Shown here: positions 1-64,000 of the stretch, one piece after another
Layout: each line of letters begins with the position of its first letter
Numbering within the stretch: position 1 is the first letter of the stretch
Assembly: GCA_044892505.1 (NCBI GenBank)
Contig: CM097883.1
Span: forward strand, 314,650,001-314,714,000
Length of the DNA stretch: 64,000 bases
Reading direction: 5' to 3'
Origin: Schmidtea nova
Taxonomy: Eukaryota
Position numbers and translations under genes: made by a program
The notes under the pieces: model-generated
What the model was told of the DNA's origin: nothing
Database searches by the model: none
The model's input: only the letters and a program-made list of their open reading frames with translations

Positions 1-119
1 ACGCTATTGATGTGGTTTGTTGAAATATAACATATTTTTACGTTATTTGTGTTATTTACTGAAATACCACTTAATTTAACCTTATTGTTATGATTTATTG
101 AAAACTACTTATCTCAACA

Positions 120-620
120 CTATTGATGTTATTGACTGCGACCCAGCTTATTACGTCCACTTTGATGTTGTTCACGGCCATTCGACATATCTTTCTTATT
201 TTGATGTTAATCATTGTCTTACAACACATTTTTAACTATTCCGGAGTTATTCATTGTCCTATAGCATATTTACCCTATTTTGATGTTATTCACTGTCATA
301 TTACGCATATTAAATATTTTGATATTATTCATTGTCACATTTTACCTATTTTTATGTTATTCATCGTCATATCAACTATTTTATCTATTTTGATGTTATT
401 CATTGTCACATAACCTATTTTATCTATTGTGATATTAATCATTGTACTACTATTTATTTTACAGAATTTGCTGTTATTCAATGCAATCTAACCATCCGTT
501 TTTAGGTGTAATTCAATGTCCGCTTGTTCTACCATTACTTTAGGTGCTATTCACTGTAATACGACTCATCCTACCGAATTCGACGCTATTCATTGCCATA
601 CAGCTCTTAATATTTGTTTT
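120..620. repeat. Degenerate ~39-40 bp minisatellite (core gatgttattcattgtca)
   Basis: Core recurs at ~163, 203, 243, 282, 322, 353, 392, 431, 470, 505, 543 and 582. ORFs 123..413 and 516..728 are by-products of this repeat. Confidence 0.8.
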
Positions 621-759
621 GTACTGAATTTTACTGCTAACTTATTCAACTATCAATCTGAATGCCATTCATTGTCCTTACGATGCTATCACTTGCCTAT
701 TATAATTTTTTACCTTTATAATTTTTGAATTCAATGAGTTTCGATTTTAATAAATCAAT

Positions 760-925
760 AATTATTCACATCTTCGGTCATGATCTAAATGATTATATTG
801 ATTGTTGAGCATCTGTTTTAACGAATTTCATAAATTCTATTTCTATTTGGCTTACAAGATCTGATGAGATAAAAGGTTGTTTATGAGAGCGAAGGCGAAT
901 AACGAGCTGTGTGTTTTATGCTAAT
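760..925 (+). repeat. Dispersed repeat, second copy at ~14185-14350 in the same orientation
   Basis: Shared blocks attattcac.tcttcggtc.tgatctaaat and gcgaaggcgaataacgagctgtgtgttttat.ctaa. Confidence 0.75.
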
Positions 926-929
926 GTTG

Positions 930-1600
930 GGCCAAAACTGCAAATTATTTGAATGAAGTGATAACCCCACAAGTAGAGAGCTCGCAAAATTCTACTTTAA
1001 TCAAAAACATCAATTAAAACCCAAGTAGTTGAGCAAAAACACGCCCAAAATTTAAGGTGGACAAAAGCACATTAATAGGTAGAGAACGCGCAGGAGTCTA
1101 ATTCAAAGTCCTTTAACCAAAACATCAAGTAAAAACCAAAAGTGATTAAAAAAAGCACGACTAAATAGCTATAATAGTCAAAAAACACATCGAAAATGCA
1201 CGTAGAGAACGCATTCATGATATAAAACCTCAGTGGTGGAGATTTGGCGTATTTTCAGAAGGAGGATTAAGATTTTATCTTAAAAAGTCATAAAAAATAA
1301 AAGATAAACAATTTTATTCGAAAATGTAACAAATTTAGTCAAATTTGAATAAATTCAATTCAAAAATGGAATTTTGGATCGAAAATAAATTATTTAAAAT
1401 TTTATGAGAATTTTATGTAAAATTATTAATTTGGTTTTGCGGAAAATTGTTGAAATTAATTTCGAGAAAATTAGAAACTCCTTCTAGAACAATTTGTTTT
1501 AATACACCACTGAAAATAATAGGCGAAGACAACTATATATACCGCCATCAAAATGGATTTCGTCACTTCTTATACTTATTTTTCGACAGAATTTTGCTAC
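930..1600 (+). repeat. Dispersed repeat with ~110-bp internal subrepeats; inverted copy at ~15030-15730
   Basis: agaaactccttctagaacaatttg (~1475) is the reverse complement of gatcgttctagaaggagtttct (~15160). Subrepeats (a/g)tagaga.c.cgca occur at ~975, 1080 and 1200. Confidence 0.65.
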
Positions 1601-2161
1601 TGCCATTTTGAAATTTTCCTTACAAGGCAGACCCTACAAATTGTTCAGAACGACAAAGAAACTCTGCCAGAATTTTTCCTCAAGAATTTCCAAAAATAAA
1701 AATTTTTGAAATATTATAGAAGTGCTTAACTGCCAACCGGGAGAGCCGTGCAAGAAAATCCACTGATAATCCGCATACAGTTTGGTAACCGAATTTGAAT
1801 CTCTCATTAGAGGAAAGATTCCGAAGGGAAAATAAAAAGAATTTGCATATTGCCAACTGAACCCTCAAAGAGAATTTTGCAGTTGCCATACCAAAACTTC
1901 ACAACAGGCGAAATCCCAAAAAGTTTTTTAAGGAAAACTCGGACTAGTAAATTAGGTATTTTACTTTTTGATTATTATAATCGATAAATAATTTTTTTTG
2001 GGTTGTTGGTGATGCCCCACAACCCCTGTATTATGTAATTTTGGGGTTATTATGATTTCTATAGGTCTTTTTATCATTTATGCCATGTGAGGATGTTGAG
2101 TTTAATTCAGGAAATTACATATTTGATATTTTATGCTAGTTATTTCTTTTTATTTTGATTA

Positions 2162-2277
2162 AGTAATGTAATGATTATTAAAAAACAAGGTTGTTTAAAT
2201 AATCAACTAGAACGAGTTGTTTTTAAAATAAATATTATTACTATTATTTCTTGATGTCTGATATTAAGATAGTTACT
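2162..2277 (+). repeat. 5' LTR (116 bp)
   Basis: Direct repeat of 6557-6672, followed by the PBS. Confidence 0.93.
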
Positions 2278-3450
2278 GGCGACCACGCCGAAATTAACGC
2301 AGTTAAAACACGTAGCCAAGATAAGAAATCTGCAAGAGATGTTTTACCAAAGAAGGCTCAAGAAATCTTAGACATTGAAATTCGTAGATACGATGGAAGA
2401 TGCGCTAAGGAAGCAGAAAAATGGATTAAAGCGATCGATGATTGGATTATAAGAAATGATCTAAAACGGACGGAAGCTTTTGATTTGCTGTTATCTGAAG
2501 AAGCGTCAATCTTGTGGAAGAATTTCAAAACCGAAGACACATCAGAGGATGATGCTAGAGAATGGTTTATAGAAACATTCACTATAAAAAAGTCAATATT
2601 AGATAAAATCAAGGATCTTGCAACCATCAGACAAGATGACAACGAACGTTTTGCTACTGTCGAGATTCGAGTTCTCAAAATCGTGGAAGAAGTTTTATAT
2701 TCAGGATTGTCAAAGAAAGAAATCGTAAGTGAGATTATTATGCACAGAGTGAGAGATAAAAGATTAAAAGAGGTACTTACGACGAAACCTAAGATGGATC
2801 ACAAAGAGAGAAATGATTTAGCAAAAATTTATGAGAAAACAGAGGACAGATCTGAAGAAATTTTGGCAGTGAAGCCAATGTCGTATGCGGAAAAATTCAA
2901 AGAAGGTCTAAGGAATCGAGAGGAATTGGAGAGAGGAAAGCAAAGACCATATATACGAAAAGAACCCAGAAGTTCCGAAAACAAAGTAGAATACGGAAGA
3001 TAAGAACAACCAGAGTCCCAAAGATGGAAAGGACAGCAGACGGGTGAAAAGAAGATGCCAACTGTATCTCTGAAACATATAGCCAAACGGTTATACAACA
3101 GACATATGGGGTTACCAGAACCAAGGCCATGCGAACTCAAATCAGGTCAATGTTTTTGTTGCGGAGAAGAAGGACATAGGCGTTTTGAATGCCCTTTAAA
3201 GGATAATTGTTTGATTTGCGGGAAGAACGGACACAATTTTAGAAATTGTAACCTTCTGAATGGACGACGAGGTTACAATACCAACGTCAAGAAGATATCA
3301 TGTATACACGAAGAAACGGAGGATCAGCAGATAAATAGTTATGATTTTAGAGATGAATACGGAAGTGAGTGTCAACCACATGAAGTAGAAGTAAGAAAAA
3401 ATGCCAACGATCCCATCGCACACATTTCGTCAATGGGATCGCAGATATAA
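2254..3450 (+). pseudogene. gag: Gypsy gag with two CCHC zinc knuckles, interrupted by an in-frame TAA at 3001
   Basis: ORFs 2251..3003 and 3055..3450 are in the same frame. Knuckles CFCCGEEGHRRFEC and CLICGKNGHNFRNC. Confidence 0.85.
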
Positions 3451-6400
3451 ATGAAGAAAATCGAAATGACAGGAGAAGAAGCATGAAGTATCAGTTGAGC
3501 GATTAAAGAGAATGGAGTAAGATGGTTATTAATACGGTTGAAGTAGAAATGTTATGGGATTCGGGGGCATCAATATCAGTGATGAATGAAGAAACATGGA
3601 TAAACATCGGAAGACCGAGGTTAGATGCAAACGATTTGATGATTTGTGGCGTTTTTCACGGAAGTAAAAGACCACTGGGACGTACAATGGTAGAGACGAA
3701 ATGGAACCAAAAACAGAGGAACATATGTATTGTTGTTATGAGGGATATTCGACCAGGATTTATTGGTGGAGTAGATACAATGAAAGCGTTCGGCATACAA
3801 CTGGTGGAAGTGAAAAGTATTGAAGACAATGAGATCAAGACAAACATCAACGACAAAGACCGACTATTAAAAGCGAAAACAGACTTGCTGAAAGAGGAAA
3901 ATACCGAGCTCGAGAAATTAATCACGGATTTCGCTTCAATATTTATGGCAACCAAATTCGATTTAGGATATACCACGACGGTAGAACATAAAATTAAAAC
4001 GACTGGTAATCCTGTGATGCAATATCCACGATGACAACCGATGCATCTGGAACAGAAGGTAGATGAATTAATACAAAATTTAGTAGTAGCAAGGGTGATC
4101 AGGCGATGTCAGAGTCCATGGAACGCACCATTAGTCATAGTAGGAAAAAAAGATGGATCGATCAGAATGTGTGCGGATTATCGGAGTCTAAATAGTCTGA
4201 CAGAGAAGGAATCTTTTCCGATGCCGAATATCACACAGCTACTGGATTGCTTGGCCGGAGCGAAGTTTTTCTCATCATTGGATCTGGGTCAAGCATATTA
4301 TCAAGTGGCATTGGCAGCAGAGTCACAGGAGAAAACCGCGTTTAGTACGAAAAGCGGGCAGTTCTGTTTTGAGCGATTACCGTTCGGATTGACAACAGCT
4401 CCAGCTACATTTCAGAGATTCATGAATACTATGTTAGAAGGTATTCTTTTTAATGGGGCGGTGGTATATTTAGATGACATCCTCATTTACGGGAAGGATA
4501 ACTCGGAACATGACAGCCGGCTAAAAGAAGTTTTTGAAAGAATCAGAGGAAGATAAATTCGGAGAAATGTAAGATCTACAAGGATAAGTTAATATTTTTA
4601 GGGCATACCGTGAGTGAGTTCGGTATTCAAACTAACGAAGAAAAGATACGGGTGATTAGGGAAGCTACAAGACCAAATTGTGCGAAACAACTGCGCTCAT
4701 TTTTGGGACTGACGAATTATTATCGAAGATTTGTCAAAGATTATGCGCGTCTGGCAGCACCACTATATGCAGCAACAACGGGGTGTGATAAGACCTTACA
4801 ATGGTCTCAAAAATGTGAAACAGGTTTCGAGAATTTAAAAGAAGCCCTGATGAAAACACCTATACTGGATTATCCTAGGATGGACAGGGTATTTGTCTTA
4901 GATACATATGCTTGTTTTGAAGCGGTAGGTGCCGTTCTTAGTCAAATCACAGAGGAAGGTAAAGAAGTAGTAATTGCGTATGGGTCGAGACATCTCACAG
5001 CACACGAAAAAAGGTATTGTGTGACCAGAAAGGAGTTGCTGGCATTACATGAGTATGTTACTTATTTTCGTCAATACTTATATGGAAAGGAGTTCATAGC
5101 GAGAACCGACCACAAGGCGCTGGTATTTATGAATACGACAAAGAAAGCGATAAGTCCACAATTCCAGGCATAGATGGTGAACTTATCAGAATATAATTTT
5201 AAATTGCAGTATCGGAAAGGAGTAGAACATGGGAATGCCGATGGATTGTCGAGAATTGGAGGAATGTTGTGCGCACAATAACAAACACAACACGAAGAGC
5301 CAAAGAAGGAAAGAGCTAGGGTACGATATATTAATTCGATACAAAAAACTGGCACCATGATGAAAATTATGGAATAACAAAAGAAGGACAAGGGGTTTCA
5401 AGGAGCATGGAATTATATCAATGAATTTTTGAATGAGGAAGAAGATTTTTTCAAGAAATCTTTCCTATATGCTCACAAAGACAGATTGAAGATCAACGAT
5501 GACCTTATTACCGTAGAGAGAGAATTCAATGATTTAGTAGCAGTTCCAGAGAGCCATCAAAAACAACTGGTTAAGAAGATTCATGAAGAATTATGTCATG
5601 TGGAGGGAAAAAAAGTTTTTCATTACATGGAAAATAGTTTTTTCTAGCCAAAAATGTGGGAAACAGTAAGACACGTTGTAAAAGAATGTAGTATATGTGC
5701 GAGAAGGAAAATAGATCAAGGGAGAACGAAAGAACTTTTTATTCCACGCGGAAGTAACGGGTTTCTGGAACAAATCGTAGTTGATATAGCACACATGGAA
5801 AAGACAAGGTACAGAAAGAGATATGTGGTTGTCATAATAGATCGGTTCAGTAAATTAGTATGCCTAACTGCGACAGAGAAGCAAGACGAAATGACGATAT
5901 TCCGGATTATACTTCATAATTGGATTTATAAATATGGAAAGCCAGAAAGTATTCTTTCAGACAGAGGAAAAAATTTTGAAGGCAGATATATGAAAGAGAA
6001 ATTCGAAGTTTTAGGGATTCGTCAAGAATTCTCAGCACCATATCAACATCAATCAAATGGATTGGTAGAAAGAGTAATTCGCACGATGAGAGATCTACTG
6101 GTGACTTCAATTCTTAGTAACAACAGGCGATATGAATGGTGCGAGCTACTTCCAAGGGTGGAATTCAGCATCAATGCGACGTTTCAAAGCGCAACTAAAT
6201 ATTCTCCATTTGAGATTGTGTATGGACGGAAAGTGTCACTTCATGCCAATGGACAAGGATCAGAAATCAAAGGCCAAAGAGTTGACGAGAAAGTGGTTCA
6301 GAATGCTAAGTTAGCGGCGGATAGAATGAGAAATTTAGAAAAAGATCGAAGAGGTAAACGTTCTTTTGAAGTGGGGGAGGAAGTATTGGTTCGACGGGAG

Positions 6401-6547
6401 CCACACAGAAAGAATAAGAATGACATACAATACGATGGACCATATAAGATTGTTAGATTTTTGTCGGAACACCAGGTCGAACTACAATTTCCGGATGCTA
6501 GACGACCGAGAAGGATAGAATGACTGAAGAGATGGCATCAAAGTTGA
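3384..6547 (+). pseudogene. pol: Gypsy pol (protease, RT, RNase H, integrase) with multiple stops and one frameshift
   Basis: LWDSGA protease, YLDD RT, RNase H (DTYAC...AYGSR), HEELCH/CSIC zinc finger and D,D,E integrase. Stops at 3504, 4032, 5171, 5279, 5375, 5645 and 6521; frameshift near 4550. Possible -1 slippery site A AAA AAT at ~3395. Confidence 0.9.
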
Positions 6548-6556
6548 GGAGGGGAA

Positions 6557-6672
6557 AGTAATGTAATGATTATTAAAAAACAAGGTTGTTTAAATAATCA
6601 ACTAGAACGAGTTGTTTTTAAAATAAATATTATTACTATTATTTCTTTATGTCTGATATTAAGATAGTTACT
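6557..6672 (+). repeat. 3' LTR (116 bp)
   Basis: Preceded by the PPT and followed by TSD GATTA. Confidence 0.93.
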
Positions 6673-7029
6673 GATTATTTAAAAATTTTTGGGAAACAAA
6701 AATTTAGGATTTCTGGGAAAACCTGCACATTTTACCCATAGAGTATTAGTAAACTTAAATTATACTATTTGAATCGATTAATATTATTCATCATATTATG
6801 AAATTTTTTTTATAATGACCCTTCCATACGTCTGATGGTGGTCCACCTAGCAGTTGTACCGAGATTAGTCGCTTTGGTGAATCATTAGTTCACTGGAGTC
6901 CTTTCAGCGTTCTGATCCATATTTTCATCGAAGTGGGTGCAAACACCCAATCTCGCTTCATCTCATACTTAAAATTCTAAAATCCATGATTTATTTCATG
7001 AAAATCAGCTCAAATTAACCCCCCAAATC

Positions 7030-7400
7030 CTCTTTGCAAATCACAACATCCATTTCATTCATTAGTAACATTCATATATAATACTATATAAAAATCCATT
7101 CATTTCTCAACACATCCACTACATTGTTTCAATCATTAACATCTACCAGCATCAAACACCCATAAAATACACACCGAAAATTCATTTGATAACATGTGTC
7201 TGCATCATACATCCAGAAAATCTTCACAAGCACTCACACTATCACACTTGTTATTCAAATCGCCTATTGTATTAGTTACATCTCACACATAAAATTACAC
7301 AAAATCACAGACAAATTCAGTCACTATATCTCACCGAACCACAACAAGATACGACATCCTATATATAGGAATTTTAGTAAAAATATACGTGTTTATTCTT
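7030..7400 (+). repeat. Dispersed repeat; inverted copy at ~13130-13500
   Basis: tgcaaatcacaacatccatttcattcattagtaacat (~7036) matches the reverse complement of ~13450-13490, and similarity continues along both copies. Confidence 0.7.
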
Positions 7401-8335
7401 AAATCTCATCCAAAATTCTCATTCTTTACGCTACATGCAAATTTTGTACTTTCAAGTTCAACCCTATTTTTCATGTTAAAGTACTCTATTCCGAAAAATG
7501 TCTGTTATTCTATTTATAAAATAATACCAGTTAAAATTAAATAAGTAACTATGAACAACAATGTTTATTTTACTATCATAAAAATAATCAACATTTTCCA
7601 GGGAACATAAGTTCAAAACAATATTTATTTTATAAAGTAAATCAACATTGTTTATTAGTCAATGTTTGAGCGATTCCCCAAGGAAGTTGACTGTCCGATG
7701 AGTTGACAAGAGGTTTCCAAAATCCCACTCAATTTGTGTCGAATTATGAAATAACCGTTGGGATAATATCAAATCCTAATACATGATGATCTTGTCCATT
7801 TGCATGATCACGACTCTGTATTATAGTAGATAACATCTTCAACATCTGATGAGTTTCTAGAAAAATTTCAGAATCTTTCGCGACATATAGTTTGAGAAGT
7901 AAACGATGCTTTTCTAAGTTATATCCAATTAGGAGGATATTGGCATAATCTTTGAACAATTCATTTAAATATATTCCAATAGAAAGCAATAGCTGATGCT
8001 TAGTAGGACGATCGCAAAGATTTATTAGTTCGATTATTTCTTTCAAAGTGGATAACTCCATTAACAAGCCAGGATTGTCATCATATTGTGGGAATTATTT
8101 TGAATTCATTGATTCTAGCTTTCGTGTTCAGATGCTATGAAAGTAATAAATTTCAGATTATCGATTTTAATTAATAAATTTACTTATTTTTGCCAATAAA
8201 TGAGCTTTCATAGAGAAATGGAGCAGCATTCAAATTTCCTAAAGGTTAAATAAAAGTTTAAACAAATGAAATGTTAATAGAAATTTAAATCAAAAAAATT
8301 ATTTAAAGATAAAAAAATGTAAAAAACCTAAAGTA

Positions 8336-9647
8336 CGTGGTGCGCCCAATAAGTCATGAGACTAAAATAGAAAGACTCAAGGTATCAACACAAAACTTTG
8401 TATTTAGAACAAGCATGGTAAATAGGCATCATTTCTCAAAATAATTTCCTTATGCAGTGACACAATTTCCCCAGCAAATAACGAGATTTTCGAAGGCGTT
8501 TTTAAGGAATTCTGGAGGCTTTTCTCCCAGAAAACTCTCCACGGCTGCTCTCAAATCATGTTTGTTGGCAAACCCCTGGCCCCGCAGATGCTTCTTAAGA
8601 TGGTTAAACAGGAAAAAATCGGAGGGAGCCAAATCGGGGCTGTATGGTGGATGGGGAAGCAAATTGAGCCCGCAACGCTCAATTTTGGCCATGGAAACGC
8701 TGCTGGTGTGGATGGGTGCATTATCGTGTAAAAAATAGAGATCACACACTCTGCTCTTGCGTCGTGCCTTCCTTGCTTGCTGCACGATGTTGGAGTAGTA
8801 AGAACTATTGATCTTCACGCCAGATTCAGCAAAGTCAGTCAGAATAATGCCATTGGCGTCCCAAAACACCGTCAGCATGATAGCCTTTCGGTGGCAAGTT
8901 GAGGACCGCATTTTCAGTGAGCTGCTTTCTCCTGGCAGTTTCCAATCTTGAGAGTCTCTTTTAGATTCGGGGACATAAAGGGACAACGGTGTCTCGTCCA
9001 CAGTGATGATATTATCAATGAAACGGTCTCCAACATTGGTCCTGATCTGCAGATTCTCCAAGCAGCATTCCAAGCGTCGTTGTCGCATTTCCACCATTAA
9101 GAAGCGTGGCACAAAACGGGAACATAGTTTTCGAATACCACTTTCAGTGAGGAGAGTATGCACAGTGCCTTTGCTTACATTTAGACGGGTTGTGAGCTCT
9201 CTCGTCGTTATTTTTCTCTCGTTTTGCACGATTGTATGCAGCTTTTGCGTTATTTTTTCAATCAATTTCTGAGGGTCTTCCAGATCTTTCTTCGTCCAGC
9301 ACGGAGGTTCTACTACTCTGAAAGTAATTGAACCAACAATAAATTGTTGCTGTGGATGGGCACTCTTGTTGGTAAACAGCTTTCAGTTCAGAAAGAACCT
9401 CTTCTCTGTTTTTTTCCTTTCAGAAAGAGAAAGCGAATAACGCTATGGTATTGAATAGTTTCCAGAGGCATTTTTCGAATGTTCGCAAAAATATACTTAA
9501 ACAATAATGGGTTATTAAAACAAAATACATTTTCTGTACCTATATATATATATATATATATATATTTTGAAGTTTAAATATGTCTGTATCAACTTTTTTA
9601 CTATTAGTATTTCTATATTAGTCTCACGACTTATTGGGCGCACCACG
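8336..9647 (-). mobile_element. Mariner (Tc1/mariner, DD34D) DNA transposon, 1312 bp
   Basis: TIR cgtggtgcgcccaataagtcatgagactaa versus ttagtctcacgacttattgggcgcaccacg. TA TSD at 8334-8335 and 9648-9649. Confidence 0.95.
8429..9471 (-). pseudogene. Mariner transposase (frameshift ~9270, premature stop 8450)
   Basis: The N-terminal part MPLETIQYHSVIRFLFLKG...RSGRP is in a different frame from the catalytic part TVDET / LHDNAPIH / YSPDLAPSDF. VTA*GNYFEK shows a late nonsense codon. Confidence 0.9.
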
Positions 9648-9899
9648 TAGAAATAAAATTATTTTCGTAAATTAAAAATTAATGTTTTTATTTTATTTTA
9701 TTTTAAATGTGGAATAAAATTTTATTTTAGAATGCTTTAAATTAACAATTACCGTAAATTGCAAAATTAGTAATATTTAATGTTTTGTTAGTGTTTTTAA
9801 TGCTCGGAATGATTTATTTGGATGCAATGATAAATTTATAGTTACGTATAATATTTATGTTGAATTGCCGATAAAATTTTGTTGAATGCTTATAGATAA

Positions 9900-10950
9900 A
9901 TCATTGAAGAAGGGACAAAATGGTTCAGCAGTGGATTTCAAACGGTTGGTTGCAAGAATATCATGGGCCAAATGACGTAGTCACCCCTTTGTTAGCAGTT
10001 GAACAAGTCAATAAAGGAAAAATTCGGCCAGTAATAAATTTCCTAGAGCTAAACAAGTGGGTCAAATGTCACACAGGAGATAGAGACGTAGAGACGATGC
10101 GTAGATGGCGTCGAATGGGTGAAAAAGTAGTTCTTCTTGATTTACGAAATGCTTACTTGCAGATTCACATTGAAAAGAACCTGTGGCATTAATCGAACAC
10201 TTTACTTAGCCAAGAAGTATGATCCAATGATTAGCTATAATATGGTTAAGGAAGTTATCGATCCATGTAATAAAAGTAAGATGTTTGATTCAGCCACCAA
10301 AACCTGGGAGAAATGTACATTGAACGTGAATGAAGAATGGACTCGAATGACTCATATGAACTCTGATCTTTTTCTTTCAATTGTAGATTTCGGGCCTAGC
10401 AAATTTTGCATCTGGAAGAAAGCCTCTAATGATGATTCGGTTTCTATTATCAATGCACTGGATACTATGCTTCTGGAAAAGGGTTCAATGAAAGAAATTC
10501 TGGCGGATAACGGGACGAACTTTCAATCTGCAGAGTTCAAACTATTTGCAAATTTGTGATATGTAAATCTAAAATATCGCACAGACCCGAATGTAATGGC
10601 ATTGCAGAAAGAAACCACAGAATTATCAAGTGGATAGTTGCGATATCAGACTGTGACCTGCTAAGAGCAGTCTTCTTTTAAATATCACTCCTCATTTAGG
10701 CTTGGACGATAATACAGTACCTACAAAGATACATCTTGGTCAAACGTTATGGTGCTCGAAGTTTCTGGGAAGCAAAGACAAATTTGATAGCCAAGAACGA
10801 GAAGAGAGTGCCGGCCACCAGAACGAATGAAAGACTATGAAATTGATCCTAAGATCACGGGGGCATGTAATGATGTAGGTTCTTGTGCATCATGACTTAT
10901 TACATCATAGGTTAATTGCAACGTAATATTTCAATAAATATTACGTTGCA
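9900..10950 (+). mobile_element. Highly deleted LTR-retrotransposon relic (RT and integrase fragments)
   Basis: KIRPVINFLELN and LLDLRNAYLQI are RT motifs; ILADNGTNF is an integrase motif. ggggca followed by TGTAATG at ~10866 may be a PPT/LTR start. Confidence 0.7.
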
Positions 10951-11037
10951 GTTCTTCTTTAAACTATAAATAATTGTGCGTGAAATAAATCCCATGATTC
11001 TTCCATTTGTCTTTTAGTAATGGATGCACACTATAAC

Positions 11038-11079
<42 letters not shown>

Positions 11080-11219
11080 TGCGAAAACAATCCCTTAACC
11101 ACTACATTGAGCGTTTATAATGATACAGGGTTTTGTGTTTTGTGTATATTAAATTTTATTTAAAATACTGAATGATATTTTCTATGTGAATGATAATAAA
11201 AAAGAAAAGATTTTGTAAC

Positions 11220-11490
11220 ACTTTTTCCAATCATTACTGTTAGCTGCAATAAAATTGTCAGCTTCAGATTTATTTGAAATATCAGAAGTCATTCATTTAA
11301 AAAAAAATCTATTTAATCAAAAAAATTGTTTAAACATCTTTACATTATTTAAACAAATAATTTTGTTCTCAAGACAAATCGATATTTTCAAATTTTTATA
11401 TTTTTACATTTTTAGTTTAAATATCATATTGAAATATTTTAATATTCATAAATTATTTTATAATTTAAATGAATATTTTAAAATTTTAAA
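11220..11490 (+). repeat. Dispersed repeat; inverted copy at ~48200-48500
   Basis: gttagctgcaataaaatt.tcagcttcagatttatttgaaatatcagaagt is present in both copies, in opposite orientation. Confidence 0.75.
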
Positions 11491-12419
11491 ATAAAGATAG
11501 TCTTTAAAAACGTATCCTCTCACAATTACTAAATGTGAAATATGATTTGAAAGAATTTGATTATATACCAAATAATATTTCATGTCCAAAATATTGACCA
11601 AATCAAGATTCACATGAATGTGCCTATTAAAACTGGTTATTTTTGAGATATGGATTATTTAGAGAATTAAAAAATTTAATATTCTTATATTAGTTTATTA
11701 TGATTATTATAAACAAGTATTTTTGATGATGATTTAATAAGTAATTGAAAATTTTATACTTAAGTATATCACATTTATGTAAGTGTGTATAATTGAATAT
11801 ATTAATAGCTAAATTAAATTGAATAAATATTTCTTGGAATCTCACACTTTTATGAATATTTTTCATCCTTAAAAAATATTTAATTATGGTGGGTTGTTGA
11901 TCGTCAATATGACCTTGACGTTGGTATGACTCACATCAACAACTCAACACATAAAACATTAGATTAACCATCTTGTTGCCCGTCACGATGTAACGTTGGT
12001 AATGCAACAAATGGGTGGGTATTCGCAATCAGTGAGCATCGAAAATTTAAAACTATGAGTGACAGAATATCTCCTGGGTCCAGGGGCTACCGATAGAAGG
12101 TTTATTGCCCATTTTTGTCCCTTCCTCAATGATTTATCTATAAGCCTTCAACAAAATTTTATCGGCGTTTCAACATAAATAATCTACGTAACTATAAATT
12201 TATCATTGCATCCAAATAAATTATTCCGAGCATCAAAAACACTAACATAACCTTAAATTTTTTGAACATCGAAACCAATGATAATTAACAAATAAAAATT
12301 CTCTAAAATAATTCTTGAATCTATATTTGAAATTTTAAGACCTCAATTTTCATTCTATGCACGAAAATTTTATTGATAAATTAAATCAAAGAAAAATTCT
12401 TTTGTTTAAAATCATTAAT

Positions 12420-12796
12420 ATGCATCCTCAAGGAAAAAGCAAAATTCAAAAATTATCAAGAGTAAGTTAAATAACATGAATTATGTTATTCTAAAACCAA
12501 TTTAACGTTTAGGCAAACAACAGCCCAGAACTGTCGGGGAACGTGGTAACAGATGCGGAACCTCTCATCGAAAATGAGCCAAAAGAAACTGGAATCCCAT
12601 CCCATGCTAAGCACAACTGCCAATTCTATCGAAAAGTTAGTATTTATAATTATTTAAGAATTATCATTTATCTAATTTATTTTAAATTCAGAAACTCGGA
12701 AGAGAAAATGCGCTTAGACCCGACATTGCAAAGGCCGGTTTAGACTATCCTGTGAATCACTTTCCACTCATGGATTCATTGTTTAAAAAAAAATAA
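12420..12796 (+). CDS. Candidate small 3-exon gene (89 aa, unknown function)
   Basis: Exons 12420-12461, 12513-12635 and 12692-12796 are joined by 51- and 56-nt GT-AG introns, all phase 0, giving ATG to TAA without stops: MHPQGKSKIQKLSRANNSPEL...LDYPVNHFPLMDSLFKKK. Confidence 0.5.
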
Positions 12797-25915: not shown

Positions 25916-27394
25916 ATGTTACCTAAAGATCACAAAAGTCCTTTAAAAGGTAGACCTCTTGTATCTGCAGTTGACACTCCTTCCACAACACTTTCTAAAG
26001 TTCTTTCAGAAATTCTAAAAACACTTTTGCCTTTGGTTCCTTCTCATCTTAAAAACACAACTGAATTCGTCTCCGAAATTACAAATACGTCTCTTCCGTT
26101 AAACTCAGGACAACAGTACTTCTGGGGATCTCTTGACGTTTCCAATCTTTACGGATCTATTCCTCTTCACGGAGAGAATAACATTTTCGATATCGCAGCT
26201 TCTTTCTTTGAAACTCATAAAGCCAATACTGACCTCGCAGACTTAACTAAACAAGACTTTATAGAACTTCTAAAATTAGCAATAAATTCAGATACTGTCA
26301 TAATTAAAGAAAAACCATTCAAACAAATTCATGGATTAGCCATGGGTAATAACCTTTCTCCCATCTTAGCCATCTTCTACATGAACTTTATAGAATCTAA
26401 GATCATATCTTTTTTTGGGGACAAAATACTTTTCTGGAAACGATACATCGACGACATCTTCATAGTCTCCACAATCCCTCTCAATCAAATCCTATCACAC
26501 GCAAATTCTACTAACACCAACATACAATTTACTTTTGAAACACCGAACACAGAAGGTAAAATACCGTTTTTAGATACCATGGTAAGTTTCACAAAAGGCC
26601 AAGATACACTAAATGCAAACACCGAGCTATATTCTAAAGGTTTACATAGCGGTCATATCCTCCCATGGAAAAGCCACGTTCCACTTCAACGCAAAATCGC
26701 ATTACTAATAGGAGAAAGAAAAAGAGCCATAAGAAACTGTTCAGACGCAAACAAAATACAAGAAACATTAGAAAACTTCAAAATACGATTCCTCCAAAAT
26801 GGATACCCTGAAGACTTTGTAAAGAAACACTTCCTTAACGAACCATACCACAATAAACGCAACAATAGAAAACGCCAGAAACACAATAACAATAACAAAC
26901 ACACAACATATCTAAGATTACCTTTCCTAAATGACACTACAGCCAACAAAATCACCAACATTTTTAATCAAACAGATTTGCCTATCCACATCCGTCCAAC
27001 GTTCATAACCTCCGCACCGTTAAAATCACAACTCCGAAAGCCACCAATTTCCAACATCTCCAAACATAAATGTCTTTGTCGTTCCACAACCCGATGCTTT
27101 TGCTTTTCCAAAAATATAGTATATAAACTTTCTTGTCAAAAATGTGACGCTACTTACATAGGAGAAACACATAGAACTTTTCGCACCCGACTTAATGAAC
27201 ATACTAAAATCAAAACCAGTAATTATTACGAACACTGGGAAAAAGTACATAAAACAACTCCATCTATAGAAGAAACAAAATGCCAGATCCTACAAGAGGG
27301 ATTCAAAAATTCATTACAAAGATTAGCTTCCGAGACTTTTTTCATAAAAAAATACAAACCGTCCATCAACATTCAATTCGCACAAAAAAATTAA
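25916..27394 (+). CDS. Penelope RT plus GIY-YIG endonuclease, inverted and more truncated copy
   Basis: Identical translation to the minus-strand copy from MLPKDHK onward. Confidence 0.88.
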   Translation: MLPKDHKSPLKGRPLVSAVDTPSTTLSKVLSEILKTLLPLVPSHLKNTTEFVSEITNTSLPLNSGQQYFWGSLDVSNLYGSIPLHGENNIFDIAASFFETHKANTDLADLTKQDFIELLKLAINSDTVIIKEKPFKQIHGLAMGNNLSPILAIFYMNFIESKIISFFGDKILFWKRYIDDIFIVSTIPLNQILSHANSTNTNIQFTFETPNTEGKIPFLDTMVSFTKGQDTLNANTELYSKGLHSGHILPWKSHVPLQRKIALLIGERKRAIRNCSDANKIQETLENFKIRFLQNGYPEDFVKKHFLNEPYHNKRNNRKRQKHNNNNKHTTYLRLPFLNDTTANKITNIFNQTDLPIHIRPTFITSAPLKSQLRKPPISNISKHKCLCRSTTRCFCFSKNIVYKLSCQKCDATYIGETHRTFRTRLNEHTKIKTSNYYEHWEKVHKTTPSIEETKCQILQEGFKNSLQRLASETFFIKKYKPSINIQFAQKN

Positions 27395-27490
27395 AATAAA
27401 ATAAATTTTTTCATCCAATAAAATCATTATAAAATATTAAAAAAATAATTAAGGCTACTATTTAGGATTAAGTAAATATAACGATAGAAA

Positions 27491-27526
27491 TACACACTTG
27501 ATAAAGGCTGTGCCGAAATATTGTGT
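27491..27526 (+). ncRNA. Minimal hammerhead-ribozyme-like motif in Penelope 3' region (mirror copy 24068-24103)
   Basis: cacac TTGATAA a GGC tgt GCC GAA ATAT T gtgt: stem I cacac/gtgt, U3-A8 variant core, 3-bp stem II, palindromic ATAT in place of stem III. Confidence 0.55.
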
Positions 27527-30399
27527 TATTGTTTATATAAATAAAAATTTTGATCTATAGTCATTATGAGAATTATTGATAATAATAATAAAAAAAGATC
27601 AAAGGTNNNNNNNNNNNNNNNNNNNNNNNNNNNNNNNNNNNNNNNNNNNNNNNNNNNNNNNNNNNNNNNNNNNNNNNNNNNNNNNNNNNNNNNNNNNNNN
27701 NNNNNNNNNNNNNNNNNNNNNNNNNNNNNNNNNNNNNNNNNNNNNNNNNNNNNNNNNNNNNNNNNNNNNNNNNNNNNNNNNNNNNNNNNNNNNNNNNNNN
27801 NNNNNNNNNNNNNNNNNNNNNNNNNNNNNNNNNNNNNNNNNNNNNNNNNNNNNNNNNNNNNNNNNNNNNNNNNNNNNNNNNNNNNNNNNNNNNNNNNNNN
27901 NNNNNNNNNNNNNNNNNNNNNNNNNNNNNNNNNNNNNNNNNNNNNNNNNNNNNNNNNNNNNNNNNNNNNNNNNNNNNNNNNNNNNNNNNNNNNNNNNNNN
28001 NNNNNNNNNNNNNNNNNNNNNNNNNNTTACTTTTGTATTAATGATACAGTATTTTCTATGGACGAATTCGTGCTAATTTATATTTATTGATTTCTCTAGA
28101 CAGGAAATAAACTTAACAAGACTCAAAGGAACATTAAAGTAAAACTCTGACAAAAATTAATTCTGATTCAGATAAAAAAATTAATTAATTGTGACGAGAA
28201 TAAATTGTAAAGATTTTATTATTTTTTTAAATTTAACAATAGAATTATGTTATTAATTAATAATGAATTTTTTCATTAATAGAATTTGCTATTAATTAAT
28301 GTATTATTTAATGTCTTGAATGTGGTTTAAAAATATTTATTACTCGTAAAAATAAAAATTTAAAACTCAATAAATGAATTAATTTAAGCTGTCCATTAAA
28401 GTGGATTGAATTTTTTTCTAAATCCAAGTTTCCAATAGCGATGAAAAAGTTGCGTGATGGTAAGGCACTTCTGCTTTATTCGAATTCGTTCAACTTGGGG
28501 ACGCAAAGGGGCAGAGGTTTAGCTTAGGAAGCACTAGTTTGTGAACATAATAATTTTTGAGATATCTCGAATGTTTTATGCTTATATGCTTCCTATAACT
28601 CTATATAATCGAAATTTTTCACCAAATAAAACTTTTGCAGCAAAGGTTTATTTTGTTATTTATTAATTATTTCATATTTAATTAATGCTGCTACCAAGAA
28701 ACCAACCTTTTATATAACTCAATATGTAGTTATAATGAATTATTAGCTGCATTAGTAGGGGATGTAAATGGTCTGGCACAAGAAATCTATCACTAAAATG
28801 TATAAATTACATAATAATGTAACAATGACCACCTAAAATACTTTTCTAGGGCGTAAATTATTTTCATTTCATATTATTATAATATTGCACAATACTCTAT
28901 ATCGATGTAATCGGTTACTGTACAGGTTACATAATATTAATATTACTTAACTGATGTCATCAATGATCATCTTACTGATTACATAATTGTTATTTTTTAC
29001 TTTTCACATTTTTTACATTTTTTTATTTTTTAAAATTTTTTTTAAAAATCAATAAAAAATATAAATACATAAGAAAAGATAAAATTTTTAAATAAATTTT
29101 TATTCAATAAAAAAGTATCTTCCGAGGGGATTTTATTTTGTGTTTTAAATACCCAAGTAGTGGGCTTTCATATTTTGGCTACCAATATATGTAGTGATTG
29201 CTGTCTTTTAATATTGAAACAGTAAGTACATACGTTGATACACGAAACTCTCATTGCATCCTTACATACAACGCAGTTTTCAACGAATTTCACACCAGCT
29301 TTAAGCACCATATCATGATGCATTTGGAGCAGCTTCTCGATGTTAATACCAGTAAAATGGTAGATTTTATGTACGAACAACTCGTGAGCGCAATAATCCA
29401 GACTGCTTTTTAAAGTTGAAAATAACTCATATCTTTTTAAGAACCACTTCTAGTAAATTAACTAAATAAAAAATTAAAATTAAAATAAACCATCTCTTAT
29501 TTTTTGACATTTTCAAATTTTTACAGTAAAAAATTACAATTAATACAAACAAAATTTATTTAATAAATTAACATTTATTTCATTAATAATATTATAATAA
29601 TATTAAAAATACATCATTAATAATATTTTAATTCGAAGAATAACAACTTTCCTGCTTAAAAATACATTGACAAAAACTGGATAAATTTTCTGTAGGCGTA
29701 ATGCTGGGAATATTTTGAGTTCGAACCAGCAACGACATTCTTTTGTAAATCATAAAAATTTATAGATTTTCCGATATCTACCGTCACAGTAATTGATCGA
29801 ATTTCTAACTTTTTATTCTTGAATTTCAAATCACCCGGTTTTTAAGGTTGATTGTATCCCATTACCCAGCAGATCGGGAAAAGACGATGGACTACTTACC
29901 GCTTCAATCTACAACCTGTTTTGGTTTTGCACTTGGAAATCCCATGCCGCTAAACTAAACATTTAACTTTATAATTGATCAAGATTTTTGATTAATTAAA
30001 CAAATATATACAATAATTAATTAATTAAATAAAAATTAAATTAAAAAAACATTAGTCATCTAGATTAAGACAGTGTGATGTAATAATTATTGACAATTTG
30101 TAACAATAAGTCAATAAAGAAAAAGTTTTTAATAATTTATTTAAATAAATAGTAGACATTTTGGTGTTACAGTTATTTTCATAACTCAAAATTTATTTCA
30201 TCAAGGGTTTTTTATTCCAAATCAAAAAAGAATTATTCCAATCAAAATGGTGTATTTATTGATACATTAATTCCAATAGTATTATCAGCAAAAATTCAAT
30301 ACCAGTTAAACATAATTTAGATTTAAATATATTAACATCTTGGTGTAACAAAGAAGAAAATATTACCCAAAAAGGAAATATTTTTAAAAAAAAATTAAT

Positions 30400-30790
30400 T
30401 CAAAAGTTATGGACAAATTCAAAAGATTTCGATGGTTTGGGTCGAATAAGCAAACTTTCAAAAAGAGAAAATAACTTAAAGAAAGATAAACAAAAATGGT
30501 CATCGGATCAATTGACATATATTTTAAATAAACCAATACTGAATAAATTTCCTACACCTAAATATAAAACAATTGGTGTTGATGATTTATGACAAATTGA
30601 TTCAAATGAAATGATACCTTTTTTCAAAAACAAACAATGAATATAAGTATATTTTGATTTGAATTAATATGTTTAGTCACTATACACGTGAAGTTCCAAC
30701 AAAAGCTAAATCTGCAAATGAAATCGCTGAAGCTATATAAACGTTATTTTTAGATGAACAGCTCTAAATTTACAAACTGATTTTGAAATT
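30400..30790 (+). pseudogene. Polinton retroviral-type integrase remnant
   Basis: NKPILNKFPTPKYKTIGVDDL*QIDSNEMIPF and ALNLQTD match Polinton integrase motifs (LHKP..RR..GIDDLWQADL..EM, KNLQTD). Confidence 0.7.
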
Positions 30791-30869
30791 GCTTTGATTG
30801 ATTTTACTTTAGTTTATAATCTGCTCCTGTGTTAAATTGAAACTAAAAGAAATTCAAGAAATCAATTAT

Positions 30870-31630
30870 TTGAGAGTAAATAATCAAAATAATACATTCG
30901 AAGTTATAAATTCGCAACCTAGTTCAGATACTGATGTTTTCATTGAAAAAATATAAAAATCTCGTGATTGTTTTTCCACACGTTCCACTTAAAATAAAAT
31001 TTCCAGATCTTGAACATGCAAAATGTTTGGATTGGATTATTCAATGATTATTAGTGAAAATGATTATTGTCGTTTAATATTACCAAAATTCACCAAGAAT
31101 AATAAACTTGAACAATTTGGAATATTAATAAATAATGACATTAAAACAATTAATGATCACTATTTTCAAGAAACATTATTCATAATGACATTACTGGAAT
31201 TGCAGGGATATTTAGTGGCAATAAATACATCTCCATTTAAAGAAATAAAACTTGTAAATGATGAATTGGTTAAAATTACTCTTCACTATAATATTACAAG
31301 AATAACGTTTGATTGAAATTTGAACAAAACTCTGGACTACAGAAACATACAGTCCGTGACAAAATTTCAAAGATTTTACAACCATCAACAAATATTTATT
31401 TACATTAGCGACCTATTGATTGTTGGTGATGTAAGATTTCCCCTTCTAAAATCAAGTAGAATTAAAAACGACGATCAAGGCGAAAATATAAAAATCTAAA
31501 TTAAGAATACAATGTATTTACCTATTCTAACGTCAAAATTAAAATTGAAATCAATATTCGTGACGACAGAGGAAAGTTAATTAAACTTTCAAAAAATATA
31601 AAAACACATTTACCTCTGCATTTCGTAAAA
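30870..31630 (+). pseudogene. Polinton minor capsid (penton-like) remnant 1
   Basis: IFIYISDLLIVGDVRFPLLK and IEINIRDDRGKLIKL..LHF resemble penton C-terminal motifs. Confidence 0.55.
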
Positions 31631-31839
31631 TAAATGATTAAAAAAGATTATTCTTGCCCGTTGACCTTTTCCAATAATAAAGTTGGAAAATTTAATGTTG
31701 AATATCAAAACCATATTTATTTAGATTGTAATTGAAAGTTGCTCTTTCAGATTTCGATTTTGTGTACAATAACTTACCATTTTATAAAAGTTTAAATATA
31801 AAATTTACATTCTAGTTATTAATATTTCAATTTTAATCA

Positions 31840-32575
31840 AGAAATGAATGAATATGATATTAGTCACGATTCACAGTATAACTTTATGTATATAAATAAC
31901 AACATGTTATATGTTAATTGTAAATATTTTCCATTTCAACTAATATTCGATAGTGTCGAACAAGCTCAAAAATTATGATTTAAAGAAAAAACTGTGACTT
32001 TTGACAATGAAATGAATAAAATTGTAATTCCTGCAAATGATAATAAAAAACTTGTTGATACAATGTGATTTACAATAACTTATTCTTACATTGTTGAATA
32101 TATCGATAAATTCAAAGAAGATTTAATAATAAAAGATCTGACGAAATTATCGGATCAGATCAAGTTTTTACCCCCGTCCATTTAAATTAATTGATATAAA
32201 AATGGAAATTAATTTTCAAAGATGATATAAATAGTGTTGAATTTAGTAAGAATTTGGCTAATTCATTAAGTTTAATAGAACTAGAATTTTCAGAGAAAAT
32301 TATTAATGGTGTATAGTATCTGAAAATCTTAAAACATATTCATATATACGAATATTATTCAACTAATTCTCGTTGGTGACATGCCAGTTCCCTTATTGAA
32401 ATGTGTTTGCGTTGAAAAAAAAAGAAGATTTGATACAAATTGTTGAGAAAAAGCCAATATATTTATAGGTCAGTTCCGCATTTATAAACAATATATAAAT
32501 CACTATTCGTGGCGACAGGGGAAAAATAGTTAAATTTACTAAAATAATAAGACATTACATTTCCGTAAAATAAAT
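31840..32575 (+). pseudogene. Polinton minor capsid (penton-like) remnant 2
   Basis: YIYTNIIQLILVGDMPVPLLKCV and TIRGDRGKIVKF. Confidence 0.55.
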
Positions 32576-32989
32576 GAATTATTCAGATATTATCAGTTTC
32601 TATAGCAACAGGCAATTAGGTGGCGAATTACGGTATTTTTTATGTAAAAAGTATGGTTCAGGTTGGTTGAAAATAGTTGGTTGATTTGCGTTATTAATTC
32701 TGAGACGTATTGGAAATTTCAGCATTAAAACTGCCAACGATGTATTAAATAGTAAATCGAAAACTTTACCTTCGTTAAAATCCGATGCTCTTTCTTAAAT
32801 TAAAAAATCATTACCTGATATAATTCATCATTTACCACAAGTAATTAATAGTGATTGATGTGTTTAATGAAAATAAACAAAATCGTGAAATTCTTAAATG
32901 TAAAAGAAATATGAAGAAACATATAAACAAAAGAATGAAAGGATATGGAACAATTTTTGAAAAATTATTTGTGCAAAACTGAATTATGT

Positions 32990-33490
32990 TTTTAGACAGA
33001 CCTCACTACAAACAATGATTGTATATGGCCCATTTGAAGATATTTAACTAACAAATTACATTACAGATTCTGGAACATCGTTTATTCAATTTAACATCAA
33101 AGGATCTCAAACTGAATATTTATATTTAAATGATACTTTACTATCTCTTCAAGTTAAAGTTGTAAAGAAATCGGGTTAAAATTTTGGATTGAATACTGAT
33201 ATTACTCCAAAAAATTATTTTTTTCAAACTATTTAAAAAAACCGAATTGATTTTCAATTCTACAAATGTTGAAGGGGGAATGATACATTTATAAGCAAAG
33301 CTTTGATTGAAATCATTCTTAATCACAGAAGTGATATGAAAAAAAGACATCTTTAAATCCAATGGGATTTAGTGAACATACTGCTAAAAGAAAATTGTGG
33401 ATTGCAAAATCAAAAACTTTCTCAATTTGTTCACCATTACATTTCAATTTCATGGAAAAGCCAAAATATTTAATACCAGATGTAAATTAA
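32990..33490 (+). pseudogene. Polinton major capsid protein N-terminal remnant
   Basis: IQFNIKGSQTEYLYLNDTLLSLQVKVVK, PKNYFFQTI, KALIEIILNH and KPKYLIPDV resemble the Polinton MCP N-terminus. Confidence 0.55.
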
Positions 33491-33759
33491 ATTGACGGTT
33501 AAATTAATTAATTTAAATTAATGGTTAGTGATTACAAAACTTTATTCTTGCATTTTAGCTATTTTGAAATTAAACACAAACCATCTTAATTAATTATATT
33601 TACAGTACAGTGTTTTAAAATTAAAGAATTAGGGGTATTATTGTGTACGCGATCGCTTAAAAGACTAATTTGAGCAAATTAAGTCAAAATAAACTTTACG
33701 TTAATACAAAATCGTATTGTGATGAACTTCATTTAATTAATTATTTCGTATAATTTATT

Positions 33760-35186
33760 TGTTGTCAGAAAAGTCAAACTCAAGATAGAGAAGATTATAA
33801 TAATTGACTCTATTTCTATTAGAAATAGAGCCATTCCTTATAATTTTTCCTATCTTGATTTTGACCCTTCCGACATGCCCATTAGACTCTGCAATATACC
33901 AAATTTTGAGGCTGAAAACCTCGGTCTTTCTATTAATGTTTTATCTTATGATGAGGATGCTCTTTTGGATGATTCAGCAAATCCAAAAGCTTTTAAACAT
34001 CCTTGCGTTGATGTAATACACAGATCGAAAGTTGTTCAGGGTATTTCAATTAATTTAAATTTATTAGAAAGTGGTGATGCTTATCATTCAATTGCAGTTA
34101 CCATTACATTGGAGAAATTTTGGGGCTGCTTGTAATTCTTGCAATCAGTTGGAATAGAGACGCAAAATATTGTCTGTTATTTTTCATAATTTAAAGGAAT
34201 ATGACTTTCAGCACATCCTTAAATAAGCCTTGCTTGATTTAAAAACATGTAAAGTTTCCGAAATTTCCATTATTAGCAAAGAATATTTAACATTGTCTGC
34301 AAGAGTCTGTGATTTAACTGTTAAATTCATCAATTCTTGTTTTTTAAATTCAAGTTTAAATGACGCCGTTAACACTCACATCATTGTCTTTGACTGTCTG
34401 AATTCACAGGAACTATTGTTGATTGTAAAGGTATTTTACCTTATAATTTTGCTACCTTAGAAATATTTAGTAATACTTATGAATAACCTCCAATCTGGGA
34501 AGGAGGTTCTGAAGAAAATTATGACAAGGCACTGGTAATTTGGAGGGAATCTCAGTGTCAAATTCTCTGTGGCTTTATTATGGTCTGTTTAAAACTTGAT
34601 ATCTTTCTTCTTACCGATTTATTTCAGCAGTTTAGGACTAAATCAATACCATAAAATTGGGTAGAGTCTTTGAAATCTTTGAGGATTCCAAATATATCGC
34701 GGGCTTCTGCGTTTATTACCTTGGATGAACCTAATAAATTGCTCCAGGATATAGAGATTTATAATTTTCTTTTCATTTACTGTCCTCCGAAATGAGTGAA
34801 CTCTTATACATTGATATAAATAATTTATATGGGTGGGCTTAAGGCCAAAAATTACTTTATGGGAAATTTGAGTGGATCACTGACCAGACTAAATTAAATA
34901 AATAAATTTAATGGATACCTATTTGGCTATTTTAACATATGGAGTTACCTTTGAAGTGGATCTTGAAGTCCCTTCTGAAATTCATTATAAACTAAACGGT
35001 TTCCTGTTGAAGCAGAAAAAATGTGTGCTCCGGATTAAAAGGCTAAGAAGCTGTTGTTTATGCATCGCAAGTTGAATTAGGTTATTTTTGGCGGCTTTTC
35101 AAGTTTTTCTTTCATTAGGTGTTAAAATAACATGGTATCAACGCGAGGTTCAATATAAGCAGAAAGTTATTTTTCAATAAATATTG
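33760..35186 (+). pseudogene. Old decayed pPolB, 5' part (continues at 47608-48190)
   Basis: DPSDMPIRLCNIPNFEAENLGLSINVLSYDE and YIDINNLYGWA are homologous to the younger pPolB. The frame ends in KQKVIFQ*YI at the TSD. Confidence 0.85.
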
Positions 35187-35690
35187 AGTAGGAGGATGTG
35201 TCAGGTCTGGATCCGTATGAGTTATCGCGCGTTTTTTGGCGCCATTTTTTAAGTGTGTTTTGTTTAAATGTTTGGATTTTTTTTTATTATTTTTATTTTA
35301 TTATTAAATTATTTCTTTTTTTTTATTTAAATAATTTTTTTTTATTAATTTATTTTAATTAGTTATTTATTTTTTTAAAAATATTATTAATTTACCTTTG
35401 TTAATATAATTTATTATTGTTCTTATTATTTTTCAACACCTTCAATGATAAACGTTCAATGAAAGCACTCATCAAAATATTATAAGCATATATCAAAATG
35501 AGACAATTCTGAACAACATAAAATTAGTTAATCAAATACGATAAATATTAAAATAATTATTTATTTTTATTAATATTACTATTATTTATATGACATAACC
35601 ATAGTTTCTAAAAATTATTACCCAAATTATAAAAACAGACTGAAACTAATCTGTACAATATATAACTAAATAATTAAAAAACAAAGTTCT

Positions 35691-38600
35691 TCAACAAATT
35701 TTATTTAATAAAACTGTTTCTTCTTCAGTTTGATCTTGGAATTGGTGATATGGATTGATTCTTGGATCGGTATGTTGAAATATAACCAAGTCACCTTCCA
35801 TATAATGGCCATATGCCAAGCTTTTATTTTTCGCCACCCATTTCCTTTTATCATCTGCGTTTGTCAGTGCAGTCTTTTCATTTTTAATAGTAAAAAGTTG
35901 GTGATTTTTACTTGTGATTCTCGTTTGGAGAACAGAAAATATTTGGTTATTATTAAAACAGTCCAGGTACGACTGATGCTTTATGTCAGTACCCGCTAAT
36001 GTTGCCCCCTTAGCTTTATTAGTTTCCTCGTCACCTAAAAGACTATAACATTTAGGTCTAAGAAACACCCACTACTCGTATTTAAGCCCTTTATTCTCGT
36101 CTTTGAACTTGCCAATGACAGAATCAAGGTTCCTACTATATAATGGGTGATTCGGATCATAATTAGAAGTGTCAAGTAAGTTATCTCGTATCATGGCCGG
36201 TAAAAGAATATCAAGCTTACAATTTCTAATCTCAAGAAAAAACGAATCGGTGTCACCAGCTACGATGTTAATTTCGCAGTTGAATTCGTTACGATATTTT
36301 TGTAACTCTTCATACTGCAGCTGGTACATTCTAAGTTTAGATAGATCCAGTACAGTTTGACCAATGTAGCTGGGTCTATCCAAACACACCGATTCCTGAT
36401 TCAGCAAGACGGCAACCAAATCACCGTCAATTTCGAAAGTCCTTTTAAAAGTTGGCTTAGAAGTATATGTAATCAGCCTAGAAGCCGAATTACATAATCT
36501 TAAATATATGCGCTTTTTAAGATTCTCTACGGTTTTACCGTAGAGACTATTATTTAATAATTTATAATAAATTTTATCCAGAGCATTACTTGATTCTGCT
36601 CTAAGTCTGGTATTGGTATCGATGTAATCCTTAAAAATACATGCTTGTTTAAATTTAATTGCCCTATGGACATGAGTTATTTTTACTCCAAGAGAAAGAA
36701 AAAGTTTGAGAAGTCTCCAATGAAGAACATAGTTCTTCTTGGGATAATGCGTAAGCATCAACTTCTCAACCTTTGAGCCAGGTGGACACATCTTTTCAGC
36801 GGCAACTGGCAAATCATCCAGCTTGTCGTGAATCGAATCAGGAATTTCTAAATCGACTTCTAATGTAAATCCAAATGTTAATACTTCTAAATCAGCAGAT
36901 TCACACTAATAAATTATTTTATTTCATTTTTCCCTATCAGTTACCCATTTAAATTCTTTATAAGGTAGTTTTTGGCTTAAAGCCCACCCATATAAATTAT
37001 TTATATCTATATAAAGAAGCTCAGTGTCGTCGGAGGATATTACATGGTGTATGTTAACAAATGTTAACCCACCACGGATCCCCCCTTCGAAAAAATTATA
37101 CATCTCCATATCTTGAAGCAACTCGATAGGAGATTTCAAAGTCATCAAAGCTGAATTCCATGACATGTCTGGAATTCCCAAGAAATTAAGAGGCTCAAGT
37201 CGGTTATGTGCAATGGATTTTGCCCTAAATTGCTGAAAAAAGTCGGCAAGTAAGAAAACATCCAATTTCAGGTATAACATCATATAATCAAACAATGTTT
37301 CACAATTAAATTCATCCCATATATGTTGAGCTTTTTCATACTCGTCGATTTTAACTCCTTCCCAAATCGGTGGCAACTCGTATGTATTTTGTAAAACTTC
37401 TAAAGAAGTTGCAAAATTATATGGGAATATGCTTTTGGATGTAATAATAGTCCCTAAAAAGTCAGATGAAGTAAGAGGAAAATCTGTTAAAGTCTTTACA
37501 GCATCGTTTAAGCTACAGCTTACAAATTGGCAAGAATCGATAAATTTAATAGTCAAACTATCGACTCTTGCATATAAAGTCAAAAACTTTTCACTTGTAG
37601 TAGGAATACAACTTATATCCCATTTAACGTATTTATTTAAACCATACTTGAGAATATGATGCAAATCATATCCGCGTAAATTATGAAATATGACTGGCAT
37701 AATGAATCTTATTTGCCGAGAAAAATTGCATTTAGAGCAAGCTGCACCCAAGTATTTACCTGTATAATGGTCATGATCTTTAACCGGATTTTTCAAAGGT
37801 TTATTACATAAATAACAAATTGTAGAACTACGAAATGATCTTATTTGTGCAGGAGAAAGATATTCCATTTTCCTTTTGGAATTATTTATAAAGTAAGGTA
37901 AAACTACTTTTTCTCCTATATCATTGATTTCAGTCAAAAACTCTTCTACACAGTTAAGACCATAAAAGCTTTTATACGATTTTTCGCCGGTAAAGTTATT
38001 AATAAGCAACAAGCCAGCAGAAATAGGCAAGTGACGTTGAAAATACTTATCGTCCTTCGGCAAAACAGCCTCAAAATCGGCATATACAACGAAAGGAGGG
38101 GTAACAATCTTTGACCAATCTTTAAATTCCAAGTTCTTATCTGAAGGTAAAGTGTATAAAGTTGTACCTAACTGATTTTTTGTGCATAAAGCCTGATGTT
38201 TCTCAAAAGCTTCAGTCAATCTAAAACCATTCAAGCAACGCTCGCACCACGTGCACCTTATTTGAACATCAGTAACAGAAAGAGTGTCACAATTTAAAAG
38301 TCTATTAATATTGGTAACTGCAATATAATGAAAAGAGTCACTTTTCTCTAACAAAATCAAATTAATTGGAGTGCCACCTACAACCTTTGACCTATGAATA
38401 ATATCTACAAATGGATGTTTCATGACTTCTTCCTCCTCAGTAATATAATTTAGATCATACTCGTCATATGAAAGAATATTTATTGCCAACCCCGGGGTTT
38501 TCGCTTCAAATTTGGGTATATTACATAATTTCATTGGAAAATCAGAAGGATCAAACACAAGGTCTAAGGGATTATAAGTATAAGACTTACTTCTATTAGA

Positions 38601-39398
38601 TTTCACATCCTTGTATTTTAAAATAGCCAAGATGCTATATATAAAACACAAGTTATCTGTATTCTTTACATTGACAGTGCAATGTTTTGCATTTAATGAT
38701 GGAGGGGTTGAACAATAACCTTTACCGATCAATCTACTTATTTGGGAATATTTTGTAAGTTTAAAGCTTATTTCTTTAATTTTATTTATTGACCAATTGC
38801 TGCCATTTTCGCAGACTTTAGTCATTTTTTCGCTTAATAGAGCAATACCTTCATCTAAAAAGGTATCACTCATTGGTTTTGCGGAATTTGATATTATAAA
38901 AGATTGAAATTGCTTATTCTTTTCAAATTCTACATCAATACAAAAATGTACTTTTACATACCCCATTTTGGAAATAACTGAATTAAATTTATTTAATAAA
39001 GGCGAAGGAATAATTAATTTATTTAAATTTAAAGAATCTACATCCATTTTAACAATGGCATGGGATTTTTTCAAATTATATTTAACCAAAGGTTCAACAG
39101 AACCACCATATTGGACAACATGTAAATTAGGAATAACCAAAACATCGTCATTTGATGAATGGACATCTTCATCATCGGATATTACAATTACTTTAGCCGG
39201 TTTAGGACAAACAGTAACATTTCGTCGTTTACTTTTATTAATTAATGCGAAAAGAGTTTTCTTAGTACATGAGAATTGATCTAAATGGAGATAATGTTGG
39301 AAATAAAAATCAATGTAATTTATATGTTGGGCGCTCTTACATGTGGGACATAAATAGAAGGTGACTTGATTATTTATAAGACGATAGTATCGCTCCAT
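35691..39398 (-). pseudogene. polB: Protein-primed family B DNA polymerase, left arm (in-frame stops at 36924 and 36069)
   Basis: VYADFE exonuclease I, FHNLRGYD, CYLC..DHDHYTGKYLGAACSKCN endonuclease VII-like zinc insert, YIDINNLYG, KLLNNSLYGK, GDTDS, PKCY. Confidence 0.92.
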
Positions 39399-39689
39399 TA
39401 ACTTGTGGCAGTCGTTATGATTTGACGACTTACAATAATTCGCATAAAATTTACCTTAATATGAAATATCTTTAAATTTATCAAAGAATCATTAAAATAA
39501 ATTAATAAAAATATGAATTATTAGAAAATAAATATGAAATTTAAGATAAATATGATTTAAATATAATAATTACTAAAATAATTTAAATTTAATATAAAAA
39601 TTATTACAAAATAATATTAAAGGAATTTGTTTAAATTAACTGTTTACGTAAAGTAAAGATTATTTAAATTATTACAAAATATTATCAAA

Positions 39690-40071
39690 TTATATGTTTA
39701 CAAATATTTTACTATATTTATTTACTAAATTAATTAAAAGTTAATCAAATTAATTAAAATTAATCAATACTTACATTGGACATTCAATACCATGTCAGGT
39801 ATAACTCCATTATTCACAATATTCTCATTATTAACAATCTCAGCTTGTACGGTAGTTTGTTCAGTCATATTTACATCACCTAAAGTAAAAGTTAAATAAT
39901 TTACTAAGTTAATGATCAAGTACCATTTTCTTCCGCATTTTCTAACATCGATTTCCCAATTGAATTATTGATATTACCTAAATTAATATTAAATAATAAT
40001 AAATTAAAAATAAATTTACCATTCTCTTTTCCACTTGGGTTTTCATTCATAAAACTTGTTATAATGTTCAT
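39690..40071 (-). CDS. Mirror copy of the small 4-exon gene
   Basis: Reverse complement of 42716-43097; ATG at 40071. Confidence 0.5.
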
Positions 40072-40589
40072 TTTTAATGTTTATTATTTGTTAAAGTGAA
40101 TAATGAATGAAAAAGTATTGTTTATATATCAAAGTTATTACACACACATAACCTTTGACCAATAAAAATCGAGTAAGGGGTAGGAAATTTATTCTTATTA
40201 GCCAATCAGAATCGAGTAAGAGACAGTAAAGGTATTATTATCATCAAATAGAGAAATGATAGAGAATTATGACTAATTTTATATTACGTTGCAGTATTTT
40301 AAAAAACTAGAAAAGTTATTTCAACAAATTATAATACACATCAAAGTTATAAAATATTTCAATGAATTGCATGCATGTCATATGATTAAAATATATTAGA
40401 CTAAATATTTCAGTAAATTACATCTAAATTATATTACATTTCAATAATTACGTCAGTTATAAAAAATATTTTAATTAATTTTGATAAAATACATTAGAAT
40501 TGTCAATAACACACACAAAACTTTTATAATTTTCATTAGTATAGAAATTAAATTATATCTACACATGATTACAATAAATATTCGATAAA

Positions 40590-41200
40590 TCTATGCTAAA
40601 TAGTCGAAAAAATCAGTATTTTATTACAAAACACGTGTGCATCACAAACATATCGATATACTTAATTTTTAATAAAGCTATTTTGTAGGCAATTAAAATT
40701 TATCTATATGTAATTACAATGAAAACTCACTAAAGTTATTTTAAATAACTAAAACTTACAGAATTAATTACAAAACACGTGTGTAACACGAAAAACGACA
40801 ACTTTAAGATTTTATAATCAAGCCATTTTATAGGAAATTAAATTTTACATATACTTTATTACAATGAAAACTCACTAAGGTTACTTTATATTGTTAAAAA
40901 TTTGAAAATTCAAAATAAAACACGTGTGCATCACAAAATACGACAAATTTCAGAATTCTAATAAAGCCATTTTGTAGACAATTAAATTTTATTTATATAA
41001 TATTACAATGAAAACTCAAAAAAGTTATTTTGTTTAGGTGAAATATACTAATTTAATGACAAAACACGTGTGCACAACAATATACACAACATTTTGAATT
41101 TTTAATTCAGCCATTTTGTAGACAATAAAATTCTGTCTATCTATTGTTTCAATAAAAACTCGATCGGGCCGGTTTATCGACTCGAAAAAGGCGTTTGAAG
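40590..41200. repeat. Four ~144-bp tandem units, each with a CACGTG palindrome (mirror at ~41590-42200)
   Basis: CACGTG at 40632, 40776, 40921 and 41065 (spacing 144, 145, 144). Confidence 0.8.
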
Positions 41201-41206
41201 TCTTGT

Positions 41207-41580
41207 AGTAGGAGGTAGTGAGCGGTCTGCCGCCCCCCATGTGTGAACTCATATACTTTTTATTAAATTTCAAATATAATTTCATATTTAAAAAAAATTA
41301 AAACAAAAAATTCATATAATTAAAAAAATAGTCCATTTAATTAAAACAAAAATTCACTTAATTTAAACAAAAAATCACTTGGTTTAAACAAAAAATTCAA
41401 TAAATTTTAAAAATATATGAAATTACGTAATTATATATGAAATTACGTAATTATCGGGTTTTATTTAGCACGCTTGATTACGTAATGATTATGTTGTTAT
41501 GTGTGCTATGTAAAGTCCGAGCGATTACGTAATATACACACATGTGGGTAGTGGATCTGGACCGGACACTACCTCCTACT
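41207..41580. mobile_element. 374-bp mini-element with Polinton-type ends at the palindrome centre
   Basis: AGTAGGAGGTAGTG at 41207 and CACTACCTCCTACT ending at 41580. The inner right end (tccggtccagatcc) resembles the outer terminus (tcaggtctggatcc). Confidence 0.6.
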
Positions 41581-42715
41581 ACAAGACTTCAAACGCCTTT
41601 TTCGAGTCGATAAACCGGCCCGATCGAGTTTTTATTGAAACAATAGATAGACAGAATTTTATTGTCTACAAAATGGCTGAATTAAAAATTCAAAATGTTG
41701 TGTATATTGTTGTGCACACGTGTTTTGTCATTAAATTAGTATATTTCACCTAAATAAAATAACTTTTTTGAGTTTTCATTGTAATATTATATAAATAAAA
41801 TTTAATTGTCTACAAAATGGCTTTATTAGAATTCTGAAATTTGTCGTATTTTGTGATGCACACGTGTTTTATTTTGAATTTTCAAATTTTTAACAATATA
41901 AAGTAACCTTAGTGAGTTTTCATTGTAATAAAGTATATGTAAAATTTAATTTCCTATAAAATGGCTTGATTATAAAATCTTAAAGTTGTCGTTTTTCGTG
42001 TTACACACGTGTTTTGTAATTAATTCTGTAAGTTTTAGTTATTTAAAATAACTTTAGTGAGTTTTCATTGTAATTACATATAGATAAATTTTAATTGCCT
42101 ACAAAATAGCTTTATTAAAAATTAAGTTTATCGATATGTTTGTGATGCACACGTGTTTTGTAATAAAATACTGATTTTTTCGACTATTTAGCATAGATTT
42201 ATCGAATATTTATTGTAATCATGTGTAGATATAATTTAATTTCTATACTAATGAAAATTATAAAAGTTTTGTGTGTGTTATTGACAATTCTAATGTATTT
42301 TATCAAAATTAATTAAAATATTTTTTATAACTGACGTAATTATTGAAATGTAATATAATTTAGATGTAATTTACTGAAATATTTAGTCTAATATATTTTA
42401 ATCATATGACATGCATGCAATTCATTGAAATATTTTATAACTTTGATGTGTATTATAATTTGTTGAAATAACTTTTCTAGTTTTTTAAAATACTGCAACG
42501 TAATATAAAATTAGTCATAATTCTCTATCATTTCTCTATTTGATGATAATAATACCTTTACTGTCTCTTACTCGATTCTGATTGGCTAATAAGAATAAAT
42601 TTCCTACCCCTTACTCGATTTTTATTGGTCAAAGGTTATGTGTGTGTAATAACTTTGATATATAAACAATACTTTTTCATTCATTATTCACTTTAACAAA
42701 TAATAAACATTAAAA

Positions 42716-43097
42716 ATGAACATTATAACAAGTTTTATGAATGAAAACCCAAGTGGAAAAGAGAATGGTAAATTTATTTTTAATTTATTATTATTTAATA
42801 TTAATTTAGGTAATATCAATAATTCAATTGGGAAATCGATGTTAGAAAATGCGGAAGAAAATGGTACTTGATCATTAACTTAGTAAATTATTTAACTTTT
42901 ACTTTAGGTGATGTAAATATGACTGAACAAACTACCGTACAAGCTGAGATTGTTAATAATGAGAATATTGTGAATAATGGAGTTATACCTGACATGGTAT
43001 TGAATGTCCAATGTAAGTATTGATTAATTTTAATTAATTTGATTAACTTTTAATTAATTTAGTAAATAAATATAGTAAAATATTTGTAAACATATAA
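42716..43097 (+). CDS. Candidate small 4-exon acidic/Asn-rich gene upstream of polB (81 aa)
   Basis: Exons 42716-42767, 42810-42863, 42908-43012 and 43063-43097; GT-AG introns of 42, 44 and 50 nt, all phase 1, frame preserved. Two CCAAT-type repeats and a TATA-like sequence upstream (42570-42665). The last exon is the least certain. Confidence 0.55.
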
Positions 43098-43388
43098 TTT
43101 GATAATATTTTGTAATAATTTAAATAATCTTTACTTTACGTAAACAGTTAATTTAAACAAATTCCTTTAATATTATTTTGTAATAATTTTTATATTAAAT
43201 TTAAATTATTTTAGTAATTATTATATTTAAATCATATTTATCTTAAATTTCATATTTATTTTCTAATAATTCATATTTTTATTAATTTATTTTAATGATT
43301 TTTTGATAAATTTAAAGATATTTCATATTAAGGTAAATTTTATACGAATTATTGTAAGTCGTCAAATCATAACGACTGCCACAAGTTA

Positions 43389-46300
43389 ATGGAGCGATAC
43401 TATCGTCTTATAAATAATCAAGTCACCTTCTATTTATGTCCCACATGTAAGAGCGCCCAACATATAAATTACATTGATTTTTATTTCCAACATTATCTCC
43501 ATTTAGATCAATTCTCATGTACTAAGAAAACTCTTTTCGCATTAATTAATAAAAGTAAACGACGAAATGTTACTGTTTGTCCTAAACCGGCTAAAGTAAT
43601 TGTAATATCCGATGATGAAGATGTCCATTCATCAAATGACGATGTTTTAGTTATTCCTAATTTACATGTTGTCCAATATGGTGGTTCTGTTGAACCTTTG
43701 GTTAAATATAATTTGAAAAAATCCCATGCCATTGTTAAAATGGATGTAGATTCTTTAAATTTAAATAAATAAATTATTCCTTCGCCTTTATTAAATAAAT
43801 TTAATTCAGTTATTTCCAAAATGGGGTATGTAAAAGTACAATTTTGTATTGATGTAGAATTTGAAAAGAATAAGCAATTTCAATCTTTTATAATATCAAA
43901 TTCCGCAAAACCAATGAGTGATACCTTTTTAGATGAAGGTATTGCTCTATTAAGCGAAAAAATGACTAAAGTCTGCGAAAATGGCAGCAATTGGTCAATA
44001 AATAAAATTAAAGAAATAAGCTTTAAACTTACAAAATATTCCCAAATAAGTAGATTGATCGGTAAAGGTTATTGTTCAACCCCTCCATCATTAAATGCAA
44101 AACATTGCACTGTCAATGTAAAGAATACAGATAACTTGTGTTTTATATATAGCATCTTGGCTATTTTAAAATACAAGGATGTGAAATCTAATAGAAGTAA
44201 GTCTTATACTTATAATCCCTTAGACCTTGTGTTTGATCCTTCTGATTTTCCAATGAAATTATGTAATATACCCAAATTTGAAGCGAAAACCCCGGGGTTG
44301 GCAATAAATATTCTTTCATATGACGAGTATGATCTAAATTATATTACTGAGGAGGAAGAAGTCATGAAACATCCATTTGTAGATATTATTCATAGGTCAA
44401 AGGTTGTAGGTGGCACTCCAATTAATTTGATTTTGTTAGAGGAAAGTGACTCTTTTCATTATATTGCAGTTACCAATATTAATAGACTTTTAAATTGTGA
44501 CACTCTTTCTGTTACTGATGTTCAAATAAGGTGCACGTGGTGCGAGCGTTGCTTGAATGGTTTTAGATTGACTGAAGCTTTTGAGAAACATCAGGCTTTA
44601 TGCACAAAAAATCAGTTAGGTACAACTTTATACACTTTACCTTCAGATAAGAACTTGGAATTTAAAGATTGGTCAAAGATTGTTACCCCTCCTTTCGTTG
44701 TATATGCCGATTTTGAGGCTGTTTTGCCGAAGGACGATAAGTATTTTCAACGTCACTTGCCTATTTCTGCTGGCTTGTTGCTTATTAATAACTTTACCGG
44801 CGAAAAATCGTATAAAAGCTTTTATGGTCTTAACTGTGTAGAAGAGTTTTTGACTGAAATCAATGATATAGGAGAAAAAGTAGTTTTACCTTACTTTATA
44901 AATAATTCCAAAAGGAAAATGGAATATCTTTCTTCTGCACAAATAAGATCATTTCGTAGTTCTACAATTTGTTATTTATGTAATAAACCTTTGAAAAATC
45001 CGGTTAAAGATCATGACCATTATACAGGTAAATACTTGGGTGCAGCTTGCTCTAAATGCAATTTTTCTCGGCAAATAAGATTCATTATGCCAGTCATATT
45101 TCATAATTTACGCGGATATGATTTGCATCATATTCTCAAGTATGGTTTAAATAAATTCGTTAAATGGGATATAAGTTGTATTCCTACTACAAGTGAAAAG
45201 TTTTTGACTTTATATGCAAGAGTCGATAGTTTGACTATTAAATTTATCGATTCTTGCCAATTTGTAAGCTGTAGCTTAAACGATGCTGTAAAGACTTTAA
45301 CAGATTTTCGTCTTACTTCATCCGACTTTTTAGGGACTATTATTACATCCAAAGGCATATTCCCATATAATTTTGCAACTTCTTTAGAGGTTTTACAAAA
45401 TACATACGAGTTGCCACCGATTTGGGAAGGAGTTAAAATCGACGAGTATGAAAAAGCTCAACATATATGGGATGAATTTAATTGTGAAACATTGTTTGAT
45501 TATATGATGTTATACCTGAAATTGGATGTTTTCTTACTTGCCGACTTTTTTCAGCAATTTAGGGCAAAATCCATTGCACATAACCGACTTGAGCCTCTTA
45601 ATTTCTTGGGAATTCCAGGCATGTCATGGAATTCAGCTTTGATGACTTTGAAATCTCCTATCGAGTTGCTTCAAGATATGGAGATGTATAATTTTTTCGA
45701 AGGGGGGATCCGTGGTGGGTTAACATTTGTTAACATACACCATGTAATATCCTCCGACGACACTGAGCTTCTTTATATAGATATAAATAATTTATATGGG
45801 TGGGCTTTAAGCCAAAAACTACCTTATAAAGAATTTAAATGGGTAACTGATAGGGAAAAATGAAATAAAATAATTTATTACTGTGAATCTGCTGATTTAG
45901 AAGTATTAACATTTGGATTTACATTAGAAGTCGATTTAGAAATTCCTGATTCGATTCACGACAAGCTGGATGATTTGCCAGTTACCGCTGAAAAGATGTG
46001 TCCACCTGGCTCAAAGGTTGAGAAGTTGATGCTTACGCATTATCCCAAGAAGAACTATGTTCTTCATTGGAGACTTCTCAAACTTTTTCTTTCTCTTGGA
46101 GTAAAAATAACTCATGTCCATAGGGCAATTAAATTTAAACAAGCATGTATTTTTAAGGATTACATCGATACCAATACCAGACTTAGAGCAGAATCAAGTA
46201 ATGCTCTGGGTAAAAATTATTATAAATTATTAAATAATAGTCTCTACGGTAAAACCGTAGAGATTCTTAAAAAGCGCATAAATTTAAGATTATGTAATTC

Positions 46301-47096
46301 GGCTTCTAGGCTGATTACATATACTTCTAAGCCAACTTTTAAAAGGACTTTCGAAATTGACGGTGATTTGGTTGCCGTCTTGCTGAATCAGGAATCGGTG
46401 TGTTTGGATAGACCCAGCTACATTGGTCAAACTGTACTGGATCTATCTAAACTTAGAATGTACCAGCTGCAGTATGAAGAGTTACAAAAATATCGTAACG
46501 AATTCAACTGCGAAATTAACATCGTAGCTGGTGACACCGATTCGTTTTTTCTTGAGATTAGAAATTGTAAGCTTGATATTCTTTTACCGGCCATGATACG
46601 AGATAACTTACTTGACACTTCTAATTATGATCCGAATCACCCATTATATAGTAGGAACCTTGATTCTGTCATTGGCAAGTTCAAAGACAAGAATAAAGGG
46701 CTTAAATACGAGGAGTGGGTGTTTCTTAGACCTAAATGTTATAGTCTTTTAGGTGACGAGGAAACTAATAAAGCTAAGGGGGCAACATTAGCGGGTACTG
46801 ACATAAAGCATCAGTCGTACCTGGACTGTTTTAATAATAACCAAATATTTTCTGTTCCCCAAACGAGAATCACAAGTAAAAATCACCAACTTTTTACTAT
46901 TAAAAATGAAAAGACTGCACTGACAAACGCAGATGATAAAAGGAAATGGGTGTCGAAAAATAAAAGCTTGGCATATGGCCATTATATGGAAGGTGACTTG
47001 GTTATATTTCAACAAAACGATCCAAGAATCAATCCATATCACCAATTCCAAGATCAAACTGAAGAAGAAACAGTTTTATTAAATAAAATTTGTTGA
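43389..47096 (+). pseudogene. polB: Protein-primed family B DNA polymerase, right arm (in-frame stops at 43770 and 45861)
   Basis: Same motifs as the left arm; the three ORF-track pieces share one frame. Confidence 0.92.
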
Positions 47097-47607
47097 AGAA
47101 CTTTGTTTTTTAATTATTTAGTTATATATTGTACAGATTAGTTTCAGTCTGTTTTTATAATTTGGATAATAATTTTTAGAAACTATGGTTATGTCATATA
47201 AATAATAGTAATATTAATAAAAATAAATAATTATTTTAATATTTATCGTATTTGATTAACTAATTTTATGTTGTGCAGAATTGTCTCATTTTGATATATG
47301 CTTATAATATTTTGATGAGTGCTTTCATTGAACGTTTATCATTGAAGGTGTTGAAAAATAATAAGAACAATAATAAATTATATTAACAAAAGTAAATTAA
47401 TAATATTTTAAAAAAAATAAATAACTAATTAAAATAAATTAATAAAAAAAAATTATTTAAATAAAAAAAAAGAAATAATTTAATAATAAAATAAAAATAA
47501 TAAAAAAAAAATCCAAACATTTAAACAAAACACACTTAAAAAATGGCGCCAAAAAACGCGCGATAACTCATACGGATACAGACCTGACACATCCTCCTAC
47601 TATATTG

Positions 47608-48190
47608 ATACTAACACACAGCTCAAGGCGACTTCAACTACTGATTTAGATAAGAATTACTATAAACTTTAAAATAACAGTCTCTACATCTAAATCCGCA
47701 GAGAATCTAAAAAAGAGATTAAATTCGAAACTATGTAATTCAGCGTCAAAACTGATTAAATAAATTTCAAAGCCTATTTTTTTAAAAAACCAATAAAATT
47801 GATGATGACATAATTTCTATCTTACTTAATAAGGATTCTATGTGTTTAGATAGACTCAGTTACCCAGTAAAACAATACTGAATCTATCTGAAATTAAAAT
47901 TTATCAGCTCCAGTATGAAGAGTTACAAAAATATCATAATTAATTCAACTGTGAGATTAATTTAGCTGCTGGTAATACTGACTTTTTTTCTTAGAGTTGA
48001 AAAAATGTAAATTGGAAAAAACTTTGAGAGCTATGGTTAGGAATTTTCTTTAAAATACCTCGAACTATGACCCAAGTCATCTCATGTATTATAGAAACCT
48101 TGATTCTGCCACTGATAAGTCGAAAGTCGAGAAAAGGTCTTATATACAAGAAGTGGGTGCATTCATAGCCAAACTAGTATAGTTTATTAG
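47608..48190 (+). pseudogene. Old decayed pPolB, 3' part
   Basis: IDTNTQLKATSTTDLDKNYYKL*NNSL resumes exactly where 35186 stopped; AAGNTDFFFLE and NYDPSH follow. Confidence 0.85.
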
Positions 48191-49299
48191 GGGTGTGGGA
48201 GGATACGTTTTTAAAAACAATATCTTTATTTTCAAAATTTAAAATATTCATTTAAATTATAAAGTAATTTATGAATATTAAAATATTTTAATAAGATGTT
48301 TAAACTAAAAATGTTAAAATTTTAAAATAGCATTTTTAGAAAATAATTAAATTTGAAAATGTCGATTGGTCTTGAAAACGAAAATATTTGTTTAAATAAT
48401 GCAGAATTGTTTAAACAATTTTTGGATTAAATAATTTTAAAAAACGAATTACTTCTGATATTTCAAATAAATCTGAAGCTGATAATTTTATTGCAGCTAA
48501 CAAGGGGAGAAGGAGAGCATAGAAGCGAAGTATAAAATTAAGGGTACTAACCTCAAACATCAGTTTTACCTTTATTGCTACCTTAATAATTAAATAATTT
48601 CGATTGATCAATCGAGAATACTTAATAAAACTGCCAATTATTTACACATAAAAATACAAAAATTCCTTCAACTAATTTGGATGATAAAAGACTAGGGGTG
48701 GATAAAAATTTCCAAATTTTAGTTTCTGATTGGCATTTTTATTACGTAGCTTTATATATGCCGTTTATCTTTTATTGCTTCCAAATCTTTATATATATTA
48801 TCCTCCTCTGTTCTTTACACATTGTTGAAAGAAATGTAATGAACTTATGTAAATCAGCTTTCTGTGACAAGCTTCATTCAGAGCATTGATGATTGTATTG
48901 TTGATCTACCCGAACTTGAATTGATCGGTCCCGATGGAATGGAACTTGAAAATAAACAAAATTGCTGGAGTGCTGTAGGAGTAGTTTGTGAGATTATATT
49001 TGTCCGTGTTTATTTTTCAAAATCACACTTTTGTAAAATATTATACAAAACGTCCTTTACATTGATATTGTATACTCTATAAATTGCCTCTTCTATTTCT
49101 TCGATATCCATATATTGTATTTGTTCTCGTTATAGACATAATTTCTAATTTCCGATTTAGTTAATTTTACTTTTAGTATCTTTTGTCTTGTAGTTGATGA
49201 AAATTTGTAAAGTTGAATAATCATATAAATATTAAATATAAATTCCCATGTTTTTTGAAACTTTTTTTGGAATCCCTTATATACTCTAAATATAAATAA

Positions 49300-49321
49300 A
49301 TAAATAAATAAATATATATAA

Positions 49322-49376
<55 letters not shown>

Positions 49377-49603
49377 CATAATTATCTTTTTGTTTCACCT
49401 TTGATCTTTTTAATATTAATATTAATAATTCCCATAATGGTAAGACTATAGATCAAAATTTCATTAAATAAGTACACAATATTTCGGCACAGCCTTTATC
49501 AAATGTGTATTACGTGTATACACACTTGATAAAGACTGTCTCGAAATATTGTGTACTTATTTAAAGAAATTTTGATCTATAGTTCTACCATCATGGGAAT
49601 TAT

Positions 49604-49649
<46 letters not shown>

Positions 49650-49792
49650 CTAATTTCCGATTTAGTTAATTTTACTTTTAGTATCTTTTGTCTTATAGTT
49701 GATGAAAATTTGTCAAATTAAATAATCATATAAATATTAAATATAAATCCCCATATTTTTCAAAACCTTTTTTGAAATCCATTATATTATAA

Positions 49793-49866
<74 letters not shown>
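49300..49866. repeat. (TA)n microsatellite tracts (also at ~9541-9565 and ~11043-11075)
   Basis: Directly visible. Confidence 0.9.
49423..49606. repeat. Small fold-back of Penelope terminal (pLTR-like) sequence with two hammerhead-like motifs
   Basis: Arms ~49423-49510 and ~49518-49606 are homologous to 27490-27606. Flanked by (TA)n tracts and a direct duplication (49141-49372 and 49647-49866). Confidence 0.75.
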
Positions 49867-49874
<8 letters not shown>

Positions 49875-49931
49875 AAATAAAATGGCAATTTATTCATATA
49901 AATAAGAGAACACCATTTTTTAAAATATATT

Positions 49932-49974
49932 AATGCAATATATTTCGACAGCTTAGCTGTCATCATCAGGCTTT
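49932..49974 (-). ncRNA. Hammerhead-ribozyme-like motif downstream of the second Penelope ORF
   Basis: aaagc CTGATGA t GACAGC taa GCTGTC GAA ATATAT T gcatt: canonical core plus one extra nt and a perfect 6-bp stem II. Stem I is weak. Confidence 0.6.
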
Positions 49975-50129
49975 TCACAATCTCAATAAAATAAAAATTG
50001 ATCTTAATTATACGCTTAATAGTGATTACATAATTACATGTGCATAATCCAATAAAACTTTTATTTACCCTAATAAAATTAATTAAACACTCTCAAAATG
50101 CATGTAGATATTGCATTTTGTATATTTAT

Positions 50130-50743
50130 TTTAGGATTAAATGATTTTATCATCAAAGCCTCACAATTCACACGTTCATAATAATTTTTTTAAATCCCCT
50201 AGAAAGTATTTTGAAATTAGAAATATCAATGCTCTTCTTGCAAGTCTTATTATGCTCAATAATGTTACTCTTTCCGCTCTTTCTGGCATGTTCTTGAACT
50301 CGTGTACAGAGATGACGGGCAGTCTCTCCAATGTATGTGGCATTACACCCATTACAAGTAAAACGATATACGAGATCAGAACACAGACCAAATGGCGTCA
50401 CAGATTTATTACTGAACATGTCACGAACTTTGCAAGACTTAGAAATTATTTTAACATTAGTATTTCCAATATACTTTATAATAGATTTTTTAAAATTTAC
50501 AAATCCCTCAGAAAACGGTAAAACTATAACAGAACCAATGCAATCATTCAAGTTACTTTTATTTATTTCATTATTATTTTTGCAATCAACACCATCATTC
50601 ATTCCCATAACAACATCACCTGTTTCGATCAAAGGAGCACTATCAGATGTATTAAACGGATCAACACCAGGAGAAATCTTTTCATCAATCACATTCAACT
50701 TATTAATACACTTATCAACAGTTTCACTCACTATTCGTTGCAA
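50130..50743 (-). pseudogene. Penelope C-terminal GIY-YIG endonuclease fragment (second family)
   Basis: LVYRFTCNGCNATYIGETARHLCTRVQEH. Confidence 0.8.
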
Positions 50744-51583
50744 GAAACATTTTGAATATTGATAAACAATTATCTCAATTTTATTAGTATAAATGTAAAA
50801 AATGTAAAACTAAATTGTAAAAATTAAAATTAAAGTAGTTGAAAAAATAAATGACAAATTTTATCTGAATGATAATTTTAAGTGGTTTTAACATTTTTTA
50901 TTGGTAAAACTTACTAATCTAAAATAAAAATTATAAGTTAAACAATTGATGCAAAGAAATAGATTGATAAGATCTTAGGCTTTTCCATTGTGCAAATAGC
51001 AGCAAATCAAATTTAACAGATAAAATGTGAAAATTTAGTCCGTTCATAATTTTGACAAAAACTACTTACACTTGTCATTTGACAAAAATAAGGTGAAATA
51101 AATTTGCCAGCATTAATATGACATTATTTGTTTTATTTGTTCTATTCTTATTATTATCCTCCTCAAGAGTTTGGGAAACATTCCTTTATGATTCAATTAA
51201 TCACTATATTAAAACACCAGACAATAAAATAACGCTGTGCAAATCTATTCTCATAACAATTTGCACTAATTATGAAGTTGGATTATGTTTTGTTTTATAA
51301 ATTTTCATAAAAAAATTATTTTATGTTTAATTATGCATTAATAAATTATGCTTTGATTTTATTTTGAAAATTTTTTATTTTATCTTATAATGTTTTTCTT
51401 TATATCTTAAAAATACCTTTCAATGCTTAGTGTTGTTAAGTGGGAACATGCTTTAAATTTTATTGCAATAACATTGGTGAATGATTTTTGAAATGATAAG
51501 CATAATAAAATACTCAATGCATAGGAAACAAGAATTTCCACAAAAAATATTAAATATAAAAATTTAGGTCATTAAGGGTGTGT

Positions 51584-52610
51584 TGTAATTATAATGGGAT
51601 ATTTGATTTCCCTAACCCCTATTCTATATTATGTAATGCCTGCATGCGTTATTGATTAAATTTGATTAGCTAGGTCCTTAGATGATATCACTATTTATTA
51701 TTTCCCATAATGCTATTGTTGATTGTGCTGGAATCGGCACACCGGGTACCATATATAATACCACAATTTCTTAAATAAGTTATTCTTATTCTTTACATGG
51801 CGACCACGCTTTCAACTCAAGAATTATTACGGATTTAGTGCACCATTACTATGCCACCCGGATTTTAATAAAACGTTCATTTTAGACGACGATGCTAGTT
51901 TTGATTGTATTAGTGCTGTTTTATTGCAAAGAGGTGACTAAAATGAAGAAAAGATAATCGCATATGGTTCAAAAAGTATAAATAAACATGAAATTTGGTA
52001 CTGTATAACAAGAAAGGAATTATTATCTGTTTTCCATTTTACACAGCATTTTAAACATTATCTGTAAGCAAAAAATTATTTTAAGAACTGATCATAAAGC
52101 AATCACATTTATGGTAACTTAAAAAAACAATTACTGCTCAGTTTCAAAATTGGATAAATTTTTTAAGTAGTTTGAACATGAAAGTAGAATATCGCAAAGG
52201 TGAGAAACACAATAATGCGGATGCACTATCACGACTGAATATTGGAAATCGCACACAATGTCAGATGAATCAAATTGATTTTAAAGCAGAAAAAATTAAA
52301 ACTAAAACTTTAGCAAAAGAAAACATTCGGAACCGCAAAAATGAAGATAATTATGTGGACAATGGAATTATTGACTCATAATAATAAAATATATATTCCT
52401 TCATAAATGAAAAATTATTTTATACTAGAAATCCATAAAGAATTGTGTCATGCAGGAATCAACAAAACGACAAGCTACATAAAGAATTATTATAATTTCC
52501 AAGAAATGGACAAAAGTATTAAGAGAATTATCACAACTTGTGAAATTTACCAGAAACGTAAAACTGGTAAAACAAAAGAAGTTATTGAAATACTAATTAA
52601 TAGTATTAAA
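51584..52610 (+). mobile_element. Internally deleted Gypsy relic: LTR and PBS joined directly to RNase H and the integrase N-terminus
   Basis: TGTAA(51584)...TTACA(51797), PBS tggcgaccacgc, then HPDFNKTFILD..DAS..AYGS and HKELCH..CEIYQ. Confidence 0.7.
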
Positions 52611-53739
52611 TAGTGTCCCTCCTAACACACTATAAGTTATCTCGTGAATGACTTTTGACGAAATTTTGAAAGGTGTTTTGTTTAAATAATAATAAAAATT
52701 AAAAAAAAATTTTCTTATTAACTTTTGTAAAACTACTGATAAAAACAATTTTTTACGAGGTACATCTAACAAAAAATTGTTTTTATCTATTGTCTTGCAA
52801 AAAATGATATGAAAAATATTGAATTAAAAAAACGATCAAAGGTGAAACCAAAAGTCAATGATGATAATAAATTTTATACAATAACTTCTGTAAAATTTAG
52901 TCCAATGCCAATTATAATCAATTTTTTACATGATTTCAAACAAAAGAAAACACTGAATATATTTATTAAAGACGATGCAGTCTGTATCATATTTAACTAA
53001 ATGCTTAGTGGGAGTCAATTATAAATATTCTAATAATTGTTTTTATCAGCAAAATACATACATTCAGAATTAAATAAATTCATTCAGAAGAAAAAGAAAA
53101 TTTCCGTTTTTTCCCTCAAAAATTTGCAATTAAAATATTATTTTCCTTCATCATTATGATATCATGGATTGACCTACGTGCTTTTTCTAATTTGTACACG
53201 TAATAAAAAGCATAATAACTGGTATTAAATTTATTAAAATATTGAAATTCTTATTTTTCAATTAAATATAGCCTAAAGAGTCCACTGAAAAATATATCCC
53301 TACTGACATAAAATAAATTCATAATAATTTTTGTTATTTATTTTAGAAAAAGGATTTCATCCAATCAAAACCGAGCATTATGAAAATGTATGAACATTTT
53401 TATTTTCTTCTTTTCCATTTTATGGACATTGCTGTGAGTTAAATAAAATATCCAAATCATTGGTTTTCTGTTCTAAATAATCTTTCAATAATTTAAAAAA
53501 AAATTCTTATAAAATTAGAAAAAGATACGAATTGAAAAATATTGCAAAATTTAGATAATTATGTATAATTTAAAACTTTATTTTATTTTATTTCAATGAG
53601 TGTAACTAAATGGACTATAAACAATTTCAATTATAATTGATTACTTAAAGTTTTTCAAATTAATTGGCATAAAATAATCCATTTTGTAGAAAAAAATTCC
53701 AAATCAATTTTAAATAAAATTTTATTTTATTATCTAAAT

Positions 53740-54030
53740 CAGGTGGGATCAATCCGCGGCCCATTTCATTTTATGTGGCCCGACGAGGATTTTCTTGCCT
53801 TACAATAACAATTTTTTGAAACGAAATTGCAAAAAATCCTCATATTTCAAAAAAGCTCTAATTATTTTATGATTTTAATAAAAAAATAGAATCCATATAG
53901 AATTGTAAAATGGTCAATTTTTTAATAAAAAATAATAAATTTGTGCTCTTTTTTCGATGTTTTTTAAAACGTGAGCCCGCGAAATTTTTGTGTTTGTATG
54001 TGGCCCACCGTAAAAGGTTGCTCATCCCTG
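53740..54030. mobile_element. hAT-type MITE
   Basis: CAGG...CCTG ends with ggccc/gggcc subterminal motifs and an 8-bp TSD ATCTAAAT (53732-53739 and 54031-54038). Confidence 0.85.
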
Positions 54031-54980
54031 ATCTAAATGACCGCAAATTGGAGTAATATAATAAAGTAAATTTATGAGAAATAAATTTTATTTTATAGTA
54101 GATTGTTCTTCTCAATGGAACTCTGTAATAAATGCCACGATTTTATACTTTTCGATTTGAAATAATTTGATCTGTTTTTGTAAATCCATCAAATTGTCTT
54201 AGTATTTTAGAACTTCATATTTCTCATATTTATTTATCCTAATATATAATAATTAAACTAAAATGAGAGTTCAACTACATAATTTCCACTGTAAGCCATT
54301 GACATTAAAGATTTCCTAATATTATACTAAAAAATATAATGATACAAAAGTTTATATCACATTTTTTACACCCCTGACATAGGGAATCGCACACCTCCAA
54401 TGTTTTATTCAAAACACTCTACCCCCTCCCTCCCCTCCCCCCACACACACATCCAATGAAAGTGTAAATATACTTGTAATAAAAAATCTTTACAGAAATG
54501 CCAAAATAACGTGCTGGGTTCATGGAGGGGTTAGATGAAAAATGCTCTAACAATGACTAGGGATCCCTCATCCATGATCATGCATAAAATTGCAATCTTA
54601 CACTCAAGCGCCCTTGATTATTTCCCTATATAATCAAGTTGGTGATGCGCAGGGTGGTTAAACAATGATGGGCAGGCGAGCACTATCGCTAGTACTACTC
54701 CCCATTTATGTTTACGGGTTCATTGCTGCCGTTAGAAGGACTTATGCTTTAATCATTTGCTTAGGTATTCCGCAATAATCTTTTAGAAAATTTATTTTTA
54801 ACATTGCGTATTCTGCGAGAAGTGTTTAAATCAAAATGCTCGCTTAATTATTTATTTGCCTTTGCTAGATAATTTGTGATATGAATTTATACTTTTATAC
54901 TATATTGATCTAATTATTCGTCAATTTACCAAATCAATTTAAAGGAACAATAAACTTTTTAAGATAACACAAAATTTTAT

Positions 54981-55577
54981 TTAATTTTTAGTTAGTTCTG
55001 TAAAAACTCCAGCTGGAGGAAAAATCTCCGTCAATAATTCCTCTTCAGTCAACTGGTGTAGACCATCTACTTGACTCTGTAATCGCTGGGCGAATAATTT
55101 CCTCTGTCTTCGCCGTTTCTGCCCAATGCGCTTGCGTTTTTGGTGCGCGTTTGCCGTTGAGGTGGATGGAATTATTGCTGAAACCGGCTCATTCCGACTT
55201 TCGATTAGATCGGCGACATCCGTGCCAATGGAATTTACAGTCCTCTTTTCTGATGTCCAAGCTTGATACGTAACCGGACGGATTTGCTCTCTGAGTTCTT
55301 TCTCAATATATGAGGCAGTTACGGAATGGAGGCATTTTCGGAGTTCTAACTTTGTAGCCTCCCATTCCATTTGGTAATCGGCTGCAGTCTGCTGGGCGCG
55401 CTCGGTTTTACTGATTTGCTCCTTCATTCTGGCCGGAGCAAACCAGCTTTTGCGCAAGTATGCAATCTGTGCCTCGGCTTTGATCAATTGTGCCTTGAGG
55501 AGACCCACTTCCTTGTCCTGGGCTCTCCGGATCCGCCACATCTTTTCCAATTCTCTCTGTATCAAATCGGTGGTCAT
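54981..55577 (-). CDS. Hypothetical coiled-coil protein with basic NLS-like stretch (198 aa)
   Basis: ATG-started ORF with a heptad-rich N-terminus and KRKRIGQKRRRQRK; TAG acceptor 1 nt before the ATG. Confidence 0.6.
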   Translation of the reverse strand: MTTDLIQRELEKMWRIRRAQDKEVGLLKAQLIKAEAQIAYLRKSWFAPARMKEQISKTERAQQTAADYQMEWEATKLELRKCLHSVTASYIEKELREQIRPVTYQAWTSEKRTVNSIGTDVADLIESRNEPVSAIIPSTSTANAHQKRKRIGQKRRRQRKLFAQRLQSQVDGLHQLTEEELLTEIFPPAGVFTELTKN

Positions 55578-55762
55578 TCTATAATTTATTTACGATATTC
55601 ACTTTATAATGCAATTATATGAAAAATTGAAATCTGATTATAGGATTATTAGGTTACGAATACGAACTATTAAAAACACAAAACCAAAACTCAAAACAAC
55701 AAAATAAAAACACCGCTGAACATTAATATTTGAACACAATTTAAACATTTGACAATCAGTTT

Positions 55763-56242
55763 TTATCTCCGAAACAAGCTATGTAATTCGCTGTTAATCG
55801 GCCTCCGACGAAGACGGGCCCAAGAGAATGAGGGTTGTCCTCTCTGGCACTCCTTGCCGAACGGTTTTCGTGGTAGAAATTCGTGTAGGCCTAGTTGACA
55901 TAGTTCCCGACGAGGGATGTGCCCCCAATAAATTATATGGCTTGTTCGTCCCTCGGTGTTCCTGACTAATACGATCATTCGGCCAAACTTATTGGAGTAC
56001 GGCCTTTGGGAAATCGGCCAGTTCGGTCCTCCTCGATAGAGTATTTGGTCGTTCCCTCCTGTCCATATCGAGAACGGGCATTTTCGGCCAAACCCATGTC
56101 GCCACTTATACATCTGGCAGTTGAGGGTTCGCAAGATCGATGCCGGTAGATCCTTGAGCTGCGAGATCTTTCCATTTTGCCTATTCCCTTGTTCCACTTT
56201 CCGTAGGTGAGTTAATTGATTCATAAGTTCGGCTGTCGACAT
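55763..56242 (-). CDS. Hypothetical basic protein (159 aa)
   Basis: ATG-started ORF in a GC-richer block; TAG immediately before the ATG and TATAAAT at 56310-56304. Confidence 0.5.
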   Translation of the reverse strand: MSTAELMNQLTHLRKVEQGNRQNGKISQLKDLPASILRTLNCQMYKWRHGFGRKCPFSIWTGGNDQILYRGGPNWPISQRPYSNKFGRMIVLVRNTEGRTSHIIYWGHIPRRELCQLGLHEFLPRKPFGKECQRGQPSFSWARLRRRPINSELHSLFRR

Positions 56243-57848
56243 CTATATTACATTTATTGGATATAAAATATATGAGTTAACGGAGGGAATTTGTGGATAA
56301 ATCATTTATACTGCCTATAATCACAAAAGTTACTTAAAAATAAGATTAATTTTATTTCTCTCCGCCGTGATCTACCACGGTCGGAATAAAGAGTTCATAA
56401 TTAGTCCTGTGCTATATACAGCATTCAGGAATTATCAAATTTAATCAAGATTTCCGCGCTATATACAGCGATCGGAGAATAACTTGGGAAACCGCGCCAT
56501 ATACGACGATCGGTCTATTTTTAGTAACTAATTTAATTTAACTTGGATTTTCCGACGCATTCCAATGCGATCGGAATTTATCGATATTATAATTTTGTAG
56601 GCGAGATGCTGATTCCGAATGAAATCGGACTTTAGACTACGATGAATTTTCTCATTTCAGCGAAATTATTCAAATTTATTTTATTTGTTGCTCACTGTTT
56701 CTCCATGCGGGAGGTTCCATTACGATTCAATTGACTAAAAATTCAAATGATGAGTACGCCCTACCATGGGGGGTCCCTCCTTATCAATCCGCCCTCCGCA
56801 ATCTCCCTATTTGGCCCTCGACCCTCGTCCGTTGTGCAACCCAGAATTAAATAATTAGTAAATGGTTTGTACTAGATCAAAAATTCAATCAGATTTCTAA
56901 ATAAAATTCCACATCTAAACTAAATACTAAAAAGGTTGAACCGCCATGTGAGACCCTGAGGCCCCACAACGACGACTCGGACTCCCTCGCCGCGTGAGCA
57001 GCATAGGAAGTATAACTATATGCATCAAAATATCAATAAAATAACGTTAACATATAAAATTTTAATTGAATAAAAATCATGGGTACATCATATAAGATAA
57101 ATATAAAAATTTACTTCCGTACTTGAATGTGTGGTTCCTTGTATGAAATTCTGTTTTTCAAAAAATCTCGTTTTGTTCAATGAAATATTACTTAAATCAA
57201 AGTTTAGTCTTGATTGTAAGTGAAAAGTAAAAACGTCCCTTGTTGTGATTTTTGGATCGGTATTTATACTGATCCGTCTGGTTGGATTGACCAATCAGGA
57301 TCAGGCCGTCCTTCAAAGTATTTTTATTATTTTATTCTAATCTAAACATTATTTTGTTTTCCTTTTCCGGTTTCTCGCTGGGTGGTCCTGATTTTTCAAA
57401 TAATTAATTAATTATTTGCACTATTATTTTATTTAATTCTATCTTTGTCTTATTTCAGGCCCCCTTTTGCTGTTGTTTACCGGTTTATTTTCCAAATTTC
57501 CTTTTACTGAAAATTTATCAAATATTATTTGTCGTTTTATTGTTATTTTTAATTTGTTTTTCTTGTTATTTTTATGTTTATTATTTTCTTATTGTTTTGT
57601 GTTTTTGCTCTTTTATTGTGTTTTTAGGTGATTTGGCGGGCCCAACATCACCCGGGGACCCCTAAAATTGCGTCCCGCAATTAAGTATACATAAATACTT
57701 ATTTTCATCATACATAAAAAGTTTTATAGACTTATACATGCAAAGAAAAATCACATAAGGTGATCGAATTTATACATATCATACAATTGTCATTCATTAG
57801 TCAAAATGTAATAATTTGTCACAATAGTTCGATAAGTTATCATAAAGT

Positions 57849-58418
57849 TTATACAATTTGTTCGATCGTCTGGCTCGCTTGGGGTTGAGTTCGGGTCCTC
57901 TCGTTGATTATTTGTAGCTCGTAGTGGGTTTGGATGTGGTTGAGGTGGCTCCTTATTCGTCTTTGAGCTCGGTTATCTCGTCTGGAGGTTTGGTTGTAGA
58001 TTTTCTGCTTTTGTTTTAGGATCTTTATTCTATATGAGGCAATTAGGATTGTGATTGCGATGATAGTTGTGCTGATTGCTAGGATTATGATGATTGCTAT
58101 GATCCATTTTTCTTGATATTCTATTTCAGCTTGGGATAGGCTTTTTATGGGCTCTCTACCTTCTTTCAGGATTTTTCGGGTTTCTTTTAATTTCAGTTGT
58201 TGGTTACCGCAGATTTGTTGGATTTGATGATCTTGATTGTAGGGGTATTTCTGTCGGAATTCGTTGATTTCTTTAATTACTTCTTCGATTAGGCTGTCTA
58301 CTCTCTGGTAGATTTTGTCGGGTAGAACTCGTAATTGGGTTTCGGTTAGTTGTAGATCTTCTCTCTGTAGGGTAATGGTTGTTAACCATAGGAGTGTTGC
58401 TATTGCGAGCTTTCTCAT
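57849..58418 (-). CDS. Hypothetical type I membrane protein
   Basis: The first ATG gives MRKLAIATLLWLTTITLQ (signal-like), then a helical ectodomain, TM WIIAIIIILAISTTIIAITILIA and a basic tail. Confidence 0.7.
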   Translation of the reverse strand: MRKLAIATLLWLTTITLQREDLQLTETQLRVLPDKIYQRVDSLIEEVIKEINEFRQKYPYNQDHQIQQICGNQQLKLKETRKILKEGREPIKSLSQAEIEYQEKWIIAIIIILAISTTIIAITILIASYRIKILKQKQKIYNQTSRRDNRAQRRIRSHLNHIQTHYELQIINERTRTQPQASQTIEQIV

Positions 58419-58493
58419 CTCTTTTATACATCGGTCAATACAGCTTGACACTTTTTATTTTACATAATTTATTTACACTTGGTTTTCGCACAT

Positions 58494-59555
58494 TTATACA
58501 AGGGTTTCGTTGGGTTCGTGAAAACCTTCGTCTTGAGGTTCCACCTGATTTATGGGGAGTGGCATCCATATTACCGTGCTCCTCCACATTTCGACTTCTT
58601 CTCGGTATGTGTGGGATATCTGGATCTCTTCATCTAATAAGTATTCCAGATAGTTCGCTTGTTCTGTTAGGGTTTCAATTTGTTTTTCTAGTTCTGCCAA
58701 TTTTTTCTCTCTCTCTTCCTTCTCCATCATTTCGGTCACTGCTGCTGTGATACTTGTTTCTTTTATTGGTGTTGGTTTTTCTGCCAACTTCTTTCTCAGT
58801 TCTTCGTTTTCTTTTGTCAAATTTGTTATGTTCTCTTCATAACTCTGCCTCGTTTCTTCCAGTCTTTCTTTAGTTCTTTTTAATTCTATTTTCTTCTGGG
58901 TGATCACTCCTTGATATCCATTTATGTCTCTTTTCATGTTTTCTTCCTTGTGATTCCACATTCCGGTCAGCATACCTTTTAATTGTTCTTGATTGGCTAA
59001 ATCTTCTCCCATTCTTCGTACTTGATAAGTTAATTCTTTAATTTTCTTGGCTTGTTCTCTGATAAATTGTTGTCTTTTCTTACTCCATACTTTATTTGAT
59101 GCTTCTTGACTGATCTTTTGCCCTAATTCCTCTTTTAATTCATCGACCTCTTTAAACAGTTTCCAATCATCGCTGTATGCTGTTCGTTCTATTATCTCCC
59201 TTGCTTCCTTGTAAGAGTCTTTTGCCTCTTTCTTCCAATATCTTGCTTGTTCTGTGATTGACTGAATCTTATGGTCTGTTTTTATTTGTTGTCTATCCCT
59301 ATCCTCTCGTCGCTCTTTCATCATCTCTTTGTAGTATTCGTTTTGTTGTCTTAGCAGTTTGTAGACTTCTTCTATTTTTTCTCGACTTCTTTGATTCGTT
59401 TTCTCGGCTTCTCTTAGTGCTTGGGTTTGTCTTTCCAATTCCTCCTGTTTTCGATAATAGGCATGAATCCATATCCCAATCCGCTCCATGTGATTTCTGA
59501 TCATTTCGTCTTGATGTACTGTTACTTCTTGTAAGGTTACTTCTATATTTCCCAT
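58494..59555 (-). CDS. Hypothetical long coiled-coil protein (353 aa)
   Basis: Uninterrupted E/K/Q/R-rich heptad ORF. Confidence 0.75.
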   Translation of the reverse strand: MGNIEVTLQEVTVHQDEMIRNHMERIGIWIHAYYRKQEELERQTQALREAEKTNQRSREKIEEVYKLLRQQNEYYKEMMKERREDRDRQQIKTDHKIQSITEQARYWKKEAKDSYKEAREIIERTAYSDDWKLFKEVDELKEELGQKISQEASNKVWSKKRQQFIREQAKKIKELTYQVRRMGEDLANQEQLKGMLTGMWNHKEENMKRDINGYQGVITQKKIELKRTKERLEETRQSYEENITNLTKENEELRKKLAEKPTPIKETSITAAVTEMMEKEEREKKLAELEKQIETLTEQANYLEYLLDEEIQISHTYREEVEMWRSTVIWMPLPINQVEPQDEGFHEPNETLV

Positions 59556-59740
59556 TTCTATAATTACAGATAAAAAGAATATTTAATCATTTTTTATTTT
59601 TATTGTTTTTGATTATTTGTTAATTCATATTGTTTCTATACATTTTATTTACATGGTTACTTCCTTCATTACGCCAACCATCCTTTTCTGTCTGTTTTCT
59701 CATGCCTCTCCATCTCTATGTATAGCGTGTCTGCATATAG

Positions 59741-61045
59741 TCACTCCCATAGGTTTTCTTTCCTTATAAACATTGGTTCTCCTGCTGCTAGTCCGCATTC
59801 TGTTGTTGGTTTTTCGCTCGTACTCGTATGTTTGTCTGTTTCAAAGAACTTTTCTACTGGTTTTCCCATACTTTTGATTCTTATAATGACTCCTACTTTC
59901 AAGGGCCATTCTATTAGGTCATCGTATTCTCCTTTACATAGTGAGAAGAATATTGACACGTGTGTTCCTTGTCCTCTTCCGTCTCCATTTGGGTATACTT
60001 TCAATCTTATTTTAACCCCGTTTTTCCATAAATAAAATGGTGGGCTTATTACTGCTGTTTTCGTCATATTTCTGGCTTCTGCTAGTTTGTCTCTGAAATC
60101 TGTTACTTTCCATAGGTAAGGTGCGATTGGTAAGTCCCTTCTTTCGTCAATTTCTCGTATTAATTGATTATATTGTATTTTCATTCCTTTTCCTAATTCT
60201 TCTATGGCTATTATTTTCTTTTCCATTCTTTCGCGGGTTAGTTCAAACAGCTCTCTTGTTTCTAGTAGTAAACTCATCATTATCTTATGTGATTCTACTT
60301 CTTTTTCTAATTTCTGGATTGTCTGTTCCGTTTCTTTTGTCGTTTCGTTTGTCATTTCCACATGCGTTAGTGCTGCTTCTTCTAGGTGTTGTTTCATTGA
60401 TTGCCGCGTCCGCTTTTCTTTGCATCCCTGTTTGTTATATGGACATTCTCTTGGTCTTTCGGTACATACTTTCCAATGTTCATGTAACTTTACTTCTTCT
60501 GTTATTTCGCAATTGTTTGGACATTTACTTACATATTGTCTGCATACTTTCTCCTCTGTTATATTCAAGTGTTCCTCTTCGATTTTTCTCCTCGTTTCTC
60601 GAGTTTCACAATACTCGCATGCGATTTCTTCTTCTTTACATTCTTCCTTGTGTTGTTCTCTCTTCTTTAGAGTTATTGTCTGTTGGCATTTCTCGCATTC
60701 GGCTCTCTTTTCCTCGCATTTTTCCATATGGTTTTCCAGATTACTTATTTGTCCTTGCCATGTACAAGGTGTATTTACGCACTCCGTTGTGGTGCTCATA
60801 ATTTCTCTTTGGGTTGCTTTGTCCGTTCTGGTTTCGTCCAACACTATTCTTCCTTCCTTACATTCTGGGCATGTTGTTATTCCTGTTGCATCTAATTCTT
60901 GTATACATTTTGTACATATTCTACATCCACATATCGTTTGTCTGGGTTCTCGTAGTAAATTATTACATTTCCCGCAGGTGAGCCTCTTGCTCCATTTTCT
61001 GTTTTCTAGTCTCAAAATCTCGATTATTCGTTCTTCTCTGTCCAT
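59741..61045 (-). CDS. TRAF: Intronless TRAF-family protein (RING, TRAF zinc fingers, coiled coil, MATH)
   Basis: RING CGKC..CGCRICTKC..CPEC; zinc fingers with CPNNC and CPYNKQGC; MATH YLWKV..SPPFY..KVYPNGDGRGQGTHVSIF..GEYDDLIEWP. Confidence 0.9.
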   Translation of the reverse strand: MDREERIIEILRLENRKWSKRLTCGKCNNLLREPRQTICGCRICTKCIQELDATGITTCPECKEGRIVLDETRTDKATQREIMSTTTECVNTPCTWQGQISNLENHMEKCEEKRAECEKCQQTITLKKREQHKEECKEEEIACEYCETRETRRKIEEEHLNITEEKVCRQYVSKCPNNCEITEEVKLHEHWKVCTERPRECPYNKQGCKEKRTRQSMKQHLEEAALTHVEMTNETTKETEQTIQKLEKEVESHKIMMSLLLETRELFELTRERMEKKIIAIEELGKGMKIQYNQLIREIDERRDLPIAPYLWKVTDFRDKLAEARNMTKTAVISPPFYLWKNGVKIRLKVYPNGDGRGQGTHVSIFFSLCKGEYDDLIEWPLKVGVIIRIKSMGKPVEKFFETDKHTSTSEKPTTECGLAAGEPMFIRKENLWE

Positions 61046-61138
61046 TCTCTACAATAATATATACATTCGACTTGTCATTTATTTTTTGGTTTTTCTTGTT
61101 TTTATTTTTACATATTTACAATTTTCCGCTTTATTTAT

Positions 61139-61495
61139 CTATGGCTCATTCGTTGAATCTGGTTCCGCTTCGTTGTTTAGTCTATTTATTACCCAACTCA
61201 TCCATCCTTCTTCGGATTCTTCTCTTTCTCCTCGTGTTAAATGGTTTATTTCTATTGCTTGTCTTTGATTGATATTGCTTATATTTTGATTTTCTCTGGT
61301 GAGCTCGGTTATCGCTCTTTGTTGTTCTTCTATTCTGTGTAATTGTTCGAAACAGTTGTTATAACTTTCTGATAATAACATTTGTCTTTCCGCTAATTGG
61401 TTCTGTAATGAGTTGACTGTTCGTACTAATAAATCACATTGTGCCTTCCATCTCATAGCCATAGTTATTTCAGTTGTTTCGTCCTGTTCGGTCAT
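61139..61495 (-). CDS. Hypothetical small coiled-coil protein (118 aa)
   Basis: ATG-started ORF with the same codon bias as its neighbours. Confidence 0.65.
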   Translation of the reverse strand: MTEQDETTEITMAMRWKAQCDLLVRTVNSLQNQLAERQMLLSESYNNCFEQLHRIEEQQRAITELTRENQNISNINQRQAIEINHLTRGEREESEEGWMSWVINRLNNEAEPDSTNEP

Positions 61496-61620
61496 TTTCT
61501 AAATTATATACATCATTTACTTTGCTTTTCTAGCTTTTTACAATTTTTATAATATCGATACCCATACTATTACGGTAATGCTTTGTTATTTACACTATTA
61601 TTTACAGTCATAATCCGCCC

Positions 61621-64000
61621 CTATACCATCATTATCGTCTTTTCCTCGTATCGTTCTTCGTCTTCTATTTGTTTCCAGAATTCTTTACCTTTCGTTCTTC
61701 TTTGGAATTCTTGCTGTATCTCTTCTGGTATTTCTATTCTTTGCTTCATAATTTTAATATCTGGCCATTGTATGGCTGTCGCTTTGTTTCTCTTTCTGTA
61801 TCTCCAATATATTATCATGCTTGTCGTCATTATCCCATATGCTATTAATATTCCTATACTGATTAATCCTATTACTGTTTTTCCACGGTTTGTTGCTTTG
61901 ATTTTATTCTGATTCGCTTTTATCTCATTTTGGGTTTGAGCCTCTGGCTTCTTCTCCTTCTGTACTTGATTCTTGACTTTGTTCATTACTTCTTGTGTAG
62001 ACCAATGGCGATTTAGTAGTTGTTTGACGTTATTTTCTTTTGTTCGGTTTTCCACGTTTCTTGGTTCGATCTGTTGTTGTAGTTTCTCTGAGATCTGATA
62101 TAATCCGCATTCTGGTTTTTCTGAACCTTTTCTAGTGAAGGTACATATCGCGTATGTCTTATTTACTTCCATTTTCTTTAATTCGACTTTTTCCTTATTC
62201 CCTGTTTCTTTACAGTGGGTTAGGTTGTCTTCTTCTCCTTCTGGGTTATGCTTTGTCCAACATATTCCTTTCACTGTTTGATCGAGTCCTGTTAATGTCA
62301 GAGTTCTTTCTGTTTTGGTTAACTCTTCTTCGTCGAATTTCAGTATTTCTCCTTTTTGAAATGTCTTACAATGCTCTATTCCCTCTTGGATTCCTTTCTC
62401 CCAGATACATATACTTCCTTCTTCATTCATTTGTATTTCTTGTATTTCGATTTCCTTGTTTGTTTGTGATTCGTCGCTTGTCTGAACTTGGTATTCCTTC
62501 CTTGGTTCGTTGTATGTTCCCCAGCATAGTTTGTTGCTGCTTGTTTTTCTTATTGTTATGGCCATTTGTTCTATTATTATTCCTCTGTCAAAACGTTTGG
62601 ACATTGCTATTATTAACGCTATGCATACGCACTCTTGTTGGGGTGATGTTCTTTCTCTCGTGTTATTGGTGCTTTTCTCCCCTTCTCCTGGTTTATCCGT
62701 TGTGTTTCTTATCTGAGTTGCTGGTTGATCTATGGTGTTTTTGATTTCTTTCTTTGTTGGTTTTACTCTATACCATTCGAGTCTAGGCGTTTCGTATTTT
62801 TGACATACTACTGTCTTAGGTAGCCCCGACTTCTTTTCCTTTCCTATTATGCATATTCGATGCATGATTCCTCTATCCATCCCTTCTATTCGTACTATAT
62901 CCTGGTCGGATTTTCTGATTATGCATTTTAGTGGGTTATCTTTCCCAATTGGTTCATCCTCTCTATTCCAGCATATTTTCTCGACCTCCTGGACATTTAC
63001 TATTTTTATCCCTGCTTGTAGGTTTGTTGCTTCTTCCCTATTGATTAATGTCAATATTATTGTTAGACCCAACCATTTTGAACTCTGCGGTAGGCTTCTG
63101 GTTCGCCTTTCATATTTTTTCTCTTCGCCTTTAATCTCTTTTATTTCCTTGTCTTTGTTGTTTATTCCTAGTTTTCCGCTTTTCGCTTCTTTCTTATTTG
63201 GTTCTTCTCGTGCTTTTTCTTCTAGTATTTCTACTCCATGGCTTGTATTATCTATATTTAGCCATTGGGTTGTTGATTTTCTTGGGCTTATCTTGCGTAT
63301 CCATATAGCTGATAGCGCGATTATTACTGGTATGGTTGCTGTTAATATTCCTAAGCCGATTAGCTCTTTAATTTCTTTATTCTCGTCTGTTTGTATAGGT
63401 TCGCTTTGGTTGAACATTATTCCGTATTGTCCCTTTAGTTTTCTCATTAATTGTTCTCGTTCCTCTTGCTTTCTTTTGACTTCTTTGATAACTTCTTCGG
63501 GTGTCCATTTTGCTTGAGGGTCGGTTATTGTTTTTTCTGCGTCCATTTGTTCATTCGTTTGGCTTAGTTCCCTGAATTCGAGTTTCCTTGTTATTCCTTT
63601 TGATGTTGCGTTCGCTGGTGTATAGTAGGTTTCGCATCTTTCTTGTTGGTTTCCTAGTGCGTCCGTTTTTTCTATTGTACATACTTCATACTCGCTATTA
63701 AATTGTAGTTTTTCGATCTTGATTTCTTTATTTGTTTTTCTGCACTCTCTTGATTGTCTTCTTATATGTTTCTGAACTATTATCCAACATATTTCTAATG
63801 TTTTATTCTCTATTTTCCATAATGTTAGAGTTGCTGATGTCTTTCTCTCGGGTTTTGTCGTAACTTCCTGGCTTATTGGTTGTTTATTGTTTTTAAAGGT
63901 AGTGGTGTACTTCGATTTTCCTTTGTTTCGTTGTTTCCTTTTATTTTTCCGTGTTAACGTTTTGGTTCTTATTCCGGATGAAGTTGTATGTATTCCGCAT
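61621..64000 (-). CDS. Large membrane protein or polyprotein with at least 4 Cys-containing FN3-like repeats and several hydrophobic segments; 5' end outside the window
   Basis: By manual translation the frame is open from 64000 to 61621. Repeats have the pattern (I/L)CW...C...(I/V)xxLxxNxxYx(V/I)C...C; the C-terminal TM is followed by RYRKR. Confidence 0.75.
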   Translation of the reverse strand, partial: CGIHTTSSGIRTKTLTRKNKRKQRNKGKSKYTTTFKNNKQPISQEVTTKPERKTSATLTLWKIENKTLEICWIIVQKHIRRQSRECRKTNKEIKIEKLQFNSEYEVCTIEKTDALGNQQERCETYYTPANATSKGITRKLEFRELSQTNEQMDAEKTITDPQAKWTPEEVIKEVKRKQEEREQLMRKLKGQYGIMFNQSEPIQTDENKEIKELIGLGILTATIPVIIALSAIWIRKISPRKSTTQWLNIDNTSHGVEILEEKAREEPNKKEAKSGKLGINNKDKEIKEIKGEEKKYERRTRSLPQSSKWLGLTIILTLINREEATNLQAGIKIVNVQEVEKICWNREDEPIGKDNPLKCIIRKSDQDIVRIEGMDRGIMHRICIIGKEKKSGLPKTVVCQKYETPRLEWYRVKPTKKEIKNTIDQPATQIRNTTDKPGEGEKSTNNTRERTSPQQECVCIALIIAMSKRFDRGIIIEQMAITIRKTSSNKLCWGTYNEPRKEYQVQTSDESQTNKEIEIQEIQMNEEGSICIWEKGIQEGIEHCKTFQKGEILKFDEEELTKTERTLTLTGLDQTVKGICWTKHNPEGEEDNLTHCKETGNKEKVELKKMEVNKTYAICTFTRKGSEKPECGLYQISEKLQQQIEPRNVENRTKENNVKQLLNRHWSTQEVMNKVKNQVQKEKKPEAQTQNEIKANQNKIKATNRGKTVIGLISIGILIAYGIMTTSMIIYWRYRKRNKATAIQWPDIKIMKQRIEIPEEIQQEFQRRTKGKEFWKQIEDEERYEEKTIMMV

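Follow-up and report, generated by a model that had tools for sequence, protein, structure and literature searches.

The element at positions 35187-47601 of the window (the whole 64-kb stretch of DNA analyzed here) is a Polinton derivative that consists of two 6.03-kb inverted arms around a 346-bp loop and carries pPolB as its sole gene type. Self-BLAST returned, for this element, one inverted self-match of 6,052 columns at 99.37% identity, which confirms the original prediction of two ~6.03-kb arms around a 346-bp center; the predicted Polinton ancestry is likewise borne out by pPolB, the AG..CT termini, and a real 6-bp target-site duplication (TSD). As to how the palindrome arose, we tentatively favor a snap-back defective Polinton genome that formed on a displaced single strand and was integrated by helper integrase, a reading that we hold at somewhat less than an even chance.

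Architecture of the Palindrome

The inverted repeats make up 97% of the element, which is present in one copy within the 64-kb window (Table 1). No Rfam match falls within 35000-48000, and no whole-element Polinton palindrome was found in the published literature searched, a scope outside which Repbase and the founding paper lie. The arms differ at 33 places (32 substitutions and one homopolymer indel), and these differences are unevenly spread: divergence falls from the ends toward the center through 1.19, 0.70, 0.60, 0.40, 0.20, and 0.20% (KS p = 0.0015; composition-aware p = 0.0005), the fall being gradual and the high-divergence zone extending into the 3′ end of polB. Had the palindrome integrated as a unit, its arms would be expected to differ evenly along their length, so the gradient calls for an extra process; either conversion between the arms or consensus building during assembly may have removed some of the differences near the center. 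If reads confirm it, the gradient would document, on a modest scale, how the arms of a natural 12-kb palindrome convert each other.

Table 1. Coordinates of features of the palindrome and its flanks
Feature	Position	Strand	Details
Older host Polinton remnants	30151..33487	+	matches to L002 ORFs
Packaging ATPase remnant (weak)	30151-30207	+	E 2.8e-4 to L002 ORF
Integrase remnant	30482-30749	+	E 3.5e-15 to L002 ORF
Major capsid protein remnant	32967-33487	+	E 8e-17 to L002 ORF
Older decayed polB (insertion target), 5′ part	33815..35186	+	reaches query residue 942
TSD, left copy (ATATTG, 6 bp)	35181..35186	+	direct repeat; old-polB register fits one original copy
Left arm	35187..41220	.	6,034 bp
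Outer terminus, type A (5′-AGTAGG...)	35187..35214	+	terminus comparison and motif scan
pPolB, left copy, with Endonuclease-VII-like insert	35691..39455	-	stops at codons 844 (36924-36926, shared), 850 and 1128 (private)
Three predicted small polB 5′ exons	39775..40071	-	40071-40020, 39977-39924, 39879-39775; mirrored at ~42716-43012
144-bp tandem array	40540..41161	.	4.3 copies, ACACGTGT core in each; mirrored at 41626-42241
Central 374-bp cassette	41207..41580	.	bounded by inward-facing Polinton-like termini B-left and B-right; terminus comparison, motif scan, fold
B-left	41207	+	20/28 identical to terminus A
Unique loop, AT-rich	41221..41566	.	346 bp; three TTACGTAA sites listed and another at 41525
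Right arm	41567..47601	.	6,035 bp
B-right	41580	-	23/28 identical to terminus A
pPolB, right copy	43332..47096	+	stops at codons 147 (private) and 844 (45861-45863, shared)
Outer terminus, type A	47574..47601	-	terminus comparison and motif scan
TSD, right copy (ATATTG, 6 bp)	47602..47607	+	direct repeat
Older decayed polB, 3′ part	47602..48709	+	resumes at query residue 945; 71% identity over 28 aa at junction

Gene Content and Decay of polB

The features of an autonomous Polinton found here are pPolB (in broken copies), AG..CT terminal inverted repeats (TIRs) of a length far beyond the published range, and the 6-bp TSD. When 450 ORFs taken from 27 polB-bearing loci were used as queries, none matched the element outside polB, although this set did detect remnants of integrase, ATPase, and capsid genes in the flank. 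Inside the element there is no match to integrase, although the query used picks up the integrase remnant of the flank (E = 3.5e-15), and none to the packaging ATPase or major capsid protein, which also have flank remnants. An adenain-like maturation protease, none of which was specifically identified among the 450 queries, has no room outside polB, where the longest stop-free stretch is 87 aa. The predicted absence of integrase, ATPase, and capsid genes was thus confirmed with these ORFs, and that of the protease holds for want of space. The 27 loci are distant ones from a scan of prokaryotic genomes, probably contaminant contigs, with no close relative among them.

As predicted, each arm carries one outward-pointing pPolB, a frame of 1,254 codons (Pfam DNA_pol_B_2, E = 1e-9) with 381 homologs, those named being insect proteins at 31-33% identity. 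The homologs align upstream of Met20, to the start of the ORF, and the 5′ exons are predicted to be spliced across GT-AG introns of 42, 44, and 320 nt, all in phase 1. From Met20 on, the two copies differ by 17 non-synonymous and 3 synonymous changes and by 3 private stops, matching the predicted count of about 17 amino-acid changes plus private stops; one further codon differs upstream of Met20. Together with a stop shared at codon 844, these differences argue against an intact polB under purifying selection, and the pN/pS of 1.7 between the arms shows no departure from neutral (p = 0.60). Both polB copies are broken and decaying neutrally.

The shared stop precedes motifs B and C and occupies a column in which all 34 aligned homologs have a residue; an intron spanning it was ruled out by the collinear homolog alignment there. 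The simplest reading places it before the duplication, which suits a chromosomal parent and counts against a snap-back origin. Given the divergence gradient by itself, however, 0.6-1.4 shared stops are expected; the stop may thus have arisen after integration, and we dropped it as proof of a dead parent.

Outer Termini and Insertion Site

The element ends in AGTAGG..CCTACT, and the bases immediately beyond are non-complementary, so that the outer ends are fixed by symmetry alone. In 5 of 6 positions terminus A agrees with the published (AGT)2 end motif (PMC8097293). Direct ATATTG copies flank these ends, in agreement with the predicted AG...CT termini and TSD, and the chance of such a 6-mer at a fixed position is ~9e-4. 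The element splits an older polB, which is back in register past the TSD (if a single TSD copy is counted, 6 nt would be expected and 5 are observed); the outer junctions therefore look real.

The genes of the older host Polinton were identified through L002 ORFs only, and Pfam found no Polinton gene in four stop-masked left-flank frames. The capsid-like flank piece found nothing as a homolog query (55 candidates), and PF21738 occurs in 30% of the top Atlas cluster for the capsid query, a label that the low recognition score makes a lead. A candidate terminus of the old element at 28755 is weak, and its right-hand partner was not found. The window also holds a TRAF gene in a Burro-like context; the gene indicates an animal host, and its context together with sequence composition would fit a planarian, as a guess.

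We note that the TSD is compatible with an origin from free, helper-copied DNA without showing such an origin. The original prediction took the palindrome to have integrated as a unit and to have been necessarily mobilized in trans; neither follows from the TSD, which dates the integration of the ends and not of the interior, and fold-back repair resolved at the far TIR would keep it. Because such repair inside an integrated Polinton gives an identical structure, the TSD is no proof of a palindrome that predates integration.

The Central Cassette

The unique loop lies between two inner termini that point toward each other across 374 bp. Both exceed the best background match to terminus A (17/28, versus 23/28 for B-right and 20/28 for B-left), and the motif scan returned four matches to the terminus motif versus 0.01 expected. 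Such a terminus-like inverted pair occurs nowhere else in the window except at the true ends, and the arms join exactly there. By folding, B-left and B-right pair perfectly over 14 bp and imperfectly to about 42 bp; similarity of the B ends beyond the 14-bp stem is modest (94/5,000 shuffles). The pair is the probable fold-back primer, and the cassette was probably a nested mini-Polinton in the parent. The center has no match to plasmids, and its independent insertion into a finished palindrome was excluded, the flanks being inverted rather than direct TSDs. A head-to-head dimer, which had been suggested, would abut two termini at the axis, where none abut; the fold-back origin proposed alongside it fits the structure of the center.

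Origin of the Palindrome

Under the snap-back account, the parent would have carried a small cassette upstream of polB, flanked by a second pair of Polinton-like termini. Protein-primed strand-displacement replication would yield a single strand running from terminus A via polB and ending at or near B-right (41580), and its 3′ end, pairing with B-left (41207) in the geometry seen here, could have been extended back to terminus A. The resulting hairpin would have a stem of 6 kb and a 346-nt loop; priming at the restored A end would open it into a linear duplex of 12.4 kb that carries terminus A on either side. The integrase of a presumed helper Polinton would then have inserted this duplex into the older polB, at the site and with the 6-bp TSD observed, and both polB copies have since decayed neutrally.

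Several observations argue for this account. One end is duplicated in inverted orientation around a short loop and joined at a short inverted repeat; the join falls exactly at the terminus-like pair, and both outer ends are of the A type with a TSD. The old polB is in register, and remnants of integrase, ATPase, and capsid genes were found outside the element and none inside. Polinton pPolB is described as bearing its own terminal protein (10.1101/2024.03.18.585575). Intact vertebrate Mavericks span 12.7-24.6 kb (PMC8097293), and the 12.4 kb of the palindrome is just below. Against the account stand a perfect priming stem of 14 bp only, the modest B-end similarity, and the single visible copy; moreover, no observation separates it from fold-back repair after integration.

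Such repair in the chromosome is a realistic alternative, if a doubtful one. An autonomous Polinton would have inserted first, making the TSD, and the palindrome would have formed later in place: with a break beyond the right edge of the B cassette, the resected 3′ end would fold on B-left/B-right and copy the polB end, and the distal chromosome would be rejoined via right-TIR homology, with the integrase/capsid half lost and neither helper nor free palindrome needed. The TSD and flanks are preserved, the codon-844 stop is explained as a mutation between insertion and duplication, and the outermost sixth of the arms is the most diverged. Yeast fold-back inversions arise from ssDNA hairpins, and in sae2 and mre11 mutants they are most commonly resolved via oppositely oriented distal homology, although these events were selected in a reporter assay (PMC7467729). 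However, repair predicts a divergence step at the old TIR boundary, whereas the observed fall is gradual with a high zone reaching into the polB 3′ end, and it requires the loss of ~10 kb without remnant; none was found.

An assembly artefact is quite unlikely. A Polinton with A-type TIRs could have been gap-filled inward from both flanks along its polB end, or copies or haplotypes could have been merged; mis-assigned reads would produce such a gradient as the unique flanks become more distant. Four N runs mark the window as a gapped scaffold, and a second palindrome (24033-27561), with 100% identical arms, lies between gaps. That neighbor, however, is a Penelope-like element, and inverted copies are natural for such elements. 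No N falls within 35187-47601, and arm-specific variants persist along the whole arm length, and each of the two arms has private stops. At the join of loop and arm the shared sequence is just 14 bp, which is too little for a repeat to have driven the joining, and reads across the junction should therefore exist. The original prediction had held that the arm differences argue against an assembly fold-back; they do so at the read level, and the in-register flank is the stronger argument.

The least probable account is an established multi-copy family of polB-only palindromic replicons, copied by their own terminal-protein/polymerase with integrase (perhaps capsids) borrowed from full Polintons, of which this locus would be one decayed copy: the shared polB sequence departs from 10 of 278 conserved columns, no more than the homologs do (3-19; leave-one-out, 34 homologs), the predicted spliced 5′ exons and upstream repeats are intact, and three published surveys that demanded integrase or five core genes near polB would filter such elements out, but the one visible copy, its two broken genes, and the neutral pN/pS between arms give this class, also raised in the original prediction, no positive support at the locus. 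No inverted second polB occurs among the matches listed for the 27 distant loci, a weak test on mostly partial contigs at 24-35% identity.

If the palindrome formed before integration, it would be a natural product of the displaced single strand, folded on its inverted repeats, that figures in a model of Polinton replication (10.64898/2026.07.28.741278, Fig. 4), and two correct ends would be all that the integrase requires of a molecule; a genome-wide search for polB-only palindromes whose TSDs differ would then be a cheap test. If it formed in place, it would be a one-off foldback inversion within a dead element. That snap-back Polinton satellites constitute a heritable class, as 12-kb palindromes with hairpin replication, their own terminal-protein/polymerase, and borrowed integrase and capsids, is unlikely. 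Such a class would have escaped notice because surveys require integrase beside polB, and every copy would directly record, as a fossil, that animal Polintons pass through displaced single-stranded intermediates and can be integrated with the aid of a helper. In the published literature, Polintons are characterized mainly in silico.

Comparison with Known Systems

Deletion derivatives of the yeast linear plasmid pGKL1, in hairpin or palindromic form, carry one end of a protein-primed linear replicon twice, on either side of a short unique loop; pGKL1 is a cytoplasmic plasmid that is not known to integrate, unlike the palindrome here. Steinwaerder in 1999 reportedly obtained rearrangement products that duplicate the left end around a cassette (end-cassette-inverted end). 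Adenovirus, too, is a protein-primed strand-displacement replicon, and in adenovirus vectors non-terminal inverted repeats are described as the cause of replication-induced rearrangement, giving inverted-repeat-derived genomes (PMC2518115); those vectors are engineered, with long repeats and no TSD integration, whereas our palindrome is natural and has a short, imperfect stem. AAV snapback genomes are similarly reported as defective viral genomes derived from one end, although AAV is a rolling-hairpin parvovirus that is not protein-primed, and its snapback forms are virion DNA rather than a genomic insertion (PMC8235507). Chromosomal foldback inversions share ssDNA hairpin priming, a unique spacer, and resolution at distal inverted homology; those described in yeast are selected rearrangements of host chromosomes, whereas the present one is confined to a mobile element with intact ends (PMC7467729).

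Butterfly polintons with ~2-kb coding TIRs likewise have genes duplicated within the expanded inverted repeats of an integrated Polinton (Pannagram, 10.1101/2025.02.07.637071). In that case the duplicated genes are hexon and adenain, in an element said to be full-length, whereas here the repeats take up nearly the whole element and polB alone remains. With Polinton/Maverick elements (polintoviruses, adintoviruses) the palindrome shares pPolB, AG..CT ends, a 6-bp TSD, and a size near 13 kb; it differs in lacking integrase, ATPase, maturation protease, and capsid genes, in having polB twice, and in its 6-kb arms, versus TIRs of 46-1,447 bp in vertebrate Polintons (PMC8097293) and of 100-1,500 bp in general.

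Structure and insertion site

Comparison of the window with itself yielded a single inverted match (6,052 columns, 99.37% identity), and global alignment found 32 substitutions and one homopolymer indel between the arms, which bears out the 6-kb inverted arms around a 346-bp centre of the original prediction. The AG..CT ends are the exact limit of arm symmetry, and ATATTG directly flanks both of them (chance match at a fixed site ∼9e-4). Flanking the element is an older, decayed polB with 64-71% DNA identity to the element's own polB. When each side is compared alone, the left flank extends to residue 942 of the query (position 35177), and the right flank picks up at residue 945 (position 47604); the spacing of the old polB is 5 nt with one copy of ATATTG, against 6 expected, and 11 with both. 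ATATTG was therefore genuinely duplicated, and the two outer junctions sit in one continuous target. The ends and TSD first proposed thus hold: symmetry stops at the former, and a single copy of the latter restores the target spacing.

Left of the element, ORFs of L002, a near-complete Polinton, match remnants of an integrase (E = 3.5e-15), a major capsid protein (E = 8e-17) and, weakly, an ATPase (E = 2.8e-4). These queries were named by Pfam (rve plus chromo; Pox_A32) or, for the capsid ORF, via an Atlas cluster in which 30% of the members are DJR-like. Together with the flanking polB, the remnants indicate that the element is nested in an older full Polinton, which has lost polB residues about 382-569 and carries a short inverted polB piece.

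L002 also has, at 1972-2460, the gene for a TBP-domain protein (Pfam E = 2.8e-10) with a weak match (E = 6.6e-4) in the old-element region; a TBP-like gene in Polintons may merit a look. Polinton-type pPolB relatives are encoded on 27 contigs in prokaryotic MAGs (L001-L027), which probably entered the bins as contaminants of eukaryotic or viral origin.

Gene content and state of polB

Each arm carries an outward-pointing pPolB frame of 1,254 codons with the Pfam domains DNA_pol_B_2 and Endonuclease_7. Among the 120 listed of 381 homologs, the closest are ENA/JGI proteins (up to 62% identity), and the four named ones from insects are at 31-33%. Outside polB, no stop-free stretch within the element exceeds 87 aa, and none of 450 ORFs from the 27 loci has a match. 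The same queries match the flank remnants, so this negative has a positive control, and the claim that the element is without integrase, ATPase and capsid stands, as these are found in the flank and not inside. Three small predicted exons upstream of polB, with GT-AG introns of 42, 44, and 320 nt, all phase 1, are probably joined to the polB frame by splicing; PMC8097293 reports intact vertebrate Maverick genes to be intronless.

From Met20, the polB copies are separated by 3 synonymous changes, 17 non-synonymous ones, and 3 that involve a stop, in agreement with the original count of about 17 amino-acid changes plus private stops. The synonymous share (0.13 vs 0.20 expected, p = 0.60) indicates that this divergence is neutral. 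Both copies have a stop at codon 844, ahead of polymerase motifs B and C, in a column where a residue is present in 34/34 aligned homologs (the top 34 of the 120 listed). Neither copy can now encode a whole polymerase. Departures from conserved columns common to both number 10 of 278, within the homolog range of 3-19, and so give no sign of long decay before duplication.

Nested termini at the centre

Across the 64 kb, there are four occurrences of the end motif, where 0.01 would be expected. Two are the outer ends, and the other two, at 41207 and 41580, face inward. Identity to the outer end is 23/28 for the inner right end and 20/28 for the inner left, with the best background at 17/28; past the first 9 bases, these likenesses were matched by 5 and 850 of 5,000 shuffles, respectively. 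The inner ends form 14 bp of perfect pairing, with an imperfect stretch that continues to about 42 bp, and their pairing beyond the arm was equalled in 94/5,000 shuffles. When a 3' end at 41580 is folded on 41207, leftward extension gives the exact right arm, which is a fold-back priming geometry. No direct TSD was found around the central cassette. The dimer, an option in the original prediction, is rejected in its head-to-head form because the inner termini face inward around the cassette. Every unit of a 144-bp array contains a ACACGTGT core, and the loop holds four TTACGTAA palindromes; both are possible enhancer or origin-associated sites.

Other elements in the window

A second palindrome comprises two outward-pointing Penelope-like RT/GIY-YIG copies, with 100% identical 1,650-bp arms, a 229-bp centre, and bounding N gaps; it is either a natural inverted Penelope insertion or a collapsed assembly. 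Elsewhere, a region of strong AT skew with long unnamed ORFs contains an intronless TRAF gene and putatively resembles the accessory region of the giant Burro retroelements of planarians.

Positions of features in the window
Feature	Position (strand)	Remark
Gypsy-like LTR element	2161-6673	118-bp direct repeats
Mariner-like transposase	8450-9382	
Second gypsy remnant	20443-21823	
Second palindrome	24033-27561	
Older decayed Polinton hosting the palindrome	28755-33702	ATPase, integrase, capsid remnants
Match to L002 TBP-domain protein	29627-29728 (-)	
Inverted polB piece	33568-33702	
Left arm	35187-41220	global alignment
Predicted 5' polB exons	39775-40071 (-), 42716-43012 (+)	phase 1
144-bp array	40540-41161	mirrored 41626-42241
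Unique loop between arms		346 bp; global alignment
Loop palindromes	41423-41532	
Right arm	41567-47601	global alignment
Penelope-like fragments	49131-50809	adjoining (TA)n arrays
AT-skewed region	54981-64000	
TRAF gene	59741-61048 (-)	

Origin of the palindrome

We consider it very probable that the palindrome is real and arose by fold-back priming at nested termini, whereby a Polinton's polB end was duplicated. Our best reading, held tentatively, is that during protein-primed replication a 3' end on the displaced strand would fold back at the inner termini and copy the polB end, and a helper would then integrate the folded-back product. In pGKL1 hairpin plasmids, the end of a linear replicon is duplicated around a short loop, and the adenovirus-vector product attributed to Steinwaerder (1999) reportedly has one end duplicated and inverted around a cassette. 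The terminal protein is carried within Polinton pPolBs themselves, according to 10.1101/2024.03.18.585575, and PMC2518115 describes replication-dependent rearrangement of adenovirus vectors driven by internal inverted repeats.

A close rival, possible in our estimation though we favor it less, is that fold-back repair took place inside a Polinton already integrated and was resolved at its far TIR; yeast foldback inversions can be resolved at oppositely oriented distal homology (PMC7467729). Such repair in place also leaves the TSD, so it does not follow that the element must have been mobilised in trans, as was originally proposed. Misassembly is unlikely: the scaffold is gapped and a second, perfectly identical palindrome lies close by, but the palindrome sequence is free of gaps, the loop join is only 14 bp, and each arm has its own variants, the argument already raised against an assembly fold-back. 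A multi-copy polB-only family, which has no positive evidence at this locus, is about equally unlikely.

From end to centre, the arm differences by sixth are 12, 7, 6, 4, 2, and 2 (KS p = 0.0015; composition-aware p = 0.0005; z = -1.7 inside polB alone), a gradient tested after being spotted in the same data. It is an unaided prediction of neither main model; centre-out arm-to-arm conversion in the chromosome would produce it, as would read mis-assignment far from unique flanks. If true divergence were 1.19% along the whole arm, erasure would have left about 10 coding differences that are now common to the arms, with 0.6-1.4 expected to be stops, and the codon-844 stop is thus no proof that polB was dead at integration.

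Comparison with known systems

The element is like an autonomous Polinton in its ends, TSD, and pPolB but is not itself one. Our literature search, over listings and the opening parts of abstracts, returned no whole-element Polinton palindrome, and the passages seen of PMC6431247, PMC11662393, PMC3185507, and PMC13027316 hold nothing on palindromes. In the surveys 10.1101/2023.08.22.554363, 10.1101/2024.01.15.575659, and PMC8097293, polB had to be accompanied nearby by an integrase or by five core genes. The palindrome is a real-looking fold-back Polinton derivative with a visible priming site, apparently undescribed so far. Published work gives TIR lengths of 46-1,447 bp (PMC8097293) and 100-1,500 bp (10.1101/2023.08.22.554363), short terminal palindromes and nesting in Halocafeteria elements (10.64898/2026.07.28.741278), and C. 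elegans loci with pPolB and TIR, without integrase, described as remnants (10.1101/2024.01.15.575659). The nearest case found is that of butterfly polintons, whose TIRs of about 2 kb duplicate hexon and adenain (10.1101/2025.02.07.637071), and the AAV snapback genomes (PMC8235507) are an analogue of the palindrome.

What the first reader, a model, noticed from the sequence alone, without database searches (positions are those of the whole stretch)
54124..64000. Large virus-like/LTR element carrying a cassette of immune-signalling-like accessory genes
Seven co-oriented, intronless, apparently intact ORFs are packed with ~75-185 nt gaps within two blocks on an A-rich coding strand. This contrasts with the decayed TEs and short-intron genes elsewhere in the window. 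The cassette includes a full TRAF, an FN3-like multi-TM protein, a type I membrane protein and coiled-coil proteins, and it ends in PPT/LTR-like signals. Strong A bias on the coding strand is typical of retroelement genomes. Inference: this is the 3' accessory region of a giant Ty3/Gypsy-type element or endogenous virus that encodes modulators of host NF-kB/TNF-type signalling. Giant Gypsy elements (Burro) are described in planarians, but I cannot tell whether this is one of them.
Basis: partly seen in the sequence, partly recalled or inferred. Interest (0 to 1): 0.88.

Follow-up and report, generated by a model that had tools for sequence, protein, structure and literature searches.

The report
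Giant Burro retrotransposon carrying TRAF cassette
This stretch is the tail end of a young, 30-kb jumping gene present in at least 150 copies that carries its own copy of the cell-signalling gene TRAF and other extra genes kept working by selection, which it likely uses to keep its host cell alive; it is a variant of the Burro elements already known from flatworms.

Summary
The region is the 3' third of a 29,693-bp LTR retrotransposon: 3,136-bp LTRs 99.8% identical, 4-bp target duplication, tRNA-Pro primer site, and at least 150 near-identical TRAF copies. Its polyprotein runs Gag, BCL-2-like, Env, protease, RT, RNase H, integrase, ankyrin. That is the published planarian Burro layout.

Corrections: the element starts at 54512, not 54124. 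Two ORFs lie inside the LTR. The 'FN3 multi-TM protein' is the polyprotein's tail (seven FN3-like repeats). This copy's TRAF and Gag carry premature stops.

All six separate ORFs are under purifying selection (dN/dS 0.09-0.32). Unlike Burro1, this family lacks the BIR-RING IAP and carries a full RING-TRAF as its own 3' gene. A sister family in the same genome has both. Splice-acceptor-like YAGs just before 6 of 7 accessory start codons, and UGUA/AAUAAA signals after the stops, suggest operon-like processing; no RNA data tested this. Modulation of TNF/NF-kB or apoptosis signalling is inferred from homology only.

Verdict: new variant of a known kind.

The parts
54508..54511 (.). Target-site duplication AACG; repeated at G000:C2:314734205-314734208 beyond the 5' LTR
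   Evidence: 4-bp duplications also flank two sister-family copies
54512..57647 (-). 3' LTR, 3,136 bp, TG...CA; 7 mismatches to the 5' LTR (G000:C2:314731069-314734204)
54981..55577 (-). LTR ORF198: coiled-coil-like N-half and an Arg/Lys-rich motif; no Pfam match; under purifying selection; function unknown (a Tat/Rev-like regulator is a guess)
   Evidence: dN/dS 0.20 versus a family copy; pN/pS 0.09 shared variants
55763..56242 (-). LTR ORF159: orphan small protein; fastest-changing ORF (39-96% identity among family copies); under purifying selection
   Evidence: (dN/dS 0.26)
57263..57295 (-). Predicted LTR promoter: ATTGG (CCAAT box) and TATAAA 27 nt apart, kept in the other LTR types examined; implies both LTR ORFs lie downstream of the start site
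   Evidence: own, F59 and L098 exact; F71 has ATTGG plus TATATA; start site inferred, not mapped
57648..57669 (-). G-rich motif at the plus-strand primer (PPT) position, directly before the 3' LTR; not a pure purine run
   Evidence: found with at most one change in 25 of 26 copies
57849..58418 (-). ORF189: predicted type I membrane protein with signal-like N-terminus, helical ectodomain, one TM segment and basic tail
   Evidence: (dN/dS 0.25-0.32); no Pfam match above cut-off
58494..59555 (-). ORF353: coiled-coil-like protein with a conserved acidic C-terminus (DEGFxE...ETxV)
   Evidence: dN/dS 0.09-0.15; full length in 26 of 26
59741..61045 (-). TRAF: RING, TRAF zinc fingers, coiled coil, TRAF-C/MATH, closest to TRAF2/3/5 type; this copy is truncated (434 aa; family length 458 aa, which would end at 59669)
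   Evidence: (dN/dS 0.15-0.18)
61139..61495 (-). ORF118: coiled-coil-like protein with an invariant C-terminal EPDST
   Evidence: (dN/dS 0.09-0.18)
61621..64000 (-). C-terminal 792 aa of the ~5,490-aa polyprotein: four of seven FN3-like repeats, two TM segments, internal signal-like segments and a cytoplasmic tail. Upstream, beyond the window: Gag, CCHC knuckles, UBL-like, BCL-2-like, Env, PR, RT, RNase H, integrase, ankyrin

Best explanation
The region is the 3' third of a young, multicopy 29.7-kb Burro-type Ty3/Gypsy retrotransposon whose extra genes (a TRAF likely captured from the host, FN3 membrane modules, coiled-coil and LTR-encoded proteins) are kept by purifying selection and likely serve to damp death and immune signalling in the cell where the element replicates. 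Shown: the element's structure, copy number, domain content and selection on each ORF. Inferred steps: (1) transcription starts at the CCAAT/TATA promoter about 400 nt into the 5' LTR; (2) full-length RNA gives the Gag-Env-Pol polyprotein, cut by the element's protease and by host signal peptidase, which would release Env and the FN3 modules to membranes; (3) the downstream ORFs are each made into their own mRNA by cleavage/polyadenylation after one ORF and splicing to the YAG just before the next ATG, probably by spliced-leader trans-splicing as in flatworm operons, with cis-splicing from an LTR donor as the alternative; (4) the RING-TRAF, RING153, BCL-2-like and ankyrin products act on TRAF/IAP ubiquitin signalling and apoptosis in the role that B-IAP is reported to fill for Burro1; (5) reverse transcription is primed by tRNA-Pro and integration makes 4-bp duplications. 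The window's own copy is a recent insertion with two premature stops and would need products from other copies.
For: LTR pair, TSD, PBS. Pfam Env PF24664 E 2e-70, RT E 2e-37, RNase H, integrase, ankyrin, CCHC. An uninterrupted 5,488-5,491-aa frame in 4 of 5 other copies read. 150 of 150 scored TRAF matches at 96% or more identity, 117 in a stop-free 459-codon frame (counted by eye). dN/dS 0.09-0.32 for the cassette against a sister family, and pN/pS 0.06-0.20 for shared and 0.14-0.50 for single variants within the family. The same cassette order in three sister elements, and BIR-RING IAP between TRAF and the coiled-coil gene in a further sister. Element MATH domains form one clade, 98/96, including an in-polyprotein MATH of Burro1-like layout. 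YAG within 5 nt of the ATG in 6 of 7 accessory ORFs versus 110 of 622 other ATGs (p 2e-4), and 7 of 9 in the distant IAP family. TGTAAA(T/A) at 19.5 per kb in the four gaps versus 0.24 per kb in the polyprotein.
Against: ORF189 of this copy has no YAG within 5 nt. Of 46 starts in six elements, 14 lack one (4 of these are gag), and the elements are related, so counts are not independent. No canonical TRAF-binding motif (recalled consensus) lies in the cytoplasmic tails of ORF189 or the polyprotein; one AREE sits in the internal loop. The family has no BIR domain, so Burro1's tested anti-apoptotic gene is absent. Its BCL-2-like segment has no Pfam hit on its own and only weak support. Selection shows that the ORFs matter, not what they do. 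Host TRAF genes here are themselves often single long frames, so lack of introns does not show retro-capture, and the placement among host TRAFs has only 88/81 support.
Confidence: 0.72

Rival explanations
1. Same element, but the accessory proteins serve the element's own particle cycle (assembly, budding, cell-to-cell spread, receptor or superinfection interference through FN3 and ORF189, RNA export or transactivation through the LTR ORFs) rather than host death or immune signalling; it is then an infectious endogenous retrovirus-like element.
For: An in-frame fusion glycoprotein under strong selection (dN/dS 0.07; PF24664). Signal-like and TM segments in the polyprotein tail. Basic Arg-rich motif in ORF198. 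PMC6431247 section 7 proposes that Burro elements are proviruses.
Against: TRAF, RING, BCL-2-like, ankyrin and, in the sister family, BIR domains all point to ubiquitin/apoptosis signalling. The two sister elements read that lack gag, env, RT and integrase still keep open accessory ORFs. The two roles are not exclusive.
Confidence: 0.18
2. The accessory ORFs are kept mainly by selection on the host (a mutualism, as reported for Burro1 B-IAP in stem cells), not by benefit to each element lineage.
For: A report that Burro1's B-IAP protects stem cells (seen only as cited in PMC13465017). A gag/pol-less, IAP- and TRAF-bearing sister type accounts for 13 of 20 sampled PBS sites, with 1,295 BIR candidates genome-wide.
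Against: With hundreds of redundant copies, host selection on any single copy is weak. Low pN/pS even among single-copy variants fits selection during replication of many active lineages. This family lacks the IAP.
Confidence: 0.08
3. A host gene cluster, or neutral captured host DNA riding in a transposon.
For: The host has its own large, partly intronless TRAF/MATH family.
Against: The cassette lies between LTRs in dispersed copies, shows purifying selection, and element TRAFs form their own clade.
Confidence: 0.02

Closest known systems
Burro1/GYPSM1 and Burro-2 to -4 of Schmidtea mediterranea (as described in PMC6431247 section 7, read in full)
   Same: About 30 kb; Ty3/Gypsy; one ORF of about 5,000 aa with Gag and CCHC knuckles, UBL-like, BCL-2-like, Env in frame between gag and protease, PR-RT-RH-IN, ankyrin; TRAF/MATH and coiled-coil (Smc-like) cargo; separate accessory ORFs; high copy number.
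   Different: TRAF is a full RING-TRAF in its own 3' ORF, not a MATH inside ORF1. No BIR/IAP. The polyprotein ends in two FN3/TM modules (seven repeats). Two selected ORFs lie inside the LTR. These are not mentioned in that section, but I could not read Grohme 2018 or Lee 2026, so this family may correspond to Burro-2, -3 or -4 or be covered there.
Burro-like element of Dugesia tigrina (PMC6431247 section 7)
   Same: 5,140-aa ORF1 without MATH, with MATH/TRAF-C in a separate accessory ORF.
   Different: There the accessory ORF is described as upstream; here the TRAF is downstream, and the upstream ORF is a RING-only protein.
Burro1 B-IAP mutualism (Lee et al. 2026 Dev Cell; seen only as cited in PMC13465017)
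   Same: An element-borne ubiquitin/apoptosis regulator; a BIR-RING ORF exists in a sister family of this genome.
   Different: This family has no BIR, and no function has been tested here.
C. elegans Cer1 (PMC3315495, passages read)
   Same: A Gypsy element whose subgenomic mRNA can carry a trans-spliced SL1 leader while the full-length RNA skips the sites: a precedent for the proposed processing.
   Different: One spliced mRNA in Cer1; here up to seven acceptor-preceded cistrons are predicted, with no RNA evidence yet.
Complex retroviruses with LTR or 3' accessory genes (HIV nef, MMTV sag, foamy and epsilon retroviruses; recalled, except fish foamy-like ERVs mentioned in PMC6431247)
   Same: Extra ORFs near or inside the LTR that may act on host signalling.
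   Different: Ty3/Gypsy-type layout with a mononegavirus-like fusion protein inside the polyprotein; the LTR ORFs lie downstream of the predicted promoter, not in U3.

Membership tests
Ty3/Gypsy LTR retrotransposon | Paired LTRs with TG...CA ends, TSD, PBS | tested here: met
Ty3/Gypsy LTR retrotransposon | Domain order PR-RT-RNase H-integrase | tested here: met
Burro | About 30 kb total, internal region up to about 25 kb | tested here: met
   29,693 bp total, 23,421 bp internal
Burro | Single polyprotein of about 5,000 aa beginning with Gag and CCHC knuckles | tested here: met
   5,488-5,491 aa in 4 of 5 other copies; interrupted by one stop in the window's copy
Burro | Env/fusion glycoprotein in frame between gag and protease | tested here: met
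   PF24664 E 1.8e-70 before the protease
Burro | Ankyrin repeats | tested here: met
   Ank_2 E 2.5e-12 after the integrase
Burro | MATH/TRAF-C domain, in ORF1 or in an accessory ORF | tested here: met
   one clade (98/96) with an in-polyprotein MATH of a sister family
Burro | BCL-2-like domain before env | tested here: inconclusive
   No Pfam hit; PDB BCL-2 at E 1.3; 28% identity, E 0.013, to a Pfam-positive BCL-2 segment at the same position in a related 13.9-kb element
Burro | Ubiquitin/SUMO-like domain before BCL-2 | tested here: inconclusive
   No Pfam hit for three candidate segments; the 42%-identical segment of a sister element hits Rad60-SLD at E 0.025
Burro | dUTPase-like segment between PR and RT | tested here: inconclusive
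   A segment of fitting size is present and conserved (dN/dS 0.05); no Pfam hit
Burro1 specifically | BIR-RING IAP gene | tested here: not met
   The sister IAP query finds only the RING of the upstream ORF in 8 of 8 elements searched, including 4 of this family; no Pfam BIR in the ORFs scanned
Burro1 specifically | MATH inside ORF1 | tested here: not met
   None in the polyprotein; present in another family of this genome
Burro | RT phylogeny with the published Burro-1 to -4 sequences | not testable with these tools
   Those sequences are not held; Grohme 2018 and Lee 2026 were not available
TRAF (TRAF2/3/5 type) | RING, TRAF zinc fingers, coiled coil, TRAF-C | tested here: met
   the RING is below Pfam cut-off but aligns to TRAF6/5/2 RING structures at E 3e-12 to 1e-9
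Fibronectin type III domain | Beta-sandwich fold of about 90 aa | tested here: met
   Model pLDDT 76; Foldseek top rows are FN3, best E 1.2e-3; VIA Z 8.1, rmsd 5.3, 82 aligned, and Z 7.9, rmsd 3.1, 76 aligned; 8 of 9 profile hits scanned carry fn3
SL-resolved operon | SL-bearing mRNAs at downstream cistrons | not testable with these tools
   Only sequence signals; spacing is under the 300-bp threshold used in PMC12582326

The most novel reading that the evidence does not exclude
An env-bearing, potentially infectious giant retroelement that runs its accessory genes as a eukaryotic operon resolved by the host's spliced-leader machinery. It encodes a TNF-receptor-pathway jamming kit (full RING-TRAF, FN3 decoy-like membrane proteins, RING, BCL-2-like, ankyrin) and swaps LTR-encoded regulators between subfamilies, while gag/pol-less satellites that keep only the kit outnumber the autonomous elements.
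Probability: 0.3. Interest if true: 0.75.

Novelty: new variant of a known kind. Interest (0 to 1): 0.45.

Why it matters
Burro elements are the main case of a retrotransposon with a poxvirus-like load of apoptosis and ubiquitin genes, and one of them is reported to help host stem cells. This family lacks that tested gene yet keeps every other accessory ORF under strong selection, so IAP is not the whole story, and TRAF becomes the next candidate. If the operon-like signals are real, they explain how a single LTR promoter can drive eight or more genes, which is directly testable with existing RNA methods. More than a thousand element-borne MATH and BIR candidates also bear on counts of 'expanded' TRAF families in such genomes.

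Tried and rejected
A first tRNA pattern found nothing because its spacing was wrong; the corrected one worked.

Expression: no RNA holder listed. The four runs of unknown kind were contigs covering genes and gaps alike and showed no joint or loose end at the predicted acceptors among the rows printed; this says nothing on expression.

ORF159: no Pfam; Atlas hits at most 0.79, primase-N-like, lead only; 0 of 4 candidates scored; AlphaFold pLDDT 45.5, so no fold search was run. BCL-2-like segment: no Atlas hit. TRAF trimer with ORF118: no answer, score 0.00. A sequence search of PDB with the FN3 profile gave only a ribosomal protein at E 0.32, and Pfam on the 20 repeats gave only weak fn3-type hits.

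Papers not held: Grohme 2018 and Lee 2026; their text and supplements may already describe this layout. Searches for prior descriptions found only PMC6431247 for Burro structure. Earlier scan findings: nothing in three look-ups. No RT tree was built, since no published Burro RT was held.
Full report
Observation. Strand bias is strong from 58 kb on. The coding strand is 45.5% A in the accessory block and 43.9% in the polyprotein but 35% in the LTR. Pfam finds MATH and TRAF zinc fingers in the 434-aa protein and nothing above cut-off in the other six.

The element. Neighbouring stretches show a 3,136-bp direct repeat at window 54512-57647 and again 26.6 kb further on, with 7 mismatches, TG...CA ends and AACG on both flanks: 29,693 bp in all. 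Six bases inside the 5' LTR end lies an 18-nt match to the 3' end of tRNA-Pro(TGG). The long frame is the end of a polyprotein with CCHC knuckles, a Monjiviricetes-type fusion protein (E 1.8e-70), protease, RT, RNase H, integrase and ankyrin repeats. In 4 of 5 other copies read it is one frame of 5,488-5,491 aa; the window's copy has one stop after codon 405, a TRAF 24 aa short, and a shortened upstream RING ORF. The 198- and 159-aa ORFs are part of both LTRs.

Copy number and age. The TRAF DNA gave 562 candidates, and 40 of 40 scored were 98% or more identical. The MATH protein query gave 150 of 150 scored at 96% or more, 117 of them in a stop-free 459-codon frame by my count; these are lower bounds. 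An 18-mer at the LTR start has 358 exact matches against 0 for the reversed control. LTR pairs of the six copies read are 99.8-100% identical over the parts held, so the family has moved very recently.

The polyprotein tail. It holds seven related repeats in two modules (four and three), separated by signal-like and TM segments; sister families have one module. A model of one repeat (pLDDT 76) matched FN3 domains throughout the top of Foldseek (best E 1.2e-3, none under 1e-3) and VIA (Z 8.1), scores that are only middling alone. Independently, a profile of 20 repeats found 155 proteins at E 0.001 or better, and 8 of 9 that I scanned carry fn3. The FN3 call stands. That signal peptidase frees these modules is inference.

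Selection. Against sister element F59, dN/dS (Nei-Gojobori) is 0.32 for ORF189, 0.09 for ORF353, 0.15 for TRAF, 0.09 for ORF118, 0.21 for the first FN3 module and 0.07 for Env; against a family copy it is 0.20 for ORF198 and 0.26 for ORF159; some distant pairs are saturated. In 26 family copies (20 picked from minus-strand rows, so biased to intact TRAFs, plus 6 earlier ones), full-length ORFs were 20 of 23, 12 of 24, 21 of 26, 26 of 26, 24 of 26 and 25 of 25 for ORF198, 159, 189, 353, TRAF and 118. pN/pS was 0.06-0.20 for shared and 0.14-0.50 for single variants. Many ORF159 'misses' are a second LTR type (166 aa, 39-44% identical) joined to a 95-98% identical cassette, that is, LTR swapping.

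The clan. The PBS 20-mer has 2,935 matches. Of 20 sampled, 1 was this family, 3 were close sisters, 13 a distant type and 3 had no matching ORF. Three sisters read in full keep the order ORF118-TRAF-ORF353-ORF189. Two elements of the distant type lack gag, env, RT and integrase but keep open accessory ORFs; one has a BIR-RING IAP (BIR E 5e-16) between TRAF and the coiled-coil gene, and frames of its length dominate the 150 BIR matches scored of 1,295 candidates. This family and its close sisters have no BIR. Another family carries MATH inside a 4,706-codon frame next to a UBL-like segment, the Burro1 layout (only 3 kb read). In a tree of 35 MATH domains (44 collected, 9 identical dropped, P0005 left out, midpoint root) the 5 element domains form one clade (98/96), placed with 8 non-element TRAFs of this genome at 88/81. 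One capture from the host is the simplest reading but is not shown; several host TRAFs are single long frames too.

How the genes could be expressed. A CCAAT box and TATA lie 353 and 380 nt into the LTR and recur in the other LTR types. A YAG ends within 5 nt of the ATG in 6 of 7 accessory ORFs, versus 110 of 622 other ATGs (p 1.8e-4) or 70 of 774 gap positions (p 3.5e-6); in the distant family it is 7 of 9; overall 32 of 46 related starts. TGTAAA(T/A) occurs 8 times in 410 nt of gaps versus 4 in 16,467 nt of polyprotein, and AATAAA lies in three of the four gaps; reading these as 3'-end signals rests on my knowledge. Stop, 3'-end signals, acceptor, ATG within 75-185 nt is the shape of a trans-spliced operon. 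SL trans-splicing is reported in S. mediterranea, and flatworm operons are called at 300 bp or less (PMC12582326, passages); Cer1 gives a Gypsy precedent (PMC3315495, passages). Cis-splicing from the LTR fits as well.

Comparison and novelty. PMC6431247 section 7 (read whole) describes Burro with Gag, MATH, UBL, BCL-2, in-frame Env, dUTPase-like, ankyrin, BIR and Smc motifs, and suggests meddling with apoptosis and ubiquitination. Burro1's IAP role I saw only as cited in PMC13465017 (passages). BURRO1 silencing by PIWI (PMC8532177), TRAF expansion (PMC6109357), Gypsy expansion in Schmidtea (PMC11410931) and a passing mention in PMC13238120 were seen as passages. Not found in what I could read: the separate full-length 3' TRAF without IAP, the FN3/TM tail, selected ORFs inside the LTR, LTR swapping, gag/pol-less cassette carriers and the operon-like signals. 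The two main papers were not available, which limits that claim.

Verdict. Real; a Burro-type element, not Burro1; new variant of a known kind; interest 0.45. Structure and selection are shown; RNA processing and host targets are inferred.

Noticed in passing
L087-L094 (G000:C1:2.83-2.86 Mb and 10.22-10.25 Mb): Elements with near-identical LTRs but no gag, env, RT or integrase; they keep protease, ankyrin, one FN3 and open accessory ORFs (TRAF plus BIR-RING IAP in one, a 482-aa membrane protein instead in the other). This type was 13 of 20 sampled PBS sites.
   Followed up: partly
L128-L131 (G000:C1:411007190-411021078): A 13.9-kb Gypsy with 1,085-bp LTRs and one 3,038-aa ORF: Gag, BCL-2 (Pfam-positive), Env, PR, RT, RH, IN, then one FN3-like segment and a TM. 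It looks like a minimal version of the Burro polyprotein; many BCL-2 matches lie in frames of this size.
   Followed up: partly
L162 (G000:C1:97579801-97582800): Family with MATH inside a 4,706-codon frame, homologous to this polyprotein's N-terminal part at 31-49%: the Burro1-like layout.
   Followed up: partly
L003, upstream of the gag ATG: The gag frame is open for 116-197 codons before the first ATG in all families, with conserved SNSSxNKENQ and DSGI motifs; a non-AUG start or an upstream exon is possible.
   Followed up: partly
window 58494-58550 and 61139-61170: Conserved C-terminal motifs: DEGFxE...ETxV in ORF353 (recalls a beta-TrCP degron mimic and a PDZ ligand) and EPDST in ORF118 (recalls a MATH-binding degron). 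The resemblances are recalled and untested.
   Followed up: no
L098, L099, L110-L113, L115: Copies with a 95-98% identical TRAF but a different LTR (ORF159 39-44%, ORF198 57-58%): LTR swapping between subfamilies.
   Followed up: partly
G000:C2:405-455 Mb (L132-L161): Dense cluster of non-element TRAF/MATH genes; several full TRAFs are single frames of 390-490 aa.
   Followed up: partly
G000:C1:459.61-459.65 Mb (L023): Tandem tRNA-Pro(TGG) array with a 308-bp period; 1,113 pattern matches genome-wide.
   Followed up: no
P0161-P0170: Ten proteins from other assemblies (nine unnamed ENA records) with Env in frame before protease or Pol (Env 35-39%, RT 51-58% identical), without the ankyrin or FN3 parts: the env-in-polyprotein layout is wider than this genome.
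   Followed up: partly
window 35258-47529: 5,970-nt inverted repeat, 99% complementary, holding protein-primed PolB-like ORFs (endonuclease VII and DNA_pol_B_2 hits): Polinton-like DNA in a palindrome.
   Followed up: no
window 24033-27561: 1,650-nt perfect inverted repeat over RT-like frames that recall a Penelope element (recalled, not searched).
   Followed up: no
window 2161-6673: Small broken Gypsy-like element with 118-nt direct repeats, 99% identical, and gag/pol fragments.
   Followed up: no

What the first reader, a model, noticed from the sequence alone, without database searches (positions are those of the whole stretch)
55578..61620. Operon-like punctuation: poly(A)-type signal then an AG acceptor directly before every ATG
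On the minus strand the ORF starts read aattatag-a-ATG (55577), taatatag-ATG (56242), taaaag-ag-ATG (58418), aattatag-aa-ATG (59555), ttattgtag-aga-ATG (61045) and aatttag-aaa-ATG (61495). Five of six have TAG 0-3 nt before the start, matching the intron acceptors seen elsewhere in the window (aatttag). The gaps between adjacent ORFs also contain (T/C)GTAAATA, usually as part of TGTAAATAAA (UGUA plus AAUAAA, also a Pumilio-type UGUANAUA). This layout matches polycistronic transcripts resolved by 3' cleavage plus SL trans-splicing (known in nematodes and flatworms), or by alternative cis-splicing as in complex retroviruses. Inference: a mobile element may use the host trans-splicing machinery to express its accessory genes.
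Basis: partly seen in the sequence, partly recalled or inferred. Interest (0 to 1): 0.82.

Follow-up and report, generated by a model that had tools for sequence, protein, structure and literature searches.

The report
One-leader, eight-acceptor giant retrotransposon
The genes lie inside a 30-kb Burro-type jumping element of what is likely a planarian flatworm, and seven of its eight genes start just behind a conserved splice-acceptor-like site (the eighth behind a weak one), so the element likely makes its mRNAs the way complex retroviruses do, by splicing one short leader onto different genes, and not as an operon cut up by poly(A) signals.

Summary
The AG-before-ATG pattern is real; the poly(A) reading is weak. 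The six ORFs are the 3' accessory genes and two LTR-encoded genes of a 29.7-kb Burro-type Ty3/gypsy element (LTRs 99.8% identical). Across five related lineages a YAG ends 0-5 nt before 28 of 31 accessory starts, against 474 of 2,718 other ATGs. The AG stays fixed while the base before it toggles C/T. The LTR holds CCAAT and TATA boxes, an ATG-poor leader and a donor-like GTRA. A further acceptor lies about 500 nt before gag, with 84-98 ATGs upstream of it and none between it and the gag start. One genomic copy lacks 3.6 kb exactly from a CAG|GT to the acceptor at 61499, likely the fossil of a cis-spliced RNA (1 of 14 deletion junctions). TGTAAATA is invariant and begins 14-21 nt after each upstream stop, but AATAAA is not conserved, and UGUA is reported absent from planarian poly(A) sites. 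Best reading: one promoter and one leader, cis-spliced to eight acceptors (0.68). SL operon as main route 0.12. No RNA data were available, and the main Burro1 paper could not be read.

The parts
54512..57647 (-). 3' LTR (3,136 bp, TG...CA) of a 29.7-kb Burro-type Ty3/gypsy element; its 5' twin lies beyond the window (17,069-20,204 nt past the window end)
   Evidence: self-BLAST 99.78% identical; 4-bp target duplication CGTT
57261..57296 (-). LTR core promoter candidate: CCAAT box (GATTGG at 57296) and TATA box (CAGTATAAATA at 57271)
   Evidence: same pair near the LTR start in the four other lineages printed; function inferred
57109..57122 (-). end of the ATG-free leader and candidate major splice donor (GT at 57114-57113; a second GT 8 nt earlier)
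   Evidence: GTRA follows within 0-2 nt in 53 of 54 LTRs carrying the anchor; T rises from 0.24 to 0.53 across it; use inferred
55763..56244 (-). LTR ORF L1 (159 aa, no Pfam match) with acceptor AG at 56244-56243
   Evidence: YAG kept in 61 of 62 LTR copies and 36 of 37 distinct contexts
54981..55580 (-). LTR ORF L2 (198 aa, no Pfam match) with acceptor AG at 55580-55579
   Evidence: YAG kept in 47 of 49 copies
54796..54981 (-). AATAAA sites 285-470 nt before the LTR end, after L2: candidate poly(A) signal of the element
   Evidence: AATAAA at a similar place in lineages D and E; not tested on RNA
57849..58422 (-). last accessory ORF (189 aa, one hydrophobic segment) with the weakest and most variable acceptor, preceded by a conserved TGTATTGAC (branch-point-like)
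58419..58493 (-). gap 4 (75 nt): TGTAAATA at 58477, AATAAA at 58473 and 58459
   Evidence: motif unchanged in 54 of 54 copies
58494..59559 (-). accessory ORF, 353 aa, coiled-coil-like composition, no family; acceptor AG at 59559-59558
   Evidence: AG unchanged in 57 of 57 copies
59556..59740 (-). gap 3 (185 nt in this copy, whose TRAF frame stops early; 100-116 nt in sister lineages): TGTAAATA at 59653
59741..61050 (-). TRAF-like ORF (434 aa: RING-like, zf-TRAF, MATH); acceptor AG at 61050-61049
   Evidence: Pfam MATH_2 7e-20, zf-TRAF 2.8e-7; AG unchanged in 60 of 60 copies
61046..61138 (-). gap 2 (93 nt): TGTAAATA at 61120, A-rich tract, TGTATATA at 61065
61139..61500 (-). accessory ORF acc1 (118 aa); acceptor AG at 61500-61499, the end point of the GT-AG excision seen in another copy
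   Evidence: AG unchanged in 59 of 59 copies
61496..61620 (-). gap 1 (125 nt): TGTAAATA at 61606 and 61594, TGTATATA at 61512, no AATAAA
61621..64000 (-). 3' end of the polyprotein gene, which runs on beyond the window (Env/fusion, protease, RT, RNase H, integrase, ankyrin, C-terminal membrane region)

Best explanation
The element has a promoter-like LTR start, an ATG-poor leader and a conserved acceptor-like site before seven of its eight genes (a weak one before the eighth), and it likely makes one mRNA per gene by cis-splicing that leader onto the chosen acceptor, as complex retroviruses do. Shown: the element, the conserved YAG sites, the promoter-like boxes, the ATG distribution, one precise GT-AG deletion ending at the acc1 acceptor. 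Inferred: (1) transcription starts about 30 nt after the TATA box near the LTR start; (2) the leader of roughly 70-170 nt ends at the GTRA donor; (3) joining it to an acceptor makes that gene's ATG the first AUG; (4) gag-pol too is translated from a spliced RNA, because the unspliced RNA carries 84-98 AUGs ahead of the gag acceptor, and that spliced RNA lacks the primer-binding site, so only unspliced or LTR-internally spliced RNA can be copied; (5) the TGTAAATA sites are RNA-protein sites of Pumilio type (UGUANAUA) just after each upstream stop, acting on mRNA stability, translation or acceptor choice, and are not poly(A) signals (this step alone about 0.45).
For: YAG 0-5 nt before ATG in 28 of 31 starts over five lineages vs 474 of 2,718 other ATGs; the accessory proteins of those lineages are only 28-97% identical to the window's. 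At L1 the AG is fixed in 36 of 37 distinct contexts while positions -4 to -15 vary freely and -3 is C in 28 and T in 6; at the RING gene -3 is C in 12 and T in 4 of 16 copies. 19 of 30 scored sites rank in the top 5% of about 2,000-2,300 AGs per element under a matrix from 23 inferred host introns. CCAAT+TATA then a donor-like GT in all five lineages; GTRA in 53 of 54 A-type LTRs. Gag acceptor present in 17 of 17 copies where the site was found among 20; no ATG between it and the gag ATG in 5 of 5 lineages and 13 of 14 copies. Copy L117 (G000:C1, 268.37-268.39 Mb) keeps the primer-binding site and matching LTR parts (99.87% over 1,530 bp) and lacks 3,617 nt from GAACAG|GTTATA to ATTTAG|AAAATG; that AG|GT is the state of 17 of 20 copies; only 32 of 1,464 AGs in the polyprotein gene are followed by GT. 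AG-to-ATG spacing changes frame between lineages (TRAF 3,3,1,2,2; 353-aa ORF 2,2,2,3,3), as expected for a non-coding first exon. Three small single-ORF relatives examined have no TGTAAATA after their stop.
Against: No RNA evidence: nothing here shows that the element is transcribed or that the leader donor is used. The fossil is a single case, uses an internal donor and not the leader donor, and a DNA deletion over a 2-nt AG microhomology would give the same letters; the other 13 of 14 junctions are not GT-AG. No leader-joined copy was found (0; 0 among the 134 copies: 0), though most such RNAs would lack the primer-binding site and could not be copied. The window-type donor ranks only 218 of 903 GTs under the small host matrix. 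The last ORF's acceptor is weak in all four lineages scored (ranks 31-41%). The five lineages share ancestry, so the 31 sites are not independent; for two starts I took the homologous ATG and not the first ATG of the frame.
Confidence: 0.68

Rival explanations
1. Operon: the long transcript is cut and polyadenylated in each gap and the host spliced leader is trans-spliced onto each AG.
For: Gap sizes of 74-185 nt match flatworm operon spacing near 100 nt (PMC8629364 passages; PMC12582326 section 14). SL trans-splicing is reported in a Schmidtea species (PMC10899757 passages). A Ty3/gypsy RNA carrying SL1 is known in C. elegans Cer1 (PMC3315495 passages). A fixed upstream motif sits in every internal gap.
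Against: AATAAA is absent from the first gap in 5 of 5 lineages and from 3 of 4 gaps in lineage D; gaps are 41-59% A and 22-35% T, whereas planarian cleavage sites are U-rich and lack upstream UGUA (PMC5068929). Four efficient cleavage sites would block the full-length RNA the element needs. All reported flatworm SLs end in AUG (PMC12582326), yet only 14 of 28 spacings would put it in frame and orthologous sites change frame. The element has its own donor, and the one fossil is cis. Host SL genes were not searched for in G000.
Confidence: 0.12
2. Each gap is a small internal promoter (TGTAAATA as a Forkhead-like or TATA-like element, label recalled), giving one short-UTR mRNA per gene, with or without a short outron.
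For: Internal promoters for env exist in Oikopleura Tor3b/4b elements (PMC4402516 passages). The motif is nearly invariant and lies 52-127 nt before the AG; TATA-like strings occur in several gaps.
Against: The motif keeps a near-fixed distance to the upstream stop (14-21 nt in 14 of 15 gaps) and not to the next start. It does not explain the YAG with C/T toggling, the gag acceptor or the fossil. CCAAT boxes like the LTR's are mostly missing. The RING, gag and L1 acceptors have no TGTAAATA gap of this kind.
Confidence: 0.08
3. TGTAAATA holds a splice donor (T|GTAAAT), so each gap is a 52-127-nt intron, or each ORF is a cassette exon whose donor lies just after the stop.
For: GTAAAT is a host donor and many host introns are 44-62 nt; a junction less than 50 nt after a stop would escape junction-dependent decay (established rule).
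Against: The base before GT is T in every gap, and copy variation stops at that T, which fits a UGUA site better than a donor; no deletion of 25 nt or more inside any gap in 60 copies; donor ranks 21-502 of about 800-940 GTs are unremarkable.
Confidence: 0.07
4. The AGs are a by-product of start-codon context and shared descent; downstream genes are read by reinitiation or leaky scanning, or not at all.
For: AAAATG is also the context of two host enolase starts; the lineages are related; no RNA data.
Against: Enrichment over the element's own ATGs, invariance among variable LTR types, the ATG-free zone that begins at the gag acceptor and the fossil.
Confidence: 0.05

Closest known systems
Burro / GYPSM1 giant Ty3/gypsy elements of dugesiid planarians (PMC6431247, passages)
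   Same: About 30 kb, one Gag-Env-PR-RT-RH-IN polyprotein near 5,000 aa with env between gag and pol, ankyrin repeats, a TRAF/MATH accessory ORF, tandem repeats, hundreds of copies.
   Different: Here the TRAF ORF lies downstream of the polyprotein; the RING gene shows no BIR match in Pfam. The review says nothing on how accessory ORFs are expressed. No direct sequence comparison with Burro1-4 was possible.
Complex retroviruses (HIV-1-type one major donor, many acceptors; recalled) and spliced env/ORF3 of LTR elements (Tor3a, PMC4402516; bdelloid ORF3, PMC5408684; passages)
   Same: LTR promoter, 5' donor, acceptors placed just before accessory starts.
   Different: Here the donor lies inside the LTR ahead of the primer-binding site, there are eight acceptors, two genes lie within the LTR, and gag-pol itself appears to need splicing.
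C. elegans Cer1 (PMC3315495, passages)
   Same: Ty3/gypsy element in an SL-using host; a spliced RNA is found with and without SL1.
   Different: Cer1 makes Gag-Pol from the unspliced 8-kb RNA and has one spliced product, not a row of accessory genes.
Flatworm and nematode SL operons (PMC12582326 sections 14-15; PMC8629364 passages)
   Same: Same-strand genes about 100 nt apart, YAG acceptor near the downstream ATG.
   Different: No conserved poly(A) signal in the gaps; an element-borne donor exists; the unit must also yield an uncut genomic RNA.

Membership tests
Ty3/gypsy LTR retroelement | Paired LTRs, primer-binding site, target duplication | tested here: met
   3,136-bp LTRs 99.78% identical; TGGGGGCTCAGCCGGGAT after the 5' LTR in all lineages (tRNA identity not tested); 4-bp duplication
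Ty3/gypsy LTR retroelement | Domain order PR-RT-RH-IN | tested here: met
   Pfam RVP, RVT_1, RT_RNaseH, Integrase_H2C2, rve in that order
Burro-type giant element | About 30 kb with a single polyprotein near 5,000 aa | tested here: met
   29.7 kb; many sister copies have open frames of 5,640-5,690 codons; this copy's frame is interrupted once after gag
Burro-type giant element | Env/fusion domain in frame between gag and protease; ankyrin; TRAF/MATH | tested here: met
   PF24664 2.7e-70 before RVP; Ank_2 1.3e-11; zf-CCHC; MATH
Burro-type giant element | BIR domain (B-IAP of Burro1) | tested here: not met
   the RING gene of a sister copy gives RING only; so not filed as Burro1 itself
Burro-type giant element | Sequence or RT-tree placement with published Burro1-4; planarian host | not testable with these tools
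   no Burro reference held; host inferred from the element's likeness only; protein searches returned no planarian-named hit
Complex-retrovirus-like alternative cis-splicing | Acceptors before accessory starts | tested here: met
Complex-retrovirus-like alternative cis-splicing | A 5' major donor | tested here: inconclusive
   conserved GTRA in 53 of 54 LTRs but modest matrix rank and no precise leader junction
Complex-retrovirus-like alternative cis-splicing | Spliced subgenomic RNAs observed | not testable with these tools
   no RNA run listed; one DNA fossil as indirect trace
SL operon | Poly(A) signal and U-rich cleavage region in each intercistronic gap | tested here: not met
   against PMC5068929
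SL operon | Intergenic distance near 100 nt and acceptor near the ATG | tested here: met
   74-185 nt
SL operon | SL found on downstream mRNAs | not testable with these tools
   no RNA; no non-native 5' join at the TRAF or 353-aa starts in the assembly
SL operon | SL RNA genes in the host genome | not tested

The most novel reading that the evidence does not exclude
A giant env-bearing Ty3/gypsy element runs an eight-acceptor splicing programme from one LTR leader in which even Gag-Pol comes only from a spliced RNA lacking the primer-binding site, so message and genome are separate RNAs, solo LTRs are complete two-gene units, and Pumilio-type sites after each stop gate the apoptosis/TRAF accessory genes; the host SL may serve the same acceptors as a second route.
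Probability: 0.4. Interest if true: 0.75.

Novelty: new variant of a known kind. Interest (0 to 1): 0.55.

Why it matters
Burro elements are among the largest retroelements known, and one accessory gene of Burro1 is reported to protect planarian stem cells (cited in PMC13465017). How a 30-kb element expresses up to eight genes is not described in what I could read. This gives exact, testable junctions. If gag-pol needs splicing, the proteins must act in trans on unspliced RNA, which would change how autonomy and copy success are judged. It also warns that TRAF- and RING-like transcripts in such a host may be element products.

Tried and rejected
RNA: no RNA holder listed. The four listed runs are contigs of unrecorded kind; 15 of 25 joints were shown and none has splice ends. 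Searches for copies of spliced RNAs: leader donor followed by an ATG, 0 (one LTR subtype, number of such LTRs not counted); non-native sequence before the TRAF start, 0 (134 copies carry the start); before the 353-aa start, 0 (denominator not counted); before acc1, 5 hits, of which 1 is the fossil and 4 are unrelated. Copy L105 breaks at the candidate leader donor and resumes 34-46 nt before the TRAF ATG with a 12-nt duplication: not a splice junction, suggestive only. Stop-codon read-through between gag and pol was rejected: sister copies run open. The flatworm enolase operon as a host control was uninformative. The host matrix rests on 23 of 47 inferred myosin introns, chosen by length and score margin, and its donor half discriminates poorly. 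ESM Atlas gave no family for the 353-aa ORF. Earlier scan findings: none. Not held, so not read: Lee et al. 2026 Dev Cell on Burro1, Grohme et al. 2018, Rossi et al. 2014. Any of these or their supplements may already describe Burro transcript structure. PMC13524379 had no hit for my terms; PMC2770079 and PMC7346339 passages gave no planarian SL sequence.


Full report
What the region is. The six ORFs belong to one minus-strand element that runs 20 kb past the window's end. With the neighbouring stretches, self-comparison shows LTRs of 3,136 bp, 99.78% identical, 29.7 kb apart end to end, with a 4-bp target duplication. The order is: 5' LTR holding ORFs L1 (159 aa) and L2 (198 aa), primer-binding site, a RING gene, tandem repeats, gag and a polyprotein (fusion-type Env, protease, RT, RNase H, integrase, ankyrin), then acc1 (118 aa), TRAF (434 aa), a 353-aa ORF, a 189-aa ORF, and the 3' LTR. 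This matches the published description of planarian Burro elements (PMC6431247, passages); the planarian host is inferred from that likeness. This copy is broken once between gag and pol and in the RING gene; many sister copies run open for 5,640-5,690 codons. 134 places carry the TRAF start exactly. The ORFs at 56242 and 55577 are the 3' LTR's copies of L1 and L2.

Observation. The quoted contexts are correct. I took ten further elements found with Env queries. Five are small single-ORF relatives with 1-kb LTRs; five are giant, giving with the window five lineages (A, A2, D, E/G, F; G duplicates E and was not counted). TRAF is 97, 77, 70 and 44% identical to the window's. A YAG ends 0-5 nt before 28 of 31 accessory starts, against 132 of 684 internal Met codons and 342 of 2,034 other ATGs; per-lineage binomial P runs from 2e-6 to 0.02. 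The three misses are the last ORF in A and E and acc1 in F, where no start codon lies at the homologous place but a TTTCAG does. The sites are orthologous, so not independent, and for two starts (E TRAF, A2 RING) I used the homologous ATG.

The AGs behave like 3' splice sites. LTR subtypes differ widely upstream of L1, yet the AG is kept in 61 of 62 copies and 36 of 37 distinct contexts, and position -3 is C in 28 and T in 6. The RING site toggles TTCAG/TTTAG, 12 and 4 of 16. The acc1, TRAF and 353-aa AGs are unchanged in 59, 60 and 57 copies. Host acceptors inferred from myosin genes include ATTATAG, AATATAG, TATTCAG and CATGTAG; under a matrix from 23 of those 47 introns, 19 of 30 sites fall in the top 5% of their element's AGs, while the last ORF's site is weak everywhere.

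The element has a matching 5' end. Each lineage has GATTGG and a TATA box near the LTR start, then a donor-like GT about 100-200 nt on. In A-type LTRs GTRA follows a fixed anchor in 53 of 54 cases and T rises from 0.24 to 0.53 across it. The leader has 0, 0, 0, 1 and 1 ATG in the five lineages; between donor and a conserved acceptor about 500 nt before gag there are 84-98 ATGs; between that acceptor and the gag ATG there are none in 485-577 nt. That acceptor is present in 17 of 17 copies where the site was found among 20 examined; the window's own copy lacks it. Inference: unspliced RNA is a poor gag message, and the spliced one lacks the primer-binding site.

A likely splice fossil. In 90 of the 134 copies (30 over 3 kb, 60 over 10 kb, 20 of these extended to 30 kb) I found 14 distinct internal deletion junctions. 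Thirteen are not GT-AG; most show microhomology or inserted letters. One, L117, removes 3,617 nt from GAACAG|GTTATA in the polyprotein gene to ATTTAG|AAAATG, the acc1 acceptor at window 61499. That donor state is seen in 17 of 20 copies (the window's copy lacks it), and the copy keeps the primer-binding site and matching LTR parts. If every junction fell on an AG, hitting one of about 5 predicted acceptors among roughly 800 AGs and an AG followed by GT (32 of 1,464) has a chance near 1e-4 per junction, about 2e-3 over 14 (my estimate). It is the only such copy for acc1. It shows cis use of one AG at best; it does not show the leader donor, and a 2-nt microhomology deletion cannot be excluded. 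L105 breaks at the candidate leader donor but resumes imprecisely. Three other searches for joined copies were empty.

The gap motif. TGTAAATA occurs in 4 of 4, 4 of 4, 4 of 4, 3 of 4 and 2 of 3 internal gaps, TGTAHATA in all 19, and TGTAAATA 0-1 times in 12-16.5 kb of polyprotein gene. It is unchanged in 59, 60, 56 of 57 and 54 copies while flanks vary. The first TGTA begins 14-21 nt after the upstream stop in 14 of 15 gaps (6 nt in one) and 52-127 nt before the AG. AATAAA is not conserved: none in the first gap in any lineage, 1 in four gaps in D, above shuffles only in A. In S. mediterranea UGUA is reported absent upstream of poly(A) signals and cleavage sites are U-rich (PMC5068929, passages); the gaps are A-rich. 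The motif fits the Pumilio consensus UGUANAUA (established knowledge); that role is inferred and untested.

Mechanism and rivals. Best: one LTR promoter, one non-coding leader, alternative cis-splicing to eight acceptors, unspliced RNA as genome (0.68). SL operon as main route 0.12: spacing and host clade allow it, parasitic flatworm acceptors often serve both reactions and Cer1 is a precedent, but the cleavage signals are missing, the SL's terminal AUG would be in frame at only 14 of 28 sites and would change frame between lineages, and four cleavage sites would oppose full-length RNA. Internal promoters 0.08 (precedent Tor3b/4b). Small introns or cassette donors 0.07. Chance or reinitiation 0.05.

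Novelty. The element kind is known, and spliced accessory genes are known in retroviruses and some LTR elements. Nine literature searches and the passages read showed no account of Burro transcript structure; the review's three 'splic' hits concern other matters. The two primary Burro papers were not held, so prior description is possible. Burro1 RNA is detected in S. mediterranea after piwi knockdown (PMC8532177, passages). Verdict: a real and conserved punctuation, most likely a many-acceptor cis-splicing programme; new variant of a known kind; interest 0.55.

Noticed in passing
L013, just ahead of the gag ATG (14,088-14,606 nt past the window end); lineages A, A2, D, E/G, F: 143-173 stop-free, ATG-free codons lie in frame before the gag ATG in all five lineages (155-197 in 13 of 14 further copies), beginning near a shared ATT-GAN; a non-AUG N-terminal extension is possible.
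   Followed up: partly
G000, e.g. L090, L091: About 45 dispersed, intron-less fragments of the enolase N-terminal part, 87-89% alike between the loci compared; probably carried by another repeat.
   Followed up: no
window 35258-47529: 6-kb arms, 99% complementary, 332 nt apart, holding a PolB-type polymerase gene (PF03175) and 144-nt repeats.
   Followed up: no
window 24033-27561: 1,650-nt arms, 100% complementary, 229 nt apart, next to masked stretches.
   Followed up: no
L012-L013, polyprotein: Repeated RINMLRA/HINMLRN-like words at domain borders, candidate protease cleavage sites.
   Followed up: no
window 54512-57647: With the promoter near its start and AATAAA sites after L2, the LTR could be a complete two-gene unit, so solo LTRs might express L1 and L2; many LTR subtypes share one internal region.
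   Followed up: partly
L105 (G000:C1, 141.69 Mb): A truncated copy in which the LTR leader breaks at the candidate donor and resumes 34-46 nt before the TRAF ATG with a 12-nt duplication.
   Followed up: partly
L016-L035: Small relatives (1-kb LTRs, one 3,200-3,350-codon frame with the same Env type, RT about 50% identical) lack accessory ORFs; possible outgroup for how the giant form arose.
   Followed up: partly

What the first reader, a model, noticed from the sequence alone, without database searches (positions are those of the whole stretch)
59669..61045. Intronless full-architecture TRAF inside the element
RING, zinc fingers, coiled coil and MATH are all present without introns and share the element's A-rich codon usage. 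That suggests an old capture from mRNA followed by retention under selection. TRAFs are adaptors/E3 ligases of TNFR/TLR signalling; a TRAF encoded by a retroelement would be unusual. The third RING ligand region has C in place of the usual H (CGCRIC).
Basis: partly seen in the sequence, partly recalled or inferred. Interest (0 to 1): 0.7.

Follow-up and report, generated by a model that had tools for sequence, protein, structure and literature searches.

The report
Giant retrotransposons carry a full TRAF
A 30-kb jumping gene, present in many copies in what is likely a flatworm genome, carries its own complete, selectively conserved copy of a cell-signalling protein (TRAF), in one sister family beside an apoptosis-inhibitor gene, and likely uses it to keep its host cell alive, which extends a partly known kind of element.

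Summary
Window 61045-59669 (-) encodes RING, zinc fingers, coiled coil and MATH in one frame, but this copy has an in-frame stop at codon 435; 46 of 50 examined copies are unbroken. It is a 3' accessory gene of a 29,693-bp Burro-type gypsy element (LTRs 99.8% alike, 4-bp target duplication, env-PR-RT-RH-IN-ankyrin polyprotein), with at least 97 copies under purifying selection (pN/pS 0.13). New here: three Burro families keep this TRAF at the same place and form one clade beside the host Cys-RING TRAFs; one family, lacking RT and integrase, keeps TRAF next to a cIAP-like gene; and 17 of 20 accessory ORFs have an acceptor-like yAG just before the ATG, suggesting operon-like processing. A MATH domain in Burro is already in print (PMC6431247). 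Likely role: pro-survival adaptor, untested. New variant of a known kind.

The parts
59669..61045 (-). TRAF accessory gene of the element (family-length frame 458 codons; this copy stops at codon 435)
60860..60976 (-). RING with eight Cys ligands (Cys in place of the usual His), codons 24-62
60380..60781 (-). TRAF zinc fingers, with the short insertion that host Cys-RING TRAFs also have
   Evidence: PF02176; alignment A1
60137..60373 (-). Coiled coil (TRAF-N), codons 225-303
   Evidence: model helix H225-303
59744..60118 (-). MATH / TRAF-C domain up to the premature stop
   Evidence: PF22486, PF21355; Foldseek
59741..59743 (-). In-frame TGA, private to this copy among 50 examined; removes the last MATH strand
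61049..61051 (-). Acceptor-like TAG after a T-rich tract, 3 nt before the TRAF ATG; present in 50 of 50 copies
   Evidence: function inferred
61139..61495 (-). Accessory ORF118 (no family; homologues upstream of TRAF in families B and D)
58494..59555 (-). Accessory ORF353 (no Pfam family; homologues downstream of TRAF in families B and D)
57849..58418 (-). Accessory ORF189 (hydrophobic N-terminus and one likely membrane segment; homologue in family B)
61621..64000 (-). 3' end of the 5,075-aa polyprotein (env-like fusion protein, PR, RT, RNase H, integrase, ankyrins lie beyond the window, G000:C2 to 314726848)
54512..57647 (-). 3' LTR, 3,136 bp, 7 mismatches to the 5' LTR (which ends at G000:C2:314734204); TG...CA ends
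54981..55577 (-). 198-aa ORF inside the LTR, also with an acceptor-like TAG before its ATG
54508..54511 (+). Left copy of the 4-bp target-site duplication AACG

Best explanation
The gene is a full-length TRAF carried as a conserved accessory gene by a family of giant Burro-type LTR retrotransposons, likely taken once, long ago, from the host's own intronless Cys-RING TRAF lineage, likely made into its own mRNA through a splice acceptor just upstream of its start codon, and likely acting as a trimeric adaptor that works with an IAP-type ligase to hold death signalling down in the cell where the element replicates. Shown: location, copy number, domain order, selection, one element clade beside host Cys-RING TRAFs, TRAF-IAP adjacency in family D. 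Inferred: direction of transfer; processing by spliced-leader trans-splicing (or cis-splicing from the 5' leader); trimer formation; that ubiquitin transfer comes mainly from an IAP-type RING (element or host) because families A and B have Lys and Asn/Lys at the TRAF6 Ile72/Leu74 E2-contact positions while keeping a basic residue at the linker-helix Arg position; and the pro-survival outcome. The window's own allele is truncated and probably inactive.
For: Element anatomy. All 30 first loci align to the element over their 4.3 kb at 94-100% (one in two pieces). pN/pS 0.13 over 50 copies, 0.18 in the 20 chosen by DNA rank, 0.11 between subfamilies, against 0.38 for the polyprotein tail and 0.26 for ORF189. 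Families A, B and D TRAFs form one clade 100/99 and join host Cys-RING TRAFs 97/94. Family D: TRAF beside BIR in 7 of 8 loci; the BIR-RING protein's best solved relative is cIAP1 (3t6p, E 1e-14); pN/pS 0.13 and 0.22 (4 and 5 copies); 3 of 3 copies checked lack env, RT, RNase H and integrase yet keep this cargo. Families B, C, D carry a 5' IAP-type RING ORF (PF13920). TRAF2-cIAP2 complexes are established (cited in PMC5702613, reference list passage). Burro1's BIR-RING protein protects stem cells from apoptosis (second-hand, passages of PMC13465017). RNAi of host TRAFs raises cell death (PMC7586133, abstract). Acceptor-like yAG: 5 of 6 ORFs in A, 5 of 5 in B, 7 of 9 in D, against 130 of 571 background ATGs; spacers 78-128 nt, under the 300-nt operon threshold used for flatworms (PMC12582326, passages).
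Against: No expression, binding or activity was measured. Family A itself showed no BIR in the Pfam scans of its ORFs, and its 5' RING ORF is split over two frames in this copy. Purifying selection shows use, not which use. In family A the MATH groove departs from TRAF3 (SSSF read as TSTS, ASGC as AAGE), so receptor binding may be altered or lost. Host monophyly against the element has only 63/48-68/73 support, so direction is open; element rows differ in letter make-up and several host branches are long. The acceptor count is not independent across orthologous ORFs, the background is mostly coding sequence, and family D's TRAF counts only at its second ATG. The viral TRAF of ISKNV is recalled to promote, not block, apoptosis.
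Confidence: 0.5

Rival explanations
1. Decoy: the element TRAF joins host TRAF oligomers or receptor tails but cannot recruit E2, so it dampens innate (TBK1, TAK1-p38) signalling against the element's own nucleic acids rather than promoting survival.
For: Lys/Asn (A) and Lys/Lys (B) at the Ile72/Leu74 positions resemble the E2-blind I72D/L74R TRAF6 mutant, and TRAF RING heterodimers form (PMC5702613 passages). Host TRAFs are TBK1-induced immune genes in S. mediterranea (PMC13563047 passages). Large DNA viruses carry TRAF-like proteins.
Against: Family D keeps Val at the Ile72 position and pairs TRAF with a whole IAP; all eight RING ligands are kept in 50 of 50 copies, more than a bare decoy may need. 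TRAF2, 3 and 5 also lack these residues and are not decoys (recalled; one search shows TRAF5).
Confidence: 0.28
2. Active E3: the RING recruits an E2 other than Ubc13 and ubiquitylates host restriction or death proteins bound by the MATH domain.
For: RING pN/pS 0.11-0.17 and invariant ligands; the MATH groove has diverged as if for a new client.
Against: Charged residue at the usual first-loop hydrophobic E2 contact in families A and B.
Confidence: 0.14
3. Reverse flow (about origin; compatible with any function above): the intronless Cys-RING host TRAFs descend from Burro cargo or from one retrocopy made in the Burro era, so the element helped seed the planarian TRAF expansion.
For: Element clade and host Cys-RING genes form an unresolved polytomy; host monophyly was not rejected; the host genes lack introns between RING and MATH.
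Against: Host genes have host-like codon use and no Burro polyprotein in 10-20 kb of flank; TRAFs are ancient animal genes, so the first step must be host to element.
Confidence: 0.15
4. Neutral passenger or ordinary host gene caught in a repeat.
For: The window's own allele is broken; 4 of 50 copies carry a stop or frameshift.
Against: pN/pS 0.13, retention in three families down to 37% identity, full codon amelioration, LTRs and target duplication around it.
Confidence: 0.02

Closest known systems
Burro1 / GYPSM1 and Burro-2, -3, -4 of Schmidtea mediterranea; Burro-like element of Dugesia tigrina (PMC6431247, section 7 read in full)
   Same: Giant gypsy LTR element of about 30 kb; gag with CCHC knuckles, env-like fusion protein in frame before PR, RT-RH-IN, ankyrins; TRAF-related and RING cargo.
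   Different: The paper names only a MATH_TRAF_C domain, inside the polyprotein (Burro1) or in an upstream accessory ORF (D. tigrina). Here it is a whole RING-ZF-CC-MATH gene downstream of pol, in a cassette of ORFs with acceptor-like sites. The Burro1-type layout exists in this genome too (family C, MATH inside a 4,706-aa frame) and its MATH groups with the A and B TRAFs at 90/60, unstarred.
B-IAP of Burro1 (Lee et al. 2026; seen only second-hand in passages of PMC13465017)
   Same: Retrotransposon-borne BIR-RING protein; family D has a BIR-RING gene.
   Different: The passages mention no TRAF partner; in family D the IAP gene directly follows the TRAF gene. Family A showed no BIR.
Animal TRAF2/3/5 and the expanded planarian TRAFs (PMC6109357 passages, PMC7586133 abstract and passages)
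   Same: Domain order and fold; best PDB matches TRAF3, TRAF5, TRAF2.
   Different: Only 23-27% identity to named full-length TRAFs; Cys-for-His RING shared only with this host's clade; element-encoded and multi-copy.
Viral TRAFs of megalocytiviruses and giant viruses (BFVD hits)
   Same: A selfish replicon carrying a TRAF-fold protein.
   Different: DNA viruses, 11-29% identity, independent captures; the carrier here is an LTR retroelement.
Flatworm operons resolved by spliced-leader trans-splicing (PMC12582326, passages)
   Same: Same-strand genes under 300 nt apart, acceptor upstream of each downstream gene.
   Different: Described for host genes; here predicted for a retrotransposon cassette, with no RNA evidence.

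Membership tests
TRAF proteins | C-terminal MATH/TRAF-C domain | tested here: met
   PF22486 72 bits (cut-off 32), PF21355 65.5 (27.4); Foldseek E 5e-17. Truncated in the window's allele.
TRAF proteins | Coiled coil before MATH | tested here: met
   Helix 225-303 in the model
TRAF proteins | N-terminal RING followed by TRAF zinc fingers | tested here: met
   PDB TRAF6/5/2 RING-ZF E 1e-14 to 5e-11; PF02176 over cut-off; RING profiles alone below cut-off (E 0.018-0.027)
TRAF proteins | Trimer formation and receptor-peptide binding | not tested
   Groove partly changed against TRAF3
TRAF6-type E3 ligase | Ile72/Leu74 E2-contact residues | tested here: not met
   Lys/Asn in family A, Lys/Lys in B, Val/Arg in D (residues named in PMC5702613)
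Burro giant gypsy elements | About 30 kb with long LTRs | tested here: met
   29,693 bp, LTRs 3,136 bp; just under the '>30 kb' of S. mediterranea
Burro giant gypsy elements | Gag knuckles, in-frame env between gag and PR, PR-RT-RH-IN, ankyrins in one giant polyprotein | tested here: met
   (PF00098, PF24664 E 5e-67, RVP, RVT_1, RNase H, integrase, Ank). Gag runs into pol in 6 of 12 other loci (6 of 6 where gag was found); this copy has a stop there
Burro giant gypsy elements | MATH_TRAF_C cargo | tested here: met
   As a separate 3' gene (A, B, D) or in the polyprotein (C)
Burro giant gypsy elements | BIR and BCL2-like cargo | tested here: inconclusive
   No BIR or BCL2 Pfam hit in the family A pieces scanned; a BH2-like stretch is visible by eye in the polyprotein (motif recalled); BIR present in family D
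Burro giant gypsy elements | RT groups with published Burro1-4 | not testable with these tools
   No Burro sequence was returned or 119
Spliced-leader operon | Leader joined at the acceptor of each downstream gene | not testable with these tools
   Only DNA signs

The most novel reading that the evidence does not exclude
Burro elements are the first retrotransposons with a captured TRAF-cIAP signalling module, expressed from an operon that borrows the host's spliced-leader machinery; the module is valuable enough that a family without RT or integrase spreads to high copy number keeping it, and the Burro1 MATH domain is a cut-down relic of the same capture.
Probability: 0.3. Interest if true: 0.8.

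Novelty: new variant of a known kind. Interest (0 to 1): 0.55.

Why it matters
Burro1 is reported to protect planarian stem cells through a captured IAP. A whole TRAF kept under selection in three sister families, once right beside an IAP, suggests that these elements carry a receptor-proximal survival or immune module as large DNA viruses do, and gives RNAi-ready targets. It also means that some of the 'expanded TRAF family' counted in planarian transcriptomes may be transposon cargo. The acceptor pattern gives a sharp, cheap prediction on how an LTR element expresses several 3' genes.

Tried and rejected
Run search: no RNA holder listed. The four runs laid were contigs that cover unique flank and element alike and showed no joint at the predicted acceptors; nothing is drawn from this on expression. 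The search of protein representatives was queued and never returned. Protein searches gave 10 and 13 hits, none labelled as a planarian or a transposon. Viral contigs: 52 pattern matches, none a relative. Earlier findings of the scan: nothing. Grohme et al. 2018 and Lee et al. 2026 are not held; their figures and supplements may already show a full TRAF in Burro-2, -3 or -4. MATH-only trees were mostly unresolved; the first dropped 7 rows, family C among them, through a faulty cut. A splice-donor scan of the LTR with one strict pattern gave one weak site, which does not separate cis- from trans-splicing. Rejected: readthrough as the meaning of the codon-435 stop (private to one of 50 copies); the His-to-Cys change as an element novelty; intron loss as proof of capture.

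Full report
Observation. The minus-strand frame from ATG 61045 encodes RING, zinc fingers, coiled coil and MATH without interruption. Of 50 copies examined (30 ranked by protein, 20 taken from the 40 ranked by DNA), only the window's has that stop, and 4 of 50 are broken anywhere. A model of a natural sister copy (pLDDT 85.6, pTM 0.38, 16-row alignment) puts the last MATH strand at 440-448, beyond the stop, so the window's allele is probably inactive. The fold matches TRAF3, 1, 5 and 2 at E 5e-17 to 4e-16.

The element. With the neighbouring stretches the gene lies in a 29,693-bp element, window 54512 to 84204, with 3,136-bp LTRs that differ at 7 sites, TG...CA ends and a 4-bp target duplication. 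Its order is LTR, small RING ORF, gag, a 5,075-aa frame (env-like fusion protein E 5e-67, protease, RT, RNase H, integrase, ankyrins), ORF118, TRAF, ORF353, ORF189, LTR. This is the anatomy published for Burro elements of planarians, down to env in frame before the protease (PMC6431247, section 7 read in full). G000 is unnamed; that it is a planarian is my inference from this anatomy and from its many TRAF genes. The search scored 97 of 5,533 candidates, all at 96-100% identity; a DNA search had 609 candidates. At the expected distance 7 of 12 other loci had element sequence, and gag ran into pol in 6; 5 had none, so many copies are truncated or differ in length. The window's copy has a stop between gag and pol and a split 5' RING ORF.

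Selection and age. Pairwise pN/pS is 0.13 over 50 copies; 0.10 in the protein-ranked set, which is biased low, and 0.18 in the DNA-ranked set; 0.11 between the two subfamilies; 0.11-0.17 in every domain; 0.38 in the polyprotein tail and 0.26 in ORF189. Four-fold sites are 70% A as in pol (62-63%), against 30-39% in five host TRAFs. Family B (62 of the 150 rows have its 476-codon frame, counted by hand; one copy read in full) has the same gene order, 73% identity in the polyprotein core and 52% in TRAF. Family D, found through a BIR search (150 rows, most with one 399-codon frame), has TRAF at 37% identity between homologues of ORF118 and ORF353. Family C has only MATH, inside a 4,706-aa frame, as Burro1 does.

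Origin. Seven host TRAFs run from RING to MATH in one frame, and all seven have Cys at the His ligand; 8 of 9 outside TRAFs in alignment A1 have His. Host and element proteins also share an insertion in the second zinc finger. Many other host MATH hits have frames of only 135-216 codons, so intron-bearing or short TRAFs are common too. In a 16-row tree the A, B and D TRAFs are one clade (100/99) and join the seven host genes (97/94) to the exclusion of a host TRAF4-like gene and five outside TRAFs (near-duplicates and the longest outside branches left out). The inside of that clade is open (host monophyly 63/48), so one old capture from this lineage is the simplest reading, but the direction is not shown. 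Family C's MATH joins A and B at 90/60, neither shown nor rejected. Intron absence says nothing about the route of capture.

How it would be expressed. The four spacers are 78-128 nt, hold TGTAWA 12 times in 418 nt against 4 in 5,730 nt of coding sequence, and AATAAA eight times more densely. A TAG or CAG ends 0-8 nt before the ATG in 5 of 6 accessory ORFs of family A, 5 of 5 in B and 7 of 9 in D (D's TRAF at its second ATG), against 130 of 571 background ATGs counted at 1-8 nt; before TRAF it is kept in 50 of 50 copies. Orthologous ORFs are not independent and the background is mostly coding. Flatworm operons with spacers under 300 nt are resolved by spliced-leader trans-splicing, which is described in S. 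mediterranea (PMC12582326, passages). I infer leader trans-splicing, with cis-splicing from the 5' leader as the alternative. This is a prediction from DNA alone.

What it would do. Against TRAF6 the RING has Lys and Asn at Ile72 and Leu74, the pair whose mutation abolishes Ubc13 binding, while the linker-helix Arg position keeps Arg in A and D and Lys in B (PMC5702613, passages). Five of the seven host genes and family D keep a hydrophobic residue at the first position with Ile or Leu or Val. The MATH groove keeps Tyr and Asp but changes SSSF to TSTS and ASGC to AAGE against TRAF3. In family D the next gene is a BIR-RING protein closest to cIAP1 among solved structures; TRAF lay beside BIR in 7 of 8 loci; both are under purifying selection; and 3 of 3 copies checked go from protease straight to ankyrins, without env, RT or integrase. 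Since TRAF2 and cIAP act as a unit in animals, Burro1's IAP is reported to protect stem cells (second-hand, PMC13465017 passages) and host TRAF knock-down raises cell death (PMC7586133, abstract), I favour a pro-survival adaptor (0.5) over an immune decoy (0.28) or a stand-alone E3 (0.14). NF-kB is a poor read-out here, since clear homologues were not identified in S. mediterranea (PMC13563047, passages).

Novelty. MATH_TRAF_C, BIR, RING and ankyrin cargo in Burro is known, and a MATH-bearing accessory ORF is noted for D. tigrina (PMC6431247). Viral TRAF-like proteins exist in iridoviruses and giant viruses. A whole TRAF as a 3' gene, the TRAF-IAP pair and the acceptor pattern did not appear in my searches for burro + retrotransposon + planarian, burro1, giant retrotransposon + IAP, burro + traf, host-transposon mutualism, and retrotransposon + traf + ring + accessory orf (listings seen, a few papers read in passages). 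The two primary Burro papers are not held and may cover part of this. Verdict: real, a new variant of a known kind, interest 0.55.

Noticed in passing
L149-L158 (e.g. L158:1312-9030, minus strand): Family D: high-copy Burro derivative with 3.8-kb LTRs (99.6% alike) that lacks env, RT, RNase H and integrase in 3 of 3 copies checked but keeps protease, ankyrins, TRAF, IAP and five or more further ORFs.
   Followed up: partly
L107-L121 (e.g. L107:1300-2890): A dispersed repeat of about 1.55 kb carries 670 bp of a host TRAF RING-zinc-finger region (93-98% to L106) and a stretch that reads like a proteasome alpha-subunit fragment (recalled); at least 15 decayed copies, Helitron- or Pack-like.
   Followed up: partly
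L032:7000-7735 (5' part of the window's element); L069:8187-8642; L071:5202-5594; L152:7634-8113: A small 5' ORF of helical region plus IAP-type RING without BIR in all four families; split over two frames in the window's element.
   Followed up: partly
window 61621-64000 and L031:1-1900: The polyprotein ends in several repeated Cys-Trp modules flanked by hydrophobic segments, like a membrane protein with fibronectin-type repeats (recalled); no Pfam hit.
   Followed up: no
window 54981-55577: A 198-aa ORF inside the LTR, with distant homologues in sister LTRs and an acceptor-like TAG.
   Followed up: no
L075:6221-7669: A family B copy in which a deletion fuses the TRAF MATH domain in frame to the end of the ORF353 homologue.
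   Followed up: no
G000:C1:590842186-590943443: Four family A TRAF copies spaced about 33 kb apart, suggesting a tandem array of whole elements.
   Followed up: no
G000:C2:405-455 Mb: A large cluster of host MATH genes, several in tandem arrays of 4-5 kb period.
   Followed up: no
window 24200-27394 and 36072-47096: Two facing pairs of near-identical ORFs on opposite strands: RT ORFs (494 and 492 aa) and endonuclease VII plus DNA polymerase B ORFs (Polinton-like), suggesting inverted duplications.
   Followed up: no
window 2254-6523 and 8450-9097: A broken ordinary gypsy element (protease, RT, integrase) and a mariner-type transposase.
   Followed up: no
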